Part shown: one piece after another, positions 1 through 64,000 of the stretch
Layout of the letters: each line of letters starts with the position of its first letter
How positions within the stretch are numbered: position 1 is the stretch's first letter
Assembly: GCA_937990725.1 (NCBI GenBank)
Contig: CALKQS010000008.1
Coordinates: 79,217 to 143,216 of the forward strand
From: an uncultured Candidatus Saccharibacteria bacterium
GTDB taxonomy: Bacteria > Patescibacteriota > Saccharimonadia > Saccharimonadales > Saccharimonadaceae
Direction of reading: 5' to 3'
Length of the DNA stretch: 64,000 bases
Position numbers and translations under genes: made by a program
Notes under the pieces: generated by a model
The model's input: the letters and a program-made list of their open reading frames with translations, nothing else
Database searches by the model: none
What the model was told of the DNA's origin: nothing

Positions 1-945
1 CTGCGTACTAATAAACTGATTAGCGAGCGGTCACTGCCGGGCAATATCAGCTCGTTCCACTTTAAGCCAAAGGTGTTTTATGACAAAAAATGGACAGCGC
101 AAACGGTACGAGCTCGCGGGCTGTTCATGAATACACTGACGAATGAGATTGTGATTCGTGCCTATGACAAATTCTTCAATATTGGTGAGCGACGAGAAAC
201 TGAATTTGCTGCACTCAAAGATCAACTTATTTTTCCAGTGCGCGCGTGGGTGAAGGAGAATGGTTATCTTGGCTTGGTAGGCTATGATGCAACACTGGGT
301 GACCTCGTCTTTGCGTCGAAAACAACGACGGAGAGTGAATTTGCCGAGTGGTTTCGCCATCTGTTTTTGCAGAGCTATGGCAAGCATGTTGATGTGATTC
401 GTCAGTATCTTGCCGAGCATAATGTATGTTTGGTCTGTGAAGTAATACTCCCGACAGAGGATCCACACATCATTGAGTATGTACAAGACCGGATTGTTTT
501 GCTCGACATAGTGTATCGCCAGGCAAAATTTGCTGCTGTTGACCAAGTTGAGCGTGAGCGATTTGCGGCTATGCTTGGTATGGAAACCAAGCGGCTTGCG
601 GCGACGCTCCAAACGTGGGAGGAGTTTGCGACCTGGTATGAGCAGGTGCAGGGGCTTGACTATTTGTATGACGGTGTACCAATCGAGGGCTTTGTAATAG
701 AGGATGCTCAGCATTGGCAGGTCAAAGCAAAACTCGATTATTATTCATTTTGGAAGCGGATGCGTGGTGTGCTTGATAGACTTAAGGTGGGGCGCAGCCC
801 AAAGCGTGCCGCTGCCTACCCACACCCTGAGTACGCAGCGCGCGTCATTACCTATATGCAGGGCATCCCTATTGACGCATTGGCGCAGATGTCTATTATC
901 GATGTTCGTCGCCGCTTGCAGCGAGAGCAAGAAAAAGTCGTATAG
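1..945 (+). CDS. RNA-ligase-like nucleotidyltransferase domain protein, 5'-partial (resembles the C-terminal ligase domain of Pnkp-type RNA repair enzymes)
   Basis: Frame 1 is open from nt 1 (no stop before the listed ATG at 73), so the gene continues upstream of the window. Motifs ARGLF, YDKFFNIGE and the lysine-containing KENGYLG (candidate adenylylation motif I) are recalled from Pnkp/Rnl-type ligase domains. Assignment is from memory only. Confidence 0.5.
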   Translation: MRTNKLISERSLPGNISSFHFKPKVFYDKKWTAQTVRARGLFMNTLTNEIVIRAYDKFFNIGERRETEFAALKDQLIFPVRAWVKENGYLGLVGYDATLGDLVFASKTTTESEFAEWFRHLFLQSYGKHVDVIRQYLAEHNVCLVCEVILPTEDPHIIEYVQDRIVLLDIVYRQAKFAAVDQVERERFAAMLGMETKRLAATLQTWEEFATWYEQVQGLDYLYDGVPIEGFVIEDAQHWQVKAKLDYYSFWKRMRGVLDRLKVGRSPKRAAAYPHPEYAARVITYMQGIPIDALAQMSIIDVRRRLQREQEKVV

Positions 946-971
946 CCGTATTACTACCTCACCCTTCGCGG

Positions 972-977
972 TATAAT
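972..977 (+). promoter_or_regulatory. -10 box TATAAT, 6 nt upstream of ATG 984 (leaderless-type promoter)
   Basis: TATAAT at 972-977, a 6-nt gap (agaagc), then ATG. No Shine-Dalgarno sequence. Confidence 0.55.
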
Positions 978-983
978 AGAAGC

Positions 984-1976
984 ATGAAAATGATTCGTTG
1001 GTTGGCGAAGCGGTGGCGTCGCATTGTGGTAGTGGCTGGGGTGCTCGTTGGGATGGCTGCACTCCGCCTTGTGTCGGCACAAACAGGGCAGTGGTCGCTG
1101 CCTGATCGATTACAAGACTGGATAACGCTGAGTTTGAGCGTGATGATCGAGGCGTTGCCATTCGTTATGCTGGGGATCTGCATCGCGATTGTAGTGCAAG
1201 TATGGCTGCCGGCCGAGCGCTTACTTGCCTATCTGCCGCAGCAGCCGTTGCTGCGCCGGGCTTGTTTGTCGCTCCTTGGTATTACATTGCCAGTCTGTGA
1301 GTGTGGCAATGTCCCCCTAGCGCGCAGCCTGTTAGCAAAAGGGCTTACACCCAGTGAATCTCTCGTGTTTTTGCTTGCTGCACCAATCCTCAACCCAGTG
1401 ACGATCATCACAACGCAGCAAGCATTCGCTGGTGATGCAACTATACTGTGGGCGCGAGTGCTTGGTGGCTTCGCTATTGCTAATCTTGTTGGCTGGGTCT
1501 ATGCACGCCGCCCAGCAGAGGAGCTATTGACCAGTACTTTTGTTGCTTCGTGCCAGGCAGATCATGTGCAGCAGAGCAAGCGAGTAGCAAGCCTTGCGAT
1601 ATTTCGACGTGAGGTGCAGGCGATGCTGCCAGCCTTGGTAGTTGGTGCAGGGTTAGCGGGTCTTGTGCAAGTGCTGGTGTCGCGCGAGGTATTGGTATCG
1701 CTGGGGAGCCAGCCAGTATGGTCGGTGATTGCAATGGTGGCATTGGCGTTTATCGTCTCAATTTGCTCTAATGTTGATGCGTTCTTTGCTTTGGCATTTC
1801 GCCAGACCTTTATGACCGGGGCACTTGTGAGTTTCTTGACCTTTGGCCCAATGATCGATATCAAGATGCTGAGCTTGCTGCGGACGACGTATCGGCCGAG
1901 TGTACTGCTCCAAGTGAGTGCAATCATTGGGTTGGCATCGGTAACATTGGGGTTGGTGGTAAATTATGCGTTTTAA
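984..1976 (+). CDS. UPF0718/ArsP_1 (YraQ-like) family permease
   Basis: 330-aa polytopic membrane protein. The CECGNVPLARSLL motif is typical of this permease family. It overlaps its usual TIGR03943-type partner gene by 11 nt. Confidence 0.7.
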   Translation: MKMIRWLAKRWRRIVVVAGVLVGMAALRLVSAQTGQWSLPDRLQDWITLSLSVMIEALPFVMLGICIAIVVQVWLPAERLLAYLPQQPLLRRACLSLLGITLPVCECGNVPLARSLLAKGLTPSESLVFLLAAPILNPVTIITTQQAFAGDATILWARVLGGFAIANLVGWVYARRPAEELLTSTFVASCQADHVQQSKRVASLAIFRREVQAMLPALVVGAGLAGLVQVLVSREVLVSLGSQPVWSVIAMVALAFIVSICSNVDAFFALAFRQTFMTGALVSFLTFGPMIDIKMLSLLRTTYRPSVLLQVSAIIGLASVTLGLVVNYAF

Positions 1977-2718
1977 GCTGGTCTTGTCCCGAGTTGCACA
2001 GCAACAAGGTATAATACTCCTTTTTGTCATTGCCGTGGTGACGCTGTGGCTAGCTGCGACTGGTCGTTTGACGCTCTATATTCACCAGCGGTATGTCGTC
2101 TTTACGACCGTCATGGCAGCGGTGGCTCTGGCAATGGCGAGTGTGAGTATTATTGCGCAATCGCGCACCTACCAGCATACACACTTTGCTTGGTGGCGTA
2201 GTATTACCGCGTGTGTGATGATATGCGTGGTCGCAAGTATGGCGCTGCTCGTCCCACCGACAGCACTAACGACAACAACAGCCACACAACGTGGTATCAA
2301 CAAAGGGGCAGTAGCTCAGCTATCTGCAGAGAAGCTATCGCACGCATCTATCTTTGCTCAGCGAGATTATTCGCATCTCACGATCAAAGAATGGGCGGGG
2401 CTACTTGCCCAAACGCATGACAGCGCATTTTATCGTGGCAAGACAGTCAATTTGACGGGGTTCGTTACGCCAGATACAGCGGATTCGCAGATTTTTTATG
2501 TATCGCGATTTGTCGTGACGTGTTGTGCGGTTGATGCGCAGGCGGTTGGCGTACCAGTCTATGCACCTGGGTGGCGTGAGCGCTACCAGCCCAATAGTTG
2601 GGTAACAGTGACAGGCGATTTTGCCGCGCATCCACAGCAACATCGTCAGCAGCCGATTGTTGTTATGCCGCGCTCGATCACGCCAACAACTCAGCCAAAG
2701 GAGCCATATGAATACTAA
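1966..2718 (+). CDS. TIGR03943/DUF1980 family membrane protein (partner of the UPF0718 permease)
   Basis: N-terminal TM helices. The C-terminal part carries the FVVTCCAVDAQ double-Cys motif characteristic of this family. Gene order permease then TIGR03943 is the canonical pairing. Confidence 0.65.
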   Translation: MRFKLVLSRVAQQQGIILLFVIAVVTLWLAATGRLTLYIHQRYVVFTTVMAAVALAMASVSIIAQSRTYQHTHFAWWRSITACVMICVVASMALLVPPTALTTTTATQRGINKGAVAQLSAEKLSHASIFAQRDYSHLTIKEWAGLLAQTHDSAFYRGKTVNLTGFVTPDTADSQIFYVSRFVVTCCAVDAQAVGVPVYAPGWRERYQPNSWVTVTGDFAAHPQQHRQQPIVVMPRSITPTTQPKEPYEY

Positions 2719-4051
2719 AAGCTGGCGGTGGGTGCGCCAGCGATGGCGATTTTTGCTCGCCACGATTGGATTATTAATTACACTGAGTGTGTTCACGGTC
2801 CTGAGTTATCAACAGGGCCCGCGCTTGCGTCATGCAGTGCTGACAGATGACCCGAACACAGGCTACCAGACGCTCCAGCTGGAATTCAATCAGCCAGTCA
2901 AGCCAATAGAACCCCATGCAATACAAATCACACCTCAGGCAGACTTTACAGCTACGACAAACAATGCAACTGTGACGGTTCAGTTTCGGCAGCGTTTGCT
3001 TAGTAACACCCAGTATCGCGTGGTGATTAATCAGGTAGCTAGCACCTATACACAACAGCTCGCGGTATTAGATCATCACTTTGATACGCCACCAGCACAG
3101 CTCTACTATCTCAAGCACCGTGATCTTGCAGAGACAAAAACAGAATTCTACGCAGCACAAGCTACAGATACTATCGTGCAGATGAATCTGGCAACAAAGC
3201 ATGAGAAGACACTTTACCAAGCAGCACAAATTGTCGAATATGCAGTGGTGGGTTCTCGTATTGTTGTCCACGCAATGAATGACACGAAGGCTAGTGAATT
3301 GCATCAGGTTGAAACAAAAACTGGTGTTGTATCACCACTGCCTCTGCCCGGCAAAGGTACAGTGTCTCGCCTGAGAGCGATAGATAATGGAACGGTAGGG
3401 TATCTCTTTGCAAAGGCGGATAGCAAAGACAAGACTAACAATCTTATTGTGCATGATATTGCAGCGCAGCGCCACCACACTATACTTGGCCTTAACAGGC
3501 AGCCTTTACTAGTGTATGATTGGCGCCCAGTATCACGTGGCACAGCAATTGTGGTGCGAACTCGGGGTGAAGACGTACTGCTTGTTGACCCAACTGGAAA
3601 GCACGCTATGCAGCCACTTGGCCAGGCAGCGGCGCTTGGCGATGTATCGTATGATGGCAAAAGCATCATCATGATGAAAACGGGGGAGGGGTATTTTGCA
3701 CTCAACTTAGAAAGTAGCAAAAAATCACCCATTACTCACCAACAAGGAAATGATGCTATATCATTAGCTGCATTTTTACATACTCGCAGTGGCTATAGTA
3801 TGGAGGTAACGAGTGTCAATCAGCGGCACATCCTGCAGCGCCAAACAATACTCACCTACCCAGCCAAACGAGTGATTCATCAGACAACACCGCCGGCATA
3901 TACAACGAACATCACTGTGTCGCCAAATGATCAATATACCGCCATTGAGCAAAAAAGTACTGCTGATAGCTCCACCAAAACGCACATTATCGATAATAAA
4001 ACTGGCCAGACAGTGCACACACTTGATGGCAGGGCAGTAGTTTGGTTATAA
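2708..4051 (+). CDS. membrane-anchored hypothetical protein (beta-rich ectodomain)
   Basis: The ORF track gives 2621..4051. I prefer ATG 2708 (MNTKSWRWVRQRW followed by the TM helix LLATIGLLITLSVFTVL), which overlaps the upstream stop by 11 nt. No family recognised. Confidence 0.5.
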   Translation: MNTKSWRWVRQRWRFLLATIGLLITLSVFTVLSYQQGPRLRHAVLTDDPNTGYQTLQLEFNQPVKPIEPHAIQITPQADFTATTNNATVTVQFRQRLLSNTQYRVVINQVASTYTQQLAVLDHHFDTPPAQLYYLKHRDLAETKTEFYAAQATDTIVQMNLATKHEKTLYQAAQIVEYAVVGSRIVVHAMNDTKASELHQVETKTGVVSPLPLPGKGTVSRLRAIDNGTVGYLFAKADSKDKTNNLIVHDIAAQRHHTILGLNRQPLLVYDWRPVSRGTAIVVRTRGEDVLLVDPTGKHAMQPLGQAAALGDVSYDGKSIIMMKTGEGYFALNLESSKKSPITHQQGNDAISLAAFLHTRSGYSMEVTSVNQRHILQRQTILTYPAKRVIHQTTPPAYTTNITVSPNDQYTAIEQKSTADSSTKTHIIDNKTGQTVHTLDGRAVVWL

Positions 4052-4196
4052 CGGATACTATAAGTAGATAAGACCTGAAGCGACTATAAACTGCATCTTA
4101 AGAGTGGGAACTGTATCTGCGCTGAATCATGAAAAGTATATAATTGGTGTTTGCACAATGTTCCGGTATACTATAAGGGATATAGCGTAAAGGGAG

Positions 4197-4859
4197 ATGA
4201 TGCCAATGCGAATGCGTGACAGACGACCAAGTGATCGCCCACGAGAGAAACTTGCGCGAGATGGAGCGGCTCGCTTGAGTGACCTCGAACTCCTTATGGC
4301 GATTATCGGCAGCGGTAATGCGCAAGCTGACGTTGGCAAAATTGCGCGTTGTGTACTGAAAGCCTTGCGCATGCATGGAGGTGATCTGACTCATGAGGAA
4401 CTCTCCAAGATTACTGGCCTTGGTGCGGCGAAGGTGACCGTGATTCTTGCAAATTTTGAGCTCGCACGGCGCTATCTGCTCAAAAGTGACCAGCCTATTA
4501 TTGATGAGCCGAGCAAAGCAGCAGAGCAGCTCGCCGATATTCGCGACAAACGGCAGGAGCATTTTGTCTGCTTAACGCTTGATGGAGCGCATCGCTTGAT
4601 CGCCAAACGCACAATTACCATTGGTACGCTAACTGCCAGCTTGGTGCACCCACGAGAAGTCTTTACGGACGCAATTGCCGACCGAGCGGCAGGGATCATT
4701 GTGGCGCATAATCACCCCAGTGGGCAGCTCATCGCAAGCCAAGCCGACCGGGAGACGACGCAGCGTCTGGCCGAGGCGGGTAAGCTGCTTGGCATCCAGC
4801 TGCTCGACCACCTTATCGTTACCAAACACGACTATATATCGATCATCAACGAAACATAA
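4197..4859 (+). CDS. radC: RadC-family JAMM/MPN+ protein
   Basis: N-terminal RPREKL...LSDLELLMAIIGSG and the JAMM motif HNHPSG followed by S..D. SD AAGGGAG lies at 4189-4195, so the true start may be ATG 4206 rather than 4197. Confidence 0.85.
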   Translation: MMPMRMRDRRPSDRPREKLARDGAARLSDLELLMAIIGSGNAQADVGKIARCVLKALRMHGGDLTHEELSKITGLGAAKVTVILANFELARRYLLKSDQPIIDEPSKAAEQLADIRDKRQEHFVCLTLDGAHRLIAKRTITIGTLTASLVHPREVFTDAIADRAAGIIVAHNHPSGQLIASQADRETTQRLAEAGKLLGIQLLDHLIVTKHDYISIINET

Positions 4860-4870
4860 GGAATGACCTG

Positions 4871-4897
4871 TTAGCACTCTTGCAATTAGAGTGCTAA
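4871..4897. promoter_or_regulatory. CIRCE operator (HrcA binding site)
   Basis: TTAGCACTC-ttgcaatta-GAGTGCTAA is a perfect match to the CIRCE consensus TTAGCACTC-N9-GAGTGCTAA. It sits 21 nt upstream of the dnaJ ATG. Confidence 0.9.
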
Positions 4898-4908
4898 TTG
4901 GCTATACT
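4880..4908 (+). promoter_or_regulatory. dnaJ promoter (-35 TTGCAA / 17 nt / -10 TATACT) overlapping CIRCE
   Basis: TTGCAA at 4880-4885 lies inside the CIRCE spacer. A 17-nt spacer follows, then TATACT at 4903-4908. ATG is 9 nt downstream. Confidence 0.6.
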
Positions 4909-4917
4909 AAGACAGAT

Positions 4918-6036
4918 ATGGCGAAGCGAGATTATTATGAGGTGCTTGGTGTTGCCAAAAGCGCCAGCGATGATGACATCAAGCGGGCATTCCGCAAATT
5001 GGCAGTGAAGTACCACCCAGATAAAGCGGGTGGGAATGAAGAGAAATTCAAAGAAATTAATGAAGCGTATGAGGTCCTGAAGGACAAGCAAAAGCGCCAG
5101 CGGTATGACCAATTTGGCCATGCAGGCGTTGGTGGTGCCAGCGGTAGTGGTGGCGGTAACCCATTCGCTGGTTTTGGCGACTTTGGCCAGGGGCAGAATA
5201 TCCACTTTGATTTTGGTGATGGTGGCTTGGGAGATATCTTTGGCCAGTTCTTTGGTGGCGCTGCTGGTGGCAGTGCAAGCCAAGGTCCGTCGCGCGGTCG
5301 TGATGTTGAGACGAGTGTAACGCTCGAATTTGAAGAAGCGATCTTTGGTAAAGAAGTTGCCCTTGCACTAACGCTTGATGACGAATGCGAGCATTGTCAC
5401 GGTAGTACCGTCGAACCCGGCTCAAACCTTAAGAGCTGTCCAGATTGTAAAGGCACTGGCCAACGTGTGCGGACGATGAACACAATGTTTGGCCCCATTC
5501 AGCAGGCGGTAACGTGTGAGACGTGCCAAGGCCGGGGACAGATTCCTGAGAAGGCCTGTACAGTCTGCCAAGGTAGCGGTGTACAGCGCCGCGAGCAAAC
5601 GATTACCGTCAAGATTCCCGCTGGTATCGATAATGGCTCGACGATTCGTCTCCGTGGTCGTGGCGAAGCTGTAGGTGGTGGCAGTAAGGGTGATCTCTAT
5701 GTGCAGGTGCGGGTCAATCCACACAAGACGTTTAGCCGCGAAGGTGATGTAATCTTGAGTGAAGAGCATATTGGTATGGCAGATGCAGCGCTCGGTGCCG
5801 AGCTCGACGTTAAGACGGTCGATGGGACGATTACAATGAAGGTGCCAGCTGGTACGCAATCGGGCACCGACTTCAAGCTATCTGGCCATGGCGTGCCGCA
5901 CATGCGAAGCGACAAGCGTGGTCCCCATATTGTGACAGTAGTGGTCGACACCCCAACTAAACTAAACCGCCGCCAGAAGGAAATCCTCCGCGAGTTTAAT
6001 GACACATTAGGGCGGAAGGGGATATTTGGGTTGTAA
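4918..6036 (+). CDS. dnaJ: molecular chaperone DnaJ
   Basis: [13 protein letters not shown]-domain HPD motif, G/F-rich linker, four CxxCxGxG zinc-finger repeats ([32 protein letters not shown]). Start moved from the TTG at 4891 to ATG 4918. Confidence 0.95.
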
Positions 6037-6232
6037 CTCCAGGTAGGTACTGGTGTAGAATTAAACTACTTGTGGTGAAGGGTTTGATTCTAACCTGTTT
6101 GCTGGGTGGTGTAACTTTGCTAGATCATTTCAAAATTCGATAATGGAAACGTGGCTTTGCTCACAGTGCTCTGCAAATATAAGAGAAAGAGTCTTGATTT
6201 ATACGGTGGTTTATTGCTAAAATAGCCTCACT

Positions 6233-7813
6233 ATGATGACGAGCCATACTCTCGAGGATAGACCACTTCCATCTCATGATATGCAGGCGAAAGAAGCTCG
6301 GCGTAGCCAGAATAGCTCCGTCGATATAGATCCTGAAGTGTTCCGAGGAAAGTACCAGGAGCTTGTCGAGCGATCACCGAAAGTCATTGAATCACTTGTT
6401 CCCGATCAAGAAAGCAAAGAAGCGGCAATTGACAGTCTAATTACAGGTAGTGCCACGTCTTTTCAACAAAAGTATCCAGTCATTGCGGAGTATTCCGACG
6501 AAGATTATACAACCATACAAGATACTACAGAAGCGCTGATATCTATGGCCGAGTCTATGTCAGAGCCAGAGAGGACAGTCTATCTCCAGGCGATTGAGGC
6601 TCGCAAGCAAGAGGCGAACTTGATAGTAGCGATGAGGGATTATAAAGCAGCAACAGACCCAATAGCAAGAGAAGCAGTAGCACAGCGTTTTATGGAGATA
6701 AATATTACGCTCTATGGTGAGCCAGATAAGACAACATATGAGTCATTACTCGGCGAAAAAATTGCCAACATCTTTCATAAAAAGCGTAGTCAAAGCGCTG
6801 AGATAATCTTTCAGGAGCTTCGGAATCTTCTTCCAGAAAATGTACTAGATGGTACACGTGTACAAGATCGATTTCGTCCATCTACTGAGACCATGAGATG
6901 GATGAACGAAGTTGTTCATGGATTGTATGATAATATGCTTCGACATGTTGATAGCTATGTAGAAGCGCATAAATCGGAGCTTCAAATAGAATCACACGAT
7001 GAGACGGTTATAAAAATCCAGCCGACACACCTTCAAGATATCTTTCGGAATATCTTGACTGAGGAATTCCTTGCGTCATCCAAAGAGCCTGAAGAAAGTA
7101 GCCAGACAGGTGATATACAACAGGATGCACAAGCTGCGACAGACTGGGATAATACCGAGACGAGAAGTGCTGAGAAAGATACGGATTGGAAGATTGAGGT
7201 GACAGAGGCAAAATCAATCAATGTTGATCCAGACACAAGACATATCAGAATACCCCAAGACCGAGAAGCTATGTCTGTTAATGAAGTAAAACGACTAGTT
7301 GTGCACGAAATAGGTGTGCATGTCTTAACGCGAATGACTGGTGGTTCGACAAACCTTGAGCCGCTCGCACAGGGCTTAGCTGGTTTTAATGATACGCAAG
7401 AAGGGCTTGGGAAAGCAATGGAACACGCCCTTGAAGGAGAATATCAAGAAGCTGGTATAGATCACTATATTACTGCTGGGCTTGCCTATTTTGACAACAA
7501 GGACTTCAAAGATGCTTATGATGTGAAGTGGCGTCTCAAACTTCTCGAGAGCCTCAAGCCTGATCAAATACCAACACAAGCACAGATTGACAAAGCCAAG
7601 CAATGGGCAGCAAATACAACAATGCGTATCTACCGGGGTACTGATGACTTGCCACTATTTAAGGATCTCTGCTATTACAATGGGTCAAAAGAAGTATGGG
7701 AGTATCTAGAGAAAATTTGTGGTGATGATTTGCAGCTGAGTTTGTTGCTGGCTGGTAAAATTAATACCTCAAAGAAGCACCAGAGAGTCATACTTGAATC
7801 ACATAGTACTTAA
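6233..7813 (+). CDS. DUF1704 family metallopeptidase (QEGLA-motif protein; MATCAP-like carboxypeptidase fold)
   Basis: HExxH motif HEIGVH followed by NDTQEGLGKAMEHALEG (the family-defining QEGLA-type motif) and the downstream RIYRG...FKDLCYYNG. TAAAAT -10-like box 9 nt upstream of ATG. Confidence 0.75.
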   Translation: MMTSHTLEDRPLPSHDMQAKEARRSQNSSVDIDPEVFRGKYQELVERSPKVIESLVPDQESKEAAIDSLITGSATSFQQKYPVIAEYSDEDYTTIQDTTEALISMAESMSEPERTVYLQAIEARKQEANLIVAMRDYKAATDPIAREAVAQRFMEINITLYGEPDKTTYESLLGEKIANIFHKKRSQSAEIIFQELRNLLPENVLDGTRVQDRFRPSTETMRWMNEVVHGLYDNMLRHVDSYVEAHKSELQIESHDETVIKIQPTHLQDIFRNILTEEFLASSKEPEESSQTGDIQQDAQAATDWDNTETRSAEKDTDWKIEVTEAKSINVDPDTRHIRIPQDREAMSVNEVKRLVVHEIGVHVLTRMTGGSTNLEPLAQGLAGFNDTQEGLGKAMEHALEGEYQEAGIDHYITAGLAYFDNKDFKDAYDVKWRLKLLESLKPDQIPTQAQIDKAKQWAANTTMRIYRGTDDLPLFKDLCYYNGSKEVWEYLEKICGDDLQLSLLLAGKINTSKKHQRVILESHST

Positions 7814-7827
7814 ACTAAATACAAGCA

Positions 7828-9195
7828 ATGAAAGTTCAATACGATAAAAGTTTAAAGATAGCAGGCGTTAGTATACAGCCATGGGCAAGAATTGGGCCTG
7901 AGCAGTGGTTTGATAATTACAAAATTGCTTCACTAGCTGGCTGGAATATGCGCAGTCAGAATGTAGAGCACATGAATAGTCTCGCTTATGTGCGCGATCA
8001 GTGCGAGAGACCTTATACAGGTGAACTAACTACACAGGCTCTTTTGCAAGACCCAATATTCCAAGATATGGTAATAACTCATTTGCCCGAGTATCATATT
8101 TTTACGTATAAACCTTTTGTAATTCCTGAGCGATTAAAACAAAGCAGTTTGCAATTTTTGCCTAGAAACGATATGTACGCGTTGGCTCAGAAGTTTGAGA
8201 ATAAATCGTGGTTTCGGCGTATTTTTGCAGAGCGTCTTTGCAGCATTCCATCACATAAAATATACCCTTGGCGAGAAATGTTATCGGATGAGGAATATTT
8301 TTCTAATCTCTGTGATGGACGCAGTAAGATTGTTTTGCAAGATGCTGCACTTGGTGGAGGGAAGGGGTCGTTTATTGTCGATAGCTTCGAGTCGTTCTGT
8401 TCTGCAATAAATACAATGCAAAATAGCAATGGTTTGGTTGGTGAGGTAGTTGTATCAGACTATATTGCTGATGGCCGTGATTGGTCGGTGCAGGGCGTTG
8501 TAACGCGCTACGGGGTCTTCATAGGGCCAGTGCAGCGGCAGATTATTGCAGACCCGAATTTATCAAATACAAGCATTCCTGGTACTGAGAAGTTTTGCGG
8601 TATTGAAATATTAGCAGATGATCAACACACGTGGCAGAGTAGTCAGCTAACGAAAAATGCACGCGTTATAGGCCAGGAATTATACGATAGAGGATATCGT
8701 GGTATTTTTGGTGTTGATTCTTTGGTGACGGATGATACAGTGTATACTATCGAAGTTAATGCACGCATTACGGGCGCTACACCGCTTCTTACAATGAGCT
8801 ATAATGCAAAGAAGCATATCCCCTTCTATCTTCTTCATATCTTAGAGTTAACGAATGCCAATTATATTATTGAGGATAATTCATACAGTAATGACTATAA
8901 TGATTGCGCGCTAATGGTGCTTCATCAACGAGACAGTGAGACAGGCATCGCCGACAGTCCTCGGTCGGGATTATATAATGAAAAGATGCAAATCATAGGC
9001 GATATAATGTCATTCGATAGGTCTTCTTCTGCAAAACAGGTTTTTGTACAGGATTATACAAGGAGCGAGAGGTCTATTGCGCGAGGGTCTCGATTGGCGT
9101 CTATATTTACTAATTTTCGTGTTATGGATGAAGAGGGTGTGCTTATGAGAGAATCAAGAAATATTATTGATATAATTGAAAATAGTTCGAAGTAA
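7828..9195 (+). CDS. ATP-grasp domain protein (amino-acid/peptide ligase-like), unknown specificity
   Basis: Glycine-rich loop DAALGGGKGSFIV, central WSVQGVV...GPVQRQI, and C-terminal GIFGVDSLV...YTIEVNARITGATP (the E-x-N Mg/ATP motif of ATP-grasp enzymes). 14 nt after the DUF1704 gene. Confidence 0.6.
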   Translation: MKVQYDKSLKIAGVSIQPWARIGPEQWFDNYKIASLAGWNMRSQNVEHMNSLAYVRDQCERPYTGELTTQALLQDPIFQDMVITHLPEYHIFTYKPFVIPERLKQSSLQFLPRNDMYALAQKFENKSWFRRIFAERLCSIPSHKIYPWREMLSDEEYFSNLCDGRSKIVLQDAALGGGKGSFIVDSFESFCSAINTMQNSNGLVGEVVVSDYIADGRDWSVQGVVTRYGVFIGPVQRQIIADPNLSNTSIPGTEKFCGIEILADDQHTWQSSQLTKNARVIGQELYDRGYRGIFGVDSLVTDDTVYTIEVNARITGATPLLTMSYNAKKHIPFYLLHILELTNANYIIEDNSYSNDYNDCALMVLHQRDSETGIADSPRSGLYNEKMQIIGDIMSFDRSSSAKQVFVQDYTRSERSIARGSRLASIFTNFRVMDEEGVLMRESRNIIDIIENSSK

Positions 9196-9209
9196 ATAAA
9201 TGTATCGCT

Positions 9210-10718
9210 ATGAATATGGAGCAAGAAAGCAAGAATAGTATCAAAAAAGCGGACCTGTCACGGTATGGCATTACTTCTCGATTACTAATGAAGGAGGCGC
9301 TCCGAAAAGGGTACCAGGTCACAACAGTTCCAGGTCGTTTAGCAATATCACATGTGGTGCGCTGTGAAAAAGACGGCAAAGAGCTTTACTTTTATAATCT
9401 TAATACTGCACTAAACCCTTCATATGCAGTTCAGGTGAATGAGGATAAGATCTGGACGAATAACATACTACACCAATCGCATATACAAATACCAGATACA
9501 TATCCATTGAAAATAAATAGACCCGAAGACGTGGTAATTGACGATACACTTCGAAAAATGCTAGAGTCCCATGAGCGTCTTGTTGTCAAATCTGCTACAG
9601 CAAACTACAGTAATAATGTTCTTATTAACACTGGTGATGAAGAAGGTTTGCTTCGTGCAATACACCGTGTATATCAGAATAGTGGTGGACAACCTGATAT
9701 AATTGTTCAGCAAATAGTTTTTGGGCAAGAATATCGCTTCTTAGTGTTAAATAAAAAAGTCATTGCAGTAGCATATCGTCGACCACCATATGTTGTTGGA
9801 GATGGAGTGTCAACAATACGAACCTTGATAAGTAAAAAAAATAATAATTGCTCAAAGCATGGCAACAGACACGCTAGTTTAGTAGCAAAAATAAACATTG
9901 AAGATGTGTCGAGACATAAAGGTATTCACTTTTTGCAATACGTTCCCGAGAAAGGTTCTGTTGTTGAGGTTTTAGATACATTGAATCTGAGCAGGGGAGG
10001 TGAAGCAGTTGATGTCACGAGTTATGTGTCTGATGAACTCAAAACTATAGCAATTCAAGCAGCATCAGCGTGTTTTCTTGGTATTGCTGGCATTGATATT
10101 GTAACGGATAACATTAGTGGCGATGGAAATGATAGCTATGTCGTAAGAGTGAAGGCATCTCCAGGGATACGAATGCACCAATTTCCAACAGAAGGCAAAC
10201 CTCGGAATGTTGCACGAAAACTATTTCATGCTATTGAAAAAACGGCGCATCCTATCGGCAAAAAAATAGTCATGATTGGCCGAGTTGAAAAGGTTGCTTT
10301 GCCTGATTTTATTAATGAAAAATTTAAAGCTCGGATAGATACGGGGGCAACAGTCTCGTCTATATGGGCAAGTGATATTCGAGTTAATAAGACAGGCCTC
10401 TATTGCAAACTATTTGGTGAAGGATCCCCAGTGTATACTGGTGAGGAGTTGCATTTTTCTGAGTATTCCATGCGCTCTGTTCGGAGTTCGAATGGTTATG
10501 AGGAATTGCGGTATCAAGTTGTCATTAATGTAAGTTTGGCAGGAAGGCGAGTGAAAGCAAAAGTTACACTAGCAGACAGATCGGGGCAGATCTACCCAAT
10601 GCTGATTGGAAGAAATATTTTGCGTAATAAATTCATCGTTCATGTTGCAGAGGGTGATATTGATAAGAAGGCTGAAAGTAGTAATCGTCAAGAACTACGC
10701 CAAAATGGACTACAATAG
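9210..10718 (+). CDS. fusion protein: ATP-grasp ligase (cyanophycin-synthetase/RimK-like) plus C-terminal DUF785 retropepsin-like (RimB-type) protease domain
   Basis: N-terminal two-thirds: IIVQQIVFGQEYRFLVLNKKVIAVAYRRPPYVVGDGVSTIRTLI, as in the CphA/RimK-type ATP-grasp core. C-terminal 140 aa: IGRVEKVALPDF...KARIDTGATVSS...LIGRNILRNKFIV, matching the DUF785 (PF05618) D-T-G-A aspartic-protease-like signature. Confidence 0.75.
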   Translation: MNMEQESKNSIKKADLSRYGITSRLLMKEALRKGYQVTTVPGRLAISHVVRCEKDGKELYFYNLNTALNPSYAVQVNEDKIWTNNILHQSHIQIPDTYPLKINRPEDVVIDDTLRKMLESHERLVVKSATANYSNNVLINTGDEEGLLRAIHRVYQNSGGQPDIIVQQIVFGQEYRFLVLNKKVIAVAYRRPPYVVGDGVSTIRTLISKKNNNCSKHGNRHASLVAKINIEDVSRHKGIHFLQYVPEKGSVVEVLDTLNLSRGGEAVDVTSYVSDELKTIAIQAASACFLGIAGIDIVTDNISGDGNDSYVVRVKASPGIRMHQFPTEGKPRNVARKLFHAIEKTAHPIGKKIVMIGRVEKVALPDFINEKFKARIDTGATVSSIWASDIRVNKTGLYCKLFGEGSPVYTGEELHFSEYSMRSVRSSNGYEELRYQVVINVSLAGRRVKAKVTLADRSGQIYPMLIGRNILRNKFIVHVAEGDIDKKAESSNRQELRQNGLQ

Positions 10719-10772
10719 AGACACAGAGCTTATAATAAGCAAAATCGATAAAATAATAGTACGAGGTATGGA

Positions 10773-11690
10773 GTGAAAATCGCAATACTCAGCAACGGCA
10801 ATGTGAACTACTCAACGCTTCGCCTCAAGGAAGAGGCGGAGAGGCGTGGACATAGTGTGAGAGTGATTAAATACCGCAAATGTTATGTGACGATTGATGA
10901 GAAGAACCCAACGGTGATGTATGATGGTGAAGCAATCGATCAGTATGATGCAATAATTCCGCGCATTGCAAGCTATATGACTCGCTATGGCACAGCAGTA
11001 GCGCGCCAATTAGAAATGGCGTACCCACGCACGCTTTTTGTTAATCGCTCGATTGCGATTACCCGGGCGCGCGATAAACTGCGTTCGACACAGCTGCTAG
11101 CCCGAGGTGGAGTAGCTATTCCTAAGACAGTGTTTAGCCGTAACTCAGCCGATATAGACGATCTCCTTAACGAACTTGGTGGTACGCCAGTTATCATCAA
11201 ACTCGCTCGTGGTACTCATGGTAATGGTGTGGTGCTAGCGGAGACGAAGAAGGCGGCAAAGTCAGTGCTTCAGGCGTTGTACCTCACCAACGAGGATGGG
11301 ACAAACATCCTGTTGCAAGAATTTATTCGTGAGTCAGCTGGAGTAGACATCCGCGCCTTTGTGGTGGGGAGCCGGGTAGTGGCGAGTATGAAGCGCCAGA
11401 GCTTAGACGATGACTTTCGCTCTAACCTCCATAAGGGAGGCGAAGGAACGCCGATTCGCTTGACGGATACCGAGCGTCGCATGTGTTTGCGGGCAGCTAA
11501 GGCGATGGGCTTGACGGTGGCGGGTGTTGACTTTATGCGCTCGAGTCGTGGGCCGTTGGTGCTTGAGGTCAATGCGAGCCCAGGCTTTGGGATAGAGAAA
11601 ATTACGCGGCGCAATGTGGCCAAGCCAATCATTGAATATATTGAGCGCAATGCGAAGCGGCAGCACAAGAGGGATCGTGTTGGGGCATAA
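10773..11690 (+). CDS. rimK: RimK-family alpha-L-glutamate ligase (ribosomal protein S6 modification type)
   Basis: GTG start, MKIAILS...RLKEEAERRGH, PVIIKLARGTHGNGVVL, LLQEFI...G.DIRAFVVG, and VAGVDFMRS..GPLVLEVNASPG are typical RimK blocks over the full 305 aa. Confidence 0.85.
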   Translation: MKIAILSNGNVNYSTLRLKEEAERRGHSVRVIKYRKCYVTIDEKNPTVMYDGEAIDQYDAIIPRIASYMTRYGTAVARQLEMAYPRTLFVNRSIAITRARDKLRSTQLLARGGVAIPKTVFSRNSADIDDLLNELGGTPVIIKLARGTHGNGVVLAETKKAAKSVLQALYLTNEDGTNILLQEFIRESAGVDIRAFVVGSRVVASMKRQSLDDDFRSNLHKGGEGTPIRLTDTERRMCLRAAKAMGLTVAGVDFMRSSRGPLVLEVNASPGFGIEKITRRNVAKPIIEYIERNAKRQHKRDRVGA

Positions 11691-11741
11691 CCATTCAAAC
11701 GTATTTGCTTTTCTCATAACGCTTATGTTGAATTGGTGTCA

Positions 11742-11750
11742 TGGTATAAT
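11742..11750 (+). promoter_or_regulatory. extended -10 TGgTATAAT, 6 nt upstream of ATG 11757 (leaderless-type)
   Basis: TGGTATAAT at 11742-11750, gap gatggc, then ATG 11757. Confidence 0.55.
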
Positions 11751-11756
11751 GATGGC

Positions 11757-12242
11757 ATGATGTTGATTGGATTGCTTGCTGGCATGGCTGTGGTTTTGGC
11801 TGGTTTGGTATATGTAGCGAAGCGGCATTTTGGGCTGCCAGTCATGGGCCTGGCGGTCGGTATGGTAGTGACGCAGCTATGGGCGGCAGATGTCATGCCG
11901 TATGCTGCTGGGGTTGGCATAGGCATTGACCGATCTGCTTTGCTTGCAGCGGTGACGATTGTGCTGACGGTGCTACCAGCTGTGGTGCTGGTGTGTTGCG
12001 GCTCGGTGGTGAGTCAGCGCTGGTGGCGCATTGGTGGCTCACTGATCTTTGGTGTTGTGGCAGTGTATGTGTTGTTTGGCGCGCTGAGTAGTCTCGTACC
12101 ACCAGTTGATGAGACAAGCAAGACGGTTATGGCAGCGCTGGATGGGTCTCATGCAGCGGTTGTAACGATAGGGTTTGCATGTGCCCTTGTTGACACGCTC
12201 GTGGCTCGTACAAAGGGTGTAAAACCACACAAGAAAAAGTGA
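11757..12242 (+). CDS. small integral membrane protein, hypothetical
   Basis: Four predicted TM helices. The ORF track starts at TTG 11733, but the -10 box lies inside that extension, so I place the start at ATG 11757 (MMLIGLLAG). Confidence 0.55.
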   Translation: MMLIGLLAGMAVVLAGLVYVAKRHFGLPVMGLAVGMVVTQLWAADVMPYAAGVGIGIDRSALLAAVTIVLTVLPAVVLVCCGSVVSQRWWRIGGSLIFGVVAVYVLFGALSSLVPPVDETSKTVMAALDGSHAAVVTIGFACALVDTLVARTKGVKPHKKK

Positions 12243-12314
12243 TAGATATACCTCTTGTGCGTGTCACTCTATGAGTATGTTTTTGCGAGAAATATACGTG
12301 TTGATGTACTTAGC

Positions 12315-12344
12315 AAAATGACCCTCATAATAAAGGGTCATTTT
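12315..12344. terminator. bidirectional intrinsic terminator between convergent genes
   Basis: AAAATGACCCT-cataataa-AGGGTCATTTT. The perfect stem is flanked by an A-run on one side and a T-run on the other. Confidence 0.6.
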
Positions 12345-12377
12345 AGTGTTGTGATTCGCGTGTAGCTCTAGTGGGTA

Positions 12378-13082
12378 TTACGCGGCGTTCGTTGCAACGT
12401 TTGTCACATCATCGAGTGCTTCAAGTGCATCGATAATTTTGGTAAGCTTGCGCGCGGTTTCGTCGTCCTCGATAGCAACGGTATTATTGGGCACATACTG
12501 GAGCTCTGCGTCTTCAACAGTCATGCCAGCTGCGAGCAAAGCTTCGCGGACTTTGGCAAGTTCCTTTTTGTCGGTATAAACGGTGAGGCCGCCATCTTCT
12601 TCTGTTGCATCCTCAGCTCCAGCGTCTAGCACGGTGAGGAGCGCTTCTTCGCCACTGGCTGCTACACGGATTACACCTTTGCGCGCAAACTGAAACATCA
12701 CACTGCCGCTATCTGCCATAGTGCCACCATTCTTGGTTAGAGCGGTGCGGACCTCTGGGTAGGTACGATTCTTGTTGTCGGTTGCTGTCTCGATAATGAT
12801 GCCAACACCACCTGGGCCGTAGCCCTCATAGACTGCCTCTTCGAGCGCGGCCGCATTTTTATCATTAATGCGATCAATTGCCCGCTGGATATTAGCGTTA
12901 GGCATGTTGGCGGCTCGAGCCTTCTCGATGGCCAATGCGAGGCTTGAGTTGGTTGTTGGATCGGTGCCACCACGGGCTGCAATGGCAATCATATTGCCAA
13001 GCTTGGTAAAGGCTGCGCCGCGCTTTGCATCAACCACGGCCTTTTGGCGATGGGTCGTGGCCCATTTACTGTGTCCAGACAT
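12378..13082 (-). CDS. yebC: YebC/PmpR family DNA-binding transcriptional regulator
   Basis: MSGHSKWATTHRQKAVVDAKRG N-terminus and full-length family similarity. SD AAGGAGAA upstream. Confidence 0.9.
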   Translation of the reverse strand: MSGHSKWATTHRQKAVVDAKRGAAFTKLGNMIAIAARGGTDPTTNSSLALAIEKARAANMPNANIQRAIDRINDKNAAALEEAVYEGYGPGGVGIIIETATDNKNRTYPEVRTALTKNGGTMADSGSVMFQFARKGVIRVAASGEEALLTVLDAGAEDATEEDGGLTVYTDKKELAKVREALLAAGMTVEDAELQYVPNNTVAIEDDETARKLTKIIDALEALDDVTNVATNAA

Positions 13083-13135
13083 AGGTTCTCCTTGATTGTT
13101 CTATCTTTCACTCATTGTAGCATATTGGGCAGTTG

Positions 13136-14578
13136 TTATTCTACGAGTGAGGTATCGCGCAGCGAGTAGCCAGTTGCTCGCCAGAGCCACCAGCAGAGGC
13201 TAATGAGCCCACCATACCATAGTGTCACGCCCCACCACGGCAGTGTAAAATCGAGCTGTGCCCAGGGGAAGGCGGCACATTGCTGGACGACCCACAGCAT
13301 GGCATCGAGTAGCCATTGTGCTGGCGCGCCAAATACTGCCGCAGCAGCCGGCCACACAAGTGCCCCAACCCCAGCAATGCAGGTGAGAAGCATTGCTAGT
13401 GGCACCCACGGCACAATGAGCAGATTGGCCGGCAGCGCCACAAGCGATAATTGCCCAAATGCTGCGAGGCTAATCGGTAATGTGGCAAGCTGTGCAGAGA
13501 CTGTCTCGCCCAAGACTTGGCGGCCGATTGATGGCTCTGCTGGGCCAAAGAAATAGCGCTGCAACAGTGGTGCAAGAATCATCACTCCAGCGAAGGACGC
13601 AAAGCTTAGCTGCCAGCCAATATCTCCCCAGACATAGCTTGGGTTCCATAGTACTGTGGCGGCACTTGCTACTGCCAGCAGTGTAACGGGATGAAACGCA
13701 CGACCATACGCCCACGCCCAAATACTAAGCCCAGCTACCAAGCCAGCGCGTGTCATACTTGGGCTCAGCCCAGTGATAGCAACAAAGCCAAGGACGAGAC
13801 TTGCACTGGTAAGCACCGCAAGATAGCGCGATACCTTGGCAAACAAGCGCCGAGCGAGGCGGACGAGGATTGTGAGGTTATACCCACTTGCCACAACAAT
13901 GTGGGTGAGGCCCGTTGTGCGCATTGCTTCTTGGATGTCGTGCGGCAGAGCACGCTTTTGGCCGAGGACATAGCCACTGCCAAGGCTAGCCGCTGGCTCG
14001 TGAATTGCGTGGCGAATATGCTCAGCAAACCAATCACGTACTTGCAGAGCTACATCGCCAGGCTGTGGCTGGACAATACGCTCCACATGAGCACGCTGCA
14101 TGACAGCAGCAAAGTTGCCAAAGCCAGGCTTGAGCTTGCCTCGCACAACCAGCCAGTCGCTGCGATGGATTGCAGGGTTGCCGTGCAGACTCACCCATAC
14201 CGTGCCAGGTAGCGAGCGGCTATTGAGGCCGATAGCACTCAGCCTCACGACGAGTTGGTTGCGTTGATTTGTATCAGGGTCGTCCTGCACCTGCCCAGTG
14301 ATTGTCGCTACCTGCCCAAATGATGCCGCGTAGGAGCGCTGTTGCTGCTGGTCGCTCCCACCGCGCACTAGGCCAACCATAAGGCCAGCAATCAATATGA
14401 TAATAAGGCACCACCGCCGGCTTTGATGCAGTGCACAGGCAATACCGCCGCCGGCTACGACAAGCCACCACCACGCAGCGTACGGCCACCACTGTGCTAG
14501 TGCCACTCCACCAACGATGCCACCGCAGCACAGTGTGAGCTGCCACGTTGGGTGAATTCGCCGTTGCCACCACATCAT
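13136..14578 (-). CDS. comEC: ComEC/Rec2-family DNA internalisation channel (DUF4131 plus competence domain only; no metallo-beta-lactamase domain)
   Basis: 480-aa polytopic protein. An N-terminal OB-like DUF4131 region (VATITGQVQDDP..) is followed by the multi-TM competence domain (GLTHIVVASGYNLTIL). Confidence 0.8.
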   Translation of the reverse strand: MMWWQRRIHPTWQLTLCCGGIVGGVALAQWWPYAAWWWLVVAGGGIACALHQSRRWCLIIILIAGLMVGLVRGGSDQQQQRSYAASFGQVATITGQVQDDPDTNQRNQLVVRLSAIGLNSRSLPGTVWVSLHGNPAIHRSDWLVVRGKLKPGFGNFAAVMQRAHVERIVQPQPGDVALQVRDWFAEHIRHAIHEPAASLGSGYVLGQKRALPHDIQEAMRTTGLTHIVVASGYNLTILVRLARRLFAKVSRYLAVLTSASLVLGFVAITGLSPSMTRAGLVAGLSIWAWAYGRAFHPVTLLAVASAATVLWNPSYVWGDIGWQLSFASFAGVMILAPLLQRYFFGPAEPSIGRQVLGETVSAQLATLPISLAAFGQLSLVALPANLLIVPWVPLAMLLTCIAGVGALVWPAAAAVFGAPAQWLLDAMLWVVQQCAAFPWAQLDFTLPWWGVTLWYGGLISLCWWLWRATGYSLRDTSLVE

Positions 14579-14876
14579 TGGTTATCATTAAACCATTGCG
14601 TTGCTGGTGCGTCAATTTATTACATCTGAATCGCGGTCTTTCTATTAATTTTATGCTGCTTGCTCCGCTTTTTTGTAGAGTGTACCAAGAGAGCTAGAAT
14701 TTTTATGTATTTGTTTTCTTATGGTGGAATTATTGAATCTTTTACGTTCAGCAAGAGATCTTTATATCTTACTGGGTGAGGTAGCGAGATATAATCTCTC
14801 ACGGAGGAAAAAGACGAATTTTGCTATAGATAGTAGAATTTTGGAAGACTGATGATGAATCCAGTGTTTGCTCCGC

Positions 14877-14906
14877 TTGACAGTCTACCACGACCAGTGC
14901 TATACT
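14877..14906 (+). promoter_or_regulatory. candidate sigma70-type promoter for tRNA-Lys
   Basis: TTGACA at 14877-14882, an 18-nt spacer, TATACT at 14901-14906. The tRNA starts at 14919. Confidence 0.45.
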
Positions 14907-14918
14907 CGCAGAGTCTAC

Positions 14919-14995
14919 GGGCCCATAGCTCAGCAGGTTAGAGCACCTGCCTTTTAAGCAGGGTGTCGTGAGTTCGAGCCTCACTGGGCCCTCCA
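14919..14995 (+). tRNA. tRNA-Lys (anticodon UUU), CCA encoded
   Basis: Acceptor GGGCCCA/TGGGCCC, anticodon loop CTTTTAA, T-arm GTGAGTTCGAGCCTCAC, then TCCA. Confidence 0.95.
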
Positions 14996-15007
14996 TTGAT
15001 CAATTAG

Positions 15008-15029
15008 CAGGCGAGATAGCCTGTTTTTT
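15008..15029 (+). terminator. intrinsic terminator after tRNA-Lys
   Basis: CAGGC-gagata-GCCTG followed by TTTTTT. Confidence 0.55.
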
Positions 15030-15214
15030 GTTGTATCTGTTTGAAAGCCTAAAGATCCGCATTATAAAATCTTAATTCCTATTTCTCGCTATTATTGTGC
15101 GTTAGAGAACAAAATCCGACCACCGTATTAGTTTGCGTGATAAACAAAACAATATGCTTGTGCTTGACCAAGAGGGTTACTTTGCGCATAATCGTGGCGA
15201 GGAGGAAAAACAAA

Positions 15215-16990
15215 ATGCAAACTATGCGGAATTATACCCGGCGAATTATTGCATATGGGCTTGCCGTAACCATGATGATACCAGGAATAGCTGGAGCTTC
15301 TGCGCTTGGTGCTGATTCTTCCACTGCTTATTTCGCCACCATCGGCGATTTTTTATTTGAACGGGCAGTAGCGCGTGATGATGCAGCTAGCGACAGGTCT
15401 ACAATAGCTCAGCCTGTAGTGCGTCTTGCCGCTCATACTGAGCATGATGCGCTGATGATCGGGGCACTCCACACGACAGACCGGCGCACCGTGAGTGCAG
15501 TTGAACTGCATAACACTGCGCGCCAGTTTGCGCCGCTTAGTGATGTCGCACTTGTTGTCAGTGTTAGCACAAACCACACCGACTACATGTGCCGCGTCAA
15601 TCTACAAGGATATGCACCACCCCAGTCGTCGGTGCGTTACTATCATCCAGCGGTAGCCCCGGCGGATGGCGCGCAGCTCCAGGGCTGCCCGAGTGTACCA
15701 GATGGTGAGCAAGTCACGCGGTATGATGTAGCGCTGGAGCGATCGGGTGCGACTATTGATAAAGCAAGCGCAGCCGTGGACGAGCTTGCAGGTGCACTCG
15801 TCTGGGAGCGTACCCACTGGACGGCAGCGGCACGGACTGGGGTATTTGCCAAGGACTTTCGGGCACGAGCTGGCGAAGCCGAAGTAGCTGCGCCGTACGA
15901 AACGCCAGGTGAGCCATCATTGCAAATTCTCGAGGTCTTGCCTCATCCACATACCTGCGACGCAGCACCAGATAATTGCCAAAAATACGTTAAGGTCAAG
16001 AACACTGGCGACCAGCCAATCGACCTTGCTGCCTACCGTTTGCGCAGTGGTACACCTGGTAGCAATAGCACGGTGCGAAACACCTCATCTCTTGCGGGGG
16101 TGATTGCACCAGGCCAGGTGCTGACGATTCGTGCTCAGGCAAATGGCGGGGAGCTTGCGATACTGCGTAGTGGCACACTGTGGTTTGAGGATCAGCATGG
16201 CTTGGTGAGCTTTTCGCCGCGCATCGATGCATATAATGGTGCAGGGCAGGCTGCGCACCAGGGTAAGTCTTGGGCATACAATTCGCAGACTGGTGCGTGG
16301 CAGTGGACAATGCCAAGCCTCGACCGAGCCGATAATATCATCACTAATACGCCAGGCTCACCTCATCAGCCATCGGGCAAACCGTGCCCCGCTGGCCAAG
16401 AGCGCAACCCAGCAACAAATCGTTGTCGGAAGATCAACAATAGTGAGAAACAGTCAAGACACACAGCTGACAGTGCAAAGTCGGCACGCACGACCTCTCG
16501 CGCCCAAAAGCTGACTATCTGCAAACCAGGCCAAGAGCGTAACCCCGCAACGGGCCGTTGCCGCGCAGTATCTGCCACTGGCCAGCAATTAGCTGCGTGC
16601 AAGGCTGGGCAATATCGCAATCCTGCCACAGGGCGCTGCCGAGCGCTCGCTGGTGGCAAGGCATCGGCTGCGGTATGCAAAGCCGGGTACTATCGCAACC
16701 CCGCGACTGGCCGCTGCAAAAAACTTGGCGCAGCAAATAGTCGCCAGCTGACGCCATGCAAGCCAGGCTGGGAGCGTAATCCATCGACCAATCGCTGCCG
16801 CAAATCGACGAGCAAGAATAGCAAAGCACCAGCTGCAGGCTACGCTGTTGAGCCGAGCAGCAATAATGGGCAAACAGAGATTGTCTGGTGGATGATTGGT
16901 GGGGTAGCTATCGTGGCGGTAGGCTATGCTGGCTGGGAGTGGCGTAGTGAGATTGGCCAGTGGTTACGCCGGATGGTGCGCAAAGGTTAG
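15215..16990 (+). CDS. secreted, C-terminally membrane-anchored surface protein with a lamin-tail domain (LTD) and five Cys-bracketed RNP repeats
   Basis: SD GGAGG sits 9 nt before ATG 15215. Signal peptide MQTMRNYTRRIIAYGLAVTMMIPGIAGASA. LTD-like block LQILEVLPHP...YVKVKNTGDQPIDLAAYRLRSG. Five repeats of C-x-x-G-x-x-R-N-P-x-T-x-R-C. C-terminal TM helix plus a basic tail. Confidence 0.7.
   Translation: MQTMRNYTRRIIAYGLAVTMMIPGIAGASALGADSSTAYFATIGDFLFERAVARDDAASDRSTIAQPVVRLAAHTEHDALMIGALHTTDRRTVSAVELHNTARQFAPLSDVALVVSVSTNHTDYMCRVNLQGYAPPQSSVRYYHPAVAPADGAQLQGCPSVPDGEQVTRYDVALERSGATIDKASAAVDELAGALVWERTHWTAAARTGVFAKDFRARAGEAEVAAPYETPGEPSLQILEVLPHPHTCDAAPDNCQKYVKVKNTGDQPIDLAAYRLRSGTPGSNSTVRNTSSLAGVIAPGQVLTIRAQANGGELAILRSGTLWFEDQHGLVSFSPRIDAYNGAGQAAHQGKSWAYNSQTGAWQWTMPSLDRADNIITNTPGSPHQPSGKPCPAGQERNPATNRCRKINNSEKQSRHTADSAKSARTTSRAQKLTICKPGQERNPATGRCRAVSATGQQLAACKAGQYRNPATGRCRALAGGKASAAVCKAGYYRNPATGRCKKLGAANSRQLTPCKPGWERNPSTNRCRKSTSKNSKAPAAGYAVEPSSNNGQTEIVWWMIGGVAIVAVGYAGWEWRSEIGQWLRRMVRKG
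16385..16798 (+). repeat. five in-frame copies of a 14-aa two-cysteine module (CxxGxxRNPxTxRC) separated by variable linkers
   Basis: CPAGQERNPATNRC, CKPGQERNPATGRC, CKAGQYRNPATGRC, CKAGYYRNPATGRC, CKPGWERNPSTNRC, read directly from the translation. Confidence 0.85.
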
Positions 16991-17040
16991 AGTCTCATTA
17001 GTTATACCAGTGGTATATAGCAGAAGCTCTCAGATTCAGC

Positions 17041-17046
17041 TATACT
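17041..17046 (+). promoter_or_regulatory. -10 box TATACT, 6 nt upstream of the ruvC ATG (leaderless-type)
   Basis: TATACT, gap agcatc, then ATG 17053. Confidence 0.5.
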
Positions 17047-17052
17047 AGCATC

Positions 17053-17529
17053 ATGCGAATCATCGGTATCGACCCTGGCACTGGTATCCTTGGCTTTGGC
17101 GTGATTGATGCTCATGGTGGTGCAACGCGACTCGTCACAGCTGGTGTCATTACAACGCCAGCACATACTCCAATACCAGAGCGTCTTGGTGAGATATTCG
17201 ATGGTCTCACGAGTATTATTGCAGAGACACGACCCACAATGATGGCGATCGAGAAGCTCTTTTTTGCCCGCAATATAACTACCGCTATGAGCGTAGCCGA
17301 AGCACGTGGCGTAGCGCTGCTGACTGGCCAGCGGGCAGGACTGCGGATTGAGGAATATACACCACTCCAGATCAAGCAGACAATCACTGGTTATGGCAAA
17401 GCAGATAAAAAGCAAGTGCAAGAGATGGTGCGGCTCCAGCTCGGCTTACAGACGGTACCCAAGCCAGATGACTGTGCAGATGCTCTCGCGGCAGCGATTA
17501 TGGCAGCATTTATGACGCGGCAGAGCTAA
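17053..17529 (+). CDS. ruvC: crossover junction endodeoxyribonuclease RuvC
   Basis: MRIIGIDPGTGILGFGVID and full-length RuvC similarity, including the C-terminal DCADALA. Confidence 0.92.
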   Translation: MRIIGIDPGTGILGFGVIDAHGGATRLVTAGVITTPAHTPIPERLGEIFDGLTSIIAETRPTMMAIEKLFFARNITTAMSVAEARGVALLTGQRAGLRIEEYTPLQIKQTITGYGKADKKQVQEMVRLQLGLQTVPKPDDCADALAAAIMAAFMTRQS

Positions 17530-17677
17530 CTGGTTGGGAAGTACTTCTGTATCTGTGTCAGGTGAGAAATAAGCTATAAGAGCGGCTCTCTAACTGTAAC
17601 AAGAGTGTGTGCTATATCAGAGACGAGGGAGAGAAAAGCGCTAAGATTAGTGTTTTCAGTACATTGCGCCAGAACGA

Positions 17678-17686
17678 TGGTATAAT
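17678..17686 (+). promoter_or_regulatory. extended -10 TGgTATAAT, 6 nt upstream of ATG 17693 (leaderless-type)
   Basis: TGGTATAAT at 17678-17686, gap taaact, then ATG 17693. Confidence 0.55.
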
Positions 17687-17692
17687 TAAACT

Positions 17693-20221
17693 ATGCAACT
17701 ACCTCGAGGAAGACAACAACCAGCCCGGATGGGCAGATATGCCAACTTTGGAGAAGTTCGCCAGTCGAAACCACCGCGCCGGAGACGCGAGCATAAACAT
17801 TTCTTGTGGTTTTGGAATATGAACAAAAAGAAGAAGGCGATGGTGATTCTGACGCCGTTTTTGCTGTTTTTGCTGATTGTGCCGATCTTGACATACCTAT
17901 ATTATGCACGTGATATCTCCGACCAAGAGCGGCTGATGAACCGCAACAACACTGGTATCGTCCTCAATGATGTTAATAACAAGCCGCTCTATAGTGTGGG
18001 GCGAGCCCAGCACCGCAATATGGTGAAGCTAGCTGACATCTCTGACAGTATGAAAAATGCGCTACTGGCTAGCGAGGACAAAGACTTCTATAAACACCCT
18101 GGGTTCAGTCTAATCGGTATCTTCCGGGCAGCCTTCCAGCGCCATGGTGGTGGCTCGACCATTACGCAGCAGCTCGCCAAGAACACTGTTCTCACAAGCG
18201 AGCAGACCTTTATGCGTAAGTACCAGGAGCTGTTCGTAGCGCTCGCGATCGAGCAGAATTATACGAAGGACCAAATACTCGAGATGTATCTCAACTCTGT
18301 GTATTATGGCGAAGACTCATTCGGCATCGAGGAGGCAGCCAAGATTTACTTTGGTAAAGCACCAAAGGACCTTACGTTGGCTGAGAGCGCTATGCTTGTT
18401 GGTGTGCTGCCAGCCCCAACTGCTTACTCACCAATTAGCGGCAGCCCAGAAAAGGCCAAGCAGCGTCAAAAGACAGTGCTCGGCCGTATGGTTGACGTGG
18501 GTGCCATTACTAATGAGCAAAAAGACGCAGCATATGCGCAGCAGCTCTCGTATGCATCGACGGCAAACACCGTTAAGTCGATTGCACCACACTTTGCACA
18601 GATGGTTATAAACCAGCTTAAACAGAAGCTATACAGCGCGGAAGATAAAAATGCGTATGATAAGTTAATGCGCTCGGGCTACCAGGTAAAAACAACACTC
18701 AATATGGACACGCAGCAGATGCTAATCGATAACGTTTCCAAACAGATTCCATACCTTAATAACCGTGGTGGTACGAATGCAAGTGGTGTTGTGATAGACG
18801 TCAAGACAGGCCGAGTGCGCGCACTGGTGGGCAGTGCCGACTACAACAACCCGCAGTGGGGTAATGTCAATATGGCAACAACGCCGCGCCAGCCAGGCAG
18901 TAGCTTCAAGCCGATCTACTATGCAGGGGCACTAGCCGAGGGGGTCATTACACCAGCGACAATATTCCAAGATAAGCCAACTGACTTTGGCGGTGGCTAC
19001 CAGCCGCTCAACGCTGACAAACGTTGGCACGGGAGCGTGACGACGCGTCGAGCAATTAGTTGGTCGCTCAATATCCCGAGCGTGGAGATTATGAAGAAGT
19101 TTGGTATTAGTAAGTCGGTTCAAACGGCTAACAATCTTGGTATCTCATCGATTACTCAAGCAACAGGTGAGAAGAATGGTTTGTCTCTCGCACTTGGCTC
19201 CGGTGAGGCATCACTAACGCAAATGACTAATGCCTATGCAGCATTTGGCAACCAAGGGCAGCAATTTGAACTGGGGCTCATTGAGCAGGTTAACGACAAA
19301 TACAACAAGAAAGTTAGCTGGCCCAACGCAACGAGCAAGCGGGCAATTAGCGAAGGCGGGGCCTACTTGATCTCAAACATTTTGTCCGATAATTCGGCAC
19401 GAGCGAGCGTATTTGGCTCAACCCTCACGGTGCCTGGCCATACTGCGGCTGTCAAGACAGGGACGACGAATGATAACAAAGATGCCTGGACAATTGGCTA
19501 TAACCCAGAGTATGCCGTTGGCGTCTGGGTTGGCAATAATGACAATACACCAATGAAAAATGGTGGCTCAGACATGGCAGGGCCAATCTGGCGCAACACA
19601 ATGACGAAACTCTTAGCAGGCCAGTCGAATACTCAATTCCCTGTGCCAAGTGGTGTTGTACAGCGCTCGGTCTGTACGAGCGACGGTGGCCTGGCTACTA
19701 CTGAGAATGCCAAGGGGACGTACAAAGAATACTTCCTAACTGGTGCATTGCCAACCAAGCAGTGTAATGTTGTGCGCACCAAGATCGAGGTCTGTAATCT
19801 CAGTGATAAAAAGATGGAGTCTATTTACGAAGATGACTTCGACAGCACGAAGTACTCAAAGAACAGTTCAGACTGCTCTACGACCAAGCAACAAATCCGT
19901 GTCTGTGACGTCGAGCAAAAGCGCATCATTACCATCGACGAAAAAGACTTTGATAGTAGCCGTTACTCAAAGAACATCGCAAGCTGCCGGTCGTCAAGTA
20001 GTAGGGGAAGCTCTGGCAGTACAAGCGACGACAGTGATAATAGCTCGACCATTAACGGTAATACTCGCCGCCGCAATAATACCGGCAACAGTGGCAATAC
20101 TGGTGGTACGAGTGGTGATAGTTCTGGTACTGGTGGTACGGGCGACGACGACAGTTCTGGGCAGAATAGTCAGAACAATACTGGTGGCAATAACAACAAC
20201 TTCTTCAGGACTAACTTTTAG
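17693..20221 (+). CDS. class A penicillin-binding protein (bifunctional glycosyltransferase/transpeptidase) with a repeat-containing low-complexity C-terminal tail
   Basis: GT51 motifs EDKDFYKHPG and RKYQE. Transpeptidase motifs SSFKP (SxxK), SWSLN (SxN) and KTGTT. The start at 17693 is supported by the leaderless promoter geometry. The alternative ATG 17819 (MNKKKK) would remove a 42-aa basic cytoplasmic extension. Confidence 0.9.
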   Translation: MQLPRGRQQPARMGRYANFGEVRQSKPPRRRREHKHFLWFWNMNKKKKAMVILTPFLLFLLIVPILTYLYYARDISDQERLMNRNNTGIVLNDVNNKPLYSVGRAQHRNMVKLADISDSMKNALLASEDKDFYKHPGFSLIGIFRAAFQRHGGGSTITQQLAKNTVLTSEQTFMRKYQELFVALAIEQNYTKDQILEMYLNSVYYGEDSFGIEEAAKIYFGKAPKDLTLAESAMLVGVLPAPTAYSPISGSPEKAKQRQKTVLGRMVDVGAITNEQKDAAYAQQLSYASTANTVKSIAPHFAQMVINQLKQKLYSAEDKNAYDKLMRSGYQVKTTLNMDTQQMLIDNVSKQIPYLNNRGGTNASGVVIDVKTGRVRALVGSADYNNPQWGNVNMATTPRQPGSSFKPIYYAGALAEGVITPATIFQDKPTDFGGGYQPLNADKRWHGSVTTRRAISWSLNIPSVEIMKKFGISKSVQTANNLGISSITQATGEKNGLSLALGSGEASLTQMTNAYAAFGNQGQQFELGLIEQVNDKYNKKVSWPNATSKRAISEGGAYLISNILSDNSARASVFGSTLTVPGHTAAVKTGTTNDNKDAWTIGYNPEYAVGVWVGNNDNTPMKNGGSDMAGPIWRNTMTKLLAGQSNTQFPVPSGVVQRSVCTSDGGLATTENAKGTYKEYFLTGALPTKQCNVVRTKIEVCNLSDKKMESIYEDDFDSTKYSKNSSDCSTTKQQIRVCDVEQKRIITIDEKDFDSSRYSKNIASCRSSSSRGSSGSTSDDSDNSSTINGNTRRRNNTGNSGNTGGTSGDSSGTGGTGDDDSSGQNSQNNTGGNNNNFFRTNF
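19781..19987 (+). repeat. two tandem ~35-aa two-cysteine modules in the PBP tail
   Basis: KIEVCNLSDKKMESIYEDDFDSTKYSKNSSDC aligns with IRVCDVEQKRIITIDEKDFDSSRYSKNIASC. An S/G/N/T/D-rich tail follows to the stop. Confidence 0.75.
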
Positions 20222-20239
20222 TGCTTTGAGGAGACGTGG

Positions 20240-20815
20240 ATGATTGCTCATATTGCTGGCCAAGTTGATGAGAAGTTTGCGGGTAGTGTCATCATTGATG
20301 TGCAGGGGGTTGGCTATGAGATAGCGGTCGCAGCGCATGATTATGATGCGATGCAGCTTGGTGAGGTAGTCAAGCTCTATACATACCATCATATCCGAGA
20401 GCAAGCGCAGGAGCTGTTTGGCTTTTCGTCGCGGGCAGCTAAGAAGCTATTTGAGCTGCTCATCACCGTGCAGGGTGTGGGCCCCAAGGCAGCACTGGCC
20501 ATCCTCAGCCTTGGTGAGGCTGAGCAGGTGCGCAATGCCTTAGCCAATGCCGATGCGGCCTTTATCCAAAAAGCCAGTGGTGTGGGCAAAAAGACTGCCG
20601 AGCGCGTGGTGGTAGACCTGCGAGATAAGGTGGGCGTGCCAACGTACTATGCTACTCACGACGCGCCTGTGCAGGCAGAGCTTGATACAAACGACGAAGC
20701 ACTCGAAGCGTTGGTTGCGCTGGGCTATACGTTGGCAGATGCCACCAAAGCACTCGCCCATGTTGATACAAGCTTACCCACAGCACAGCGAGTGACAATG
20801 GCTTTGAAGCAGTAA
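20240..20815 (+). CDS. ruvA: Holliday junction branch migration complex subunit RuvA
   Basis: MIAHIAGQV..., HhH motifs LITVQGVGPKAALAIL and ASGVGKKTAERVV. SD GAGGAG upstream. Confidence 0.92.
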   Translation: MIAHIAGQVDEKFAGSVIIDVQGVGYEIAVAAHDYDAMQLGEVVKLYTYHHIREQAQELFGFSSRAAKKLFELLITVQGVGPKAALAILSLGEAEQVRNALANADAAFIQKASGVGKKTAERVVVDLRDKVGVPTYYATHDAPVQAELDTNDEALEALVALGYTLADATKALAHVDTSLPTAQRVTMALKQ

Positions 20816-20837
20816 CAATATAAAGAGAGGAGATGGG

Positions 20838-21257
20838 ATGGCAAAAATATTTGTATCAGGGCAGATTGGTGATATTCCTGTAGTGCAGCGAGTGCAGGCA
20901 GCGCTGATGGCGGCTGGACATGAGATCACTCATGATTGGACACGCAACGAAGGCGGAAGCAAAATGTTGGTTGGCCAGCAGACGAAGTTCGATCAAGCAG
21001 CAGAGTCAGCACGCCGTGCCACGAATGACATGAATGGTGTGACTGAGAGCGACGTCTACGTTATCTGCACCGATAATGAAAAAGCAGGCAAAGGTATGTA
21101 TGTTGAGCTGGGTGGAGCGCTTGCACTCAATACCACCACTGGTTCACCACGAATTTATCTGTTGGGTCAACGCAAGCATGCAACAATCTTTTATTTCCAT
21201 CCCTCGATTCGCTTGTGTGACTCGGTAGATGAAATTATTGCTGACCTTGATCATTGA
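20838..21257 (+). CDS. nucleoside 2-deoxyribosyltransferase-like (NDT-fold) protein
   Basis: MAKIFVSG N-terminus, a D..GV..SDVYV block and GKGMYVELGGALAL (conserved Glu) resemble NDT-like/PF15891-type proteins. Weak, from memory. Confidence 0.4.
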   Translation: MAKIFVSGQIGDIPVVQRVQAALMAAGHEITHDWTRNEGGSKMLVGQQTKFDQAAESARRATNDMNGVTESDVYVICTDNEKAGKGMYVELGGALALNTTTGSPRIYLLGQRKHATIFYFHPSIRLCDSVDEIIADLDH

Positions 21258-21335
21258 TTAGGAATAATGCAAAAAATATGAGATACTAGCACATGGTGTG
21301 AAAATCCTGAGCAGAAAAATTCGGAGAAACCTGAT

Positions 21336-21866
21336 GTGCAGCACATATCTCGCCTAAGAGAAGTGGCAAGTGTGGGGCTGACGGCCCTGCGCTATGGTGG
21401 CGTAGAATATATTGCACAGCAGGCGCGTGACGGCAAGCCGATTGGCCTTGCGCCTGCAGCTTTTATGGCAGCTGATGTTGCTGATGGGCAAATTCTTGAC
21501 GATACGCCACTGCGCCGTGTGACTGACGGCGTGGTGGATACAGCCGCTGTGGTGCGTGTGATGTATGAGCTAGGCAAGCGCTACCCTGAGGCGCGAGCGG
21601 GGATTGCTGCCGTTGCCTTTGGACAGGCAGCAACTGGCGCAGCCAATGCCTACCACCTGGCAAAAACTGGTGAAGTGACCAAGGGTGGGCGCTACAAACG
21701 GGCCGCTAATATCGCTACGGCGGCTTTTGCCGTTGTAGCGGCACGTGGCAATCCAGAGCGAACGCGTCTCGCAGGTGGTATAGCAGCTGGCGTTGTTGCA
21801 GCTACAACAGTGCCACATCTACGTGGAATTGGCAAGCCGACTGGCAAGCAAGTTCGTCGGTTATAA
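21336..21866 (+). CDS. hypothetical Ala-rich protein
   Basis: GTG start after the GGAGA SD. No family recognised. Confidence 0.4.
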   Translation: MQHISRLREVASVGLTALRYGGVEYIAQQARDGKPIGLAPAAFMAADVADGQILDDTPLRRVTDGVVDTAAVVRVMYELGKRYPEARAGIAAVAFGQAATGAANAYHLAKTGEVTKGGRYKRAANIATAAFAVVAARGNPERTRLAGGIAAGVVAATTVPHLRGIGKPTGKQVRRL

Positions 21867-21935
21867 TACGCACAGCTTAGGCGTATAGGCACCTCTGTTG
21901 ACAACTGATGAATTTACCCATATAATAGGACATCT

Positions 21936-22685
21936 ATGTTTGATAAATTTCCTCATTCCTCTAATTCTCAGGTTGATAGTGCACATGAATCGATTAGCCA
22001 GTCAAAGGAGCATTATACAAAAGCCTTTGAAGGGTCGGTAGTTCGAGCTAGTAAGCGCTATCCTGAGCTACCTTACCACCACCCTGGGCACATGAAAGAT
22101 GTGATGGAGGCAGTTGGCGAGCTTGTAGAGCTTTTGCCTGATGATGGCTATCCGCGTGTGATCACTCCATGGCAAAAAGACCTCCTTGCCTTAGCGGCGG
22201 CCTGGCATGATGCTGGTTTTGACGATGATAAGGCTCGGGTATATCCGACGAAGGAAGAGTATGCGATAGCACTCATGAAGGAAGATCTCAAGAGCAATGA
22301 GATTCATCTGACTAGTAGCGACATTGCTTTTCTTGATCGGGCTATTAGGGGTACAATTATGGTGCCTGCGCTCCAACAGCGTGATACACCCGAGGCGAAG
22401 TTGCTCCATCACGCTGATATGGCCTATATGACAGCTGATTGGGAGACATTCTGGCGCGGTGCTGAGGCATTTCACGATGAGGAGCACCCGGACATGTCCT
22501 GGGAGAACTTCCAGAAGTTTGAGGCAAAGTTCTTGCTACAATATATAGAGTCATTGAGGGATGACTTTCAATCACTTGGCATCGCTGAGGACGAAATCCA
22601 AAAACGATTGGATACTCTTGAATCCCATCTCGAGCAACTTGCGACAATGGACAACCCGTGGCCTGAGATGCAGAATAATCGGTAA
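21936..22685 (+). CDS. HD-domain phosphohydrolase-like protein
   Basis: The YHHPGHMKDV ... LALAAAWHDAGF arrangement (H...HD) is typical of HD-superfamily hydrolases. TATAAT at 21921-21926 lies 9 nt before ATG. Confidence 0.55.
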   Translation: MFDKFPHSSNSQVDSAHESISQSKEHYTKAFEGSVVRASKRYPELPYHHPGHMKDVMEAVGELVELLPDDGYPRVITPWQKDLLALAAAWHDAGFDDDKARVYPTKEEYAIALMKEDLKSNEIHLTSSDIAFLDRAIRGTIMVPALQQRDTPEAKLLHHADMAYMTADWETFWRGAEAFHDEEHPDMSWENFQKFEAKFLLQYIESLRDDFQSLGIAEDEIQKRLDTLESHLEQLATMDNPWPEMQNNR

Positions 22686-22735
22686 TGACAAATGTCATCT
22701 CCTCGCTTATAATAAAACGAGAGGAGGTAATAAAA

Positions 22736-23200
22736 ATGAAAAACTGTGACATCTGCCCATTTGTGGTGGAGCAAACAATTGATGACCCGGCGGTGGTCTT
22801 GCAAACTGATCGATGGAATGCAGTGCTCGATCGTAATAATCAGCTATATCTTGGCAAGGGGTTTGTGACGCTACGTGAGCACAAGTCATCGCTTGGCGAA
22901 CTCGATGAGACCGACTGGCGCGAACTCCACGAGGTGATCCGCAGTATGGAGCACGCAATGACCCAGGCATTTGGTGCAGACGTGTGCAACTGGGAATGCT
23001 TGATGAACAACGCCGTTAAGGCTGGGCAATCGACTCACGTCCACTGGCACCTCTATCCACGCTATGCTAACGGTACGCACTTTGCGGGAGAGGATTTTCC
23101 TGACCCAAAGTGGCCACGGCATCTAGAGAGTGGTGAACACCGTGTGAGTGAGGAGCTATTTGGCAAGATTGTCCTGGCAGTGCAAGAGAACTTACCCTAA
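22736..23200 (+). CDS. HIT-family nucleotide hydrolase/transferase
   Basis: Histidine triad HVHWHLYP. N-terminus MKNCDICPF is typical of HIT proteins. SD GAGGAGG lies 7 nt before ATG 22736 (the ORF track starts at 22685). Confidence 0.8.
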   Translation: MKNCDICPFVVEQTIDDPAVVLQTDRWNAVLDRNNQLYLGKGFVTLREHKSSLGELDETDWRELHEVIRSMEHAMTQAFGADVCNWECLMNNAVKAGQSTHVHWHLYPRYANGTHFAGEDFPDPKWPRHLESGEHRVSEELFGKIVLAVQENLP

Positions 23201-23580
23201 GCAAGGAACCATGCCGCTGCAAGGTATATAACAGCCAATATAGCCGGTGCAATTACCATACCCCACTCTTGTTTTTTGAACCCAATAACAACATCGCCAA
23301 TTTGCGCTAAGCTTGCTGCAGCAAAGACAAGCTGCAGTGCAGAACCATTAAACGTAAATGGAGCAACTACCGTAAGTAACCCCAGTGGCAGTGCTCGAGA
23401 AGCGTACATTGCTGCGTAGAATTGCTCGCCATGAGTGATGGTAGTCGAGCGGCTCATCATACCAGGCTTGATGAGTGCAATAAGTGCAGCGATGATCGTT
23501 GCAATGGATGATAGGGTCGTGATGACAAGTATGACAGTATGCATGAGTATAGTAAACCATATGATGAGGTTGCTATGCAA
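23197..23580 (-). CDS. small integral membrane protein, hypothetical
   Basis: 127 aa with four hydrophobic helices. Convergent with the HIT gene, with a 4-nt overlap. Confidence 0.5.
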
Positions 23581-23597
23581 TCTATCCCCACTACCAA

Positions 23598-23606
23598 TGC
23601 TATAAT
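23598..23606 (+). promoter_or_regulatory. extended -10 TGcTATAAT, 6 nt upstream of the ruvB ATG (leaderless-type)
   Basis: TGCTATAAT, gap aaatct, then ATG 23613. Confidence 0.55.
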
Positions 23607-23612
23607 AAATCT

Positions 23613-24620
23613 ATGGCAATAGAACGAATTGTGGATACCAGTAGCCACGCGGATGATAGCGAGGAGCAGCGCATTGAGGTGACGTTGCGACCACAGCGCT
23701 TTGCGGAGTATGTGGGGCAGGAACGACTGAAGAAGAATTTGCAATTGGCAATTGCGGCGGCCAAGAAGCGTGGTGAGCCGATCGATCATGTCTTGCTCTA
23801 TGGCCCACCTGGCCTTGGCAAGACGACGATGGCGGCGGTGATTGCCAACGAGATGGGGGCTGGCTTGCGAGTCACCAGTGGCCCAGCGATCGAGAAAGCG
23901 GGTGATTTAGCATCGATCTTGACCAATCTTAACGATAGTGATGTGTTGTTTATCGACGAGATCCATCGCTTGGGGCGTGCTGTGGAAGAAATCTTATACT
24001 CGGCGATGGAGGATTTTAAGCTCGATATCGTCATTGGCAAAGGGCCAGCGGCCCGCAGTGTCCGGCTTGATCTACCACGCTTTACAGTGATTGGCGCGAC
24101 GACACGGACGGGGAGCCTTGCAGCACCATTGCGCGACCGATTTGGGCATATCTATCGTTTGGAGTTTTACACTCCAGAGGAGATTGCACAGATTATCACA
24201 CGGGCAGCGACCATCCTCGAGACACGCATCAAGCCAGAGGCGTCGCGATTGCTCTCTACCAGGGCGCGCCTCACGCCACGGATTGCAAATCGCTTGCTTA
24301 AGCGGGTGCGCGACTATGCGGACGTGAATGGTGATGGTATTATTGATGTAACAACGACAACACAGGCGCTAACCCTGCTGGAAGTTGACGAGCTTGGTCT
24401 CGACCCAGCCGATCGTAACCTGCTACTCTCGATGCTCGATACCTATGGCGATAGCCCGGTTGGCCTGACGACAATTGCTGCTCTGACAGGTGATGAGACA
24501 ACGACGATCGAAGACTTCTATGAGCCATATCTCCTGCAGATTGGTTTTATTGAGCGGACGCCGCGAGGCCGGCGGGTGACACCACGGGCACGACAGCATC
24601 TTGGCCGCGCAATGGAGTAA
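23613..24620 (+). CDS. ruvB: Holliday junction branch migration DNA helicase RuvB
   Basis: [12 protein letters not shown], Walker [10 protein letters not shown], Walker [10 protein letters not shown], sensor and winged-helix regions. Confidence 0.95.
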
Positions 24621-24647
24621 GAGGCATGAGGTGATGAGTCCAAGATA

Positions 24648-24656
24648 TGCTACAAT
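24648..24656 (+). promoter_or_regulatory. extended -10 TGcTACAAT, 6 nt upstream of ATG 24663 (leaderless-type)
   Basis: TGCTACAAT, gap ataccc, then ATG. Confidence 0.5.
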
Positions 24657-24662
24657 ATACCC

Positions 24663-25427
24663 ATGAATTCACAACGATTGCAACGCAATGATCCACCACG
24701 GCCCGTCGCCTATGATGTTGATGGCAACCCACTCTACGCCGAGCCTCCCACAGCCCCACGGGCGAGCAGCACTCTCTACGATGTGAGTGGCAAAGAAGGT
24801 GCTCCTCACTACCATGCGCCGCGCCCAGAAGCAAGCGTATCGCGAGTGCCGTCAGAAGTACGCCGCCGCCATGATGAGTCAGTGATGGCCTTCCCGAATC
24901 TCAACCTGAGTGAGCAAGAATACATCATTAGCGTGGTGCGTCGCCACCCGATTGGCATGTTGCCGGCGATTGTTATGTCTACCTTGATGACGAGCATCGT
25001 CTTGGCACTAATGTTTAATTACGATTATATTTTTGACCTTCTCCATCTGCCAGCTTCTGCCTCTGGGTCATTTATGCTGCTGTGTATGGCGCTTATCTTG
25101 GCCTTTATCCTTGGTGGGTATGTGTCGGTCTGGGTCTATACGCGCAATATGTTTTATCTAACGAATGAGAGTGTTATTCAGGAGATTCAGACGAGTATTT
25201 TTTCACACACCGAGCAAACGGTCAGCCTGATGAATATCGAAGATGCCAGCTACAACCAACGCGGCGTGCTCCAAGCGATGTTTAATTATGGCTCCATTCG
25301 CCTCAGTACAGAGGGCGACGAAACAACCTATCGCTTCTCATTCGTAGCCAACCCCAAGCAAGAAATTGCGACGCTCAATAATGCAGTAGAGGACTTCAAG
25401 AACGGCCGGCCAGTGGCAGATGACTAA
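24663..25427 (+). CDS. membrane protein with bacterial PH (bPH_2/YdbT-like) domain
   Basis: A Pro-rich N-terminus, then EQEYIISVVRRHPIGML, two TM helices and a C-terminal beta-rich PH-like module, as in YdbS/YdbT-type proteins. Confidence 0.5.
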   Translation: MNSQRLQRNDPPRPVAYDVDGNPLYAEPPTAPRASSTLYDVSGKEGAPHYHAPRPEASVSRVPSEVRRRHDESVMAFPNLNLSEQEYIISVVRRHPIGMLPAIVMSTLMTSIVLALMFNYDYIFDLLHLPASASGSFMLLCMALILAFILGGYVSVWVYTRNMFYLTNESVIQEIQTSIFSHTEQTVSLMNIEDASYNQRGVLQAMFNYGSIRLSTEGDETTYRFSFVANPKQEIATLNNAVEDFKNGRPVADD

Positions 25428-25446
25428 TACTAGCAGACGTTGATGA

Positions 25447-25481
25447 TAAAAACACCGAGCAGACAAAGCTCGGTGTTTTTT
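25447..25481. terminator. bidirectional intrinsic terminator
   Basis: AAAAACACCGAGC-agacaaa-GCTCGGTGTTTTTT between convergent genes. Confidence 0.7.
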
Positions 25482-25502
25482 GCACATCTATGCGATAGAG
25501 AC

Positions 25503-25901
25503 TTAGGTATTATTGCGGTTGGTCTTGGTGTAGTCTGCCTCTCGCTCTAAGTTGGCAGTGAGTTTGTAGCCTTTACACTGGTTGTCGGTGGTGCAGTCGG
25601 TGCCACTGTAGTGGTAGCTAGACTGGGCGCTGCCAAGCTTGTGGCCATTTGGATCGGTAAAGAGCGATGGATCAACCGAGCGCAGTGTCTTGCTATCGAT
25701 CGTGTTGGGGTAGTGGTTATTTTTCTCAAAATACACTTCTTCCAGGCTATAGTACATCGCGTTAATGGCAGTTTTGCGCTGATTGTCACGCTGCGTCGCT
25801 TCGGTCGCGATTTTCTCACTGAAAAAGAGCCAGCTGCCCGTTGCAAGCAGAGCGATCACAACGATGAGCTCGATGACGGTAAATCCTTTACGTGCCTTCA
25901 T
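25503..25901 (-). CDS. type IV pilin (prepilin-type N-terminal cleavage/methylation domain)
   Basis: MKARKGFTVIELIVVIALLATGS shows the class III signal peptide: G-1, F+1, E+5 and a hydrophobic helix. Confidence 0.85.
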   Translation of the reverse strand: MKARKGFTVIELIVVIALLATGSWLFFSEKIATEATQRDNQRKTAINAMYYSLEEVYFEKNNHYPNTIDSKTLRSVDPSLFTDPNGHKLGSAQSSYHYSGTDCTTDNQCKGYKLTANLEREADYTKTNRNNT

Positions 25902-25907
25902 GGTGTT

Positions 25908-25916
25908 ATTATAGCA
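25908..25916 (-). promoter_or_regulatory. extended -10 TGcTATAAT, 6 nt upstream of the pilin ATG (leaderless-type)
   Basis: The minus strand reads TGCTATAAT-aacacc-ATG. Confidence 0.55.
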
Positions 25917-26083
25917 TGCTCATCATAAAACACCTCACCCCTTACACAAAACACCTATTACCATTCTGGGGTCAAACGAAATGGAGGAGTGAAACTCCGA
26001 GGCGTAGCACAAAAATGAATCGGTAACGCGTTTGAAGCTTCTTAACATAAATCAATCTCTACGCGGACAACGGCAAGAGATTC

Positions 26084-26092
26084 TGGTATAAT
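26084..26092 (+). promoter_or_regulatory. extended -10 TGgTATAAT of the recA promoter
   Basis: TGGTATAAT at 26084-26092. The predicted TSS near 26099 gives an 18-nt leader carrying the SD AAGGAGAGG. Confidence 0.55.
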
Positions 26093-26116
26093 AAATTCTT
26101 GAAGGAGAGGGGACGT

Positions 26117-27139
26117 ATGACCAAACAATCGAATACGACACAAACCACAGACGACGGCAAGCTCAAAGCGCTTGGCCTCGCGATGGATCAGATTACAAAA
26201 CAATTTGGCGATGGCGCCATTATGAAGCTTGGCGAGTTCCACCAAGCAGACGTAGCGGTGATTCCGTCTGGCTCGCTGAGCCTCGATCTTGCGCTGGGCG
26301 GCGGCTACCCCAAGGGGCGCATCATCGAGATTTATGGGCCAGAGAGTAGTGGTAAGACGACGCTCACGCTGCATGCTATTGCTGAGATTCAGAAACAAGG
26401 TGGCACAGCGGCCTTTGTTGATGCCGAGCATGCGCTCGACCCGAGCTATGCTAAGAAGCTTGGCGTCGATACAGACAACCTTTTGGTATCACAGCCAGAT
26501 AATGGTGAGCAAGCGCTGGAGATCACAGAGACGCTGGTGCGGTCGAATGCCGTTGATCTCATTGTGGTAGACTCGGTGGCAGCGCTGACGCCCCAAGCTG
26601 AGATTGACGGCGACATGGGTGATTCACATATGGGTCTCCAGGCTCGCTTGATGAGCCAAGCACTGCGCAAACTCACCGGGATTATCAACAAGAGCAAAGC
26701 AACCGTCATTTTCATCAACCAGATTCGCATGAAGATCGGCGTAATGTTTGGCAATCCTGAGACAACGACCGGTGGTAATGCGCTAAAGTTCTATGCCTCG
26801 CAGCGGGTGGATATCCGCCGGATTGGGCAGATCAAAGTGGGTGACGACATTCGCGGTAACCGCACAAAGGTAAAGGTGGTAAAGAACAAGATAGCGCCGC
26901 CCTTCCGCGTTGCTGAGTTTGACATTATGTATAATGAAGGCATTTCTAAGACTGGCGACATCTTGGATTTGGCGGCTACGCACGGCATTGTCGAAAAATC
27001 TGGTGCCTTCTACAAATATAACGGCGAGACCATCGGTCAGGGTCGCGACAAAACTAAATTGTATCTGAAAGAAAACCCTGAAGTCCTGGCAGAAATTGAC
27101 CAGAAGGTACGTGACAAAGTAAAAGAAGCAGAAAACTAA
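26117..27139 (+). CDS. recA: recombinase RecA
   Basis: Walker [11 protein letters not shown] and the L1/L2 regions, full-length similarity. Start ATG 26117 behind a strong SD (the ORF track's TTG 26099 is rejected). Confidence 0.97.
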
Positions 27140-27663
27140 TGCGCGCAGCAGATACTGCATATCCAGTCGAAAAACATGTGGCGTCAGTCAGTCTGGTCTT
27201 TGATGATGAGCAAAACGCGTATCTTCGCGAGTTGTCAGAAACAATGAACCTTGACTTTGGTGAGTTTATCCCACACGTGACATTGATTAACGTGACTGAG
27301 CGGGATATGCCACGTCTCAAAGCAGCCGCTGCGGCGCTACCCGTCCTCGATAAGTTGGTGCTTGATGGAGTTAATTTCCTGCCAGATAAAGCGGGCAACT
27401 GTGTTTGGGTGGAGCTGCGCACGCAGAAAACTGCATGGATGGTTGAGGCGCGCCAGCAATTACTCGCGGCACTGGATGGTATTCATCCGGGGCTGGATGT
27501 CGATGGCTTCCGCCCGCACATCACGCTTGGTTGCGTCGAGGCCGGTACGCTTGACGACGTTAATACGAGCGCTATTCCAGGGCAACTACCGGTCATCACC
27601 GAGCCGCGTGCTGCTGCTTGCTACAACGGCGTGCATGGCAAGGTGGTCGAGGTAGTCGAGTAG
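27139..27663 (+). CDS. 2H phosphoesterase superfamily protein (LigT/2'-5' RNA ligase-like)
   Basis: Two H-x-T-x motifs (PHVTL and PHITLG) at the expected spacing. The ATG overlaps the recA stop (TAATG). Confidence 0.65.
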   Translation: MRAADTAYPVEKHVASVSLVFDDEQNAYLRELSETMNLDFGEFIPHVTLINVTERDMPRLKAAAAALPVLDKLVLDGVNFLPDKAGNCVWVELRTQKTAWMVEARQQLLAALDGIHPGLDVDGFRPHITLGCVEAGTLDDVNTSAIPGQLPVITEPRAAACYNGVHGKVVEVVE

Positions 27664-27696
27664 CCTCTGCCAGTAGCGAGCTCACTGTTTTCGCGT

Positions 27697-27702
27697 TATA
27701 AT
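27697..27702 (+). promoter_or_regulatory. -10 box TATAAT, 6 nt upstream of ATG 27709 (leaderless-type)
   Basis: TATAAT, gap attttt, then ATG. Confidence 0.5.
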
Positions 27703-27708
27703 ATTTTT

Positions 27709-28221
27709 ATGAAAATCACTGACATCTCTCTTCAGGCGCGCAACAATAATCGAGTGAATGTCAGTATTGATGGCGTATACAGCTTCAGTTTGGACATCGC
27801 TCAGGTGACTGACTTAAATCTTAAGGTCGGCCGTGAATTGAGTGATGGGGAGTTGGAAGAGCTGCAAGAAGAGAGCCAATTTGGCAAGCTGTATATGCGA
27901 GCACTTGCATATTGCTTGCGGCGACCACATTCAGTTAAGGAAGTCAGGGATTATCTATGGCGAAAAACCCAGCCAGCGCTTCGTAAGAAACAAACGGGTA
28001 TTGATAATCCTGTGGTCTATTCAGAGCGGGTGGCGTCGCGAGTGCTGAGTAAGCTCCAGCAGAAAGCATATGTTAATGACGAAGCGTTTGCGCGGTGGTG
28101 GGTGGAAAATCGTCAGCTCAGCAAAGGCGTAAGTCGGCGTAAATTGACGGCTGAGCTGACTCGCCTAGTGCAGCACATGCGAAAAGTAGTAACTGATATA
28201 AAGAACAACACACAGGAGTAA
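27709..28221 (+). CDS. recX: RecX-like regulatory protein, short paralogue (third helical repeat replaced)
   Basis: Roughly half of positions match by eye with the 223-aa RecX at 30107 over about 150 aa (RVNVSIDGVYSFSLD, FGKLYMRAL, DEAFARWWVENR, KGVSRRKL). After RRKLTAEL it diverges and ends early. Confidence 0.7.
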   Translation: MKITDISLQARNNNRVNVSIDGVYSFSLDIAQVTDLNLKVGRELSDGELEELQEESQFGKLYMRALAYCLRRPHSVKEVRDYLWRKTQPALRKKQTGIDNPVVYSERVASRVLSKLQQKAYVNDEAFARWWVENRQLSKGVSRRKLTAELTRLVQHMRKVVTDIKNNTQE

Positions 28222-28773
28222 GTGATGCATAATGATCTATGGCAGAGTTATCGCCCAAATGGAGTGCCAAAACAGGGCGAAGGCCTTACCCGCAAAGATT
28301 TGACCAAGGATACTATTGTCGCGGCAGCGCATGTTTGGTTGTGGCGGCGTAACAGTAATGGTGGGTGTGATGTGCTGCTCCAGCGCCGGGCTGATCAGGT
28401 CAAAAACTGGCCAGGCTATTGGGATATTTCGGCAGCGGGGCACGTGAGCCTTGGCGAGACACCACTCGATGCGGCACTGCGTGAGGCTCAAGAAGAGATT
28501 GGTATGACGCTTGATACTTCTCGAGTGAAGTTTATTGGAAGTTTACCAAAGCGCAAATCAGCATATAGCGAGTTTCACTTTGTTTATACTTATGAATATC
28601 ACGATGAGTTGCTTGATATGGTCGATGGTGAAGCAGCGGCACTACGCTGGGTGCCGTATGACACATTCCGTCAGATGATCGAGCAGCCAGAAGATGCGAT
28701 GCTTGTGCCGCATCGGCCACTCTATTTTGCACTATTAATGGAAGAACTAGGACGAATATCGCGCGAGTCATAA
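28222..28773 (+). CDS. NUDIX hydrolase
   Basis: Complete Nudix box GHVSLGETPLDAALREAQEEIGM. The start is GTG 28222 or the adjacent ATG 28225. Confidence 0.85.
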   Translation: MMHNDLWQSYRPNGVPKQGEGLTRKDLTKDTIVAAAHVWLWRRNSNGGCDVLLQRRADQVKNWPGYWDISAAGHVSLGETPLDAALREAQEEIGMTLDTSRVKFIGSLPKRKSAYSEFHFVYTYEYHDELLDMVDGEAAALRWVPYDTFRQMIEQPEDAMLVPHRPLYFALLMEELGRISRES

Positions 28774-28841
28774 AATAGGGGTAGAGACCAAAGACCAAGG
28801 CAACGAGTCTAGAGTCTACACCAGAGGAGCAAAAATAAAGC

Positions 28842-29459
28842 ATGGATATCGAAAACCACTACAGAAACGACACTCCGTTTACCCGGGCAATCATCCTCCA
28901 TGGGCGGCGAAGCTTTGACAAATATCATAACCCTACGGTTGATAGTACAAGCAACTCTCATTGGCTGCCTTGGCTCCAGCAACAACTCTTGATACGTGGG
29001 ATACTAACGCAAACACCCGAGATGCCTCGCCCATACGAGCCACGCTATGAGGTGTGGCGCCAAGAATTTACCCATCTGCCAGTGGATGAGCGTACGCTGC
29101 TAGTGGGCCATAGTTGTGGTGGTGGTTTTTTGCTTCGTTGGTTGAGTGAGGGAAATTACCGTGTTGGCCGGGTCGTACTGGTGGCACCGTGGCTGGATGT
29201 TGAGGGAGAGGCAGGAGATTTCTTTCGCTTTGCGCTCGACCGCCAGATAGACCGCAAAGCAGTGCACGGCATTGATGTGCTCTACTCTACCGACGACTAC
29301 CCACATCTACAAAGCTCCACAGCAAAAATCCGCTGTGAGCTACCCCAGCTACGCTACCATCGATTTGTCGACCATGGTCACTTCACCTTCAGTGCAATGC
29401 AGACGCGAGCGTTTCCAGAGCTGGTAGAGATTTGCTTAAGAGAGGAGAATAATAAATGA
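28842..29459 (+). CDS. alpha/beta serine hydrolase, RBBP9/YdeN-like
   Basis: Nucleophile elbow LVGHSCGG, a late D and a DHGHF histidine. SD AGGAG upstream. Confidence 0.6.
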   Translation: MDIENHYRNDTPFTRAIILHGRRSFDKYHNPTVDSTSNSHWLPWLQQQLLIRGILTQTPEMPRPYEPRYEVWRQEFTHLPVDERTLLVGHSCGGGFLLRWLSEGNYRVGRVVLVAPWLDVEGEAGDFFRFALDRQIDRKAVHGIDVLYSTDDYPHLQSSTAKIRCELPQLRYHRFVDHGHFTFSAMQTRAFPELVEICLREENNK

Positions 29460-30028
29460 AAATTGTAATGATTCATGGTAACGGAGGCGGTGTTGGTGAT
29501 GATGTGTGGAAGCCTTGGCTCAAGGCAGAGCTAGAGGCTCGAGGTCATATGGTCTTGAGCCCGACTTTTCCTGATAATTATGAAGCAAAAGCTTCAGTCT
29601 GGCTGCCGTACCTCCGTGACGAGTTTAATGTGGACGAAGACGTTGTTTTAATTGGGCATAGCTCGGGGGCGGTTGCAGCGATGCGATATGCAGAGAAGTA
29701 TCGGGTTCGGGGTAGTTTTCTGATTGGTGCTTGCTACACCGATCTCGGTGATCCAAATGAAAGGGTCTCTGGATATTATGATACACCATGGCAGTGGGAG
29801 AAGATTCGCAGCAATCAACAGTTCATCGTATTGTTTGCATCGTCCGATGATCCATGGATACCAATCCATCAGCCACGTCATATAGCGCAAAGTCTCCAAT
29901 GTGAATACCATGAGTATACTGACAAAGGGCACTTCATCCCTCACGAGAGCGCAAATGAGAATGAGTGGAAGAAGTTCCCAGAACTCCTCCAAATCATCAC
30001 AAACCATATCGCAGATGAGTCACTATAA
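29456..30028 (+). CDS. alpha/beta serine hydrolase, RBBP9/YdeN-like (tandem paralogue)
   Basis: MKIVMIHGNGGG, LIGHSSGA, DKGHF. 4-nt ATGA overlap with the previous gene. Confidence 0.65.
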   Translation: MKIVMIHGNGGGVGDDVWKPWLKAELEARGHMVLSPTFPDNYEAKASVWLPYLRDEFNVDEDVVLIGHSSGAVAAMRYAEKYRVRGSFLIGACYTDLGDPNERVSGYYDTPWQWEKIRSNQQFIVLFASSDDPWIPIHQPRHIAQSLQCEYHEYTDKGHFIPHESANENEWKKFPELLQIITNHIADESL

Positions 30029-30094
30029 TAGATTTTAAGTGATCATTGAATTTGTATATTTTCACGATCGAGTGACATAGCACGCTGCACTCAG

Positions 30095-30100
30095 TATAAT
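30095..30100 (+). promoter_or_regulatory. -10 box TATAAT, 6 nt upstream of ATG 30107 (leaderless-type)
   Basis: TATAAT, gap aaatat, then ATG. Confidence 0.5.
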
Positions 30101-30106
30101 AAATAT

Positions 30107-30778
30107 ATGCCAACAGAAAAAACCTACACCATCACTGCGCTTACTGCACAGGTGCGGAGCGCCGATCGGGTGAATGTATTTATCGACGGCACGTATGATT
30201 TTAGCCTTGATGTGGCGCAGGTGGTGGATTGTGGTGTGAAGGTTGGGCGGGTGCTGACTGAGGCCGAGCTGACTGAACTGCGCCGTGAGGGAGAGTTTGG
30301 TAAGCTCTACGCGCGGGCGCTCGAGTACACCCTTATGTGGCCGCACAGTGCGCGTGAAATCCGTGACTATCTCCAGCGCAAAACACTGCCACGCAAATAT
30401 AAACAACGCAAAACTGGCACGCTGGTTGAGAAGCCTGGTGCTTCCCTAGCGGTTGTGCAACGGGTGTTTGCGCGTCTTAGGCAGCGTGGTCATATCGATG
30501 ATGAGGCATTTGCCCAGTGGTGGGTGGAGAATCGCCACCAGAGTAAGGGTGTGTCGCGCCGCAAGCTGGAGGCAGAGCTACGTGCTAAGGGCGTTGCACC
30601 GGACGTGATAAACCAAGCATTAGCGCAGTCGAGGCGGACTGATGAAAACGAGCTAGCGAAGGTGATTGCCAAAAAGCGCCCCCGCTACCCAGACGAGCAA
30701 AAGCTTATCGCGTATCTTTTGCGCCAAGGCTTTGCCTATGATGATATCCGAGCCGCTTTGGCGGGTGATGAATACTGA
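30107..30778 (+). CDS. recX: recombination regulator RecX (full length)
   Basis: 223 aa with three helical repeats. Conserved RVNVFIDG, FGKLYARALEY, WWVENR and LLRQGFAYDDI. Confidence 0.85.
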   Translation: MPTEKTYTITALTAQVRSADRVNVFIDGTYDFSLDVAQVVDCGVKVGRVLTEAELTELRREGEFGKLYARALEYTLMWPHSAREIRDYLQRKTLPRKYKQRKTGTLVEKPGASLAVVQRVFARLRQRGHIDDEAFAQWWVENRHQSKGVSRRKLEAELRAKGVAPDVINQALAQSRRTDENELAKVIAKKRPRYPDEQKLIAYLLRQGFAYDDIRAALAGDEY

Positions 30779-30783
30779 TTGTG

Positions 30784-31386
30784 TTAGCGACGCTCGTCGC
30801 TCTTGATTGACTCTCGGGCTTGCGATGGCTTACGGAAGGGGTTGACGTATTCGCCACTACTCATGGCCGGTTGGGTGGCCTTTTGCTCGGGCTTTTTGGT
30901 CTCAGCCTGCGACTGGACGATGATAGCGTCGTTATTGATCTCAATAATCTGTGACCGATGGATAACCAGCTCAGCATCATTGAGGCGGTGGAGCCACGAG
31001 CGCCGGACGATGAGCTGCTGGATGACAAAATTACCTGTCTCGATCGTATAGTCGCTAATCTTACCGAGGCGTCGCCCGCGCTTGTCTTGGACGGGCATGC
31101 CCAAGAGGTGAAACTTGAGCTCGTAGAGGCGCTGGATCTTTATGACGTCGGTGGGGGTGATGAGTTCGTCGACGGAGTCGATGATCATGCCGAGTTCACT
31201 CATCTCACGTACATCAGCGAGGCGGAGCAGCATGGTTGTATCGTTAGCGAATGAGCCATCTACGGTGTAGGCAACGATGGTTAAGGTTGCTGGATCGACA
31301 AGCGGCTGGGCGAGGCTGCCAACTTTGCCGCCCATTTGTAAGCTCATCACGGGATAGTTGGCGAGTGCAGATCCGAGCAGTATCAT
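30784..31386 (-). CDS. PRC-barrel domain protein (two PRC-like modules), last gene of the pilus operon
   Basis: The YPVMSLQMGGKVGSL...VDG and GMPVQDKRGRRLGKISDYTIE..G blocks resemble PRC-barrel repeats. Start ATG 31386 is chosen because TGCTATACT lies 6 nt upstream. Confidence 0.5.
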   Translation of the reverse strand: MILLGSALANYPVMSLQMGGKVGSLAQPLVDPATLTIVAYTVDGSFANDTTMLLRLADVREMSELGMIIDSVDELITPTDVIKIQRLYELKFHLLGMPVQDKRGRRLGKISDYTIETGNFVIQQLIVRRSWLHRLNDAELVIHRSQIIEINNDAIIVQSQAETKKPEQKATQPAMSSGEYVNPFRKPSQARESIKSDERR

Positions 31387-31392
31387 ATGTGT

Positions 31393-31401
31393 AGTATAGC
31401 A
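31393..31401 (-). promoter_or_regulatory. extended -10 TGcTATACT, 6 nt upstream of ATG 31386 (leaderless-type internal promoter)
   Basis: The minus strand reads TGCTATACT-acacat-ATG. Confidence 0.5.
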
Positions 31402-31440
31402 TTGCGCCGCAAAAAGCTCCACTAGCGGCTGCGCAAAATG

Positions 31441-31725
31441 TTACTCAACAAATGGGTTACGCGAGCTAATTGGCAGCTGGCTGGCGCTTTGGTCCGATTC
31501 ACTGGCGGTTTTGAGTTGCTCGATTTTTTTGATGGTGGTTTGGTCGATGCCATTGGTAGGCTGGGGCGGAGCAGCCTCTGACGCTTTGGAGATGGTGGTG
31601 TTGAGCAAGAAGGTAGTAACCGCTAGGCCGCCAAAGGCGATAATGACGAAGAGAATAATGTGGTAGCGGTGAAGAAATTTACTACTGGCGCGCCCAAGCG
31701 CGGCGAGTGAGAGATCGCTGTTCAT
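31441..31725 (-). CDS. small single-pass membrane protein of the pilus operon (PilP-position accessory)
   Basis: 94 aa with one TM helix. 4-nt overlap with the pilO-like gene. No family recognised. Confidence 0.45.
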   Translation of the reverse strand: MNSDLSLAALGRASSKFLHRYHIILFVIIAFGGLAVTTFLLNTTISKASEAAPPQPTNGIDQTTIKKIEQLKTASESDQSASQLPISSRNPFVE

Positions 31726-32351
31726 GATCGGAGATATACCTCGATGGTTAATGTGTTACTAGTAATACTATCGGGTGGCTGGCCCTGAGCGGTGCTGCGC
31801 GAGAGGTCAACATTGGCTATGCGCATCTTTGTCAGGCTTTGCTCGACAAGATACATGAAGGTAAGAAGCTTGCGATACTCGACGGGGTTCTTGACGGTAA
31901 CAGAGGCGGTGGTGGCTTTGAGCCCGGCAATCGCAGGGAGGGATGTGCCCGTCTTGCTGCTGCTTGATGAACTACTCGATGAGCCGCCCTTGGCGTTGTC
32001 ATCGGCAAAGGTGATGTCTGAGATAGTAATGCCAGCCTTGCGGGCAAAGTCGTTGAGGTCGTTGATGATCTGATCTTGATATTGGTAGCTTTTGCTCTCG
32101 GCAGCGATCTTGGAGGCGCGCTCGACGGCATGATGCTGCGTTTTGAGCATTTTCTCGGTCTGGGAGAGCTCTTGCAGCTCCGACTCACTAGCGGCAGCTT
32201 GCGAGGCGACAGTGCTGGCATCGGCCGCAAAGCCATCAAGCCAGTTGTAGGCCAGGGCAAAGCCACCAGCTCCAATTGCAGTAATGACCACCAGCGATAC
32301 AGCGAGGATAATCCGGAGGTTTGTCGCCGTTAGGGTAAATTTTTTACTCAT
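31722..32351 (-). CDS. pilO: PilO-like type IV pilus alignment protein
   Basis: N-terminal TM helix, coiled-coil region and C-terminal ferredoxin-like part. Its position is directly after pilN. A poly-Ser linker is present (SSSSSSSSS). Confidence 0.55.
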   Translation of the reverse strand: MSKKFTLTATNLRIILAVSLVVITAIGAGGFALAYNWLDGFAADASTVASQAAASESELQELSQTEKMLKTQHHAVERASKIAAESKSYQYQDQIINDLNDFARKAGITISDITFADDNAKGGSSSSSSSSSKTGTSLPAIAGLKATTASVTVKNPVEYRKLLTFMYLVEQSLTKMRIANVDLSRSTAQGQPPDSITSNTLTIEVYLRS

Positions 32352-32914
32352 TATTGGCCGATTCCTTTCTTGAATGTGACACTGTAGGTTGAGGTGTAGG
32401 GATAACTACCAGCGTCTTTGTCTTGCAGTGTGATGGATTGGAAGCTGACGCTGGAGAAGATGGCGGAGTCATTGAGGCGGTTGCGCAGAGCAATGGCATC
32501 GTTGTAGCCTTTGGCACGAATGCTCAGCGTGGTGGGGGTGCCAAAGGTAGTTGGGTCAATATTAAGCTGTTCGATGATAACGTTGGGCGGAAGGCGATCG
32601 GCAATGAGCTTGATGAGGCGGGTGTACGATACTTGTTGGTCGAGGATGGCCTTGGCAGTAGTGAGGTTGGCCTTGAATTCAGTAGCTTCGCGCTTGACGG
32701 TGGCGTACTCAGCAGTTTTGTTGTGGTTGCGCTCTACGGCGGCTTCGTTGCGGCCACGCTCGGTTGCGATGAAAAAGTACACACCGCCGATTTCAGCCAA
32801 AACGACAAATACCAAGACAAAGAGTAGCACGACATAGCGGCGCAGCAAGGTGTTGGTGCGGCTCGCAGCGAGTTGCTTTTTATACGCTGGTGGCAATAGA
32901 TTAATCATTTCCAA
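32351..32914 (-). CDS. pilN: PilN-like fimbrial assembly protein
   Basis: The MEMINLLPPAYKKQ N-terminus (the PilM-binding INLLP motif), a single TM helix and a coiled coil. Confidence 0.7.
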   Translation of the reverse strand: MEMINLLPPAYKKQLAASRTNTLLRRYVVLLFVLVFVVLAEIGGVYFFIATERGRNEAAVERNHNKTAEYATVKREATEFKANLTTAKAILDQQVSYTRLIKLIADRLPPNVIIEQLNIDPTTFGTPTTLSIRAKGYNDAIALRNRLNDSAIFSSVSFQSITLQDKDAGSYPYTSTYSVTFKKGIGQ

Positions 32915-33963
32915 ATCTCCCCACTACTAAGGCTGGCCAGGCCTGCAACACTGATATACCGTGGCCGAAACTGCTTTTGGGGCTGCTGAAGCTTGCCAAA
33001 GTCGAGCTTTTGCCATGGATTGACGACGCGCACTGGCATGACGAGGTCGTTGGTGAAGAAGTCACCCATGCCTGGTACATTGCTACCACCACCGACGATG
33101 ACGATCTGCTCGATCTTACGCTCATCACCAATCCGGTCGTTGTAATAGCGGATCACCTTGCGGATCTCGGTGCTGATGCGTTTGAGGCTTGGTTTGAGTG
33201 CCTCGGTAATGCCAGCTTGGCGTGGCCCAGGCGAGAGGCCATTGAGCACCTTGAGCTGGTGAGCATTCTCGAGTGTGATGTTGAGATGCTTCGAGATGTC
33301 GATGGTGAAGGTGTTGCCGCCAATTGCCACTCCACCAGTAAGGCGGACGGCGCTTTTATCTAGCACAGCGATATCGGTACTCGCTGGGCCAATATCGACG
33401 ACGAGCGTGAGAAGGTTGCCAGCATCAGCGCTGTCGAGCACGCGCGCAATAGCGTTGATATTAGGTTCAACAACCACTGGCACGAGTCCCACTGCCTCGG
33501 CTGCTTGCAAACAGGCGTCGACTAGCTGCTTGGGCACAGCTGACATCACAACGTTGAGCTGCTCTTTGGTGTGCTCGATCACTTCATAATCAACGTAAAG
33601 TGAATCGAGCGGCAAGGGGATATACTGATCGACCTCTACCTGGATAGCGCCATCGAGGTGCGCTGCTTCTTTGGCTGGGATCATGAAGGTGCGCGAGTAG
33701 GTGCGACTAGTCGGCACGCCAATCACCACGTGGTCGCTACCGAGGTTGCCAATCAGATGCTCGTTGATGAGCGAGCTGAGGCGCTCGGCTAGGTAGGAAT
33801 CATCAGGATTGTCGAGCGACGTCTGGACTTCCTTGGGGTCGAGGTCGAGCGAACCATAGCCCAGTACGAGCCAGCGCTTGGGGTCGATTGACATGATCTT
33901 GATGCCCGTCTGGCTAATATCCAGACCAATAATTGGTTTGTCGCGATAAAATAACTTTGCCAT
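32905..33963 (-). CDS. pilM: type IV pilus assembly protein PilM (actin-like ATPase fold)
   Basis: GLDISQTGIKIM, DIGPASTDIAV and IVGGGSNVPGM blocks of the PilM/FtsA-like fold. Confidence 0.85.
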   Translation of the reverse strand: MAKLFYRDKPIIGLDISQTGIKIMSIDPKRWLVLGYGSLDLDPKEVQTSLDNPDDSYLAERLSSLINEHLIGNLGSDHVVIGVPTSRTYSRTFMIPAKEAAHLDGAIQVEVDQYIPLPLDSLYVDYEVIEHTKEQLNVVMSAVPKQLVDACLQAAEAVGLVPVVVEPNINAIARVLDSADAGNLLTLVVDIGPASTDIAVLDKSAVRLTGGVAIGGNTFTIDISKHLNITLENAHQLKVLNGLSPGPRQAGITEALKPSLKRISTEIRKVIRYYNDRIGDERKIEQIVIVGGGSNVPGMGDFFTNDLVMPVRVVNPWQKLDFGKLQQPQKQFRPRYISVAGLASLSSGEIWK

Positions 33964-34162
33964 GATACGTTCGTTTCCGTCATTATAGCATAAGCGATAT
34001 GATAAACGCTAGCGTTTTAAGGAGGATTGTCATGGATCGGTAGACTGTTGTTCGTGGTGTGATAATGGCAAAAAGACAGGTCGCTGGCCAGTGGCAGATC
34101 ACGCTATCGGATAAAGAGCTGATGCGTGGTTGAAACGCTGACGGAGAATAGGGAATCCAGCC

Positions 34163-35380
34163 TTACTTAATCTGATTTGCCATATTCGAGATTGGCAACA
34201 TCACCGAGGCAGCAATAAGCCCGACCATGCCGCCCATGATGACGATCATGACGGGCTCGATGATAGAGCTGATGCCATCGATCGCGACGTCCACTTCCTC
34301 TTCATAATAATCTGCCACCTTCACCAGCACGGTGTCGGTTTGGCCGGTCTCTTCGCCAACAGAGAGCATTTGCGCCACGATGGGTGGAAATAATGGATTT
34401 TTTTCGATGATGCTCGAGAGGTTGCGCCCATTCTTGACTTGCTCGGCCGCATCATTGAGAGCATTTTCGTAGACTTTGTTGCCCACCGCTCGGGCAGTCA
34501 CGCGGAGGGATTCGAGCACTGCTACCCCCGATCCCATCAACGCCGAAAAGGTGCGGGCAAAGCGGGCAACGGCGATCTTGGTGATGATATCATTGATCTT
34601 GGGTATCTTGAGAATAATGGTGTGGAGCCAGAGTTTGCCTGCTGGTGTCTTGATATAGCGGCGGAAGAAGTATACCCCCGCACCGAGCGCAGCGATGATA
34701 AAGATCCCATACTGGATGATAAATGCGCTCAGCCCGAGCATAAACTCGGTAATGGCGGGTAGCTTGGCGTCCGGCCCACCAAGGCCGCGCACAATGCTAC
34801 CGATTTGCGGAATAACAAAGACCATCAAGCCAAAAAAGGCGGCAATGGTGATAACGATGAGCACGGTGGGGTATGTCATGGCGCTTTTGATTTTTTTGCG
34901 CATACTGGCATTCTTTTCTTGTTGCATGGCCAGACGCTTGAGGATGTCATCCAGGATGCCAGCCGCCTCACCCGCGCGCACCATGTTGATAAAAACGGTG
35001 TTGAAGGTTTCTGGGTGCTTTTCGAGTGCGTCGGCCAGTGCCATACCGCCCTCGACATCGCGCAGCAGGTCGCCCGTCACCATTTGGAGGGCTTTGCTGC
35101 TGGTGTGGTCGTGCAGTGAGCCCATGGCGCGCAGCAGCGGCACACCAGCCGACACCATAGCGCTAAGTTGACGGGTGAACATCACCAAGTCTTCACTCTT
35201 GACCTTGTTGCCACCAAAGAGAGCAAAGCTGGTGCGCTTTGGCTTGACTTCCTCAGCACTAATCGGTCGCAGACCTTGACGGCTCAGGCTGGCTAGGGCA
35301 CTGGCACGATCGGGGGCGTCGATCGTTCCATTGATGGAGTCGTTTTTGTTCGTGATGGCGATGTAGCGAAATTGTGGCAT
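34163..35380 (-). CDS. pilC: type IV pilus platform protein PilC (GspF family)
   Basis: 405 aa with two T2SSF repeats and three TM segments. Typical FTRQLS.M..AG.PL and GEE(T)G motifs. Confidence 0.9.
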   Translation of the reverse strand: MPQFRYIAITNKNDSINGTIDAPDRASALASLSRQGLRPISAEEVKPKRTSFALFGGNKVKSEDLVMFTRQLSAMVSAGVPLLRAMGSLHDHTSSKALQMVTGDLLRDVEGGMALADALEKHPETFNTVFINMVRAGEAAGILDDILKRLAMQQEKNASMRKKIKSAMTYPTVLIVITIAAFFGLMVFVIPQIGSIVRGLGGPDAKLPAITEFMLGLSAFIIQYGIFIIAALGAGVYFFRRYIKTPAGKLWLHTIILKIPKINDIITKIAVARFARTFSALMGSGVAVLESLRVTARAVGNKVYENALNDAAEQVKNGRNLSSIIEKNPLFPPIVAQMLSVGEETGQTDTVLVKVADYYEEEVDVAIDGISSIIEPVMIVIMGGMVGLIAASVMLPISNMANQIK

Positions 35381-35381
35381 G

Positions 35382-37163
35382 TTATTCCTTTGTGACGCGG
35401 AGCACTTCTTCTACAGTAGTGTTGCCGCGGATTGCTTTTATTAATCCATCGGTGAGCATGGTGATCATCCCTTCGGCGACGGCTTGGTCTTGGATTTCGT
35501 TGCTGGTATTGCCGCCAATGATCATTTTCTGGATTTCGCGCGAAGTGCCGAGAACTTCGTAGATACCCACCCGGCCTTTGAAGCCGGTGTGATTGCACTC
35601 ATCGCAGCCATTTGGGTTTGGCCGCCAGAGGGCAGCGATGGTGGTGTCCGTCGTGCCCCAGGGTGTCTCACCACCGACCTTTTGGACAATGGCTTGAGCC
35701 TCGAGCTGATGAATGTAATAGAAATTTTGGCCTGGTGCAAGGTGAAAGAGGCGGACGATTTCTGCGACTTCTGTTTGGTTGGGTACGTAACTCTGTCGGC
35801 AATTCATACAGAGGCGGCGCACCAGGCGCTGGCCCACTACAGCCTTAACGGTACTAGCGATGAGGAAGGGCTCGATCCCCATATCCAGCAGGCGTGGCAA
35901 GCAGGTAGCGGCGTTGTTGGTGTGGAGCGTACTAAATACCAAGTGGCCGGTTAGGGCAGCCTGCACACCAAGGTTGGCCGTCTCGCCGTCGCGGATCTCA
36001 CCCACCATAATAATATTTGGGTCTTGGCGCAGCAGAGCACGCAGACCGCTGGCAAAGGTCATACCGGCTTTGCTATTGGTTTGGGTTTGGTTGACGCCGG
36101 GGATCTTATATTCCACCGGATCTTCAATGGTTGAGATATTGACCTCAGGTGTATTAAGCATCGACAGGACGGAGAAGAGCGAGGTAGACTTGCCACTCCC
36201 GGTCGGGCCCGTCACGAGGATCATCCCGTTTGGTTCGGTCAGTGCTTGGTTAATAACAGCCAGCGAATGACCCCAGTAGCCGAGCTGCTCGAGCGTTACT
36301 GCTTGGTTGGATTCGTCAAGGATACGCATCACTACCTTCTCGCCATCAGCGATGGGCAGTGTGCTAACGCGCAGGGCATATTGCTTGCCTGCGACTTTGA
36401 TCTTAAAGCGACCGTCTTGTGGTACGCGGCGTTCATCTATCTTGAGGTTGGAGAGGATTTTAATGCGGCTTACGAGCGCGCCAAGCACATTCTTGGGTAG
36501 GCGGTTTACTTCTTTAAGGACGCCATCAATCCGGTAGCGCACCTGCACGAATTGCTCGCGAGGCTCGATGTGGATATCGCTGGCATTGCTGCGGATGGCA
36601 TACTCTAGTAACAGATTAACCGTCTGGGCGATTGGTGAGTCTTCTGCTACCTCTGCTTCGGTCACCTTTTGGTTAGAGCCATCATCCTCGCGCTGGATAT
36701 CGATCACTTCCTTGAGCTCCTGCGTCACATCGCCGCGGTACCCCTCAAGGCATTCCAAGATATTGCTGCGCGGTGCAATGTAGACACGGGTGTTGGTGCC
36801 AATTTCCTTCTCGATAAAGTTAACGGCTTGCACATCGTCTGGGTCGTCCATTGCGAGGTGGATGAGTCCATTGGGGTCGATCTTGAAGATGACAGCATTA
36901 TACTGGCGGGCGATTCGCTCAGGGATGCGCATGAGGATATCGGAGGGGATATCACGCGGATCGGGCTCGATGTAAGGGATGTCAGCGTAGGTAGCGTAGA
37001 GCTTGGTGAGAGCACGTTCGTCGATGAGGTTATTTTGCAAGACAATATCTTGCAGCCGCAAATTAGACGACGCAGCCTCACTCACTAGTGGTTGGAGCTG
37101 CTGGCTGGTTGCAGCGCCACTGCGCTCGAGAAGTTTGACGATAGTAGAATCCGATATATGCAT
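35382..37163 (-). CDS. pilB: type IV pilus assembly ATPase PilB (GspE family)
   Basis: N-terminal GSPII domain, Walker A GPTGSGKST, Asp box, Walker B MVGEIRD, and the tetracysteine CMNC...CDEC motif. Confidence 0.93.
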   Translation of the reverse strand: MHISDSTIVKLLERSGAATSQQLQPLVSEAASSNLRLQDIVLQNNLIDERALTKLYATYADIPYIEPDPRDIPSDILMRIPERIARQYNAVIFKIDPNGLIHLAMDDPDDVQAVNFIEKEIGTNTRVYIAPRSNILECLEGYRGDVTQELKEVIDIQREDDGSNQKVTEAEVAEDSPIAQTVNLLLEYAIRSNASDIHIEPREQFVQVRYRIDGVLKEVNRLPKNVLGALVSRIKILSNLKIDERRVPQDGRFKIKVAGKQYALRVSTLPIADGEKVVMRILDESNQAVTLEQLGYWGHSLAVINQALTEPNGMILVTGPTGSGKSTSLFSVLSMLNTPEVNISTIEDPVEYKIPGVNQTQTNSKAGMTFASGLRALLRQDPNIIMVGEIRDGETANLGVQAALTGHLVFSTLHTNNAATCLPRLLDMGIEPFLIASTVKAVVGQRLVRRLCMNCRQSYVPNQTEVAEIVRLFHLAPGQNFYYIHQLEAQAIVQKVGGETPWGTTDTTIAALWRPNPNGCDECNHTGFKGRVGIYEVLGTSREIQKMIIGGNTSNEIQDQAVAEGMITMLTDGLIKAIRGNTTVEEVLRVTKE

Positions 37164-37263
37164 AGTACTTACGCTTAATTGTAGCTCATTATGCTTATGC
37201 TGGCTAGAGGATAGCGCAATATTCGTGTTAGCAGAGGTGAGGCTGTGCTATACTAGAGCCAGT

Positions 37264-37722
37264 ATGCGTGTTATCTGTCAATCACTTGCTGATACGGTGC
37301 AGCTTGGCCAGCGCCTTGGCCAGGCGTTACGCGGTGGTGAGGTGATTGTGCTAGTAGGGGATATTGGCGCAGGCAAGACGACGCTCGTCAAGGGGGTTGC
37401 GCGTGGCCTCGCCATTACCGATGATGTCCAGAGCCCAACTTTTACGATTAGTCGGCTGTATCATGGGCGCGATGATATCCAGCTTGCGCATTATGATTTT
37501 TATCGTTTGGGCGATGCAGGGGTGATGCAGCTTGAGCTGGCAGAGGCGATTGCTGAGCCTCGCACAGTGACCATCATCGAGTGGGCTCAGGCTGTAGTGG
37601 ATGTCGTCCCGCTCGATCACCTAACGATCACCATTACTGCACAGAGCGAGACAGTCCGCCAGCTGGATATTGAGGCTGGTGGTACCGTGTCGACCCAGCT
37701 TCTCCAGGAGGTGTCGGCGTGA
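37264..37722 (+). CDS. tsaE: tRNA t6A37 biosynthesis ATPase TsaE
   Basis: GDIGAGKTTLVKG, SPTF.I and HYDFYRL motifs. TGcTATACT lies 9 nt upstream. The ORF-track extension back to 37003 overlaps pilB and is rejected. Confidence 0.85.
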   Translation: MRVICQSLADTVQLGQRLGQALRGGEVIVLVGDIGAGKTTLVKGVARGLAITDDVQSPTFTISRLYHGRDDIQLAHYDFYRLGDAGVMQLELAEAIAEPRTVTIIEWAQAVVDVVPLDHLTITITAQSETVRQLDIEAGGTVSTQLLQEVSA

Positions 37723-38108
37723 TTATTTTGTGGAATAGCGCGGGGATGGTCGTGGAGCTAACATTGGTAGATGACACTGGTACTCAGACGAGTTATGAGT
37801 GGCCAGCTGGCCGCACTCTGGCGCGTGATATGCTGGCTTATCTGCGTGATCGCTTGGCCGAGCATGGCAAGACACTGGCGGATGTCACTGGCATTGGGGT
37901 GTTGCCCGGGCCAGGGAGCTTTACGGGGCTGCGGATTGGCCTAACGGTGCTTAATACACTTGCGCACGAGCAGCATATCCCGATCGTTGGCGCGGTGAGT
38001 GATGATTGGCGCGCTACCTGCCTTAAGCGGCTAGCACATGGTGAGGATGATAACATTGTCTTACCTCAGTACGGTGCAGCTGCACACATCACCCAACCAA
38101 AGAAATAG
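37719..38108 (+). CDS. tsaB: TsaB-like t6A37 biosynthesis protein (short form)
   Basis: GIGVLPGPGSFTGLRIGLTVLNTLA. GTGA overlap with tsaE. Only 129 aa. Confidence 0.7.
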   Translation: MIILWNSAGMVVELTLVDDTGTQTSYEWPAGRTLARDMLAYLRDRLAEHGKTLADVTGIGVLPGPGSFTGLRIGLTVLNTLAHEQHIPIVGAVSDDWRATCLKRLAHGEDDNIVLPQYGAAAHITQPKK

Positions 38109-38302
38109 CTGATGTGAAGCATAAGGGTAATAAATCGTTACCTCTGTAAATAGATAGACCGCTATATTGCCAGTTGCGCAAATTGGCCAAAACGCGATAC
38201 AATATACTAGTCTGTAGATAGTTTTAATGTTTGATAATACCGGTGTGGGCTGACGTAAGTCTGATGTAATAAGAACAACACATATCCGGAGAAAGGAATA
38301 CC

Positions 38303-39790
38303 ATGATAGAAGTACTCTTCGCGGCGGTTGGCGTGGCGCTTGGTTTTGGTGGCAAGTACGCCTACGATCGTCAGCAAACTACCAATGGTCAGCGGGCAAT
38401 CGACAAAGAATTGGCTCAGGCCAAACAGCAGGCGGGTGATATCGTCCTCAAGGCGAAGGATGAGGCACTGCGGATCGAGAATGAGCGCCGCCGCGCGATG
38501 CAAAAGACGGAGAATCGTTTGCTCGAGCGCGAGGCAAGCCTCGATCGCAAACTCGACGAGCTTGATCGCCGCAGTGAGAAGCTCCGCAAGAGTGAAACAG
38601 AGGTCGACGAGCTGAAGAATGAGATCCGTGAGATTCGGGGCCGGCAGCAGGCTAAGCTCGAGAAAATCGCTGGTCTCACCAAGCAAGATGCCGCCAGCAA
38701 GCTGATGCACATGACCGAGCGCGACATTCGCCAAGACCTGACTGGTTTGGTTGATAAATTACAGCGCGAAGCAATGGACGATGCCGAGGAGAAGGCTCAG
38801 ATGATCCTCGTGACAGCGATGGAGCGTATGAGCAGCGAAGTGACGGCCGAGCGCACAGTCACTGCTATTAAGTTGCCCGACGACGATATGAAAGGTCGCA
38901 TCATTGGTAAAGAAGGGCGCAATATCCAAGCTCTGCAGCGAGCTACCGGTGTTGATATCTTGGTGGATGACACGCCAGGGATGATCGTCCTCAGTAGCTT
39001 TGATCCAGTGCGGCGCCAAGTGGCACGCCTGAGTCTTGAGATGTTAATGAAGGACGGGCGGATCCACCCTGGTCGCATCGAGGAGGTCGTGGCCAAGGCA
39101 AACAAGCAGATTGACAAAGAAGTCGTGCGCGCTGGTGAAGATGCGGCGCGTGAGATCGGGGTGGCTGGTATTCCAAAGGAGCTGCTCCACCTTGTGGGTG
39201 AGCTGAAGTTTCGAACGAGCTATGGCCAAAACGTCTTGAAGCACAGTACCGAGATGGCGCAGATTGCGGGGTTGATTGCAGCAGAGATTGGGGCAGATGT
39301 ACGCACCGTCAAGATCGCCACGCTGCTCCACGACATGGGTAAGGCAGTGACGCACAAGATGGAAGGCAAGCACCACCACATTGGCGCAGAGCTAGCACGC
39401 AAGGCGGGCTTGAGCGAGGCAATTTGCCACGCCATTGAAGCTCATCACGATGATATTGAAGCCACAACACCTGAGGCAATTGTTGTGCGAGTATGCGATG
39501 CAGCCAGTGCTGCTCGGCCTGGCGCACGCAACATGAGCGCCGAGAACTTCGTCGAGCGAATGCGCGACCTCGAGAATGTTGCGACTAGCTTCCGCGGTAT
39601 CGACAAAGCCTACGCAATTAGTGCTGGCCGCGAAGTACGTGTCATTGTTCGGCCAGAAGTAGTGGATGATCTGAGTGCCATCAAACTCGCGCGAGATATT
39701 GCTACCAAGATTGAGAGTACTATGCAATACCCCGGTACAATCAAGGTCAACGTGATCCGCGAGACACGGGCGATCGAATTCGCCAAATAG
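38303..39790 (+). CDS. rny: ribonuclease Y
   Basis: N-terminal TM helix, coiled coil, KH domain (GRIIGKEGRNIQAL) and HD domain (LLHDMGKA...HH). Confidence 0.95.
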   Translation: MIEVLFAAVGVALGFGGKYAYDRQQTTNGQRAIDKELAQAKQQAGDIVLKAKDEALRIENERRRAMQKTENRLLEREASLDRKLDELDRRSEKLRKSETEVDELKNEIREIRGRQQAKLEKIAGLTKQDAASKLMHMTERDIRQDLTGLVDKLQREAMDDAEEKAQMILVTAMERMSSEVTAERTVTAIKLPDDDMKGRIIGKEGRNIQALQRATGVDILVDDTPGMIVLSSFDPVRRQVARLSLEMLMKDGRIHPGRIEEVVAKANKQIDKEVVRAGEDAAREIGVAGIPKELLHLVGELKFRTSYGQNVLKHSTEMAQIAGLIAAEIGADVRTVKIATLLHDMGKAVTHKMEGKHHHIGAELARKAGLSEAICHAIEAHHDDIEATTPEAIVVRVCDAASAARPGARNMSAENFVERMRDLENVATSFRGIDKAYAISAGREVRVIVRPEVVDDLSAIKLARDIATKIESTMQYPGTIKVNVIRETRAIEFAK

Positions 39791-39820
39791 GGGTGTATCT
39801 ATCTATCTCCTGCAAACGAT

Positions 39821-39850
39821 AAACCGGTCAAGCAAATTGGCCGGTTTTTG
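39821..39850 (+). terminator. intrinsic terminator after rny
   Basis: AAACCGGTC-aagcaaatt-GGCCGGTTT followed by TTGTTTTG. Confidence 0.6.
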
Positions 39851-40215
39851 TTTTGTAGATGTATCATATGAGATAAGAATGCCTAGATGCCCGAGCGAGT
39901 AATAAACCCTTGTTTGCAGTATGAGCCTTTCTCATCTAAAGAGACAATGTATTTCAGTATCCAAGCTCTGCTATAAACGTAGTAGACGCTTTTATGTGTT
40001 CCTAGTGTAAAAGGTAGGAGTATAAGTAGATGCAAATAAAATGAGAATCTTCGATGTAAGTCCAACACTACAGAGGGCTGATATGAACAAAGAACTACTT
40101 TTTACAGGAGAGATGAAGCGAGTAGGAGGTAACGCCAAGCGGTTACGACAGAGAAGTGGAGAATGCACTTTTTGAAACAAGAATAATTTCGTCACGCGCA
40201 AAACACAAAGCTAGC

Positions 40216-40854
40216 TTACGATGCAGCCTCACCCTGCTTCTCGGCAACAATAACGACTCGGCCAGTCTTGGCACCGCCTAAGTCGCAGCTGTAGAGCGTC
40301 AGGCGGGCGTCTTCTGTTGGGGCTTCGATCTCAACGCTGGTTGGTTTGACGTCAAATTTCTTGGTGATTTTGTAGTTGTAGCGTTTGCCTTGGTAGTCGG
40401 CGAGAATTTGGTCACCTAGGGCAAGCTTGTCGATATGAAAGAATGGTGATTTTTCTACTGTGCCGCCAGGCGTTGGCTGGATACTAAAGCGATGGGCTGC
40501 CACGACGAAGTTGCCGCCCTTCTCAGGGTTGCCGTGGTCTGGGTAGCGCCACCACGCACCACGGTCGAGGGCGAGTTTGCCATTAGTACCGTACGGAATA
40601 TTAACGCCGATCTTGGGGATGATAATACGATTGTCTTTGGCTTCAGGCTTGGCAAGTGTCGCTACAGTAATTGGCTTCGTAAAGTGCGGTGCAATGATTG
40701 GTGATGTAGTGAGCAGGAGTAGATACCCTCCCATTAACAAAAAGAGGACTGCGACAGTACCGAATATCCAGTTTGGTATCGAAATACGTGGCAAGCGCAT
40801 ACGCGAACGACGCGGCGCGGATGGCTGCCGCTTTGCTTTATTCATTGCTAGCAT
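40216..40854 (-). CDS. sortase family transpeptidase (class E-like by inferred substrate motif)
   Basis: N-terminal membrane anchor, catalytic His (VVAAHR), Cys (LTLYSCD) and Arg (TGRVVIV). SD GAGGAG before ATG 40854. Confidence 0.75.
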   Translation of the reverse strand: MLAMNKAKRQPSAPRRSRMRLPRISIPNWIFGTVAVLFLLMGGYLLLLTTSPIIAPHFTKPITVATLAKPEAKDNRIIIPKIGVNIPYGTNGKLALDRGAWWRYPDHGNPEKGGNFVVAAHRFSIQPTPGGTVEKSPFFHIDKLALGDQILADYQGKRYNYKITKKFDVKPTSVEIEAPTEDARLTLYSCDLGGAKTGRVVIVAEKQGEAAS

Positions 40855-41141
40855 AATAACTCCTCATCTCTGTCTATTATACGGCACGAGCAGCAGCACG
40901 CCAATAGCATGACCGTCATAGTATTGATAGACGAGCTCTATTAGGTAACTTTGCTCTAGAGTAGAGTCGATAGAAAACTCTTGCATTTCATCTACAGTTT
41001 TATTCGATAGAGTGTATAGATCAATCACTAATCTAACTCTGGTGTTGATAGTTAAATAATGGTATCCCTTATAGCGATATCAAAAAATAACTTGCAAGCA
41101 GAGAAGTCAACATTGAAAGGGTTAGTGTGGAGGCGTGGTCT

Positions 41142-41174
41142 AAAAGCCACCCACTCAAAGTAAGAGTGAGTGGC
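41142..41174 (-). terminator. intrinsic terminator after eno
   Basis: The minus strand reads GCCACTCACTC-ttacttt-GAGTGGGTGGC-TTTT, an 11-bp stem with one G-U pair. Confidence 0.55.
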
Positions 41175-41203
41175 ATAGTAGTGCCGTGTGGCGAGGTAGG
41201 CTA

Positions 41204-42484
41204 CTACTGCTTGAATGGCTGCGCGAGAGTGAGACTCTCGTCTGCCTCGGCAATGCGGAGCAGTTCGTTGTACTTCGCTACGCGGTCGGTGCGCGAGAGT
41301 GAGCCGGTCTTGATCTGCCCACAGCCCAGGCCAACTGCCAAGTGACTGATCGTGGTGTCCTCTGTCTCGCCAGAGCGGTGGCTCATCACAGTGCGCCAGC
41401 CAGCGTTTTGGGCAAGCTGCACAGCTTGGATTGTCTCGCTGAGTGAGCCGATTTGGTTGGGCTTGACGAGGAGTGCATTGGCAGCGTCTTGGTCGATCGC
41501 TTGCTGGATGAGGCTTGTATTCGTGACGAGTAGGTCATCGCCCACCAGCTGGACGCGGTCGCCGAGGCGTTGGCGGAGCTGCTGCCAGCCTGCCCAGTCG
41601 CCCTCGGCTAGGCCGTCTTCGATGCTGACGATTGGGAATTCGTCGACAAGGGCAGCCAGCCAGTCGATCATCTCACTGCTGGTTAGGCTCTTGCCTTCGC
41701 ACTTTAGCTCATAGCGGCCGTCATGGTAGAACTCACTCGAGGCAGCATCCATTGCAAAGACGACGTCTGTGCCAACGGTGTAGCCAGCATTGGTAATGGC
41801 CTCGCTGAGTAAGGCGAGCGGCTCGCGGTTGCCCTGGCGGACGCGTGGTGCGTAGCCACCTTCGTCGCCAACAGTGGTGGGGTAGTCGTGTGCTTTGAGG
41901 ACTTTGGCAAGAGCGTGGAAGATTTCGGTGCCCATGCGGAGGGTGTCTGCAAAGGTTGTCGCACCCTTGCAGATGATCATAAACTCTTGGATATCAGTCG
42001 CAAATGCGGCGTGCGCACCACCGTTGAGAACATTCATCATTGGCAGGGGAAGGCTTGGTGTGCTGTCAGTTTGCTCGGCAATGTAGCGCCAGAGTGGTTG
42101 CTGCTTGGCATGAGCAACAGCCTTGGCAGTAGCCAGGCTAACACTGAGGATGGCATTAGCACCGAGCTTAGACTTGTTATCTGTTCCATCAAGGGCAAGC
42201 ATTGCATTATCAATCGCCTGCTGGTCGCTCGCATCGTTGCCTAACAATGCTGGGGCAATAATATCGTTAACGTGGGCAACTGCCTGGCTCACCCCTTTGC
42301 CAGTCCACTGGTTGCCACCATCGCGTAGCTCCAGTGCTTCGCCCGCACCGGTACTTGCCCCGCTTGGGACGGCCGCTCGGCCCAGTGTACCATCAGCAAG
42401 GATGACGTCCGCTTCGACGGTGGGGTTGCCGCGGCTGTCTAAGATTTGTCGTGCTTTTATGGTTTGGATAGAGTAGTTGTTCAT
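41204..42484 (-). CDS. eno: enolase (phosphopyruvate hydratase)
   Basis: Full-length similarity. SHRSGETED and IKxNQIG-type ([12 protein letters not shown]) motifs. Confidence 0.97.
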
Positions 42485-42490
42485 GTCTTC

Positions 42491-42499
42491 TAGTATACC
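42491..42499 (-). promoter_or_regulatory. extended -10 TGgTATACT, 6 nt upstream of the eno ATG (leaderless-type)
   Basis: The minus strand reads TGGTATACT-agaaga/c-ATG. The -10 is at 42491-42496 and TG at 42498-42499. Confidence 0.55.
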
Positions 42500-42723
42500 A
42501 TCGAATGAAAATTAGTCGCTATTACCGTTAAAATAGCATGAACCAACTGCGAAAATTTTCATGCCAGACAAGGATATTGACAAAAGGTCATTTTGTAGAT
42601 TCAAGCATTGTATTTGTTAGCACACATGGTACAATATAATTACGGCAACGGTTAATGAAGCGGAGGGCGGCAGCAACCCTGCGCTCTTCGTTTCGCACCT
42701 ACACAGTAAGGAGGGCTATTCCC

Positions 42724-43104
42724 ATGACATTCAAAAAGGTAGGTATCCTTAGCGTATTGGCAGTTGGCTCAATGGCGGCGGGATCTTTGCTGTTTAATAC
42801 AGCACCAGCGTCGGCAGAGAGTTTCGGGCCGACAGCCAATGACAACGGTACATCCGTTGTCCAATACTACGATGGGACGAAACTGTTTTGCGTTTCTGAT
42901 GCAAACTACCCCGATGGCACACCTGGCACGACAGCCTTTACAGTGGCGCCAACCCAAGGCAACGGCCCGAGCTATGGCCAAATTCTTGGCGCAGGCGAGA
43001 CCGGCTGTGTTAGCCTTGAGGCAGCACCAGAGGGAGCAGCATATCGCTACTGGCTGTTGTCTCGTACCGACGGATCAGTATACCAAGGCGATTTCGTTCG
43101 CTAA
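42724..43104 (+). CDS. small secreted hypothetical protein
   Basis: SD AAGGAGG before ATG 42724. Signal peptide MTFKKVGILSVLAVGSMAAGSLLFNTAPASA. Two Cys residues. No family recognised. Confidence 0.5.
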   Translation: MTFKKVGILSVLAVGSMAAGSLLFNTAPASAESFGPTANDNGTSVVQYYDGTKLFCVSDANYPDGTPGTTAFTVAPTQGNGPSYGQILGAGETGCVSLEAAPEGAAYRYWLLSRTDGSVYQGDFVR

Positions 43105-43167
43105 ATAACTACTCACTGTAAGCATCCGATATACCCAAAAAACGAAAATGAAACCCCCGTTGTCGCA

Positions 43168-43188
43168 GCCCCCTTCCGGGGGCTTTTT
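43168..43188 (+). terminator. intrinsic terminator
   Basis: GCCCCC-ttcc-GGGGGC followed by TTTTT. Confidence 0.75.
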
Positions 43189-43264
43189 GAATCTTGAGCG
43201 ATTACACAGTTCTTGCATTACTCTCTTAGTAGGTAGGTGTATAGCACTCGCGCCAATAGTGCCG

Positions 43265-43270
43265 TATAAT
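43265..43270 (+). promoter_or_regulatory. -10 box TATAAT, 6 nt upstream of the gpmA ATG (leaderless-type)
   Basis: TATAAT, gap ggagac, then ATG 43277. Confidence 0.5.
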
Positions 43271-43276
43271 GGAGAC

Positions 43277-43927
43277 ATGACAGGAACACTTATCATCAGC
43301 CGGCACGGCGAAAGCGAATGGAATCTACAAGGTAAATGGACAGGCTGGACAGATGTGAGCCTCACCGAGAAGGGCAAAAGCGATACACGTCAGCTTGGTG
43401 AGTTCTTGCGTGGTCGCACCATCGATGCAGTGTATACTTCGGCGCTCAAACGAACACATGAGACACTTGATGCGTTGATGGAAGGTGCAGATAACCCAAT
43501 CCGCTCCAGTGATGCTGCGGTGGTGCACGCCTCTGAGCTCAACGAGCGTGACTACGGTAACCTAACGGGCAAGAACAAGTGGGAGGTCAAAGAAGAGATT
43601 GGCGAGAAGGCCTTTAATGGTATCCGGCGCGGCTGGGATTATCCCGTACCTGGTGGTGAGACGCTCAAAGATGTGTATGAGCGCACGATCCCGTATTTTG
43701 AAGCAGAGATATTGCCACGGCTCCAGGCAGGTGAGACCGTACTGATTGTGGCGCACGGCAACACGATTCGCGCGCTTATGAAGTACCTTGACCGAATCCC
43801 CGAGGAAGACATGGGCACAGTGGAGATGCCCTTTGGCCAATTGCTTGTCTATACATTTGAGCCTGGCACAGCATACCCCACTGCATGCGATGTGCTTAAA
43901 GCAGATATTGTACCGCCCAAGGCGTAA
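43277..43927 (+). CDS. gpmA: 2,3-bisphosphoglycerate-dependent phosphoglycerate mutase
   Basis: LIISRHGESEWN (RHGE catalytic motif), ERDYG, and the second His at VAHGNTIRAL. Confidence 0.9.
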   Translation: MTGTLIISRHGESEWNLQGKWTGWTDVSLTEKGKSDTRQLGEFLRGRTIDAVYTSALKRTHETLDALMEGADNPIRSSDAAVVHASELNERDYGNLTGKNKWEVKEEIGEKAFNGIRRGWDYPVPGGETLKDVYERTIPYFEAEILPRLQAGETVLIVAHGNTIRALMKYLDRIPEEDMGTVEMPFGQLLVYTFEPGTAYPTACDVLKADIVPPKA

Positions 43928-44059
43928 AGTGGTTCGTACCACATCATGAAATACCAGGGTATTCTGTAGTGATACTCGCTTAGTGGTTTATTTCTTGAAT
44001 GAAGACCGAGAATGGCCTTATACTTGTTGGTGAGTGCTTCAGTTTTGATAGCAAGACAG

Positions 44060-44089
44060 TAGACAAGCCGCCATATTGTGTGGTATGAT
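44060..44089 (+). promoter_or_regulatory. candidate promoter for the tRNA-Pro pair
   Basis: TAGACA at 44060-44065, an 18-nt spacer, TATGAT at 44084-44089. The first tRNA starts at 44107. Confidence 0.4.
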
Positions 44090-44106
44090 GGCAAAGTCTT
44101 GTATCG

Positions 44107-44183
44107 CGGGGTGTGGCGCAGCTTGGTAGCGCGCACCGTTCGGGACGGTGAGGTCGCTGGTTCAAATCCAGTCACCCCGACCA
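44107..44183 (+). tRNA. tRNA-Pro (anticodon CGG), CCA encoded
   Basis: Acceptor CGGGGTG/CACCCCG, anticodon arm CACCG-TTCGGGA-CGGTG, T-loop TTCAAAT, then ACCA. Confidence 0.93.
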
Positions 44184-44230
44184 TACTTTGCTCCGGCAAA
44201 GAGTGGTCGCCCGTGTGATATAAAACGTAT

Positions 44231-44306
44231 CGGGGTGTGGCGCAGTTGATAGCGCGCGCGGTTTGGGACCGCGAGGTCGCTGGTTTGAGTCCAGTCACCC
44301 CGACCA
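44231..44306 (+). tRNA. tRNA-Pro (anticodon UGG), CCA encoded
   Basis: Same acceptor, D-stem and T-stem as the first copy. Anticodon arm CGCGG-TTTGGGA-CCGCG. Unusual T-loop TTTGAGT and D-loop AGTTGATA. Confidence 0.9.
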
Positions 44307-44454
44307 TTTTTGCTTTAAGTCTTACTCTCACGCTATGGATGTTTCGGACGTAAGGCTTTTTTATTTGCTTTGCTCTAGTCGTCACTCACTATAATGCAAA
44401 ATACTTGCATGCATATTGCATAGATTGGTTGACTGTTTTATAATGACAACCATT

Positions 44455-44580
44455 ATGAGCGAAAAAAGCACCCCCGAAAACAAAGCAGATGAAATGATGT
44501 TAACGCAGAGTGAAGTTCAACAGCAGGATGACACTTGGTTTCTGAGGGCTATCGCGAAAAATAGGGATAGGCGAACTTAG
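44455..44580 (+). CDS. candidate 41-aa small ORF (MSEKSTPENKADEMMLTQSEVQQQDDTWFLRAIAKNRDRRT)
   Basis: Not in the ORF track because it is too short. It is preceded by TTGCAT (44416-44421), a 17-nt spacer and TATAAT (44439-44444), with ATG 10 nt downstream. No similarity recognised, so this is speculative. Confidence 0.25.
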   Translation: MSEKSTPENKADEMMLTQSEVQQQDDTWFLRAIAKNRDRRT

Positions 44581-44654
44581 GAGTGCGCCGGTAACTATTC
44601 CGAAAACGAAGAAAAGGCCGATTAGACGTGTCAAAGTAACGCAAATACCAATTT

Positions 44655-45086
44655 ATGACAGCGCTCCGCATCTGCGGGTGGAAGGCAGACAAAATTGGCA
44701 TTAAAATGAACTATTTGATTTTTCCTGCATTTTACGTCAGGATGAACCAGATATTACTTCTTCCAGCCTCAGATAAGGTTCTTGTACATATCGCCGGAAT
44801 TTGGGTCAATCTCGCAATAAATATGCTCCTGTTTGCACTCAACGCGATGTGGGTTCACAGTTCAGATTTAGGTCATTCGCTAGCATTTGCGGTTGTAACG
44901 CTATCCGTAAACGCGCTGCCTGTACTGAACTCAGACGGCTATCGATGCTTGCTTGCATGGACTGATGTCAACGAACATATCGATAATCGACGGAACCCTC
45001 GATGGGTGTTTGGATTGAGAATCCTTAGTTGGATCATTGTAGTAGCCTACATTGCTCGATTTTTACTGAATTATGTGGTATGGTGA
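44655..45086 (+). CDS. site-2-protease (peptidase M50)-like membrane protein fragment lacking the HExxH motif
   Basis: IFPAFYV, HIAGIWVNLAIN and NALPVLNSDGY (the N-x-x-P-x-x-x-D-G motif of M50 proteases) are present. The region where HExxH should sit is cut off by a stop 18 nt upstream of the ATG. Likely a 5'-truncated remnant or a non-catalytic derivative. Confidence 0.4.
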   Translation: MTALRICGWKADKIGIKMNYLIFPAFYVRMNQILLLPASDKVLVHIAGIWVNLAINMLLFALNAMWVHSSDLGHSLAFAVVTLSVNALPVLNSDGYRCLLAWTDVNEHIDNRRNPRWVFGLRILSWIIVVAYIARFLLNYVVW

Positions 45087-45090
45087 ATAT

Positions 45091-45765
45091 ATGAATACGT
45101 TACTTGAACTAGAAGATCTGGTCGTTTCCAGGGGGAGGAGGTTCTCCCTCGCTCCGCTGACCATTCGCTTCGATCGCCCAGATATTGTGGGACTTTTTGG
45201 CCACAACGGAGCCGGAAAGACGACGTTACTGAAGGCATTGGCCGGATTGTTGCCCATTCAATCTGGTTCTGTGAAGCTCCGTGATGCGACGATCCCGACC
45301 CTACTTCCAGACGTACCATTCATTTATAAGTTCTTGAAGGTGGGATCGGTTCCCAATGTCCTAGCAGACTATTTCGAAGACTTTGATCTTGAGCGTGGCC
45401 ACTCTATTATTAATGATCTATCGCTGGACAAATCGAAGAAGGTGAGTGACTTATCGAAAGGAATGGAAGAACAGTTGAATCTTGGCATGACCCTGGCTCG
45501 CCGATCGTCGGTCTATCTCTTTGACGAGCCACTAGCTGCTGTGGATCCTGTAACACGAGATCGCATGCTCGACCTTATTAAGCTACACAAGCCCGACGAT
45601 GCGTTACTCATCATTAGCACTCATCTTATCGCCGGCCTCGAATCACTCTTCGACGAATGTGTTGTGCTGCATAATGGGAGAGTGCTACTTCAATTGCAGG
45701 CTTCAGATATTTCTCCGGGGCAGAGCCTGGAGATTAAGATCAAGGAGGCAATGCTTAATGCGTGA
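45091..45765 (+). CDS. ABC transporter ATP-binding protein
   Basis: Walker A GHNGAGKTT, signature LSKGMEEQ, Walker B VYLFDEP, H-loop STH. Confidence 0.88.
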   Translation: MNTLLELEDLVVSRGRRFSLAPLTIRFDRPDIVGLFGHNGAGKTTLLKALAGLLPIQSGSVKLRDATIPTLLPDVPFIYKFLKVGSVPNVLADYFEDFDLERGHSIINDLSLDKSKKVSDLSKGMEEQLNLGMTLARRSSVYLFDEPLAAVDPVTRDRMLDLIKLHKPDDALLIISTHLIAGLESLFDECVVLHNGRVLLQLQASDISPGQSLEIKIKEAMLNA

Positions 45766-46531
45766 TATCTACACCGAAGCGCGCAAACACTTTGGTTTCT
45801 TCTTAGTGTGTGCATCAATTCTTTTTGGTATTTTTGTCTTGAGGGAACTTGTAGACTCATACAAATCCGTGCTCGACGTGATCTGGGCTTTCGCTGTCGT
45901 GCTAGTGTCGTCCGGTGCCACTTTTTATGTCGCTGCGCAGATCTTTATGTTTCTAGTGCTTAAACGCGACACACTCCTTCATCTTTCTACCCACTCGACA
46001 CTGCGTAAGTTCTTTGTCAAAACGGCCTCGCTCTCCTTCGGTTTTATAACGGTAGGTCTCGTGTCGCTTCTGGCAAGCACAACGATGTGGCCGAAAGATG
46101 ACAGGTTAACGAAAGCGGTTGCTTACGCAGTTTGTGCTAAATTGGTATCGAGCATTACCTTGGTGTCTATGGCCTGGGTTCTCGGGGCAGTTACCGCCCA
46201 CTTTAGGGGATTCTATTCGCGACTTCTTACCTATGCGGGTGGATTTGCTGTGCTAATTGGTTCACAGATTGCCGTATTGTGGCGTGTGGCAGATCTGGGC
46301 GGAACTACGTGGATGATCGGAGGCTCTACCTCATTTGCTGGTTATCCTGTATATTGTGGGCCGTTAGCGATCTCGATCGGAACTCCATTTTCCTTTAAAT
46401 TAACGGAACCTTACGTTCTTGGTCTTGGCTTAAATCTGATTTGGATCGTGTTGGGCCTGTTTGTCATTCTGCTACAATCTCGTCGACACCGCGCGAGCCT
46501 TCGAGCCAGGTGGGTTAATCGTATCCCATGA
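45758..46531 (+). CDS. ABC-2-type membrane permease partner, hypothetical
   Basis: ATG 45758 overlaps the ATPase stop (ATGCGTGA). Six or more hydrophobic segments. The ORF-track extension to 45599 lies inside the ATPase gene and is rejected. Confidence 0.6.
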   Translation: MRDIYTEARKHFGFFLVCASILFGIFVLRELVDSYKSVLDVIWAFAVVLVSSGATFYVAAQIFMFLVLKRDTLLHLSTHSTLRKFFVKTASLSFGFITVGLVSLLASTTMWPKDDRLTKAVAYAVCAKLVSSITLVSMAWVLGAVTAHFRGFYSRLLTYAGGFAVLIGSQIAVLWRVADLGGTTWMIGGSTSFAGYPVYCGPLAISIGTPFSFKLTEPYVLGLGLNLIWIVLGLFVILLQSRRHRASLRARWVNRIP

Positions 46532-46659
46532 TTGGGACTTAACCTCTGTTGCTTGGACACCTTCCCGGTAGCCACACAGCAGTCCTCGGAATTCATGTTC
46601 ATATACATTCTATGGATGTGTCTTAAGGGCTCACGCCGAGTCATACGCTGCGTCTGGCC

Positions 46660-47046
46660 TCAGTTCACCCATATCCTTACTGACGCCCAATAGCCGGGTG
46701 GTGTGCTTAACCATCCCGAGCTGTAAGCCTGCCGCACCCGCTCTTGGAAGGCAGGGTCGGCTGGGTTGGTGCGCAGCGTCTCTCCTGCCTGCTTGAGGTG
46801 CCGCGCCACCGTGGTGTGGTGAAAGCCAAAGCGCTTGGCGATCTGCGCCACCGTCTGTCCCGCCTGGTGGAGTACCACCATCTCTTCCACCAACTGTGGA
46901 CGCAGGTAGCGGTTGATCCGCCGTGGCGCGGGGTGGTGGAAGACGTGGTAGCTGGCGCGCGGGTGTCCGCTCTGCCGGCCACGTCTAGCGAGCTGCCAGG
47001 ATCCTCCGCCAGTGAAGAGCCTCGCCCCGTCGGCACTACTGCAAGG
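46660..47046 (-). pseudogene. remnant of a GC-rich helix-turn-helix gene (Actinobacteria-like composition)
   Basis: The frame is open from 47046 with no credible start. It reads ...RRINRYLRPQLVEEMVVLHQAGQTVAQIAKRFGFHHTTVARHLKQAGETLR..., a classic HTH, then degenerates (AYSSGWLSTPPGYWASV). Local GC is 60-77% in the lines I counted, against about 40-45% in the flanks. Confidence 0.4.
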
Positions 47047-47133
47047 TCAACGACACCCATCACATACCGCCAACACGCCTCCCATTGTTTTGAGTGGGGC
47101 AGGGAGAGGGCGACCATGTTTGTGAATTATTTG

Positions 47134-47162
47134 ATCTGGCTTGTGTAGCCAGATTATTTTTT
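47134..47162 (+). terminator. orphan terminator-like hairpin at the edge of the GC-rich fragment
   Basis: ATCTGGCT-tgtgt-AGCCAGAT followed by TATTTTTT. No intact plus-strand gene ends here. Confidence 0.4.
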
Positions 47163-47215
47163 GATAGGTACACAATACTTAGTGCGAACAAGAGCACCGT
47201 GAAGAGAAGACTGGG

Positions 47216-47422
47216 ATGAGCGAGGATGAAGTGCTCGTTTTTGCAGCTACAACTCTTAAATATGATTACCCTGCCACACAATACAGAACGCGGCATCCTG
47301 ATACAGTTACCCCAGCTGAGATAGCGGCAATGGATCCGTATGAATTTTCAGATTTTGCAACTGCACAAAGTGTGATTGATGATTTTCACACTATTCCTCC
47401 CGCTCATCGAAGGACCAATTGA
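47216..47422 (+). CDS. hypothetical small acidic protein
   Basis: 68-aa ORF with no recognisable motif. Coding status uncertain. Confidence 0.3.
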   Translation: MSEDEVLVFAATTLKYDYPATQYRTRHPDTVTPAEIAAMDPYEFSDFATAQSVIDDFHTIPPAHRRTN

Positions 47423-47577
47423 TCTAAGTCGCTTTTCATCTGCTTTGCTAAGGATGAATTTTATAACTATAGTAACAAATGGGTTGCCAGCAACCATTGC
47501 CGGTTAATTAAAAAAACAGTGGTAAAACCACACACCATAGCATCACTTTGTGCTGTCGTGTATAATGACCAGTAGTT

Positions 47578-48231
47578 ATGGTAGCGCAGCCTTCTCAGCC
47601 AGCAAAATCAAAGGAGCAGCCCAAGCAGCCGCAGCCGCGGCGGTTTGCACTTTTGGTGACGCATTGCTGCGCGTCGGTGGGGTATCTCTTTTGTTTGCTG
47701 CTGTGGGTGTGGTGTGCCATGCAATTGCTCTACCCATATATCACGCGAGATAAGGCACTTTGGGTCATACCAGAGCCGCACGACCAGCCAGAGATCACGC
47801 TTCCACAGGGCATGCCCTCGGGGGCAGACTTGCCGCAGCCAGTGGCGATTGCACTCGTGGCGATCATCACCATTGTTATGATTGGGTGCGGCCTCTATAT
47901 GTTGGTCATGCTGCCTCGCAACATTGCCAAAACAGGCGAGCGCGTAGTAAAAAAGACAACAAAAGCAGTTGCACCCTTAGCGACGAAAACCCACCAGCCA
48001 GTGAGCAAGAAGCAACGCATCATCCTCAATGCACGTATTGCGGCAGGCATTAAGGTGCTGGCTTGTGTCGTGCCAGTGATTATCCTAATGATCTGGCCGG
48101 GTGCGGCACCACTATCGCAGCATGTGGTGCGGATTGTTGCAGTGTTCTGCGCTGGCATGGCATCCTTGAGCTTTTTGCTCCAGTATGGGCTAGCACGGAT
48201 GCTTGGTGTGCCTGATACGCTCCTCAAGTAG
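47578..48231 (+). CDS. integral membrane protein, hypothetical
   Basis: 217 aa with four or five TM helices. TATAAT at 47561-47566 lies 11 nt upstream of ATG. Confidence 0.55.
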   Translation: MVAQPSQPAKSKEQPKQPQPRRFALLVTHCCASVGYLFCLLLWVWCAMQLLYPYITRDKALWVIPEPHDQPEITLPQGMPSGADLPQPVAIALVAIITIVMIGCGLYMLVMLPRNIAKTGERVVKKTTKAVAPLATKTHQPVSKKQRIILNARIAAGIKVLACVVPVIILMIWPGAAPLSQHVVRIVAVFCAGMASLSFLLQYGLARMLGVPDTLLK

Positions 48232-48253
48232 TTATTATATTCTTCTGACATAA

Positions 48254-48282
48254 CAATACCTCTGCCAAGAGCAGAGGTATTG
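48254..48282. terminator. perfect 12-bp hairpin between convergent genes (possible bidirectional terminator)
   Basis: CAATACCTCTGC-caaga-GCAGAGGTATTG. There is no clear U-tract. Confidence 0.4.
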
Positions 48283-48294
48283 TGAGGATGAGTG

Positions 48295-48534
48295 CTATCC
48301 TTGCGGCGGGAAGGGATCCTTCTTAGGCGGGACGGTATCGGCATCGCGATACTGGGCCGTACCGTCGGCGCGCTGGATTCTGAGCTCGCCACCACCGTGC
48401 TGGCGCATGTAGCGCCTGGTTTGGTCGATGACTTCCTCCTGGGTAGTGCCCACAAAGTGGACGCGGCCAGTGCCGTCGGCGACTGCTTGGTAGCCTTTGA
48501 GTTTGTTACCACTAATCGTAAAATTTTGTGCCAT
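48295..48534 (-). CDS. DUF2188 domain protein
   Basis: The ...HFVGTTQEEVIDQTRRYMRQHGGGELRIQRADGT....D..PPKKDPFPPQG pattern is typical of DUF2188. SD GAGGAG before ATG 48534. Confidence 0.6.
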   Translation of the reverse strand: MAQNFTISGNKLKGYQAVADGTGRVHFVGTTQEEVIDQTRRYMRQHGGGELRIQRADGTAQYRDADTVPPKKDPFPPQG

Positions 48535-48842
48535 GGAGTACTCCTCGTGCGGCTTTAACGATATTGGTATGCAAGGTGCCAACCCTGCCTCCTTCTAGCC
48601 TAATACAAGATTGCTGATGAGGCAAATTGATACTGTAGGGAGTAATGAGTTGAAGTGTAGAAATAGTGATTTGATATATCACAGATGAGGTTGATGGTGA
48701 TACACGAGTACTTTTGAGCTGGCAAAAGTATAGTGTATAGCGTTGGTGGCTCATAATTATGGATAAAATTGCTATGACATATATGCGATACAGCTAAAGT
48801 GTGCTATAAATATAAGCATAAGAGTATTTCGGAGGGGGAATA

Positions 48843-50810
48843 ATGAAACGATGGGGATTGAGCGTCGTGCTGCTGTGCGGTGCACTCTATGGGCTCGCGA
48901 TAGCTCCGCCAGTGCGGGCGAATACGTCGCTGTGTGGTACAAATGATCAGCTGTTCAGAGCGGTGCGTCGGCCACTAGCGACTGACTCAGCACCAGCAGC
49001 TCGCGCGATAGCATGGCTTAAACAGATGATGGAGCCAAAGCATAGCCCAGGTGATGGTAGTACCATCACTCCAGCACAAGCCTATGGCTTTGACTACCAA
49101 GCAAAGGTGAGCGGGCGCTTTACGCTTGCGCACCCACGACAAACCGAAAGTGCGACACCGCTCACGGTTCCTAATACTGCGCATGCCGCCGAAGGTTACC
49201 GCGGCACAGTAAAAGGAACAGCACCAACTGGGGCTAATCCACGTGAAGTGCGGGCGTACCTCTACAGTTATGCTGAATATGAGCAGCCGACCGTTGTGCC
49301 CGCAGTGGTACAGCCAGATGGCACATGGACGCTCGATCTCTCACCTGTCAACCCGGCATTTGCGGGGTCATGGCACTTCCGGCTATACGACAAAGTGACG
49401 GGGCAGCAGATTGGCGAGAGCTGGCCGCGACCTGTGACGTATAAGAATCTGGAGGTGCAGCTCTACGCGGTATCTGATAAAGAATACCTCCAAGCTACGC
49501 AACCAGCTCAGGCAGATAATACCTTTAGTTTCGATGCAGTAGGTAAGGGGCATAAATTAATTCGCCTCTATGATACAGCAACTAAAACTATCATTGCCGA
49601 GTATTTCAAGCCAGAGCTGGTGGGGCTCATCCGCTCATATGAGTATGCACCAGGTCAAGATGGCTATGGTACACCGCGTGAGTCGTATAGCTATGTGTAT
49701 GATCAGTCGCTGGCGCTACTCGTGGCGATTGGCGTGGACGATCGAGCAATGGCGGATAAGCTCGTGCATGGCCTAAGCGCAATCCAAGTCAAGACGGGTG
49801 AGCAGAAGGGGGCCTTCCCGGCGAGTGTGCACCAGCTTGATTACACAGGGATCCAGCAGCCGATTTATTATACTGGTGGTGTTGCCTTTGTGCAGTATGC
49901 GCTCATTCGCTATATGGAAAAGTATGGTGACCAGCAAGGGGTGCGCCAGATGATTCTTGATACCTTCCGCTGGCTTGAGACGATGAAGACGACGACTGGT
50001 GATGCTGCTGGGCTATTTCGTGGTGGGGTGCGGATTGACAATGGTATTAAGAAGGATATTGCGTGGCATGCTACTGAGCACAACACTGACATGTGGCATG
50101 TATATGAACGGGCAGCTCGCGTGCTGGGCGATAAGCAGTACGCTCAGAAGGCAGATGAACTTGCTAAAGTAACGGTGGCAAAGCTATGGAATACATCCGA
50201 GGGTCGGTTCAATCAAGGATACAACGACAGCAGCAAGGCACTTGATACAACAAGCTGGGGTGCGATCTTTCTCAATGCGATTGGCGAATACGACAAAGCT
50301 GAGCAAGCACTTGCTCATACTGCCATCTACAAAACAACCGATGGTGCGGCAAAAGGCTATACACCGTATTTGACAGGTAATTACGTGCCAACCGTATGGT
50401 TTGAGGGGACGTATGGTGTGGCACAGGCATATAATATCGCTGGGGACACGGCCACGGCGCGGGCAATCTTAACAGATACTTACCCGGCACAGCGGCCCAA
50501 TGGTGCATGGCAGTACGCATCTAAGGCCGATCTGCCAAATGAACTAACTAATGCAAACTCAGTGGCATCGACGGCGTGGTATGTGTTGGCGGCCAGCTAC
50601 CCAGAAGCAATTTGGTCGGAGTGCCGCGCGGCACTGGCCACAAATCCGTTCGATCCAAGTACACCCAATCAGCCTACCCAACCAGCCAAGCCAAGCCAAT
50701 TCCACGGCCTCTTAGCCGACACCGGCATATCGCTCTGGCAATTTGTTCTTGTGACAGCGGTGTTGCTTGCTAGTGGGATGCTACTAGCGCGCTATGTGCG
50801 ACGCGCATAA
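48843..50810 (+). CDS. large secreted surface protein with a C-terminal LAxTG cell-wall sorting signal
   Basis: SD GGAGGGGG. Signal peptide MKRWGLSVVLLCGALYGLAIAPPVRA. C-terminus LADTG (50712-50726), a 21-aa hydrophobic segment and RYVRRA. The central part may be an alpha/alpha-toroid (YVYDQSLALLVAIG), but this is unverified. Confidence 0.7.
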   Translation: MKRWGLSVVLLCGALYGLAIAPPVRANTSLCGTNDQLFRAVRRPLATDSAPAARAIAWLKQMMEPKHSPGDGSTITPAQAYGFDYQAKVSGRFTLAHPRQTESATPLTVPNTAHAAEGYRGTVKGTAPTGANPREVRAYLYSYAEYEQPTVVPAVVQPDGTWTLDLSPVNPAFAGSWHFRLYDKVTGQQIGESWPRPVTYKNLEVQLYAVSDKEYLQATQPAQADNTFSFDAVGKGHKLIRLYDTATKTIIAEYFKPELVGLIRSYEYAPGQDGYGTPRESYSYVYDQSLALLVAIGVDDRAMADKLVHGLSAIQVKTGEQKGAFPASVHQLDYTGIQQPIYYTGGVAFVQYALIRYMEKYGDQQGVRQMILDTFRWLETMKTTTGDAAGLFRGGVRIDNGIKKDIAWHATEHNTDMWHVYERAARVLGDKQYAQKADELAKVTVAKLWNTSEGRFNQGYNDSSKALDTTSWGAIFLNAIGEYDKAEQALAHTAIYKTTDGAAKGYTPYLTGNYVPTVWFEGTYGVAQAYNIAGDTATARAILTDTYPAQRPNGAWQYASKADLPNELTNANSVASTAWYVLAASYPEAIWSECRAALATNPFDPSTPNQPTQPAKPSQFHGLLADTGISLWQFVLVTAVLLASGMLLARYVRRA

Positions 50811-50816
50811 CAGTCA

Positions 50817-51590
50817 CTACTTTAACCCCCGAAAAGTGCTTGATTTGACGTTATCATACATCTTGTTGTCTTGAAGGAGCTTCTTCATCGCTTTTACATC
50901 ATCAGGCTGTCCAGCTAAGAGATACTGAGCTTGATTGCCATACATATTGATTGCCTGTGCAACGTGCTCTTGACTCTGGGAAAGACTAGCATTGGTTTCA
51001 TAGGTGACATTGGCTGTTTTATTTGCTAACTCCGAGAGCTCCTTATCAAAGACCGCTACTCCCTTGTCTAGATGGTAGAGAACGATGGGGCGTTTGCCAG
51101 CCCACTGCCTGACAATTGGTCGCATTGCCGAGATGCCGACATCAGATGCAAAACAAACCAGTGGCGTGTCGCCGTCCGTAACGAACAAAGACGAACCTAG
51201 CCAACTCATCTCGATCTGGCTACCTGCCGGTAGACTCGTCAAAGCTTTTTTATAGGGGCTGCCACTATTGTGCGTCACTATGACGATTTCATTATCCTCA
51301 GGGCTAGAAGCAATGCTCAGCCAACGGCTTGTCTGTTCTCCCTTATGATCATTCTTTTTACCACCAGATGCCGTACTGGGTAGCGTAATCTTGGCATAAG
51401 AGCCTGCCTTCCACGTCATACTATCAGGTTTTGCCAGGCGAATAACGTGGAGGTTGCCGCTAGGGTTTTCGATGGATTTGATTGATAACGTTTGGCTCCG
51501 CCCCAAGTACGCGATGACACCCCAAGTGACAAGGCCTATAACTGCAAGAATAGCTATAACGATGATTACCATTTTTTTACCCCTTTTCAT
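50817..51590 (-). CDS. membrane-anchored ferredoxin-reductase-like (FNR-fold) oxidoreductase
   Basis: N-terminal TM helix. SRWLSIASSP resembles the R-x-Y-S-x-x-S FAD-binding motif, and FASDVGISAMRPI resembles the G-x-G-I-x-P NAD(P) motif. Confidence 0.45.
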   Translation of the reverse strand: MKRGKKMVIIVIAILAVIGLVTWGVIAYLGRSQTLSIKSIENPSGNLHVIRLAKPDSMTWKAGSYAKITLPSTASGGKKNDHKGEQTSRWLSIASSPEDNEIVIVTHNSGSPYKKALTSLPAGSQIEMSWLGSSLFVTDGDTPLVCFASDVGISAMRPIVRQWAGKRPIVLYHLDKGVAVFDKELSELANKTANVTYETNASLSQSQEHVAQAINMYGNQAQYLLAGQPDDVKAMKKLLQDNKMYDNVKSSTFRGLK

Positions 51591-52206
51591 TATGTAAAAT
51601 ACCTTTCACAAAGTTAGTGGCAAGTACTTCTAGCGTCCTACCGATACCCGGAAAATCGTTTTCCGTGATATGTATATCCATGTAGTAAAACAAATTATAA
51701 ACCTGTAAAATATTCTGAATCTTCTCCTCTGAATATCCTTCTGCCACCATACGATTAGTAAAGGTTTCGACTAAAAACTGATGAAAGGTATTGGTGGATT
51801 TGCCTTTACCTGAAGAATAATAGCTGCGCAGCGTACGAGAAATGGCTGGATTATGCCATTCCGCCAGGATTTTATTGGACGAAACCAGGCTACGTGACTG
51901 CTCAAAAATCTGCCTCACAAGTTCAACCAAATCCTGCTGCCAATCGATGTCATCCATCATTGCTTGGCGAACGCGGTTATTCTCCTCAACGTACACATCC
52001 AGAAAGATAGCTTCCTTGCCGCTGTAGTAGTTATAAAAAGAACCAACTGCTACGCCAGCACGTTTAGCGATTTCTGAGATCCCGGCCTCCTTATAGCCCT
52101 TTTTTGAGAAGACATCATAGGCGGCTGTTTTTAATGTTTGCTTCTTGTTCAATGCTCGTGACTCCCTCATTAATGATGTTCTGAATGAATAAATTTTTAT
52201 ATTCAT
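51577..52206 (-). CDS. TetR/AcrR family transcriptional regulator
   Basis: The HTH TAAYDVFSKKGYKEAGISEIAKRAGVAVGSFYNYYSGKE. 14-nt overlap with the downstream oxidoreductase. TATACT lies 5 nt upstream of ATG 52206, and ATG 52170 is an alternative. Confidence 0.8.
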   Translation of the reverse strand: MNIKIYSFRTSLMRESRALNKKQTLKTAAYDVFSKKGYKEAGISEIAKRAGVAVGSFYNYYSGKEAIFLDVYVEENNRVRQAMMDDIDWQQDLVELVRQIFEQSRSLVSSNKILAEWHNPAISRTLRSYYSSGKGKSTNTFHQFLVETFTNRMVAEGYSEEKIQNILQVYNLFYYMDIHITENDFPGIGRTLEVLATNFVKGILHNEKG

Positions 52207-52366
52207 TCAATAGTATATGAAATCACTAAAGGGTATGTCAATAGAGGGATTTTCTTGATTATCTTTTGCTTGGCAGCTCGATTGATGATCTTACCTCATT
52301 AAACGCCCTGTGGCCTGGATTGAGTGTGATTCAGTAAAGATCGACACCTAAACTAACGAGAGTGTG

Positions 52367-52996
52367 TCATTGGCTCTGTATCTTATCCACCAACTTCGTC
52401 AGCTTCACCCCGCCGTACATCCAGTGGTCGGCGCCGCGGTATGCGCCGGAGTTGTTGACTTCGCCGCGCTGGGTATAGATCAGGCGGGTCAGGGCAGACA
52501 GGCGCCAGGTTTTGCCGCTGTAGGATACCTCGCGTGGGCCAGCTACGACGGCGGTGATGGCTGGGTCTTTGATAAAGTGGATGCTCGCGCCCTTGTCGAT
52601 ACCCTTTTTGTAAAAGCTAAAGCGCTGATCTTGCTGGTGTGCGGTGGTAACGGCCTCGAACGAGTCGGCCTTGCTGGTGGATTGAGCTGGCTTGGGGTAA
52701 ATCTGCGTACCATCAAGGGCAAGCAGCAGCCGCTGGATAAGATATTCATCAAGCGCAAAGAACTCACTCCGGCCAATGCGATGTTTGCTAAAGACTTCGT
52801 GCAGGAGCTGTTCCTTTTTGTGGTAATTATCTACCTCAATGGCGACCAGCCGCTGCAGCCCAGTGATGTTGGAGTAGCCGTTAGACTCAAGATATTGCAT
52901 GCGCGCCTCGAAGCGGTCGACGCTGGTCTTACCAATCTTGACCAAACCCTCAATAGCACTGGTCATAACATAAATCACTCCGCGCGGCTCGGACAT
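52367..52996 (-). CDS. GIY-YIG/T5orf172-type nuclease-like domain protein with a DUF4357-like C-terminus
   Basis: GVIYVMTSA..GLVKIGKTS...R...L........L..A.EV.......E..LH..F...R....SEFF resembles the T5orf172/GIY-YIG pattern. Divergent from hsdM. Confidence 0.6.
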   Translation of the reverse strand: MSEPRGVIYVMTSAIEGLVKIGKTSVDRFEARMQYLESNGYSNITGLQRLVAIEVDNYHKKEQLLHEVFSKHRIGRSEFFALDEYLIQRLLLALDGTQIYPKPAQSTSKADSFEAVTTAHQQDQRFSFYKKGIDKGASIHFIKDPAITAVVAGPREVSYSGKTWRLSALTRLIYTQRGEVNNSGAYRGADHWMYGGVKLTKLVDKIQSQ

Positions 52997-53002
52997 GGTT
53001 TT

Positions 53003-53011
53003 ATTGTAGCA
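53003..53011 (-). promoter_or_regulatory. extended -10 TGcTACAAT, 6 nt upstream of ATG 52996 (leaderless-type)
   Basis: The minus strand reads TGCTACAAT-aaaacc-ATG. Confidence 0.5.
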
Positions 53012-53084
53012 GACTGTGGGGCAGGTGAATAGCCAATGGTAGTAAAATGCTTCAGCCAGCCTCGTTAATTAGGCTTGCTTGCAG

Positions 53085-53090
53085 TATAAT
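53085..53090 (+). promoter_or_regulatory. -10 box TATAAT, 7 nt upstream of the hsdM ATG
   Basis: TATAAT, gap gaggggc, then ATG 53098. Confidence 0.45.
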
Positions 53091-53097
53091 GAGGGGC

Positions 53098-54684
53098 ATG
53101 ACAACAGGGGATAATCGTAAAGAACAAGAACGCAGCAAGCTTCACAATACTATTTGGAAAATTGCCAATGACCTGCGCGGATCAGTCGATGGATGGGACT
53201 TTAAGACGTATGTGCTAGGGTTCTTATTTTACCGGTTTATATCGGAAAATCTAGTCAATTATATTAATGCTGAAGAGCGTAAAACTGGTGTGGCTGATTT
53301 TAATTACGCTGAACTTAGCGATGATCAGGCGGAGTTTGGTCGCGAGGATACGGTAAACGACAAAGGATTTTATATTTTACCAAGCGAGCTGTTTGAAAAT
53401 GTCCGTAAGCGTGCCAAAAATGACGAAAATTTGAACGAAACGCTGAGTAAAATATTCCGTAACATTGAGCAATCGGCCAAGGGTTTTGATAGTGAGGATG
53501 ATTTCCGTGGATTATTTGACGATTTAGACGTTAATAGCAATAAGCTTGGTCCGACTGTTACCAGACGCAATGAACGATTGGTGAAATTGATGAACGCCAT
53601 CGGTGAATTAGAGCTTGGTAAGTTTGAAGACAATACAATTGACGCTTTTGGCGACGCATATGAGTATCTGATGACCATGTATGCTGGTAATGCTGGCAAA
53701 TCTGGAGGCGAGTTCTTTACGCCGCAAGAAGTGAGCGAACTTTTGGCAAAAATTACTGTTGTCGGTAAGACATCGGTAAACAAAGTGTATGACCCAGCGG
53801 CAGGCTCCGGTTCGCTACTGCTAAAGTTTGCGAAAGTTTTGGGTAAGGATAATGTCCGGCAAGGCTTTTATGGGCAAGAGATTAACATTACGACTTATAA
53901 TCTTTGCCGCATCAACATGTTCCTGCATGACATTAATTATGAAAAATTTAACATTGCTCACGGTGATACGCTGAAAGATCCGAAACACTGGGATGACGAG
54001 CCGTTTGATGCGATTGTTTCAAATCCGCCATATAGTATCAAATGGGACGGCGACAGTAATCCGACGCTCATCAACGATCCTCGCTTTAGCCCGGCTGGAG
54101 TCTTGGCACCGCGCAGTAAGGCTGATTTAGCATTCACGATGCATATGTTGAGCTGGCTGAGCGAGAGCGGCACGGCGGCGATTGTTGAGTTTCCTGGCGC
54201 GCTATATCGCGGTGGGGCTGAGGCAAAAATCCGCAAATACTTGGTAGAGAGTAATTATGTTGATGCCGTTATCCAGTTGCCACCAGACCTATTCTTTGGT
54301 ACGACAATTAGCACCTGTATCTTTGTTTTAAAAAAGAGCCGGGCGACGAATGACATATTGTTTATCGACGCTAGCGCTGAGTTTGTACGTAAAGGCAATA
54401 AAAATAAGTTGAACGAAGAAAATCGGCAGAAGATCCTGGATAGCTTTACTAACCGGCAAAATATTGATTACTTTGCGAAAGTTGCTACCTATGAAGATGT
54501 CGTCGCTAATGACTATAATCTATCAGTTAGCTCGTATGTTGAGGCTGAAGATACGCAAGAGGTGATTGATATCACTGAGCTCAATGCTGACATTGCAAAG
54601 ATCGTGGCTCGCCAGTCTGAATTGCGCACAGAAATTGATGCAATAGTTGCGGATCTCGAGAGGGATAATGATGATGCGAGATAA
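53098..54684 (+). CDS. hsdM: type I restriction-modification system DNA methyltransferase subunit HsdM
   Basis: HsdM_N region (LHNTIWKIANDLRG..DGWDFKTYVLGFLFYRFISE), AdoMet motif VYDPAAGSGSLL, and catalytic NPPYS. Confidence 0.93.
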   Translation: MTTGDNRKEQERSKLHNTIWKIANDLRGSVDGWDFKTYVLGFLFYRFISENLVNYINAEERKTGVADFNYAELSDDQAEFGREDTVNDKGFYILPSELFENVRKRAKNDENLNETLSKIFRNIEQSAKGFDSEDDFRGLFDDLDVNSNKLGPTVTRRNERLVKLMNAIGELELGKFEDNTIDAFGDAYEYLMTMYAGNAGKSGGEFFTPQEVSELLAKITVVGKTSVNKVYDPAAGSGSLLLKFAKVLGKDNVRQGFYGQEINITTYNLCRINMFLHDINYEKFNIAHGDTLKDPKHWDDEPFDAIVSNPPYSIKWDGDSNPTLINDPRFSPAGVLAPRSKADLAFTMHMLSWLSESGTAAIVEFPGALYRGGAEAKIRKYLVESNYVDAVIQLPPDLFFGTTISTCIFVLKKSRATNDILFIDASAEFVRKGNKNKLNEENRQKILDSFTNRQNIDYFAKVATYEDVVANDYNLSVSSYVEAEDTQEVIDITELNADIAKIVARQSELRTEIDAIVADLERDNDDAR

Positions 54685-55087
54685 CGGCAATATCGTTATT
54701 TATGTTGATGATAATGGTAAGCCACAAGTTGATGTTCGGCTCCAAGATGAGACGGTTTGGCTGACGCAAGCGCAGCTGGTCGATTTGTATCAGTCAAGTA
54801 AAGCGAATGTCAGCGAGCATATAAAAAATATCTTTGATGAGGGCGAGCTTGACCGGGCGGCAACTGTTCGGAAATTCCGAACAGCTCGAACTGAGGGTGA
54901 TCGTCAGGTAGAGCGTGAATTAGAATACTATAATCTCGATACTTGTAAACTTAGTACCAAGCAGACTAAAGAAAAAATGCTAGTTGGGTATCGTAAATAT
55001 AAGGCGAAAAACTTGAGTAGCGTGGAAGAGGATTATCTGGAGAATATTAAGAAAACAGCCAAGAGATTGAAAGGTGAAATAAAGTGA
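54668..55087 (+). CDS. RhuM-family protein, internally deleted (N-terminal DNA-binding part fused to the C-terminal tail)
   Basis: IVIYVDDNGKPQVDVRLQDETVWLTQAQLVDLYQSSKANVSEHIKNIFDEGEL....VRKFR matches the RhuM N-terminus. The conserved core that normally follows YYNLD is missing, leaving 139 aa against about 330 aa expected. Confidence 0.6.
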   Translation: MMMRDNGNIVIYVDDNGKPQVDVRLQDETVWLTQAQLVDLYQSSKANVSEHIKNIFDEGELDRAATVRKFRTARTEGDRQVERELEYYNLDTCKLSTKQTKEKMLVGYRKYKAKNLSSVEEDYLENIKKTAKRLKGEIK

Positions 55088-57351
55088 GTATTCAGAAAGT
55101 TAAAATTAATTTTGAGCATTGTTATGGCATTCATAGGTTATGTAGTGACTTTGACTTTTCTAAATCTAATAAGCAGCTAACTAATAAGCAGCTAACTAAT
55201 ATGCAGCTAATTTATGCTCCGAATGGCACTATGAAAACGTCTTTTGCAAAAACTTTTAAGGATATGAGTGATCCTAGAGGAAAAACTAAACCTCACGATC
55301 AGCTTGATGAAACTTTGCAATCGACTTACAAAGTTATGGTTGAAGATAACGTCGGAAACGAGCGAGATATAACACCTGATGAAATTAAGGTTATTAAGTC
55401 TTATGATGAGTCTGCGTTTAAGTCAGAAGAGGCTATCCTCACCTTACTTGCCAACAAAGAGATTCGTCAACAATATGTTGATATTTTTAAAGAATTAGAC
55501 AATGAGAAAAAATCTGCATTAAGTCCTCTGAAAAGAATTACTGGCAGTAGTAATTACGAGCAAGAAATCATTGACGCTTTTTCTGACCCAGGAACTAAAA
55601 AACGTTCGATATTTGAAGTTTTGGCTACCATAATAGACGACGTAAAACAGTCAAATAGTACCTTTGATTTTGTTTATAATCATGTATTTGATCCTAAGGG
55701 GAAAGTGCGTGACTTTCTAGATGAAAATTATGATTTATTACAAAAATATAGTGAGAAATATAATGAACTGTTATCAAGCTCACAATTCTTTTCAAACAAC
55801 GGAGAGCGAGCTTTTGGTACGATTGAAGCAGGCGCTCTTCGTGATTCAATAAAAGGTGACGAATATTTCAAATCAGGACATAAACTTTCGTTAAAAGATG
55901 AGACAGTAGTGGATAGTGCAGAGAAATTGTCGAAGGTTATCGATAATGAGATTAAAAAAGTTTTTGATAATCAAGAAATTAAGGACATTTTTGATAAAAT
56001 AGACAAAAAGCTGCAAGGAAACCAAGAACTAAGGAACTTTAAAAAAGTTATAGAAAAAGATAAAGCTCTGATTGCCATGCTGACTAATTACGATGAATTT
56101 CGTAAGGAGGTTTGGTATAGTTTTCTAAAACAAGTCGAGCCTGGGGTCAGTAGTTTAGTCGAAAACTATAATACGAAAAAGCCAGATATTGAGGCGATTG
56201 TGGCTGTAGCAAATGATTCAAAAGGCCTGTGGGATGATACGATAGAAGAGTTCAAAACTCGATTTACTAGTTTGCCATTTTCTTTTGATATTAAAGATCG
56301 GGGCGATGCAATCCTAGGTAAATCAGCACCAACCGTTATATATAAATATGGTGATAGACTAGTTGATCAAGACGTATTGACGGATAGAATTCTAAGCCAG
56401 GGAGAGCGACGTGCTTTCTATCTACTTAATGTAATATTTGATATAAAATCACGAGAAAAAGAAAACAAAGAAACTTTATTTATTATAGATGATATCGCAG
56501 ACTCGTTTGACTATAAGAATAAATACGCTATTATTCAGTACTTAAACGACTTAAATAAGAGCGAAAATTTTAAGAGTATTGTTTTAACTCATAATTTTGA
56601 TTTTTATCGTACACTGCAAGAGCGAATACTAGTAAGCGGTAAATGGGATTATTCGTTTATAGCAGAAAGAAATAATGACGAGATTAGATTATTGCCAGGC
56701 GGAGAAAAGGTAATTACCGATCCTTTTAATAAATGGCGTAATAAATGTAATAAGGATGAAAAGCTACTTGTTGCCACCATACCGTTCATACGTGAGCTAT
56801 ATAACTATCAAAAAGGGAATAAATCGCCAGAGTATTTATTGCTAACACACCTACTTCATGACAAAGAAGCTGACAATCAAAACATTATACCTGCTACCTA
56901 CGATATAAAACTGAGTGATATTGAGGGTGTCTTTGTTGATATGTTAAATGTGCAGTTTAAGTTTCCAGATAAGACTAAAAAAGTTATAGACATTATTTTT
57001 AGTGTTGCTGATCAGATTCAGCAAGAATCTCATGACGGCATATGTTTGGAGGATAAGATAGTATTAGCTATGGCGGCTCGACTCTTGGCGGAGCGAGAAA
57101 TCCTTATCCATATGGAACGTCCGTCAGATGTAAGAAAAAATCAATTTTGGGAATTCTACAATGCGTTTCGGAATCAATTTGGAAGTGATGAAACTAAAAA
57201 AGGCATATTAGACGTTCTAGAACAGGTCAATATCATCACTCCGGCAAATATCCACATTAATTCATTTATGTACGAGCCAATTATTGACGTTGGTATTGAT
57301 GAGTTAGTTTGTTTATATGAGCGAGTAAAGGCTTTGCATGAGCAAAATTGA
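55084..57351 (+). CDS. ABC/SMC-like ATPase of the AAA_13 (PrrC/RloC-like) architecture with an uncharacterised C-terminal domain
   Basis: IKINFEHCYGI plus the degenerate Walker A YAPNGTMKTS. A long K/E/D-rich helical insertion. Signature-like LSQGERRAFYL, Walker B/D-loop LFIIDDIADSFD and H-loop VLTHNFDF. About 230 aa of C-terminal region (IPFIRELYNY...LLTHLLHDKE). GTGA overlap upstream and a 14-nt overlap with hsdS. Confidence 0.6.
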   Translation: MSIQKVKINFEHCYGIHRLCSDFDFSKSNKQLTNKQLTNMQLIYAPNGTMKTSFAKTFKDMSDPRGKTKPHDQLDETLQSTYKVMVEDNVGNERDITPDEIKVIKSYDESAFKSEEAILTLLANKEIRQQYVDIFKELDNEKKSALSPLKRITGSSNYEQEIIDAFSDPGTKKRSIFEVLATIIDDVKQSNSTFDFVYNHVFDPKGKVRDFLDENYDLLQKYSEKYNELLSSSQFFSNNGERAFGTIEAGALRDSIKGDEYFKSGHKLSLKDETVVDSAEKLSKVIDNEIKKVFDNQEIKDIFDKIDKKLQGNQELRNFKKVIEKDKALIAMLTNYDEFRKEVWYSFLKQVEPGVSSLVENYNTKKPDIEAIVAVANDSKGLWDDTIEEFKTRFTSLPFSFDIKDRGDAILGKSAPTVIYKYGDRLVDQDVLTDRILSQGERRAFYLLNVIFDIKSREKENKETLFIIDDIADSFDYKNKYAIIQYLNDLNKSENFKSIVLTHNFDFYRTLQERILVSGKWDYSFIAERNNDEIRLLPGGEKVITDPFNKWRNKCNKDEKLLVATIPFIRELYNYQKGNKSPEYLLLTHLLHDKEADNQNIIPATYDIKLSDIEGVFVDMLNVQFKFPDKTKKVIDIIFSVADQIQQESHDGICLEDKIVLAMAARLLAEREILIHMERPSDVRKNQFWEFYNAFRNQFGSDETKKGILDVLEQVNIITPANIHINSFMYEPIIDVGIDELVCLYERVKALHEQN
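55168..55212 (+). repeat. 15-bp in-frame tandem repeat x3 (NKQLT NKQLT NMQLI) just upstream of the Walker A motif
   Basis: AATAAGCAGCTAACT, AATAAGCAGCTAACT, AATATGCAGCTAATT. Confidence 0.85.
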
Positions 57352-58534
57352 TGATTTGATTAAAGAGTTGTGTCCAGGGGGAGTTAAAGTAAAAGAGTTA
57401 GGTGATATTGCTGTAGTAAAAACTGGGCAAGCAATTAATAAAACGATGATTCAGAATAGCCCAGGCGATTATCCAGTCGTTAATAGTGGTAAAGATCCAC
57501 TAGGTTATTATAAGAATTATAATACAGAAGATGATCCAATAGGTGTCACTAGCCGTGGTGCTGGCGTAGGCTCCGTGACATGGTACGAGGGAAGGTATTT
57601 TCGTGGCAACTTAAATTATTCAGTTACTATAAAAGAAAAGCGAGAAATAATGAATCGCTATCTATTTCATTTACTTCTTAATAATCAAAATTCTATTCAA
57701 GCCTTGGCTACGTATGATGGAATACCAGCATTAAATGCGAGTAATCTCAAAAAGCTTTCAGTCCCTGTTCCGCCCCTCGAGGTTCAAAAAGAGATTGTGC
57801 GTGTGCTAGACTCGTTTACAGAGCTAGAAGCAGAGCTAGAAGCAGAGCTAGAAGCAGAGCTAGAAGCGAGAAAGAGGCAGTATGAATACTATCGGAATAC
57901 GCTCTTGACGTTTGAGGATGATGTGGCGTGGAAGCCGATGGGTGAGGTAGGCGAACTTATACGTGGGAACGGACTGCAGAAAAAGGATTTTACGGAAGAG
58001 GGGTTTCCGTGTATTCATTATGGGCAGATTTATACGTATTATGGCTCAGAGGCGACTAACACAAAATCGTTTACTTCCGAAGAAGTATTTCAAAAGCTTA
58101 AGAAAGCTTTACGAGGAGATGTGCTGATTGCCGGTACGAGTGAAAATATAAATGATATATGTAAACCTTGTTATTGGAATGGATATGAGACTATTGGGGT
58201 TTCTGGTGATATGTTTATTTTTAGACCAAATAAAGATATCAGCGGTAAATATTTGACGTATGTCCTACAATCAGACAATTTTATGACTTACAAGCGGAGA
58301 TATGTTACAGGCACAAAAGTTATACGTTTATCTGCCGATAGTCTTAAGAGGTTTAAAGTCCCTGTCCCATCTCCCGAAAAGCAAAAGCAAATCGTCTCAA
58401 TTCTTGATAAATTTGAAAAACTTACCAACGATATTTCTGTTGGTTTGCCGGCGGAGATTGAAGCCCGCCGCAAGCAATACAAATATTATCGCAATAAATT
58501 ATTAACATTCAAAGAGTTGGAGTGCTCAAAATGA
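57338..58534 (+). CDS. hsdS: type I restriction-modification system specificity subunit HsdS
   Basis: Two target-recognition domains separated by a central conserved helix. Duplicated conserved blocks (EIVRVLDSF...RKRQYEYYRNTLLTF and QIVSILDKF...RRKQYKYYRNKLLTF). Confidence 0.92.
   Translation: MSKIDDLIKELCPGGVKVKELGDIAVVKTGQAINKTMIQNSPGDYPVVNSGKDPLGYYKNYNTEDDPIGVTSRGAGVGSVTWYEGRYFRGNLNYSVTIKEKREIMNRYLFHLLLNNQNSIQALATYDGIPALNASNLKKLSVPVPPLEVQKEIVRVLDSFTELEAELEAELEAELEARKRQYEYYRNTLLTFEDDVAWKPMGEVGELIRGNGLQKKDFTEEGFPCIHYGQIYTYYGSEATNTKSFTSEEVFQKLKKALRGDVLIAGTSENINDICKPCYWNGYETIGVSGDMFIFRPNKDISGKYLTYVLQSDNFMTYKRRYVTGTKVIRLSADSLKRFKVPVPSPEKQKQIVSILDKFEKLTNDISVGLPAEIEARRKQYKYYRNKLLTFKELECSK
57821..57868 (+). 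repeat. 12-bp tandem repeat x4 (ELEA)4 in the central conserved region of hsdS
   Basis: GAGCTAGAAGCA x3 plus GAGCTAGAAGCG, read directly. Confidence 0.9.
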
Positions 58535-61500
58535 AATATGATGTGATTGCTGAAAATAGCGACAGCACCGTCGTCAGCGACTACGTCTCGTCGTATCAGC
58601 GGGCGACGAGCTACCAGAGCGAGGCAGAACTAGAGCAGGAATTAATTAAGCAATTGCAGGCGCAGGCGTATGAATATTTGCCGATCAAGAGTGAGAGTGA
58701 TTTGATACAGAATCTGCGCACGCAGCTGGAGAAGCTGAACGACTGCACATTTACCGATGCTGAGTGGAAGCGGTTCTTCGCGGAGCGGATCGCTAATGGC
58801 AATGAAGATATCGCCGACAAGACCTTCAAGATCCAGGAAGACAGTACGCAATTATTGCAACGCGATAACGGCGAGGTAATTAATATTCGCCTGCTAGATA
58901 AAACCAATATTCACAAGAACTGCCTGCAGGTCATCAATCAATACGAGGTGTCGAGCGCACGGGATAACCGTTACGACGTGACGCTACTGGTGAATGGTTT
59001 GCCGCTGGTGCATATCGAACTAAAAAGGCGCGGTGTGCCCTTGCAAGAAGCGTTCAACCAAATTAATCGCTACCAGCGGGATAGTTTTTGGGCGGGCAGT
59101 GGGCTGTTTGAATACGTTCAGCTATTTGTGATCAGTAACGGCACTCATACAAAATACTACAGTAATACGACGCGCTGGCAGCATATCAATGAGGCGGGTA
59201 AATCGGATTCGCGTCGCAGTAAAAAGACCAGTAATAGCTTTGAGTTTACCAGTTGGTGGGCAGATGCTAATAATCGCCCGATTACCGATTTGATAGATTT
59301 TACGGCGACCTTTTTGTCTAAGCATACGCTACTGAACGTGCTAACGAAGTATTGCGTATTTACCAGCGATAAATTATTGCTGGTGATGCGCCCATACCAG
59401 ATCGTGGCGACTGAGCGTATCTTGAATCGCATCCAGATTGCCACAAATTACAAAAAGCTTGGTACAATTGAGGCTGGCGGTTATGTGTGGCATACGACAG
59501 GTAGTGGCAAGACGTTGACGAGTTTTAAGACAGCTCAGCTGACGAGTAAGTTGGACTACGTTGATAAAGTGCTTTTTGTGGTTGATCGTAAAGACCTCGA
59601 CTACCAGACTATGAAAGAATACGACAAGTTCCAGGAGGGCGCAGCAAATAGCAATACCAGCACGCGGGTTTTGACGAGGCAACTGGGCGATCCAAATGCT
59701 AAGATTATCATTACGACCATCCAGAAGCTCGATACATTCATCAAGCGCAATCAAGGACACAAGGCTTTTGATGATCACATAGTTATCATCTTTGACGAGT
59801 GCCACCGTTCGCAATTTGGCGATATGCACCATGCTATTACTAAAAGTTTTCGTAATTATCATTTGTTTGGTTTTACTGGTACGCCGATATTTGCTGATAA
59901 TGCGTCTAGTGGCGGGCGAGTTGATCTACGGACCACCGAGCAGGCGTTTGGTGATAAACTGCATACCTACACCATAGTTGATGCGATTACTGATAAGAAT
60001 GTGTTGCCGTTTCGGATTGACTACATTCGGACGATTCGCGAGGCGGATGAGGTTGATGACCAACAGAAAGTGCGAGATATTGATCGCGAGCGGGCATTGA
60101 ATGCTCCGGAGCGTATTCGTAATGTTGTGCAATATATCCGTGATCATTTTGATCAAAAAACTATGCGCAACGCCAAATCGTACGCGTTTACGCGGCTGAT
60201 GAATGTGCATGAAGTTGCGTCGGCGCGAAACAGAGCGGCAGTTGAAGAAGCGAAAGATAAAATTCGACTAAGTGGATTTAATTCAATTTTTGCGGTGAGT
60301 TCAATTGATACGGCCAAGCTTTATTATAATGAGTTTAAGTGCCAGCAAGCTAGCCTTCCCGAGGTGAGGCGGCTAAAAATAGCTACAATTTATAGCTACG
60401 GAGCCAATGATCCTGATCTAGAAATGGACGGCATGGATGATGAAAATTCGGAACGTACTGATGGGCTTGATGTTTCGTCGCGTGATTTTCTGGAGGGCGT
60501 AATTCGTGATTATAATGCAACATTTGGCACGAATTATGATACCAGCGCTGAGCGATTTCAGAATTACTATAAAGACGTGAGTCTGCGGATGAAGAACCGA
60601 GAGATTGATGTGTTGATCGTGGTGAATATGTTTTTGACAGGGTTTGATGCCACAACGTTGAATACGCTGTGGGTTGACAAAAACTTGCGAATGCATGGGT
60701 TGATTCAGGCGTATTCGCGGACGAATCGTATCCTTAATTCAATTAAAACCTATGGAAATATCGTGACATTTCGCAATTTGGAGGATGCGACCAATAAAGC
60801 TCTAGCACTTTTTGGCGACAGAGATGCGAAGGGTGTTGTATTGCTGCGTCCTTTCCGGGATTACTATGAGGGCTATGAAGACGCTGGAAAGAAAACGCCA
60901 GGCTATGTTGATTTGATCGCGGAGCTAAAAGATAAATTTCCAGTGGGCGAGATGATTACTGGTGAGCAAGAACAAAAGGAATTTGTGAAGCTATATGGTG
61001 CAATCCTGAGGCTGAAGAATATTCTGTCTAGCTTCGACGAGTTTATTGGCCAAGAGATTTTGAGCCAGCGAGATGTGCAAGATTATCACAGCATGTACAT
61101 TGACCTCTACAATGAACTGCGGCCGAAATCTGATGAGAGTAAGGAGAATATCAATGACGATTTGGTGTTTGAGATGGAACTGATCAAGCAGGTTGAAATA
61201 AATATTGATTACATCCTGGAATTGATTCGGCAGTATCACGATAGCCATTTGAACAATAAAGAGATTTTAGTCGATATTAATAAAGCCGAGAGTTGCGTAA
61301 TAAAAAGGATTTGATCGAGCAATTTATCACCTCGCTTACCGTTGATAGTTCGGTTGACGGTGATTGGCAGGAGTTTGTAAAATCAAGGAAAATCAAAGAA
61401 CTAGACCAGATTATTGATGATGAGAAATTAGATAAAAAAGCGACGTATACGTTTGTTGAAGATGCTTTTCGCGACGGATACATACAATCAACCGGCACAG

Positions 61501-61634
61501 GTCTATCGCGGATACTGCCACCCATGTCGCGTTTTTCGCCTAGTGGAGAGCGTAGCAAAAAACGTGAAACAGTGCTGGAAAAATTGAGAGATTTCTTTGA
61601 TCGATTCTTTGATGTTTCAAGCGGGAAGTTGTGA
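58531..61634 (+). pseudogene. hsdR: type I restriction enzyme R subunit HsdR, interrupted by a 1-nt frameshift near 61284-61293
   Basis: HsdR_N nuclease region, helicase motifs (TGSGKT, DECHRSQ, TGTPIF, and the motif VI region QAYSRTNR). The frame ends at 61314 (..INKAESCVIKRI*). The +2 frame continues LRNKKDLIEQFI... to 61634, which is the normal HsdR C-terminal domain. The ATGA start overlaps the hsdS stop. Confidence 0.85.
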
Positions 61635-61682
61635 GGATGACATGACTTTATAAAAATACAATAAGTATAGGAATATTAAGTT

Positions 61683-62174
61683 ATGACTTCAGCAGGAAAT
61701 GAATTTTATTGGGGTATTGTTGTTGCATCGTTGGCATACCTGGTAAAGAATTTTGTGTTTGACCAAATATTGGAATACCAGAGAGTAAAAGGAAGAATTC
61801 GGAATCGTTTGCGATACTATGCAAATGTTATTCATAGTACTAACCTAAATGAAAAGTTTATACAGGAAGTGCGGTCAGAATTTCGGCAGTTGAGCTGTGA
61901 TTTAGAAGAGAAATACTTTGCTGTTTTTATATTGGTAAGGCTAAAAGTTGTTCATTGGTTATTTGGGCTACCGTCGAAAAAAGATGTTATTGAAGCTGCC
62001 AAGAGTCTCATCTATTTATCAAATAGTGTTGGTGATAAAGGTGAAAACCGTGAAAGTCCTGTAAAACTTCAAGAGGAAGTTGATAAAGTAAAGGATCTTT
62101 TGTCAATAGGAAGTAGTGAGAATATAGTTGATAATATACGAAGATTCTTTAAAAGAAAAGGTGAAACTTCTTAA
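61683..62174 (+). CDS. hypothetical protein with an N-terminal TM helix, last AT-rich gene of the R-M island
   Basis: 163-aa ORF, about 35% GC, with no recognisable motif. It ends 2 nt before the GC-normal DUF167 gene. Confidence 0.45.
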   Translation: MTSAGNEFYWGIVVASLAYLVKNFVFDQILEYQRVKGRIRNRLRYYANVIHSTNLNEKFIQEVRSEFRQLSCDLEEKYFAVFILVRLKVVHWLFGLPSKKDVIEAAKSLIYLSNSVGDKGENRESPVKLQEEVDKVKDLLSIGSSENIVDNIRRFFKRKGETS

Positions 62175-62176
62175 CC

Positions 62177-62410
62177 ATGAAAATCCCCGCCACAATCAAA
62201 CCCAACTCCCGCCACCGCGAAGAAGTCGTGGTGGGTAGCGACGGCGTGTATATCATCTACACTAAAGCGCCGGCGATTGAGGGACGGGCGAATGCGGCGG
62301 CCATTAAGCTGCTAGCTAAATATTTTGGCGTGCCGCAGTCGGGGGTAAAGCTAGTGCGTGGGGCGACATCGAAGCATAAGGTGTTTAATATCGATAACGC
62401 AGTTCAATAA
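62177..62410 (+). CDS. DUF167 (YggU-like) family protein
   Basis: ...YTKAPAIEGRANAAAIKLLAKYFGVPQSGVKLVRGATSKHKVFNI matches the DUF167 consensus (G.AN..L...LA..F.V....V.IV.G..SR.K). Confidence 0.7.
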   Translation: MKIPATIKPNSRHREEVVVGSDGVYIIYTKAPAIEGRANAAAIKLLAKYFGVPQSGVKLVRGATSKHKVFNIDNAVQ

Positions 62411-62744
62411 AATACATGTCTGATTGGGCACAGAGTACCCAACAAAAAATGACAATATAGCTTTTGTAAACAGTACATCGCCAAGAATTCTGGTGCGCAT
62501 AATGTATACAAGAAAAGTGAGACGTTATAAAACGCTGGAACGTAAGTTGCCGAATAGCTGCTTCTTTCTTCTGCAAGAACCTGCCTTGTCTTACCTCACT
62601 GGATAAAGCGATGATAACACCATCATTAATCCGAGTAAGTATTTCATTACGGTGCATTAATCTGCTTTTGCAATGCCGACGTGTATAAGCGTAGGAAAGA
62701 AGGGCAAGACACTCAAAAAAATCTTAATATTCAGGTGTATATTC

Positions 62745-64000
62745 CTACGGATAATTAACACCTGGTGCAGTCTTGCCCAGCAGTGCCTGCACGGTGACGA
62801 AGCGATAGCCTTGCTGTTTGAGTGTGCTGAGGATGCACGGTACGGCATTCACAGAGGTGGGGTGGATATCGTGCATGAGGATGATGGCACCTGGCCGTGC
62901 ACCAGCAACGGCACGATTGCAGACGATGGTGCTGTTGCGATCGGCCCAGTCGCGCGTATCAACCGACCACAAGATGGAGGCCATACCGCGCTGGCGTAGC
63001 TGCTCGAGGACGACGCTATTCACTGCGCCATATGGTGGACGCATGATAGTGGGCGCGGTGCCTGTTGCTTGAGTAATAGCACTGTTGGTGCGGTCGAGCT
63101 CGCTGCCGATTGCTTCTGCACTATACTGCGGCAGCACCGGATGGCTCCACGAGTGATTACCGAGCTGGTGGCCACTGGTGTGGATGCGGCGCGCGACGTC
63201 AGCACGGGCTGCAACTTTGCTGCCAATCATGAAGAATGTGCCTTTTGCACCATACTGGTCTAGGGTGTCAAGCAGCTCATTGGTATATGGCCCAGGTCCA
63301 TCGTCGAAGGTGAGGGCGATGCAGGCTTGAGCGCAGGACGCAGAGGGCGCTGGTGCGGCTGGTGCAGGGGTAGCAATTGGTTTGGGCTGCGGCTTGGGCA
63401 GGGCAGGAATGGTGGCAATTTGCCGTGCCTGGGTGGTTTGCAGTGCGGCGAGGATACTCGTGAAGGGGAGAGAGATCGTCATTGTGCCATACGATGACGG
63501 CACGAGTGCAGCTTGGCTAAAGGGCCAGGCAAGCGTATTGTCATTAGTGATAACGAAGTTGGTGAGTGCGTCTTCTGTGACCATTTCGCCAAGATCGACG
63601 GCTGGCTGCTGGCGCTCGGCAATTGTTGCCGCAACGGAGCGCTGCGCAGCATCAATGACGGTGCGGAGGTGTGCGGTATTGCCACCAACGAGGTCGCGTA
63701 GGGTGATAGCCGCACCCGTCTGCTTGTTGAATGTCCAAAATCGGGTAAAGCTGGCGGGGTGAGCACCGTGGGTGTCTTGGTTAGCCTGGATAATAACGGA
63801 TAGAGCAGTATTGGTATTGTGGGTAATTTGGTAGCTAATTGCCTCAGTCATTGGTCGATGGAAGGTGCGGCCGGCCGCGACGCTTTGGCGAAACTCATGA
63901 TCGAGCTGGTCGATGGCGCTCGCGATAGTAGTGTCGACTGTGTTATTGCCTGTCAGTGGATATTCGAGCGAAGCTTTTTCTTTAGCAGAGGTGCGGCTGA
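62745..64000 (-). CDS. PdaC-like polysaccharide (peptidoglycan) deacetylase with an N-terminal DUF3298-type domain, 5'-partial
   Basis: NodB motifs TFDDGPGPYT and HSWSHP. The upstream DUF3298-like block is QDTHGAHPASFTRFWTFNKQTGAAITLRDL. The reading frame stays open from 63851 to nt 64000, so the N-terminus lies outside the window. Confidence 0.8.
   Translation of the reverse strand, partial: SRTSAKEKASLEYPLTGNNTVDTTIASAIDQLDHEFRQSVAAGRTFHRPMTEAISYQITHNTNTALSVIIQANQDTHGAHPASFTRFWTFNKQTGAAITLRDLVGGNTAHLRTVIDAAQRSVAATIAERQQPAVDLGEMVTEDALTNFVITNDNTLAWPFSQAALVPSSYGTMTISLPFTSILAALQTTQARQIATIPALPKPQPKPIATPAPAAPAPSASCAQACIALTFDDGPGPYTNELLDTLDQYGAKGTFFMIGSKVAARADVARRIHTSGHQLGNHSWSHPVLPQYSAEAIGSELDRTNSAITQATGTAPTIMRPPYGAVNSVVLEQLRQRGMASILWSVDTRDWADRNSTIVCNRAVAGARPGAIILMHDIHPTSVNAVPCILSTLKQQGYRFVTVQALLGKTAPGVNYP

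Follow-up and report, generated by a model that had tools for sequence, protein, structure and literature searches.

The window analysed here is a stretch of 64,000 nucleotides from an oral Saccharibacterium (TM7), and the locus of interest follows dnaJ on the plus strand. Its features are as follows:

4891..6036, plus strand: dnaJ (TIGR02349 DnaJ_bact, 413 bits), the conserved upstream anchor
6037..10771, plus strand: exchangeable AT-rich cassette, comprising an intergenic leader and genes 1-3
6233..7813, plus strand: gene 1, MATCAP-like (DUF1704) gluzincin, 526 aa (Pfam PF08014)
7828..9195, plus strand: gene 2, AG455 ATP-grasp ligase, 455 aa (Pfam ATP-grasp_3)
9210..10718, plus strand: gene 3, ATP-grasp::RimB fusion, 502 aa (TIGR02068 and PF05618)
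9210..10250, plus strand: N-terminal ATP-grasp domain of gene 3 (TIGR02068, 1e-57)
10266..10667, plus strand: C-terminal RimB-like retropepsin domain of gene 3 (PF05618, 2.4e-15)
10773..11690, plus strand: gene 4, RimK, 305 aa, GTG start (PRK10446, 1.3e-95), outside the exchanged cassette
11757..12242, plus strand: p160, small hydrophobic protein (gene calls of 160-161 aa)

The four plus-strand reading frames with gaps of 14, 14 and 54 nt that an earlier note had described are present, as are the motifs it had picked out, namely HEIGVH and TQEGLG in gene 1, GGGKGSFIV and EVNARITG in gene 2 and IDTGAT in gene 3. Independent gene calling in six other assemblies gave the identical four products, and profile matches in Pfam and NCBIfam uphold all domain assignments for genes 1-4. 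The AT-richness claimed for genes 1-3 is also real, with 43.3, 40.6 and 39.6% GC (GC3 of 38, 37 and 30%) against 52-54% in dnaJ, rimK and yebC. The p160 product is multi-TM-like with a basic C-terminus (…KPHKKK), is encoded co-directionally with rimK and had no match in a profile search of Pfam and NCBIfam. It was found in 84 loci, almost always follows rimK, and is a possible member of the operon.

The MATCAP-like peptidase

Gene 1 matches the Pfam MATCAP/DUF1704 family (PF08014) over residues 282-397 with 75.5 bits (gathering threshold 27, E 5e-21). The HExxxH motif is formed by H358-E359-I-G-V-H363, with E390 of TQEGLG as putative third metal ligand, and both are kept in 17 of 18 homologues. 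The N-terminal domain of the protein is helical, and residues 282-315 form an acidic insert that is disordered. When its AF2 model (pLDDT 82) was compared with the PDB by Foldseek, the top three matches were human MATCAP (7z5g/7z6s; prob 0.97-1.0, E 0.04-0.18, TM 0.36-0.41), and a sequence-level search of the PDB gave no match. The relationship to human MATCAP is thus remote in both sequence and structure (13-16% identity, TM 0.41). Scored as a QEGLA equivalog (TIGR02421), gene 1 reaches 61.6 bits against a cut-off of 338.65 and is a relative, not a member. Enzymes of the TMCP/MATCAP family are HExxxH carboxypeptidases with deglutamylase activity that take Tyr and Glu off C-termini (PMC10499314), and gene 1 is predicted to encode a cytoplasmic C-terminal exopeptidase. 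The dN/dS ratio (omega) of its catalytic half is 0.03-0.10.

The ATP-grasp proteins and the RimB-like domain

Gene 2 (AG455) matches Pfam ATP-grasp_3 at 2.4e-10 and gives weak NCBIfam matches to PRK06524 and the Asp-Met ligase LdmS. Foldseek with the AF2 model (pLDDT 90) returned PurK, PurT and BC at E 1e-16 and also the ATP-grasp peptide ligase 8ynd; the protein is a three-domain ATP-grasp of the PurK/PurT/PurD/biotin-carboxylase/L-amino-acid-ligase structural class. Residues D297, E309, N311 and R313 do not vary among 25 homologues. Since the catalytic D297, the E309-x-N311-x-R313 motif and the Gly-rich loop are all intact, AG455 probably retains activity as a ligase of amino acids or peptides.

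The N-terminal part of gene 3 (residues 70-342) matches the cyanophycin-synthetase-like profile TIGR02068 at 1e-57, and its PDB matches are CphA1 (7lg5, 7e-29), GshAB and CphA2. The domain resembles the G domain of cyanophycin synthetase, which extends the C-terminal carboxylate of a peptide, and the C-terminal domain of GshAB. Gene 3 is nevertheless not a cyanophycin synthetase, scoring 195.6 bits against a cut-off of 850 and having no M (Mur-ligase-like) or N domain. Unlike in CphA1 and CphA2, the Mg-binding E-x-N is lost, being replaced by R313-V-K315; about 100 homologues keep it. The loss is restricted to the oral four-gene clade (RVK, GVK or RVM), and the motif is present in every other lineage. 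The omega values of 0.21-0.36 for this domain, against 0.03-0.17 for the RimB domain, indicate that it evolves under relaxed constraint, and the domain is likely a non-catalytic adaptor or scaffold. The missing E-x-N speaks strongly, if indirectly, for inactivity. The earlier note had counted three writers at the locus; because the gene 3 ATP-grasp has lost E-x-N, two are probably active.

The C-terminal domain of gene 3 matches PF05618 over residues 355-486 (57.1 bits, cut-off 27, 2.4e-15), has RimB/RloA matches in NCBIfam and matches 2pma and 9g59 in the PDB. Its catalytic motif is D377-T-G-A, and D-T/S-G-A is present in all 21 fused and standalone RimB copies. The domain misses the NCBIfam RimB equivalog cut-off (43.6 vs 200 bits), and the profile scores point to a divergent family member, present here as a fused domain. 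It lies next to rimK, 54 nt upstream, and in three other loci (L007, L010 and L012) a standalone rimB overlaps rimK by 4 nt.

RimK and S6

The assignment of 10773-11690 to RimK, an alpha-L-glutamate ligase, stands (PRK10446 1.3e-95; rimK_fam 249.7 bits vs a cut-off of 143.4). Both Pfam domains, Rimk_N and RimK, are present, LEVNASPG is intact, and the PDB matches are RimK of Pseudomonas (7qyr, 2e-85) and of E. coli (4iwx, 4e-81), with a score narrowly under the PRK10446 equivalog cut-off (320.2 vs 331 bits). RimK is almost invariant between strains (dN/dS 0.00-0.01). The rpsF gene was looked for in the 64-kb window and is absent from it; the only Saccharibacteria S6 recovered (L077) has the C-terminus …TETKEEE.

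Conservation of the locus and gene fusions

Two sets of loci were surveyed, one of 79 GTDB Saccharibacteria species loci with MATCAP as anchor and one of 80 metagenome loci with AG455 as anchor. Of the 79 species loci, 69 have MATCAP-like - RimB - RimK in the position that follows dnaJ, interspersed with 0-2 additional ATP-grasp genes from several families. The MATCAP-RimB-RimK form accounts for 30/79 loci and the four-gene form of the window for 21-22 of 79, while 17/79 differ from both, having either one or two additional ATP-grasps or an incomplete set, and 10/79 are lone MATCAP paralogues, which occur elsewhere in the genome. Almost all AG455-anchored loci (n=80) occupy the same post-dnaJ slot, with few exceptions the module comes immediately after dnaJ, and the AG455 family is nearly confined to the locus.

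Several of the parts also occur as fusions. AG455 is occasionally fused to RimB (P0277, P0296, P0334 and L015), gene 3 of the window is an AGcph::RimB fusion, and RimB::RimK (L129) and ATP-grasp::ATP-grasp (L127) fusions were found as well; MATCAP fused to other parts of the locus was never seen among the loci examined. A DUF1704 - ATP-grasp gene pair, adjacent or overlapping, occurs independently in Rhizobiaceae and Photobacterium, that is, in two proteobacterial classes. Adjacency alone is weak evidence, since Saccharibacteria generally keep their gene order, and dnaJ, comEC, yebC and ruvC accompany the locus as well. That the genes form a single, co-conserved and functionally linked block, as had been proposed, is borne out by the four-gene loci, the phylum-wide core, the domain fusions and the cross-phylum pairing of DUF1704 with ATP-grasp.

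Allelic exchange of genes 1-3

A near-identical strain (L007/L040) carries a 2.27-kb cassette of MATCAP and standalone RimB in place of 6037-10771. The flank proteins of the window and this two-gene strain share 95-100% amino acid identity and their MATCAP proteins 59%. By blastn the two alleles are 90-94% identical up to 6036 and again from 10772, with patches of 66-73% between. Homology ends exactly at the dnaJ stop (6036) and at the rimK start, and 6037-10771 is therefore an exchangeable allelic cassette, in which genes 1-3 are swapped as one unit. Purifying selection acts on the genes of the cassette (omega 0.09-0.32), and among four-gene strains dS of the cassette equals that of the flanks. 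The GC content is 40-43% in both alleles, with a similar dip in other lineages; because both alleles are AT-rich, the low GC of genes 1-3 does not prove a foreign origin.

Discussion

The reading that we favour, at a probability of roughly 0.55, is that the window holds the enlarged form of a "rim" locus that occurs next to dnaJ across Saccharibacteria and would write and erase acidic C-terminal peptide tails. Judged by characterised homologues, RimK would extend the C-terminus of a protein, most probably ribosomal protein S6, with alpha-linked glutamates, and could also produce free poly-alpha-glutamate. The EEE end of the L077 S6 lends plausibility to S6 as acceptor. RimB is known to cleave polyGlu and to stimulate RimK (PMC11957791), and the RimB-like domain of gene 3 would likewise cleave Glu runs endoproteolytically and may stimulate RimK. 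Eukaryotic MATCAP relatives remove Tyr and Glu from tubulin tails, polyglutamate chains included (PMC10499314); the MATCAP-like metallopeptidase would by analogy shorten the tail stepwise from the C-terminal end, by single residues. More tentatively, AG455 may be a second active ATP-grasp, either attaching a further residue or priming or capping the tail, and the CphA-like ATP-grasp may act without ligation, as a binding or oligomerisation module through which the protease docks to RimK or to its substrate.

A possible though distinctly less probable alternative is that the locus serves the synthesis and recycling of a free polymer or peptide, either poly-alpha-glutamate or a mixed short peptide, and not the editing of a protein tail. 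Such a compound would act as a store in the cytoplasm, as an osmolyte or as a signal, with RimK and AG455 as synthetases, RimB as endo-depolymerase and the MATCAP-like enzyme as exo-depolymerase. This would be in line with the production of free poly-alpha-Glu by RimK and its stimulation by RimB (PMC11957791). The ATP-grasps of gene 3 and AG328 resemble the cyanophycin-synthetase G domain, AG455 resembles L-amino-acid ligases, and there is the small membrane protein downstream in nearly all loci. However, the RimK found here is a close homologue of S6-modifying enzymes, one Saccharibacteria S6 has the EEE end, and the CphA-like domain comes without M and N domains and, in the window, also without E-x-N. 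Free-polymer synthesis and tail editing are compatible and not mutually exclusive.

We consider it unlikely that the order of genes is inherited without shared function, so that RimB and RimK alone are a system and the MATCAP-like peptidase serves DnaK/DnaJ or unrelated substrates. The position of MATCAP directly after dnaJ, often only 30-40 nt away, would fit this, as would the generally conserved gene order of Saccharibacteria and the existence of MATCAP as an unfused protein with lone paralogues elsewhere in the genome; but MATCAP, RimB and the ATP-grasps are exchanged jointly, in a single cassette, DUF1704 adjoins or overlaps an ATP-grasp gene in two proteobacterial classes, and eukaryotic family members reverse the products of ATP-grasp enzymes (TTL/TTLL) (PMC10499314). 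A recently acquired foreign island (mobile element or defence/conflict system) unrelated to the host rimK is very improbable, for although GC drops sharply (~41% vs 52-54%) with clean boundaries and the locus is polymorphic between strains, every homologue of genes 1-3 found is from Saccharibacteria/CPR and occupies the same slot, the alternative allele is as AT-rich, dS of cassette and flanks is equal among four-gene strains, and the gene content at the boundaries revealed no integrase, repeats or tRNA.

The proposed tail-editing locus can be compared with several known systems. In Pseudomonas rimABK/rimBK, the glutamate ligase RimK and the retropepsin-like endopeptidase RimB act on RpsF (PMC4741518, PMC7343187, PMC11957791). 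As in rimBK, the window has a close RimK homologue (7qyr, 2e-85) with a RimB-like D-T-G-A domain immediately upstream. It differs from rimABK in that block and flanks are without an EAL domain, and hence without RimA (an EAL phosphodiesterase), in having a MATCAP-like metallopeptidase first and up to two extra ATP-grasp genes, in the fusion of RimB to the C-terminus of a non-RimK ATP-grasp, and in its location after dnaJ, where it is allelic between strains. RimBK hybrids with N-terminal RimB and C-terminal RimK occur in Flavobacteriales/Rhodobacterales, e.g. DP2392 of D. psychrophila (PMC11957791). The RimB domain of the window is likewise covalently joined to an ATP-grasp, and the metagenome locus L129 has a true Saccharibacteria RimB::RimK hybrid. 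Gene 3 is not such a hybrid, as its order is reversed (ATP-grasp, then RimB) and its ATP-grasp is CphA-G-like, not RimK; unlike in the hybrids, this ATP-grasp has lost E-x-N and a separate RimK follows.

The pair of DUF1704 adjoining or overlapping an ATP-grasp is shared with proteobacterial loci of QEGLA (TIGR02421, DUF1704) and a PRK12458 "glutathione synthetase"-type protein, which, unlike the window, are without RimB or RimK, and the third member in Rhizobiaceae is an N-formylglutamate-amidohydrolase-like gene. The eukaryotic tubulin code opposes TTL/TTLL ATP-grasp ligases to MATCAP/TMCP (and CCP, VASH) carboxypeptidases (PMC10499314). The enzyme logic would be the same here, where ATP-grasp ligases lengthen an acidic tail at a C-terminus and a MATCAP-family peptidase of HExxxH type is placed to shorten it, with two families in common (ATP-grasp and MATCAP), whereas the ligases of the window are of RimK/CphA/PurK type and not of the TTL family, and tubulin is probably replaced as target by a ribosomal protein or a free polymer.

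As the earlier note had supposed, no published description of this module as a unit was found in the literature. The module had also been thought unexpected in a reduced genome; its core is instead a conserved feature of Saccharibacteria across the phylum.

Composition of the block

The block follows radC and dnaJ and is made of four consecutive plus-strand open reading frames, found at exactly the coordinates proposed in the earlier note and with every motif that it had quoted. The gaps between them are 14, 14 and 54 nt. The same products of 526, 455, 502 and 305 aa are called in six independent public assemblies, and exact or near-exact copies of the block occur in human oral metagenomes and in MAGs named Candidatus Saccharibacteria.

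Genes of the block (position, strand, product, family evidence)
6233-7813, plus strand: gene 1, MATCAP-like peptidase, 526 aa; Pfam MATCAP/DUF1704
7828-9195, plus strand: gene 2, the ATP-grasp protein AG455, 455 aa; ATP-grasp_3, 2.4e-10
9210-10718, plus strand: gene 3, ATP-grasp::RimB fusion, 502 aa; TIGR02068, 1e-57, and PF05618, 2.4e-15
10773-11690, plus strand: gene 4, RimK, 305 aa; matches to Pseudomonas and E. coli RimK

Downstream of rimK lie a gene for a hydrophobic protein of ~160 aa (p160) and then, on the opposite strand, yebC and comEC. p160 (11757-12242, directly 3' of rimK and in the same place in about 84 loci) is multi-TM-like, has a basic C-terminus (…KPHKKK or …KKH) and gave no family match; it may be a member of the operon. 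A DUF192 gene stands between rimK and p160 in many lineages. A scan for promoters and terminators gave no signal above the shuffled expectation except a TG-extended -10-like site at 6194-6223.

The HExxH/QEGL region of gene 1 aligns to DUF1704, as the earlier note had held, with 75.5 bits against a Pfam threshold of 27, and the score is far under the cut-off that defines the proteobacterial QEGLA equivalog. The conserved residues of gene 1 include H358-E359-x-x-x-H363 and E390, and such a HExxxH gluzincin signature has been described for TMCP1/2 (PMC10499314). The three best PDB matches of the AF2 model (pLDDT 82) are human MATCAP, with weak scores (E 0.04, TM 0.41), and PDB sequence searches with the profile and with the catalytic half gave no match, the tie to MATCAP being made by Pfam and Foldseek only. 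The catalytic half is under strong constraint (dN/dS 0.03-0.10). Residues 282-315 (7076-7177) belong to an acidic, Gln-rich insert, about 35-45 residues long and disordered (pLDDT below 50), which is missing from most homologues.

ATP-grasp folds were found in both places where they had been proposed. The AG455 model (pLDDT 90) has three domains and falls in the PurK/PurT/PurD/biotin-carboxylase/L-amino-acid-ligase class of ATP-grasps (Foldseek E 1e-16); D297 and E309-x-N311-x-R313 of AG455 are invariant. In gene 3, the N-terminal ATP-grasp most resembles the cyanophycin synthetase G domain and the GshB-like half of GshAB (TIGR02068; PDB 7lg5, 7e-29), and a RimB-like retropepsin domain, with D-T-G-A kept in all copies, makes up the C-terminal part. 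Gene 4 is a near homologue of structurally characterised RimK (Pseudomonas 2e-85, E. coli 4e-81).

The E-x-N motif of ATP-grasp enzymes is the source of both Mg-ATP ligands. At this place gene 3 reads R313-V-K315, in contrast to E-[VILTMA]-N in about 100 homologues, both fused and unfused. RVK, GVK or RVM is the form in every gene 3 copy from the oral four-gene clade, and in some copies the following SPG is mutated to SPE. The dN/dS of this domain is 0.21-0.36, versus 0.03-0.17 for the attached RimB domain. The gene 3 ATP-grasp is thus very probably no longer a ligase and was perhaps retained as an adaptor; this apparently dead domain fused to RimB is a candidate pseudoenzyme adaptor. Two likely active writers are therefore left, RimK and AG455. 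Of the proposal of three writers and two erasers, the composite writer/eraser locus holds, with the number of plausible writers lowered to two.

Distribution of the locus

A scan anchored on the MATCAP-like protein, with one genome per GTDB species and annotation by HMMs made from the proteins of the window together with homologues of these, returned 79 loci, all of them from Saccharibacteria.

Forms of the locus among the 79 loci
MATCAP - RimB - RimK: 30
MATCAP - AG455 - AGcph::RimB - RimK, the form of the window (AGcph, cyanophycin-synthetase-G-like ATP-grasp): 22, with gene 3 split in one
One or two other extra ATP-grasps or a partial set (CphA-G-like AG328/AGcph, RimK-like AG304, second RimK): 17
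Lone, distant MATCAP paralogues: 10

The genes are thus co-conserved in related genomes, and the block represents one version of a phylum-wide, genuine and conserved composite writer/eraser locus of Saccharibacteria. The module had been called unexpected in a reduced genome; for this phylum it is not exceptional. In an independent scan of metagenomes, with gene 2 as the anchor, the AG455 family lay almost always after dnaJ and before RimB/RimK/DUF192/p160, and a contig labelled Nomurabacteria carries DnaJ - MATCAP - ATP-grasp (318 aa) - AGcph::RimB - RimK.

Several variants were seen beside these forms. In some soil Saccharimonadales (L014 6808-7992; L015 6890-7987) a 365-394-aa protein with no family match lies between dnaJ and AG455, and it occupies the same slot in L123, L124, L141, L144, L146, L148, L158, L166 and L170; that it is a divergent MATCAP was rejected (hhalign probability 0.1). 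The distant soil metagenome loci L139-L172 have the order DnaJ - (unknown) - AG455-like ATP-grasp - DUF192 - p160, with RimB and RimK not detectable at the locus, which suggests that AG455-type ligases can stand in for RimK in this slot. The MATCAP-like gene is broken into two or three open reading frames in L069, L075, L081, L087 and L089 (about 7000-8340), which could reflect pseudogenisation or assembly frameshifts, and the homologue P0022 is frameshifted across the HExxxH region. Distant paralogues (27-30% identity) occur in oral Saccharibacteria (L092-L097, about 7000-8150, and L043); the 7 kb around them hold no ATP-grasp, RimB or RimK, and the adjacent genes lack Pfam hits or are truB/pnp. 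The partial DUF1704 protein P0020, deposited under Mogibacterium diversum, is 90% identical to gene 1 and probably comes from a Saccharibacterium whose sequence contaminated the bin.

Exchange of the cassette between strains

Two strains (L007 and L040) are close to the window in RadC (98% amino acid identity), DnaJ (97%), RimK (99.7%), YebC (100%) and ComEC (95%), and their MATCAP is just 59% identical to gene 1. It is followed by a standalone RimB of 174 aa, with neither AG455 nor an ATP-grasp fusion. DNA identity of 90-94% ends at 6036, the dnaJ stop, and restarts at 10772, one base 5' of the rimK start. This sharp break indicates that 6037-10771 is a cassette open to exchange, whose recombination boundaries coincide with the conserved genes on either side.

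Genes 1-3 are AT-richer than rimK and the flanks, as had been noticed (43, 41 and 40% GC, versus 52-54% in dnaJ, rimK, yebC and comEC). Low GC as proof of a recent foreign acquisition was rejected, since the alternative allele is equally AT-rich (both about 41% GC) and dS among the four-gene strains is 0.1-0.5 in the cassette, the same as in the flanks. In other lineages, too, MATCAP and RimB exceed their flanks in AT content, and the dip is therefore a property of a fast-evolving segment. The dN/dS among these strains is 0.09-0.32 in the cassette, 0.00-0.06 in the housekeeping flanks and about 0 in rimK; the cassette genes are functional and, among the four-gene strains, for the most part passed on vertically.

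Functional linkage

Since gene order in Saccharibacteria is generally conserved (dnaJ, comEC, yebC and ruvC travel together), adjacency alone was not counted as proof of linkage. Stronger evidence comes from domain fusions in different lineages (AGcph::RimB, AG455::RimB, RimB::RimK, ATP-grasp::ATP-grasp), from a 4-nt overlap of rimB and rimK in sister loci, from the movement of genes 1-3 as a unit, and from DUF1704 genes that, in Rhizobiaceae megaplasmids and in Photobacterium, adjoin an ATP-grasp gene or overlap it; these represent two proteobacterial classes that share no synteny with Saccharibacteria.

The Rhizobiaceae megaplasmid triad is tightly packed and holds an N-formylglutamate-amidohydrolase-like gene, a 632-aa QEGLA/DUF1704 protein and a PRK12458 'glutathione synthetase' ATP-grasp; in Photobacterium the ATP-grasp gene overlaps the QEGLA gene. 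The loci of this set are L181 3884-7655, L182 3869-7640 and L183 4326-7320, and one QEGLA/DUF1704 record is titled 'tyrosine/phenylalanine carboxypeptidase domain-containing protein'. With a Saccharibacteria profile the DUF1704-like family comprises 1,956 clusters at 50% identity (E ≤ 1e-3), and 273 at E ≤ 1e-30.

Proposed substrate and mechanism

RimK extends the C-terminus of S6 with alpha-glutamates and also makes free poly-alpha-Glu, and RimB both cuts Glu runs and stimulates RimK (PMC11957791, PMC7343187). On acidic tubulin tails, MATCAP/TMCP enzymes cleave off Tyr and Glu at the C-terminus, and they also cut back polyglutamate chains (PMC10499314). The locus would most simply be read as a tail-editing module, the target of which we infer: RimK, joined in some alleles by an extra ligase, would write the tail, the RimB domain would erase it endoproteolytically and the MATCAP-like enzyme would trim it exoproteolytically. 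The main rival, that the locus makes a free polymer, is compatible with tail editing.

With S6 queries from E. coli, Thermus, Bacillus and Saccharibacteria, rpsF was absent from the window and from 183 loci except for one match, and none of the window ORFs ends in Glu-Glu. The single Saccharibacteria S6 recovered (Saccharibacteria UBA6175, L077 3022-3366) ends …TETKEEE. A lone MATCAP paralogue (6911-8296) lies at this locus 3.5 kb downstream of rpsF-ssb-rpsR-efp, away from rimBK genes.

Relation to known systems and significance

The RimB-RimK partnership and RimBK hybrids are already known. Iyer et al. (2009) reportedly surveyed ATP-grasp/peptidase neighbourhoods and set out the principle of a ligase with an antagonistic peptidase, and may mention related pairings. 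Searches of the available literature (DUF1704 with ATP-grasp, QEGLA, Saccharibacteria with RimK, bacterial MATCAP) returned no description of the module, in line with the earlier view that it had not been described as a unit. Three features of the rimBK locus appear to be undescribed in that literature, namely a MATCAP-family peptidase as a regular third member, non-RimK ATP-grasps that are variably inserted and fused, and cassette exchange at the strain level.

In Pseudomonas, translation is reprogrammed by RimK/RimB ribosome glutamylation; the Saccharibacteria system differs in its partners, a MATCAP-family carboxypeptidase and extra ligases that vary from locus to locus. It is tempting to speculate, as an unlikely but not negligible prospect (about one in four), that Saccharibacteria have a bacterial 'C-terminal tail code' on a ribosomal or other acidic-tailed protein, in which several ATP-grasp writers of different specificity would be set against two erasers that differ in mechanism (an exopeptidase of the MATCAP family and an endopeptidase of the retropepsin type) in alternative strain cassettes. 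Such a code would parallel, in prokaryotes, the MATCAP side of the eukaryotic tubulin code, and that side might have evolved from it.

The writer/eraser hypothesis can be tested directly and is relevant to what MATCAP homologues do in bacteria, and the strain-level cassette polymorphism offers natural 'knock-in/knock-out' comparisons. That RimK/RimB is kept in minimal Saccharibacteria genomes suggests importance for these epibionts. The large bacterial DUF1704/QEGLA family gains a testable role, the trimming of products of neighbouring ATP-grasp ligases, which would tie it mechanistically to the eukaryotic tubulin detyrosinase/deglutamylase family.

Follow-up and report, generated by a model that had tools for sequence, protein, structure and literature searches.

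A type I restriction-modification (R-M) operon occupies part of a 64,000-nucleotide stretch of DNA (the window, the whole sequence analysed) from an oral Candidatus Saccharibacteria (TM7) host. As read from its sequence, the locus is an EcoR124I-like operon in which candidate defence genes are embedded and the restriction subunit is broken, a known pattern that is well documented here and not a new kind of system. The gene order is a T5orf172 gene on the minus strand, hsdM, a RhuM remnant, a gene for a 755-aa ATPase, hsdS, a split hsdR, a 163-aa orf and a DUF167 gene (Table 1), and orf calls and family matches reproduce the order given in an earlier note on this DNA almost base for base. The overlaps claimed from hsdM to hsdR (17 nt, 4 nt as GTGA, 14 nt, and 4 nt as ATGA) are all found in the sequence, and their tightness upholds the view of a single plus-strand operon. 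The genes from hsdM to the 163-aa orf have a GC content of 34-45% against a background of about 51% (0.49-0.51 across the window), and the values of the individual genes bear out a mosaic composition, with T5orf172 at 0.55 and DUF167 at 0.53 flanking an operon of 0.34-0.45.

Table 1. Features of the R-M locus and its flanks, with GC fraction by gene
Feature	Coordinates	Strand	GC	Basis or remark
T5orf172 (GIY-YIG-like) nuclease gene, PDC-S57, 209 aa	52367..52996	-	0.55	Pfam, PADLOC
Divergent intergenic region	52997..53097	.		blastn end points, sequence
hsdM, type I N6-adenine methyltransferase	53098..54684	+	0.43	intact; NPPY and AdoMet-binding motifs
RhuM (PDC-S05) remnant	54668..55087	+	0.42	PDC-S05 E 6e-35, N-terminal part only
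PDC-S46 protein (S46), 755 aa	55084..57351	+	0.34	PADLOC PDC-S46 E 2e-215, full length
15-nt in-frame tandem repeat x3 inside S46	55166..55210	+		TRF, alignment
hsdS specificity subunit, two target-recognition domains	57338..58534	+	0.39	Pfam Methylase_S, PADLOC
Perfect 12-nt tandem repeat x4.1 in hsdS, encodes ELEA x4	57819..57867	+		TRF
hsdR N-terminal fragment, 927 aa	58531..61314	+	0.45	Pfam domains, phmmer to 2W00
hsdR C-terminal fragment, -1 frame	61293/61311..61634	+	0.41	Pfam EcoR124_C positions 152-260, tblastn frames
163-aa orf	61683..62174	+	0.34	no family match; lowest GC in region
DUF167 (YggU-like) gene, conserved right flank	62177..62410	+	0.53	Pfam DUF167 E 7e-18

Both methyltransferase genes are intact. 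The hsdM orf opens at 53047, but homology supports a start at 53098 (or 53089); its product matches TIGR00497 (E 9e-229) and the Pfam families N6_Mtase and HsdM_N, with a dN/dS of 0.018 relative to L006. The hsdS product matches Pfam Methylase_S in two stretches and the PADLOC model Specificity_I (E 9e-104), while its target-recognition domains are unlike those of relatives, so that the conserved regions alone align with L006. The system can be assigned to type IC, the EcoR124I family: HsdR aligns over its full length with 2W00 (phmmer, E 4.7e-240) and has the EcoR124_C domain as well as the motifs of the nuclease and the helicase, hsdM and hsdS belong to the same families, and the central conserved region of hsdS contains a short tandem repeat of variable copy number, four here and three in L006 and L004 (DNA alignment). 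In EcoR124I and EcoR124II, the number of hsdS repeats determines how long the spacer of the recognition sequence is. The present locus differs from those systems in its order, hsdM-(passengers)-hsdS-hsdR within one overlapping operon, in the 13-nt deletion that splits hsdR, and in its host, a reduced-genome CPR bacterium.

The gene after hsdM had been described as a truncated RhuM-like gene. It is indeed incomplete, but not by simple truncation: about 190 aa of its interior, the core, are deleted in frame, so that the N-terminal ~95 aa are fused to the last 49 aa; the deletion is evident from a blastn gap and a protein alignment with the full-length 330-aa gene of L006, and is common to L093. 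Pfam RhuM scores the remnant at 19 bits, below its cut-off of 33.7. The claim that the passengers remain intact thus holds for S46, T5orf172 and the 163-aa gene, which read as intact orfs, but not for RhuM, which lacks its core domain.

On the right, homology with all relatives resumes at 62175 (blastn start points and junction sequences); on the left, homology with congeners breaks within the intergenic region, at 53015, 53032 or 53071 depending on the relative (blastn). Within the genus, the dS of T5orf172 (0.29-0.38) is like that of the flanking genes (0.35-0.40), which places T5orf172 in the conserved flank to the left of a slot with variable content. In relatives the slot is either empty or filled by one of three type I families or by type III-like systems: other type I families are found in congeners L010-L013, L023 and L032 are empty, and in other genera the same junction, 2-30 nt ahead of the DUF167 ATG, carries type I or type III-like systems. 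The same block at the same place in related genomes, which would have spoken against an island, is therefore contradicted. This cassette has 93-95% protein identity to that of one lineage in which the flanking genes are just 62-71% identical, and across genera where the deacetylase is 55-61% identical, the HsdR proteins of the L011 family share 94-96% identity; overall, cross-genus cassettes are 94-96% identical and flanking genes about 55-72%. Because congeners differ in the slot and cassette identity exceeds flank identity, horizontal acquisition is indicated. The passengers are also exchanged on one backbone, RhuM and S46 in some genomes and GajA/GajB-like genes in others: in L102 and L103 the latter replace the former, while identity stays at 91% from hsdR across the 163-aa gene and DUF167, uninterrupted into the flank. 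Relative to L006, the dS of S46 (0.45) is far lower than that of hsdM and hsdR (1.2-1.5). The identity to L102 and L103 marks hsdR together with the 163-aa gene as a vertically inherited backbone in this genus, so that the region is a mosaic built up in layers and not a single insertion. Of the horizontally acquired island that the earlier note proposed, the acquisition stands, whereas the left border moves from 52,367 to 53,015-53,071 and the single insertion gives way to the mosaic. The same cassette occurs at a second chromosomal site in L094-L096.

The slot immediately upstream of the DUF167 gene thus appears to be a restriction hotspot conserved across the lineage, in which whole cassettes and, separately, the genes between hsdM and hsdS are replaced by horizontal exchange, most likely via recombination in or beside the conserved flanking genes; no recombinase or att-like site accounting for the precise slot junctions was found. 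It resembles the defence-island hotspots of E. coli (PMC10121019) in its fixed flanks, highly variable immune cargo, some empty sites, and same cargo in distant lineages; it differs in residing in Saccharibacteria genomes of about 0.7 Mb without an integrase or other mobility gene, in cargo that consists almost exclusively of restriction systems, and in a junction 2-30 nt from the DUF167 start codon. The 163-aa gene at the right edge matches no Pfam, NCBIfam or PADLOC family and belongs to a small family (28 homologous clusters) which, in oral Saccharibacteria, always has a restriction gene on one side and DUF167 on the other; it is absent from L009, L010, L011 and L093. Its previous designation as a TM protein has as its sole basis two moderately hydrophobic stretches (Kyte-Doolittle peaks of 1.5-1.7). 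All in all, the locus is probably best explained as a type IC R-M operon in a cassette-swap hotspot, with hsdR split and S46 as a proposed effector.

The candidates for additional defence functions match PADLOC families, PDC-S46 and PDC-S57 (T5orf172) over their full length and PDC-S05 (RhuM) in its N-terminal part. An anti-phage role for all three is predicted from genetic embedding (PADLOC PDC; Payne et al., bioRxiv 10.1101/2024.01.29.577857); none of them figures as tested in the main text of that work, and a literature search for "PDC-S46" found no paper. The context here, embedding in a type I R-M system, is the one from which the candidates came by "guilt by embedding" (Payne et al. 2024), except that S05/RhuM is a dead remnant and that the candidates themselves are predictions. 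Codon-level comparison indicates purifying selection on both intact candidates, with a dN/dS of 0.12-0.16 (about 0.13) for S46 and, relative to L010 and L011, 0.06-0.09 for T5orf172.

In the AF2 model of S46 (pLDDT 82), residues 1-530 make up an ABC ATPase head that contains a helical insert; Foldseek matches Rad50, SMC and RecF heads (E 2e-6), the sole significant structural matches. Residues 530-755 form an all-alpha C-terminal domain (pLDDT 86) with no significant fold match (best Foldseek E 0.4 in the PDB and 0.2 among viral structures), and domain and structure searches recognised no nuclease or toxin domain in the protein. The P-loop is deviant (NGxMKTS), with methionine in place of the canonical glycine in 215 of 218 sequences, which makes ATP binding uncertain. 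Eight residues of the C-terminal domain are invariant across the family (H592, K658, R666, E670, H724, N726, E731 and D735), and the R-x3-E-x53-H pattern that three of them form (R666/E670/H724) is invariant in 217-219 of 220 sequences. The in-frame repeat, which relatives lack, adds 10 aa just ahead of the P-loop strand, and pLDDT falls below 50 at residues 29-34 (AF2). In the CPR subfamily S46 always directly follows hsdM with overlapping codons, but 64 of 80 loci of distant homologues do not adjoin any R-M system, so the link to restriction is a feature of the subfamily; most members are solitary, and their neighbourhoods vary without any partner being conserved.

The proposed role of S46 is that of a self-contained effector under nucleotide control, with RloC-type logic, in which the SMC/Rad50-like ABC head would act as a sensor or switch controlling an enzymatic C-terminal domain that bears the eight invariant residues, and which may form a second-line or abortive-infection layer. 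Against such a model stand the methionine of the P-loop, the repeat insertion adjoining the P-loop of this copy, and a C-terminal domain without detectable similarity to nuclease or toxin folds. It is possible, if doubtful, that S46 is instead an accessory SMC/RecF-like DNA-binding ATPase (for methyltransferase modulation, restriction alleviation or repair) or a selfish, addiction-type rider. The restriction of its structural matches to Rad50, SMC and RecF heads, the missing nuclease or toxin domain, the placement behind hsdM and a defence role predicted from embedding fit that alternative, but the mostly solitary members argue for a self-sufficient single-gene module rather than an R-M subunit, the eight invariant polar or charged residues are active-site-like, and S46 is found with PrrC, PDC-S02 and HEPN_AbiU2 in a multi-layer operon.

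T5orf172 matches its Pfam family at 38 bits (cut-off 20; E 2e-9) and PDC-S57 at E 8e-51 (E 3e-37 for the full-length match), and also a PHROG annotated as a homing endonuclease (E 1e-6). The copy in L023 has 94% DNA identity where the deacetylase is 69% identical, which indicates that T5orf172 has moved horizontally between genera into the same slot. Together with the homology breaks 19-75 nt upstream of its start codon and the presence of T5orf172 genes at genetic-exchange boundaries in phages (PMC10448857), these matches could suggest that T5orf172 is no defence gene but a selfish one akin to homing endonucleases, marking the left boundary of cassette exchange and perhaps promoting it. This is unlikely, for other genera swap cassettes at the hotspot without T5orf172, the gene evolves in a vertical manner under purifying selection within the genus, and in the sole "empty-slot" genome that carries it (n=1) the copy is frameshifted. 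In the divergent region beside it, two -10-like hexamers lie 6-7 nt 5' of each ATG; the strings previously called -10 boxes exist (TGcTACAAT on the minus strand, 53003-53011; TATAAT, 53085-53090), but in a promoter scan of the region the number of sites does not rise above chance (30 against 25.9 +/- 5 expected), so they stay putative.

The suspicion that the restriction arm may be dead is borne out at the sequence level. The N-terminal fragment of hsdR keeps the nuclease and DEAD motifs of EcoR124I HsdR (2W00) and comprises the PD-(D/E)xK nuclease, the SF2 motor and the first part of the EcoR124_C helical domain; relative to intact relatives, a 13-nt deletion at about 61287 makes it stop prematurely. 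A homopolymer slip was ruled out as the cause of the frameshift, the change being a 13-nt deletion, and both other public assemblies of the same strain have it too. The C-terminal fragment, which has gene calls in L001 and L002, comprises 113 aa from a TTG at 61293 or 107 aa from a TTG at 61311 that overlaps the upstream TGA (61312-61314) as TTGA. The break falls within EcoR124_C (Pfam positions 144/152), the C-terminal helical domain by which HsdR of EcoR124I probably docks onto the methyltransferase (PMC5248579). Most likely, the locus now functions as an M2S1 methyltransferase without efficient restriction. That the two fragments still make up a complete R-M system, coupled at the TTGA or joined by rare -1 slippage on A-AAA-AGG, is quite unlikely: the overlap does resemble the coupling style at the other operon junctions, and the C-terminal fragment retains 84-93% protein identity to intact relatives with no internal stops, but one helical domain is cut in two by the break, several residues are replaced in addition to the 13 nt lost, all intact relatives encode a one-piece HsdR of 1038-1039 aa, and A-AAA-AGG is unlike the slippery pattern X-XXY-YYZ. 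Codon-level comparison points the same way: the N-terminal part has a dN/dS of 0.03-0.06 and, in the closest comparison (L093), the C-terminal fragment reaches 0.29 against 0.06 for the N-terminal part.

The earlier note had suggested that the ATPase is PrrC/RloC-like. EcoprrI-PrrC likewise has an ABC-ATPase protein encoded within a type IC operon, and a second-layer logic, checked by or cooperating with the R-M enzyme (PMC3710099), but PrrC is encoded between hsdS and hsdR, S46 between hsdM and hsdS, and S46 is twice as long. RloC joins a Rad50-like ABC ATPase to an anticodon nuclease. S46 shares with it a size of about 750-800 aa, an ABC head that a long helical insert interrupts, a helical domain at the C-terminus, and a mostly stand-alone occurrence, sometimes in R-M loci (PMC2610378); S46 differs in its deviant Walker A motif and in lacking the zinc-hook CxxC. 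That S46 is a diverged anticodon nuclease of this type, with R666-x3-E670-x53-H724 as its triad, is very improbable: the invariant pattern approximates the published Arg-X3-Glu-X36-52-His (PMC2610378), the PADLOC PrrC model matches the ABC region (E 5.5e-11), and R-M operons are described in which "RloC-like ABC-HEPN proteins" lie beside RhuM/Doc genes (PMC3710099), but hhalign gives the C-terminal domain (220 sequences) a probability of 0.2-0.3% against PrrC (120 sequences), a weak PrrC-like stretch (probability 14-45%) lies only in the insert, at residues 281-394, without the histidine, S46 has no Rx4-6H HEPN motif, and HEPN structures reach just E 3-4 in Foldseek. The comparison with PrrC and RloC thus fails for the effector domain, and in L089 a bona fide PrrC is encoded in the same operon as S46.

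Profile searches and an ORF map of the segment reproduced the gene list of the earlier note (see the table), and the overlaps of 17 nt, GTGA, 14 nt and ATGA that it had read between consecutive plus-strand genes were all found in the sequence. The mosaic composition that it described was also recovered: GC content is 0.34-0.45 from hsdM to the 163-aa gene versus a window background of ~0.49-0.51, with T5orf172 at 0.55 and DUF167 and the neighbouring polysaccharide deacetylase gene at 0.53-0.58. As for the proposed back-to-back -10 boxes, both strings exist, but promoter-like sites occur at chance level in a consensus scan (30 versus 25.9 +/- 5), and the chance-level counts of the promoter and terminator scan of the operon neither support nor dismiss them. 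Between 52996 and 53098, a -10-like hexamer (TGcTACAAT for T5orf172, TATAAT for hsdM) ends 6-7 nt before the ATG of each divergent gene; real promoters at these positions would make both mRNAs leaderless. Exact-protein look-ups identified contigs of human oral metagenomes that match the window at 99.98% identity, and the close matches of the deacetylase among species-representative genomes are all Candidatus Saccharibacteria (TM7). The DUF8128/TraG-like genes of the neighbourhood agree with this placement.

Genes of the variable segment and its borders, with the evidence for each
Feature	Position in window	Strand	Evidence or remark
T5orf172 / PDC-S57, 209 aa	52367-52996	-	Pfam, PADLOC
hsdM	53098-54684	+	ORF opens at 53047; homology with relatives from 53098
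RhuM-like remnant	54668-55087	+	Pfam, PADLOC
S46, 755 aa	55084-57351	+	PADLOC PDC-S46, full length, E 2.4e-215
hsdS	57338-58534	+	Pfam, PADLOC
hsdR, two frames	58531-61314 and 61293/61311-61634	+	Pfam, tblastn frames
163-aa ORF	61683-62174	+	without a family in Pfam, NCBIfam or PADLOC
DUF167	62177-62410	+	Pfam

In blastn comparisons with six close relatives, the left limit of homology lies between 53015 and 53071; on the right, homology begins again precisely at 62175, which is 2 nt ahead of the DUF167 start codon. The slot between these borders holds different cargo in different genomes. The deacetylase is 94-98% identical in genomes of the same genus and 55-61% identical in other genera. Among congeners, the slot of L010 contains hsdM-DUF3800-hsdS-189 aa-hsdR of another type I family (43% identity), that of L013 an hsdR of the L010 type, and that of L011/L012 hsdM-RhuM-135 aa-hsdS-AbiZ-like-hsdR of a third family (27-30%). 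Two sites are empty: L032 has no restriction system, and L023 has 640 nt of unrelated sequence, with no similarity to any fetched locus and no visible remnant of a restriction-modification (R-M) system, beside a frameshifted T5orf172, just beyond which lies a short, weak (36%) match to a type III res-like gene. In other genera the same junction is occupied by an L011-type, a type III-like or a window-type system. The L011-type hsdR has ~90% DNA identity (94-96% protein identity) across genera, whereas DUF167 and the deacetylase have 70-76% DNA identity, and the high identity begins at the hsdR stop codon. Similarly, HsdM and HsdR of the window are 93-95% identical to those of L006, a lineage with a similar hsdM-RhuM-S46-hsdS-hsdR cassette, whereas identity falls to 62-71% in the flanking genes, where dS is saturated. 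Cargo that is different or absent in relatives, and more similar between lineages than its flanks are, upholds the horizontal acquisition for which the earlier note had suggested this comparison. The slot is a defence hotspot of a kind already known. Non-exhaustive searches found no integrase-like or transposase-like ORF at 52.3-62.2 kb and no repeat shared by the junction sequences beyond the start of DUF167.

In L023 (8435-9916 of the reverse complement), the frameshifted T5orf172 has 94% DNA identity to the window copy, and the deacetylase next to it only 69%; therefore, T5orf172 too has moved between lineages, and the arrangement points to an edge of the hotspot that was transferred and has since decayed. 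Within the genus of the window, T5orf172 has dS values of 0.29-0.38 (flanking genes, 0.35-0.40) and is under purifying selection (dN/dS 0.06-0.09); judged by these rates, it acts there as a conserved flank. At the opposite border, the family of the 163-aa gene comprises 28 clusters, always located between a restriction gene and DUF167 irrespective of the type of R-M system. The product of the 163-aa gene had been designated a transmembrane protein; its hydrophobicity is only borderline for membrane helices.

Two further arrangements were observed elsewhere. In L094-L096, an intact hsdM-RhuM-S46-hsdS-hsdR cassette with 89-91% DNA identity is located at an unrelated chromosomal site, not next to DUF167, with RadC on one side and with S24 peptidase, DUF2130 and SRA/NUDIX genes as neighbours. 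In L098-L101 (887-7583), from other oral Saccharibacteria, the DUF167 slot contains a type III-like R-M system with an embedded SLFN_AlbA_2/HATPase_c_4 protein that weakly matches PADLOC models of pAgo-associated proteins; after this system there are genes for a 206-aa protein, for a homologue of the 163-aa protein and for a ParA-like ATPase.

Within the slot, the genes have different histories. In the congener L102/L103, hsdR, the 163-aa gene, DUF167 and the deacetylase gene are collinear with the window at 91% identity, and upstream of hsdS there are GajA/GajB-like genes in place of RhuM and S46. Relative to L006, hsdM and hsdR have dS values of 1.5 and 1.2, versus 0.45-0.47 for S46 and the N-terminal part of RhuM. 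GC3 is ~0.51 in hsdM and hsdR, 0.34 in hsdS, 0.29 in S46 and 0.26 in the 163-aa gene. Therefore, the R-M backbone has resided in this GC-richer lineage long enough to ameliorate, and the embedded module and the target-recognition domains of hsdS arrived later.

By its sequence, the R-M system is type IC in every respect except for the lack of an intact hsdR. HsdM has HsdM_N and N6_Mtase domains (Pfam E 6e-117 and 5e-20), includes the NPPY catalytic motif (SNPPYS in the translation) and scores 760 bits against TIGR00497, which has a cut-off of 243. HsdS matches Methylase_S in two stretches, representing two target-recognition domains, and PADLOC Specificity_I over its full length. The central conserved region of hsdS contains a perfect 12-nt tandem repeat, CAGAGCTAGAAG, in 4.1 copies (57819-57867) that encode ELEA four times; in L006 and L004, both relatives, the copy number is three. 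In EcoR124I/II, a change in the copy number of such an hsdS repeat alters the spacer of the recognition sequence, and by analogy the repeat of the window may be a specificity switch. HsdR has a PD-(D/E)xK nuclease, an SF2 motor and EcoR124_C, matches the EcoR124I structure 2W00 with an E value of 4.7e-240, and keeps the D...E.K nuclease motif and the DEAD motif.

A 13-nt deletion at ~61287, within EcoR124_C, prevents hsdR from encoding a single intact polypeptide such as the 1038-1039 aa of its relatives; the frame break falls at positions 144/152 of the Pfam profile. In EcoR124I, HsdR is considered to assemble with the methyltransferase through its C-terminal helical domain (PMC5248579). The gene is intact in the congener L102/L103 and in two sister lineages (L009, L093), and therefore the deletion in the window is recent. 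The C-terminal fragment has a dN/dS of 0.29 in the closest comparison, five times the 0.06 of the N-terminal part, a figure that rests on eight substitutions. Every contig with the exact HsdS protein has the frameshift, and no intact hsdR was found paired with this hsdS allele. The TTG start of the downstream hsdR fragment overlaps the upstream stop codon (TTGA), so that a split HsdR might be made by re-initiation, to which a low probability is assigned. Programmed frameshifting was rejected: 13 nt are missing from the gene, and the A-run nearby is unlike a slippery heptamer. As a recently decayed type IC system, the locus would at present methylate its target and restrict poorly or not at all, and whatever extra protection remains would come from S46 and possibly T5orf172.

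The passengers had been considered intact, which is correct for S46 and T5orf172 (members of PDC-S46 and PDC-S57) and incorrect for the RhuM-like gene (PDC-S05), a dead gene that has lost its core domain. Only 46 of the 252 positions of the Pfam profile PF13310 are matched, with 19 bits versus a cut-off of 33.7; the remnant consists of the first ~95 and the last 49 codons fused in frame, with a loss of ~190 aa by comparison with a 330-aa relative. L093 has the same deletion, and its remnant is broken up further. T5orf172 scores 38.3 bits versus a Pfam cut-off of 20 and matches PDLC05041 (PDC-S57) over residues 1-207 of 212.

S46 aligns over residues 4-751 with positions 2-718 of the 719 in the PDC-S46 model, and over its full length with phrog_38705; it has more than 4300 relatives at E <= 1e-5. 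Its N-terminal part is predicted to be an ABC ATPase head broken by a helical insert of ~280 aa (AF2 model, pLDDT 82), and Foldseek matches this head to those of Rad50, SMC, cohesin and RecF (E 2e-6 to 1e-3). In an alignment of 220 family members, the signature LSxGE(R/K)R, the Walker B aspartates DD followed by ADSFDY, and the H-loop THNFDF are all invariant. The Walker A sequence is YAPNGxMK(T/S)S (its NGxMK(T/S)S part at residues 47-53 of the window protein), with methionine at the canonical glycine position in 215 of 218 sequences, for which no explanation was found. Directly before the P-loop strand, a 15-nt in-frame tandem repeat (three copies, 55166-55210) adds ten residues (NKQLT twice) that are absent from 38 of 38 aligned relatives and modelled with pLDDT <50. 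S46 is under purifying selection in every comparison, the nearest giving a dN/dS of 0.13 at a dS of 0.17.

The C-terminal 226 residues of S46 form a helical domain that folds confidently alone (AF2 pLDDT 86, pTM 0.85) and has eight invariant residues in the 220 sequences (H592, K658, R666, E670, H724, N726, E731 and D735). On its own this domain represents 925 clusters at 50% identity; the full-length matches share one architecture of ~680-780 aa, and shorter matches are probably fragments. A search of the PDB and BFVD with the separate AF2 model of the domain returned nothing below E 0.2, and its sequence has no match in the PDB, nor in Pfam at E <= 1.

A PrrC/RloC-like nature of S46 had been suggested. 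The PADLOC PrrC model does match its ABC domain (residues 384-536, E 5.5e-11), and R666-x3-E670-x53-H724 resembles the PrrC/RloC triad Arg-X3-Glu-X36-52-His (PMC2610378). Homology was rejected by profile-profile alignment (hhalign) of the 220 S46 sequences with 120 sequences comprising the PrrC (PADLOC E 3e-100) of L089, a type I operon from another metagenome, and its relatives: the C-terminal domain matched PrrC with a probability of 0.2-0.3%, and the suggestion was not borne out. A weak alignment to the PrrC nuclease domain was found only in the S46 insert (residues 281-394, 14-45%) and excludes the catalytic histidine. The C-terminal domain has no Rx4-6H motif and matches HEPN folds only at E 3-4 (Foldseek). 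RloC has a CxxC zinc hook in its coiled-coil insert, whereas the S46 insert has no conserved cysteine. S46 is therefore not filed as PrrC/RloC; by analogy it may follow a similar logic, in which the ABC head would be a switch that controls a C-terminal enzyme.

Relatives of S46 with at least 48% identity, many of them from CPR bacteria, are encoded directly after hsdM, with or without RhuM. In 64 of 80 more distant metagenome loci, the 6 kb around S46 contain no type I gene, and all-against-all clustering of the flanking ORFs of the 80 loci found no conserved partner beyond type I R-M genes at 16 loci, a pattern that fits S46 being a self-contained single-gene module. Only one of 50,697 phage records encodes S46 (unannotated, 13.9 kb, 33% identity); therefore, S46 is mainly cellular despite its PHROG family. 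The L089 operon (4509-15904) consists of PDC-S02 (NucS_C-like), hsdM, S46, hsdS, a bona fide PrrC, hsdR, a 237-aa unknown and a HEPN_AbiU2 protein; therefore, S46 and PrrC are not alternatives to each other.

No paper was found for "PDC-S46", of which the anti-phage role is that of a predicted candidate. A further-reaching proposal, offered tentatively and rather unlikely, is that S46 is a new kind of single-protein immune effector, in which an SMC/Rad50-like ABC switch with an obligatory P-loop methionine (NGxMKTS) controls an undescribed all-alpha enzymatic domain bearing the eight invariant residues, unrelated to HEPN/PrrC and without a match among solved structures or predicted viral ones; its wiring directly behind hsdM in CPR bacteria would be functional, making methyltransferase and S46 a "modification plus abortive infection" pair that outlives the loss of HsdR.

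Saccharibacteria and other CPR bacteria are described as largely without CRISPR-Cas (PMC4742961); therefore, their immunity probably depends in large part on restriction systems. In genomes of ~0.7 Mb, one conserved slot interchanges three type I families and type III-like systems, and RhuM, S46, AbiZ-like, DUF3800 and GajA/GajB-like modules replace one another across genera and on one R-M backbone, which makes it a concrete place to study immune diversification in reduced genomes. Genes embedded in type I R-M loci have been predicted to be defence candidates (Payne et al., 10.1101/2024.01.29.577857), and ABC-HEPN and RhuM/Doc genes in R-M operons to provide multi-pronged defence (Anantharaman et al., PMC3710099); both predictions fit the layering idea, and neither is an experiment on these families. 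Such embedding and defence hotspots being already described, current concepts are unchanged, and the new points are useful rather than surprising to a specialist. The most confident of them is the DUF167-proximal restriction hotspot of oral Saccharibacteria, for which no published description was found, with its cross-genus exchange and its swapping of passengers on one backbone; the second is the recent decay of the window's own copy, and the third is the description of the S46 family by its deviant P-loop, its orphan C-terminal fold and its lack of relation to the PrrC nuclease. The gene anatomy, the lesions, the exchange between lineages and the selection on individual genes are shown by the sequences, whereas the present activity of the locus and the mode of action of S46 are inferred. 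The DUF167-deacetylase pair can serve as a landmark for finding new defence genes in oral TM7 genomes, and S46 is an experimental target by virtue of its ~925 clusters, purifying selection, odd P-loop and C-terminal domain without a known fold.

To the left of T5orf172, a TetR-family regulator gene and an overlapping flavin-reductase-like gene (50817-52206) have GC contents of 0.41 and 0.47. Both are conserved in L010, a congener, at 86-87% protein identity; a GC content below the background therefore does not by itself mark the variable segment. A second low-GC block (0.40-0.47 versus ~0.51) at 6233-11690 encodes a MATCAP-like peptidase, two ATP-grasp proteins, one of which is fused to a Zn_protease domain, and RimK; it may be an acquired cluster of peptide ligases and peptidase.

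Follow-up and report, generated by a model that had tools for sequence, protein, structure and literature searches.

The window analysed here, a stretch of 64,000 nucleotides from an oral Saccharibacteria genome, contains a type I restriction-modification (R-M) locus with the gene order hsdM–ΔrhuM–ORF–hsdS–hsdR, within which the central ORF is translationally coupled. The central ORF, called in the first-pass annotation at 55084-57351 on the plus strand, was confirmed as a frame of 755 aa opened by a GTG codon; this start overlaps the upstream stop, and the stop of the ORF overlaps the start of hsdS. The same annotation had placed the gene between hsdM and hsdS. This position stood, but direct adjacency to hsdM did not, because the small ORF of a RhuM remnant intervenes. 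The following features were assigned, with the basis of each in brackets.

53047-54684, plus strand: hsdM, type I methyltransferase (Pfam N6_Mtase, 6e-117, and HsdM_N)
54647-55087, plus strand: remnant of a RhuM-family gene, N-domain of PADLOC PDC-S05 (PADLOC PDC-S05, E 6e-35)
55084-57351, plus strand: gene of the PDC-S46 family, 755 aa, GTG start (ORF; PADLOC PDC-S46, E 2.4e-215)
55084-55407, plus strand: predicted ABC ATPase N-lobe, residues 1-108, with the deviant Walker A YAPNGTMKTS at residues 44-53, nt 55213-55242 (AlphaFold2 strands and helix; hhalign)
55166-55210, plus strand: in-frame tandem repeat of three 15-nt units, NKQLTNKQLTNMQL (TRF)
55408-56262, plus strand: family-specific helical insert, residues 109-393, a putative sensor or stalk (AlphaFold2; no CxxC)
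56263-56700, plus strand: predicted ABC ATPase C-lobe, residues 394-539 (Pfam AAA_13; PADLOC PrrC; hhalign)
56701-57351, plus strand: all-α C-terminal domain, residues 540-755, a putative effector (AlphaFold2; invariance in 76/76 homologues)
57338-58534, plus strand: hsdS, specificity subunit (Pfam Methylase_S, two stretches)
58522-61634, plus strand: hsdR, split by a frameshift into a 930-aa ORF at 58522-61314 and a 113-aa ORF at 61293-61634 (EcoR124_C)

The local copy of the gene lies in an R-M locus that is decaying and has partly decayed. An in-frame internal deletion took a core of about 200 aa out of rhuM: BLASTP against the 340-aa RhuM of a 90%-related locus (L003) placed residues 1-98 and 102-134 of the remnant on residues 1-95 and 296-328, and the gap was also visible by blastn against L003. 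In hsdR, positions 1-144 of EcoR124_C fell on the first ORF and positions 152-260 on the second; the same split was found in two independent metagenome contigs, and hsdR of L003 is intact (1048 aa). The hsdS genes of the two loci shared no nucleotide similarity by blastn. GC content is 33% in the PDC-S46 gene versus about 50% in its flanks. The tandem repeat lengthens the loop just ahead of the P-loop strand, in a region modelled at low confidence (residues 29-33, pLDDT below 50). It is specific to the window allele, being missing in 45 aligned homologues, and the resulting extra loop of 12 aa is all that sets this allele apart from PADLOC PDC-S46, from which it shows no family-level difference. 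Taken together, the insertion of repeats on the P-loop side, the deleted rhuM and the frameshifted hsdR imply that the window copy may be non-functional. Decay into inactivity forms part of an account which we regard as improbable, and whose other, independent part concerns mobile elements and is weighed below with the genomic contexts. Against decay, four metagenome contigs, which come from different samples, encode the exact 755-aa protein in an intact reading frame, and the window copy keeps all catalytic and invariant residues.

The protein matched the PADLOC PDC-S46 model over nearly the full profile (E 2.4e-215, 715 bits, residues 4-751 on profile positions 2-718 of 719) and has more than 4300 homologues. 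According to the preprint by Payne, Hughes, Fineran and Jackson (2024, bioRxiv 10.1101/2024.01.29.577857), PDC-S46 is one of 145 'guilt-by-embedding' phage defence candidates, which were nominated because their genes lie within BREX, DISARM or type I R-M loci. The window provides such a case, a single-gene cassette inside a type I R-M operon. A full-text literature search for 'PDC-S46' returned no mention, and no published domain analysis, mechanism or experiment on the family was found in the literature searched. PDC-S46 is thus, on the strength of sequence profiles, a catalogued but uncharacterised candidate family with a putative anti-phage role. The gene had initially been singled out as an uncharacterised defence component; it is indeed an uncharacterised candidate, but not an unrecognised one.

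All motifs on which the initial description relied were found, APNGTMKTS at residues 45-53, LSQGERRAFYL at 437-447, LFIIDDIADSFD at 465-476 and VLTHN at 500-504, with the exception of the N-terminal string, which reads VKINFEHCYGI and not IKINFEHCYGI. Within the C-lobe they correspond to the signature LSQGE (437-441), a Walker B FIIDD (466-470), a D-loop SFD (474-476) and an H-loop THN (502-504). Residues K51, S438, G440, E441, D469, D470, D476, H503 and N504 were invariant in 76 of 76 homologues sharing 33-90% identity, so that a chance origin of these motifs can be dismissed. In the Walker A, N47, G48 and K51 are invariant and the deviant form xxNGxMK[TS] is family-wide; since both glycines are replaced, ATP binding by PDC-S46 is putative. 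The predicted nucleotide-binding and hydrolysis motifs are nevertheless all strictly conserved despite this deviant Walker A.

Profile comparisons assigned the head to a known lineage. When residues 383-540 were scanned alone, Pfam AAA_13 was matched at 38.3 bits (GA 36; profile positions 496-592 of 713), and residues 1-109 gave E 0.018. The full-length protein yielded no AAA_13 match at E<=0.01, its only Pfam report being SMC_N at 27.3 bits (cut-off 40); control RloC-like proteins scored 581-697 bits against AAA_13. The PADLOC PrrC model covered residues 384-536 (E 5.5e-11). By hhalign against verified RloC-like proteins, the C-lobe was aligned at 98.1% (E 7e-14) and the N-lobe at 97.4% (E 1e-11), with IYAPNGxMKTS placed on YGxNGSGKST. 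Foldseek matched the modelled head to those of Rad50, SMC and RecF with probability 1.00 (E 3e-6 to 1e-3), and ranked the retron-IA ATPase and LmuB lower; the Walker B and D-loop are of a RecF-like type, DDxxxSxD (NCBIfam recF on residues 433-491). These comparisons establish a predicted split ABC ATPase head homologous to PrrC/RloC-type (AAA_13) heads. The ATPase chassis proposed by the first-pass annotation is thereby borne out, although assignment to AAA_13 holds for residues 383-540 taken alone and fails for the whole protein, which stays below threshold.

The two lobes are separated by an insert which had been read as some 300 aa of K/E/D-rich coiled coil. This description was not upheld: in the AlphaFold2 model (pLDDT 84.5) the insert consists of about 17 short helices, the longest of 27 residues, and its K+E+D content is 31% versus 27% for the whole protein. 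The insert is accordingly modelled as a bundle of short helices and not as a Rad50-like antiparallel coil. The reported lack of a zinc hook proved correct, no CxxC being present anywhere in the 755 residues.

The C-terminal domain was modelled with good confidence as an all-α fold (pLDDT 86.1, pTM 0.84). Eight polar residues, R570, H592, K658, R666, E670, H724, N726 and E731, were invariant in 76 of 76 homologues across many phyla. Their arrangement corrects the earlier statement that a PrrC-like R-x3-E...H spacing is absent, since R666-x3-E670 and, after a gap of 51-53 residues, H724 are all invariant. A second helix carries R570-x3-E574 followed by the invariant H592 in most of the family; in the lineage of the window, N571/E574 is swapped to E571/N574, and the strings IPFIRELYNY and LLTHLLHDKE were located here, at residues 566-575 and 586-595. 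An internal duplication of the domain, considered because of the two R-x3-E helices, was rejected (hhalign 0.4%).

Searches for relatives of this domain were made at several levels. When 75 C-domains were scanned with Pfam and PADLOC (E<=1), PDC-S46 was the only model reported apart from scattered noise. PDB chains compared with the full protein and with a 75-sequence C-domain profile gave a designed protein and ribosomal S15 only, at E >=0.07. Foldseek with the C-domain model against PDB and BFVD found no match at E <0.35 (a best E of 0.55 was also recorded). As to the four-helix up-down core that defines the HEPN fold, its only compact hits were to HepT (6m6u, 6m6w), with TM 0.45-0.52, an rmsd of about 5-6 Å, probability 0.3 and E>2. 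The HEPN motif Rx4-6H marks the start of the last core helix (PMC3710099), but no Arg was found 4-6 residues before any invariant His, the conserved motifs reading VRN...LTSxLHxK and TPENIHLNSFMYEP. The C-domain profile recovered 1169 clusters at 50% identity, of which the best 150 all showed the same ATPase-linked architecture or were fragments; its hits included 229 weak ones with E between 1e-10 and 1e-3. Short hits formed a length continuum typical of contig-edge fragments and were not accepted as standalone C-domain proteins. The domain is, from models and alignments, a predicted family-specific and well-folded unit with an invariant constellation of Arg, His, Lys, Glu and Asn. Its description as non-canonical was therefore appropriate: it is folded, not disordered, and matches no housekeeping or nuclease family.

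One reading of this constellation, which we consider unlikely, is that PDC-S46 is a highly diverged but true PrrC/RloC-type anticodon nuclease that would cut tRNA anticodon loops, using either a shrunken core in the first half of the C-domain (W551, R570-x3-E574-Y and H592) or the triad R666-x3-E670...H724. The ATPase lobes are homologous to those of RloC-like proteins, and the gap of 51-53 residues between R-x3-E and His is at or just past the spacing published for RloC (36-52, compared with 31 in PrrC; PMC2610378). The best hhalign alignments, non-significant (E 0.05-0.18), repeatedly and collinearly placed PFVR570NLIE574Y...LTSxLH592xK on NVMRRILENY...NDGSH of RloC; the swap at positions 571 and 574 in the window's lineage and the HepT hits, HepT being a HEPN toxin, would also fit. 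However, neither R-x3-E...H set could be aligned significantly to the RloC triad, hhalign against RloC nuclease tails giving 0.1-1.1% even with a 136-sequence RloC profile. The AAA_13 model spans the RloC tail (profile positions 2-712 of 713) and the PrrC model reaches about position 348 of 372 on RloC-like proteins, yet both matched 0 of 75 PDC-S46 C-domains at E<=1. Moreover, the invariant His is not preceded by Ser and R-x3-E pairs are common in helices. PrrC-like short proteins, sought among viral-contig hits in order to widen the nuclease profile, yielded no convincing candidate. A somewhat more probable, though still tentative, proposal is that the C-terminal 215 residues represent a new effector fold or activity, neither HEPN nor PrrC-like. 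An ABC switch derived from AAA_13, with a re-engineered P-loop (Gly to Met before the lysine), would drive it. PDC-S46 would then be a widespread single-gene immune system with a target and a trigger unlike those of anticodon nucleases.

The distribution of relatives was assessed on 82 loci, 80 from other genomes and two that duplicate the window. Linkage to type I R-M genes is recurrent, as had been anticipated: hsd genes lay within 10 kb in 19 of the 82 loci, and the gene was embedded between hsd genes in ten. The idea that the protein guards the R-M system as PrrC does could not be generalised, because 63 of the 82 loci, about three quarters, lack hsd genes over that distance, and no conserved partner gene exists. 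Such a partner was rejected on the grounds that 458 neighbours fell into 381 clusters, the largest being hsd genes; no other ABC ATPases were found in the 82 loci. Most copies stood alone, either on plasmids or in defence islands, among them BREX-type islands. Neighbours included HpaII, DpnII, AlwI, Mrr, methylases, RhuM, integrases and resolvases; an E. coli copy adjoins a pglX remnant and a DEAD helicase. ABC-HEPN proteins are known from R-M operons with RhuM-like genes (PMC3710099). Members of the family range over Patescibacteria, a Micrarchaeota MAG and E. coli, in which six complete genomes carry the gene (WP_096983205.1 of strain E8 is an intact E. coli member), and at least 442 stretches in a collection of species-representative genomes encode a relative.

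These contexts bear on two further explanations. The protein could assist or regulate the type I R-M enzyme encoded around it. It might be an SMC-like sensor of DNA or of the complex and modulate restriction or modification, with a C-domain that would serve as a protein- or DNA-binding module. The translationally coupled position between hsdM and hsdS, the recurrence of embedding in hsd loci and the SMC/Rad50/RecF-like head would agree with such a role. It is very unlikely given the many loci that lack hsd genes and a conserved neighbour and the solitary copies on plasmids and in BREX-type islands, and the eight charged or polar positions that never vary in the C-domain suggest catalysis rather than adhesion. 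Alternatively, the family may serve mobile elements, through plasmid or island addiction, entry exclusion or anti-defence. Copies were located on 27 plasmids, of which 11 are conjugative, and integrases and resolvases figure among the neighbours. In Providencia, the copy has an antirestriction gene and an hsdM fragment next to it, close to tra genes. Restriction or defence genes nevertheless occur in most contexts, and this possibility is the other part of the improbable account mentioned above for the decay of the window copy.

The interpretation we favour, with a probability of roughly one half, is that the gene, horizontally acquired and inserted in the type I R-M operon, encodes a PDC-S46 protein, a single-polypeptide ABC-ATPase defence candidate, which would act as a nucleotide-gated abortive-infection effector. 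Two heads may engage around nucleotide, as in PrrC and RloC, while the helical insert would detect a sign of infection, for instance a phage protein, DNA ends or lost R-M integrity. Engagement of the heads could then turn on the C-domain, the putative toxic effector, which would most likely be an RNase that needs no metal and attacks tRNA or some other essential RNA. Cleavage of this RNA would lead to growth arrest or abortive infection. The protein presumably acts alone, and its embedding in R-M, BREX or defence islands would reflect co-transfer and layered defence and not obligatory regulation by Hsd proteins. Some plasmid copies adjoin antirestriction genes, and a role in plasmid establishment would fit too.

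Should PDC-S46 prove to be a functioning defence, it would rank among the more widespread single-gene systems whose mechanism has yet to be described, and one present in the ultra-small Saccharibacteria, a group whose immunity is little known. Since the C-domain has no relatives in the searched structure and family libraries, it might turn out to have a novel toxic activity or to be an RNase that has diverged very far, and the E. coli alleles make the family directly amenable to experiment. The window itself offers a more modest result, a member of an already catalogued candidate family in a partly decayed R-M locus.

Compared with known systems, PDC-S46 shares with SMC, Rad50 and RecF the ABC head fold with Walker A, signature, Walker B, D-loop and H-loop, although its Walker A glycines deviate. 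Unlike these proteins and unlike LmuB, retron PtuA-like ATPases and OLD, it lacks a long coiled coil, and neither a kleisin- or Mre11-type partner nor a separate effector gene accompanies it; its C-terminal domain is unique. With RloC (Pfam AAA_13, PADLOC PDC-S06), an anticodon nuclease that excises the wobble nucleotide, it has several features in common: both have a length of about 740-800 aa, a split ABC head, a large helical insert and a C-terminal domain of ~200 aa, and both are only occasionally linked to R-M. RloC differs by its long Rad50-like coiled coil and its CxxC zinc hook, present at about 260-330 in all RloC-like controls, and by a Walker A of the form GxNGSGK[ST] instead of AxNGxMKT; the C-domain of PDC-S46 has no detectable homology to that of RloC and the whole protein falls under the AAA_13 threshold. 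PrrC, the tRNA-Lys anticodon nuclease embedded in EcoprrI, is a protein of about 400 aa without the large insert, encoded between hsdS and hsdR; its own Arg, Glu and His are R320, E324 and H356. Its nuclease part (model positions about 243-372) found no match in the PDC-S46 protein, on which the model ends at 242 of 372. According to PMC3458546, PrrC is always R-M linked, whereas the PDC-S46 family mostly is not. Like PrrC, however, the gene in the window lies inside a type I hsd operon, and its product appears to combine a related ABC ATPase N-domain with a C-domain in which an invariant R-x3-E is followed by His.

The 755-codon frame at 55084-57351 (+), open without interruption from a GTG start, was matched end to end by the PADLOC candidate family PDC-S46 (E 2.4e-215; residues 4-751 on profile positions 2-718 of 719), of which it is almost certainly a member. 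The first-pass annotation had presented the gene as a candidate for an uncharacterised defence component; the full-length match assigns it to a family that was already recognised. According to Payne et al. (2024, bioRxiv 10.1101/2024.01.29.577857), the PDC systems are 145 'phage defence candidates' drawn from genes that lie inside BREX, DISARM and type I R-M loci, and are called untested by their authors. RefSeq names for members were 'hypothetical protein', 'AAA family ATPase' and 'phage infection protein', and no mention of PDC-S46 by name was found in the literature searched, which included part of the supplementary tables of that study. The family is therefore already catalogued, yet uncharacterised.

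More than 4300 close homologues were retrieved, all with an architecture of roughly 735-745 aa. With a profile of just the C-terminal domain, 1169 clusters at 50% identity were recovered, and all of the best 150 (150/150) had the same architecture or were fragments of it. Relatives were encoded in at least 442 stretches of a species-representative genome collection and belonged to Patescibacteria, Bacteroidota, Pseudomonadota, Bacillota, Chloroflexota and one Micrarchaeota MAG. Carriers included 27 plasmids, one phage-like contig and six complete E. coli genomes with full-length members, 40 further genomes matching the first 369 nt only. The nearest genomic loci were Candidatus Saccharibacteria MAGs, and human oral metagenome contigs encode an identical 755-aa protein. 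With its orphan effector domain, PDC-S46 is a widely distributed candidate that is accessible to experiment.

In the window, the gene is part of an overlapping run:

53047-54684, +, hsdM (N6_Mtase, 6e-117)
54647-55087, +, 146-aa ORF (RhuM remnant), between hsdM and the 755-aa gene
55084-57351, +, PDC-S46 gene, 755 aa (ORF, PADLOC match)
57338-58534, +, hsdS
58522-61314 and 61293-61634, +, hsdR, split by a frameshift into two ORFs

The G+C content over the 755-aa gene was 0.33-0.35, lower than the roughly 0.5 of its flanks, which is what an inserted cassette would show. The combination of an R-M operon, a RhuM-like gene and an ABC-fusion protein has been noted for ABC-HEPN proteins (Anantharaman et al., PMC3710099). 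Upstream of hsdM and divergent from it, a T5orf172/GIY-YIG-like gene at 52367-52996 (-) matched another PADLOC model, PDC-S57 (E 8e-51); the island therefore holds several candidate defence genes. After hsdR, a 163-aa ORF (61683-62174) matched no family and gave a weak HamA-like match (E 0.008). Past it come a PF1765-like small gene and then a DUF8128/TraG-like gene, as observed in L001, one of the loci compared, which places the R-M island next to a module for conjugation or type IV secretion.

Comparison with L003, a Saccharibacteria locus about 90% identical, shows that the locus has decayed. The 54647-55087 ORF is a RhuM-family (PADLOC PDC-S05) gene reduced to its N-terminal domain plus ~45 C-terminal residues by an in-frame internal deletion of ~194 codons (a core of ~200 aa) relative to the full 340-aa rhuM of L003 (L003:8982-10001). 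The hsdR gene (58522-61634) carries a frameshift within the C-terminal domain, near 61290-61314, giving ORFs of 930 and 113 aa, each with part of EcoR124_C. Since this split recurs in two independent metagenome assemblies, restriction may be off while modification continues. The hsdS region (57373-58543) had no nucleotide similarity to hsdS of L003, against 88-91% identity over the rest of the locus, and L003 carries an additional 361-aa gene ahead of hsdR, which points to replacement, inside the operon, of the specificity subunit or the entire cassette. The 755-aa protein retains every invariant residue, and its gene may still be functional. An in-frame tandem repeat of 15 nt x3 (NKQLTNKQLTNMQL, 55166-55210) adds ~12 residues to the loop just before the P-loop (Walker A) strand. 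The repeat occurs in 0 of 45 aligned homologues, but four metagenome contigs that encode the identical protein carry it, and the site could be prone to slippage.

An AlphaFold2 model of the whole protein, built on a 46-sequence alignment (mean pLDDT 84.5), placed the ATPase head in residues 1-108 and 394-539, which superposed on Rad50, SMC and RecF heads (Foldseek E 3e-6 to 1e-3). The ~300-aa coiled coil initially proposed was replaced in this model by an insert (109-393) of ~17 helices, the longest of 27 residues, forming no long antiparallel coil. The motifs listed by the first-pass annotation were located at residues 45-53, 437-447, 465-476, 500-504, 566-575 and 586-595, its N-terminal string reading VKINFEHCYGI instead of IKINFEHCYGI, and CxxC was, as it had stated, absent, here from the entire protein. 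Across 76 genomes (33-90% identity), the ATPase residues N47, K51, S438, G440, E441, D469, D470, D476, H503 and N504 and the C-domain residues R570, H592, K658, R666, E670, H724, N726 and E731 were unchanged in all 76. The family-wide Walker A, YAPNGxMK[TS] (55213-55242), has both canonical glycines replaced (by Ala, and by Met before Lys) and stands as an unexplained P-loop variant; despite this deviation K51, T/S52 and the remaining ABC motifs are invariant in the family.

Significant similarity to PrrC/RloC-type proteins was found in the ATPase lobes only. The proposed AAA_13 relationship held for residues 383-540 alone (38.3 bits, gathering score 36; profile positions 496-592 of 713) and not for the full-length protein, which stayed below the Pfam threshold; residues 1-109 matched weakly (E 0.018), and the PADLOC PrrC model covered residues 384-536 only (model positions 104-242 of 372). 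RloC-like comparison genes were taken from viral contigs by a P-loop DNA pattern. Their 750-820-aa products, with a central CxxC and in most cases RRILENY...NDGSH near the C-terminus, matched AAA_13 across positions 2-712 of 713 as well as PADLOC PDC-S06, and on the PrrC model their match extended to about position 348 of 372; relatives carry the JGI name 'wobble nucleotide-excising tRNase'. Four of these viral contigs (L090, L102, L124, L130) encode typical proteins of this kind, with AAA_13, CxxC hook, RRILENY...NDGSH and the PADLOC v2 label PDC-S06. In the set, the histidine of the C-terminal HYxMMM was invariant and that of NDGSH was not. Profile alignment (hhalign) of PDC-S46 with this set gave 98.1% (E 7e-14) for the C-lobe and 97.4% (E 1e-11) for the N-lobe, IYAPNGxMKTS falling on YGxNGSGKST. 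Judged from these alignments, the ATPase chassis is therefore common to PDC-S46 and PrrC/RloC.

The C-terminal domain, rightly described at first as non-canonical, was modelled separately as a confident all-alpha fold and is thus predicted to be folded, not disordered (pLDDT 86.1, pTM 0.84). In Pfam and PADLOC scans, 75 PDC-S46 C-domains matched neither AAA_13, PrrC nor any HEPN family at E<=1, and sequence and fold searches of the PDB and of BFVD found no significant relative. Against RloC-like tails, hhalign gave 0.1-1.1% (E 0.05-0.5), even with a 136-sequence RloC profile. The compact Foldseek matches were to the HEPN toxin HepT only and were non-significant (TM 0.45-0.52, probability 0.3); the canonical HEPN motif Rx4-6H (PMC3710099) was absent from the domain. 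By these searches, the effector domain is therefore new or has diverged too far to be recognised.

Although the R-x3-E...H spacing of PrrC was initially judged lacking, an R-x3-E...H pattern is present: the invariant R666-x3-E670 is followed by the invariant H724 after 51-53 residues, as against 36-52 in RloC and 31 in PrrC (PMC2610378). A second helix carries R570-N-x-x-E574-Y, with the invariant H592 17 residues on. R-N-L-I-E-Y, the consensus of the family at residues 570-575 (nt 56791-56808), is R-E-L-Y-N-Y in the lineage of the window (N571/E574 to E571/N574), and this Asn/Glu exchange on one helix face suggests joint action of the two. The best hhalign alignments, non-significant, were repeatedly collinear and placed PFVR570NLIEY...LTSxLH592xK over RloC NVMRRILENY...NDGSH, a lead and not evidence; R-x3-E pairs are frequent in helices.

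On the model of PrrC/RloC and further defence systems built on ABC ATPases, the heads would engage in a nucleotide-dependent manner inside a homo-oligomer, the family-specific insert would sense an infection cue, and the C-terminal domain would then be switched on as a toxic effector. We put a defensive role for the family at about two chances in three. A metal-independent RNase is the best fit to an all-alpha fold with an Arg/His/Lys/Glu/Asn constellation, RNase activity of the effector being a tentative assignment. The first observation of this gene was largely right, and its interpretation, though reasonable, required four corrections, concerning the catalogued family, the insert, the R-x3-E...H and the role of R-M guardian.

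This last role was not general among the 82 loci examined (80 in other genomes, and two that are duplicates of the window). The hsd genes lay within 10 kb of the PDC-S46 gene in 19 and flanked it on both sides in 10, in line with the recurrent type I linkage anticipated for homologues. Other immediate neighbours were heterogeneous (RhuM, HpaII, DpnII, AlwI, Mrr, methylases, integrases, resolvases), and no partner gene was conserved, 458 neighbouring genes falling into 381 clusters. In E. coli E8 (L205; NZ_CP104526.1 3045049-3047235, WP_096983205.1), a DEAD/DEAH helicase and a frameshifted BREX pglX remnant flank the gene, and in Acinetobacter a conjugative plasmid carries a copy as solitary cargo. 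On the Providencia plasmid NZ_CP097292.1 (L204), near traM, it is flanked on one side by an hsdM fragment with a hypothetical gene of 485 aa and on the other by an antirestriction gene, a setting resembling a plasmid leading region. PDC-S46 is therefore linked to type I R-M repeatedly and far more often than by chance, yet not obligatorily, as in RloC and unlike PrrC.
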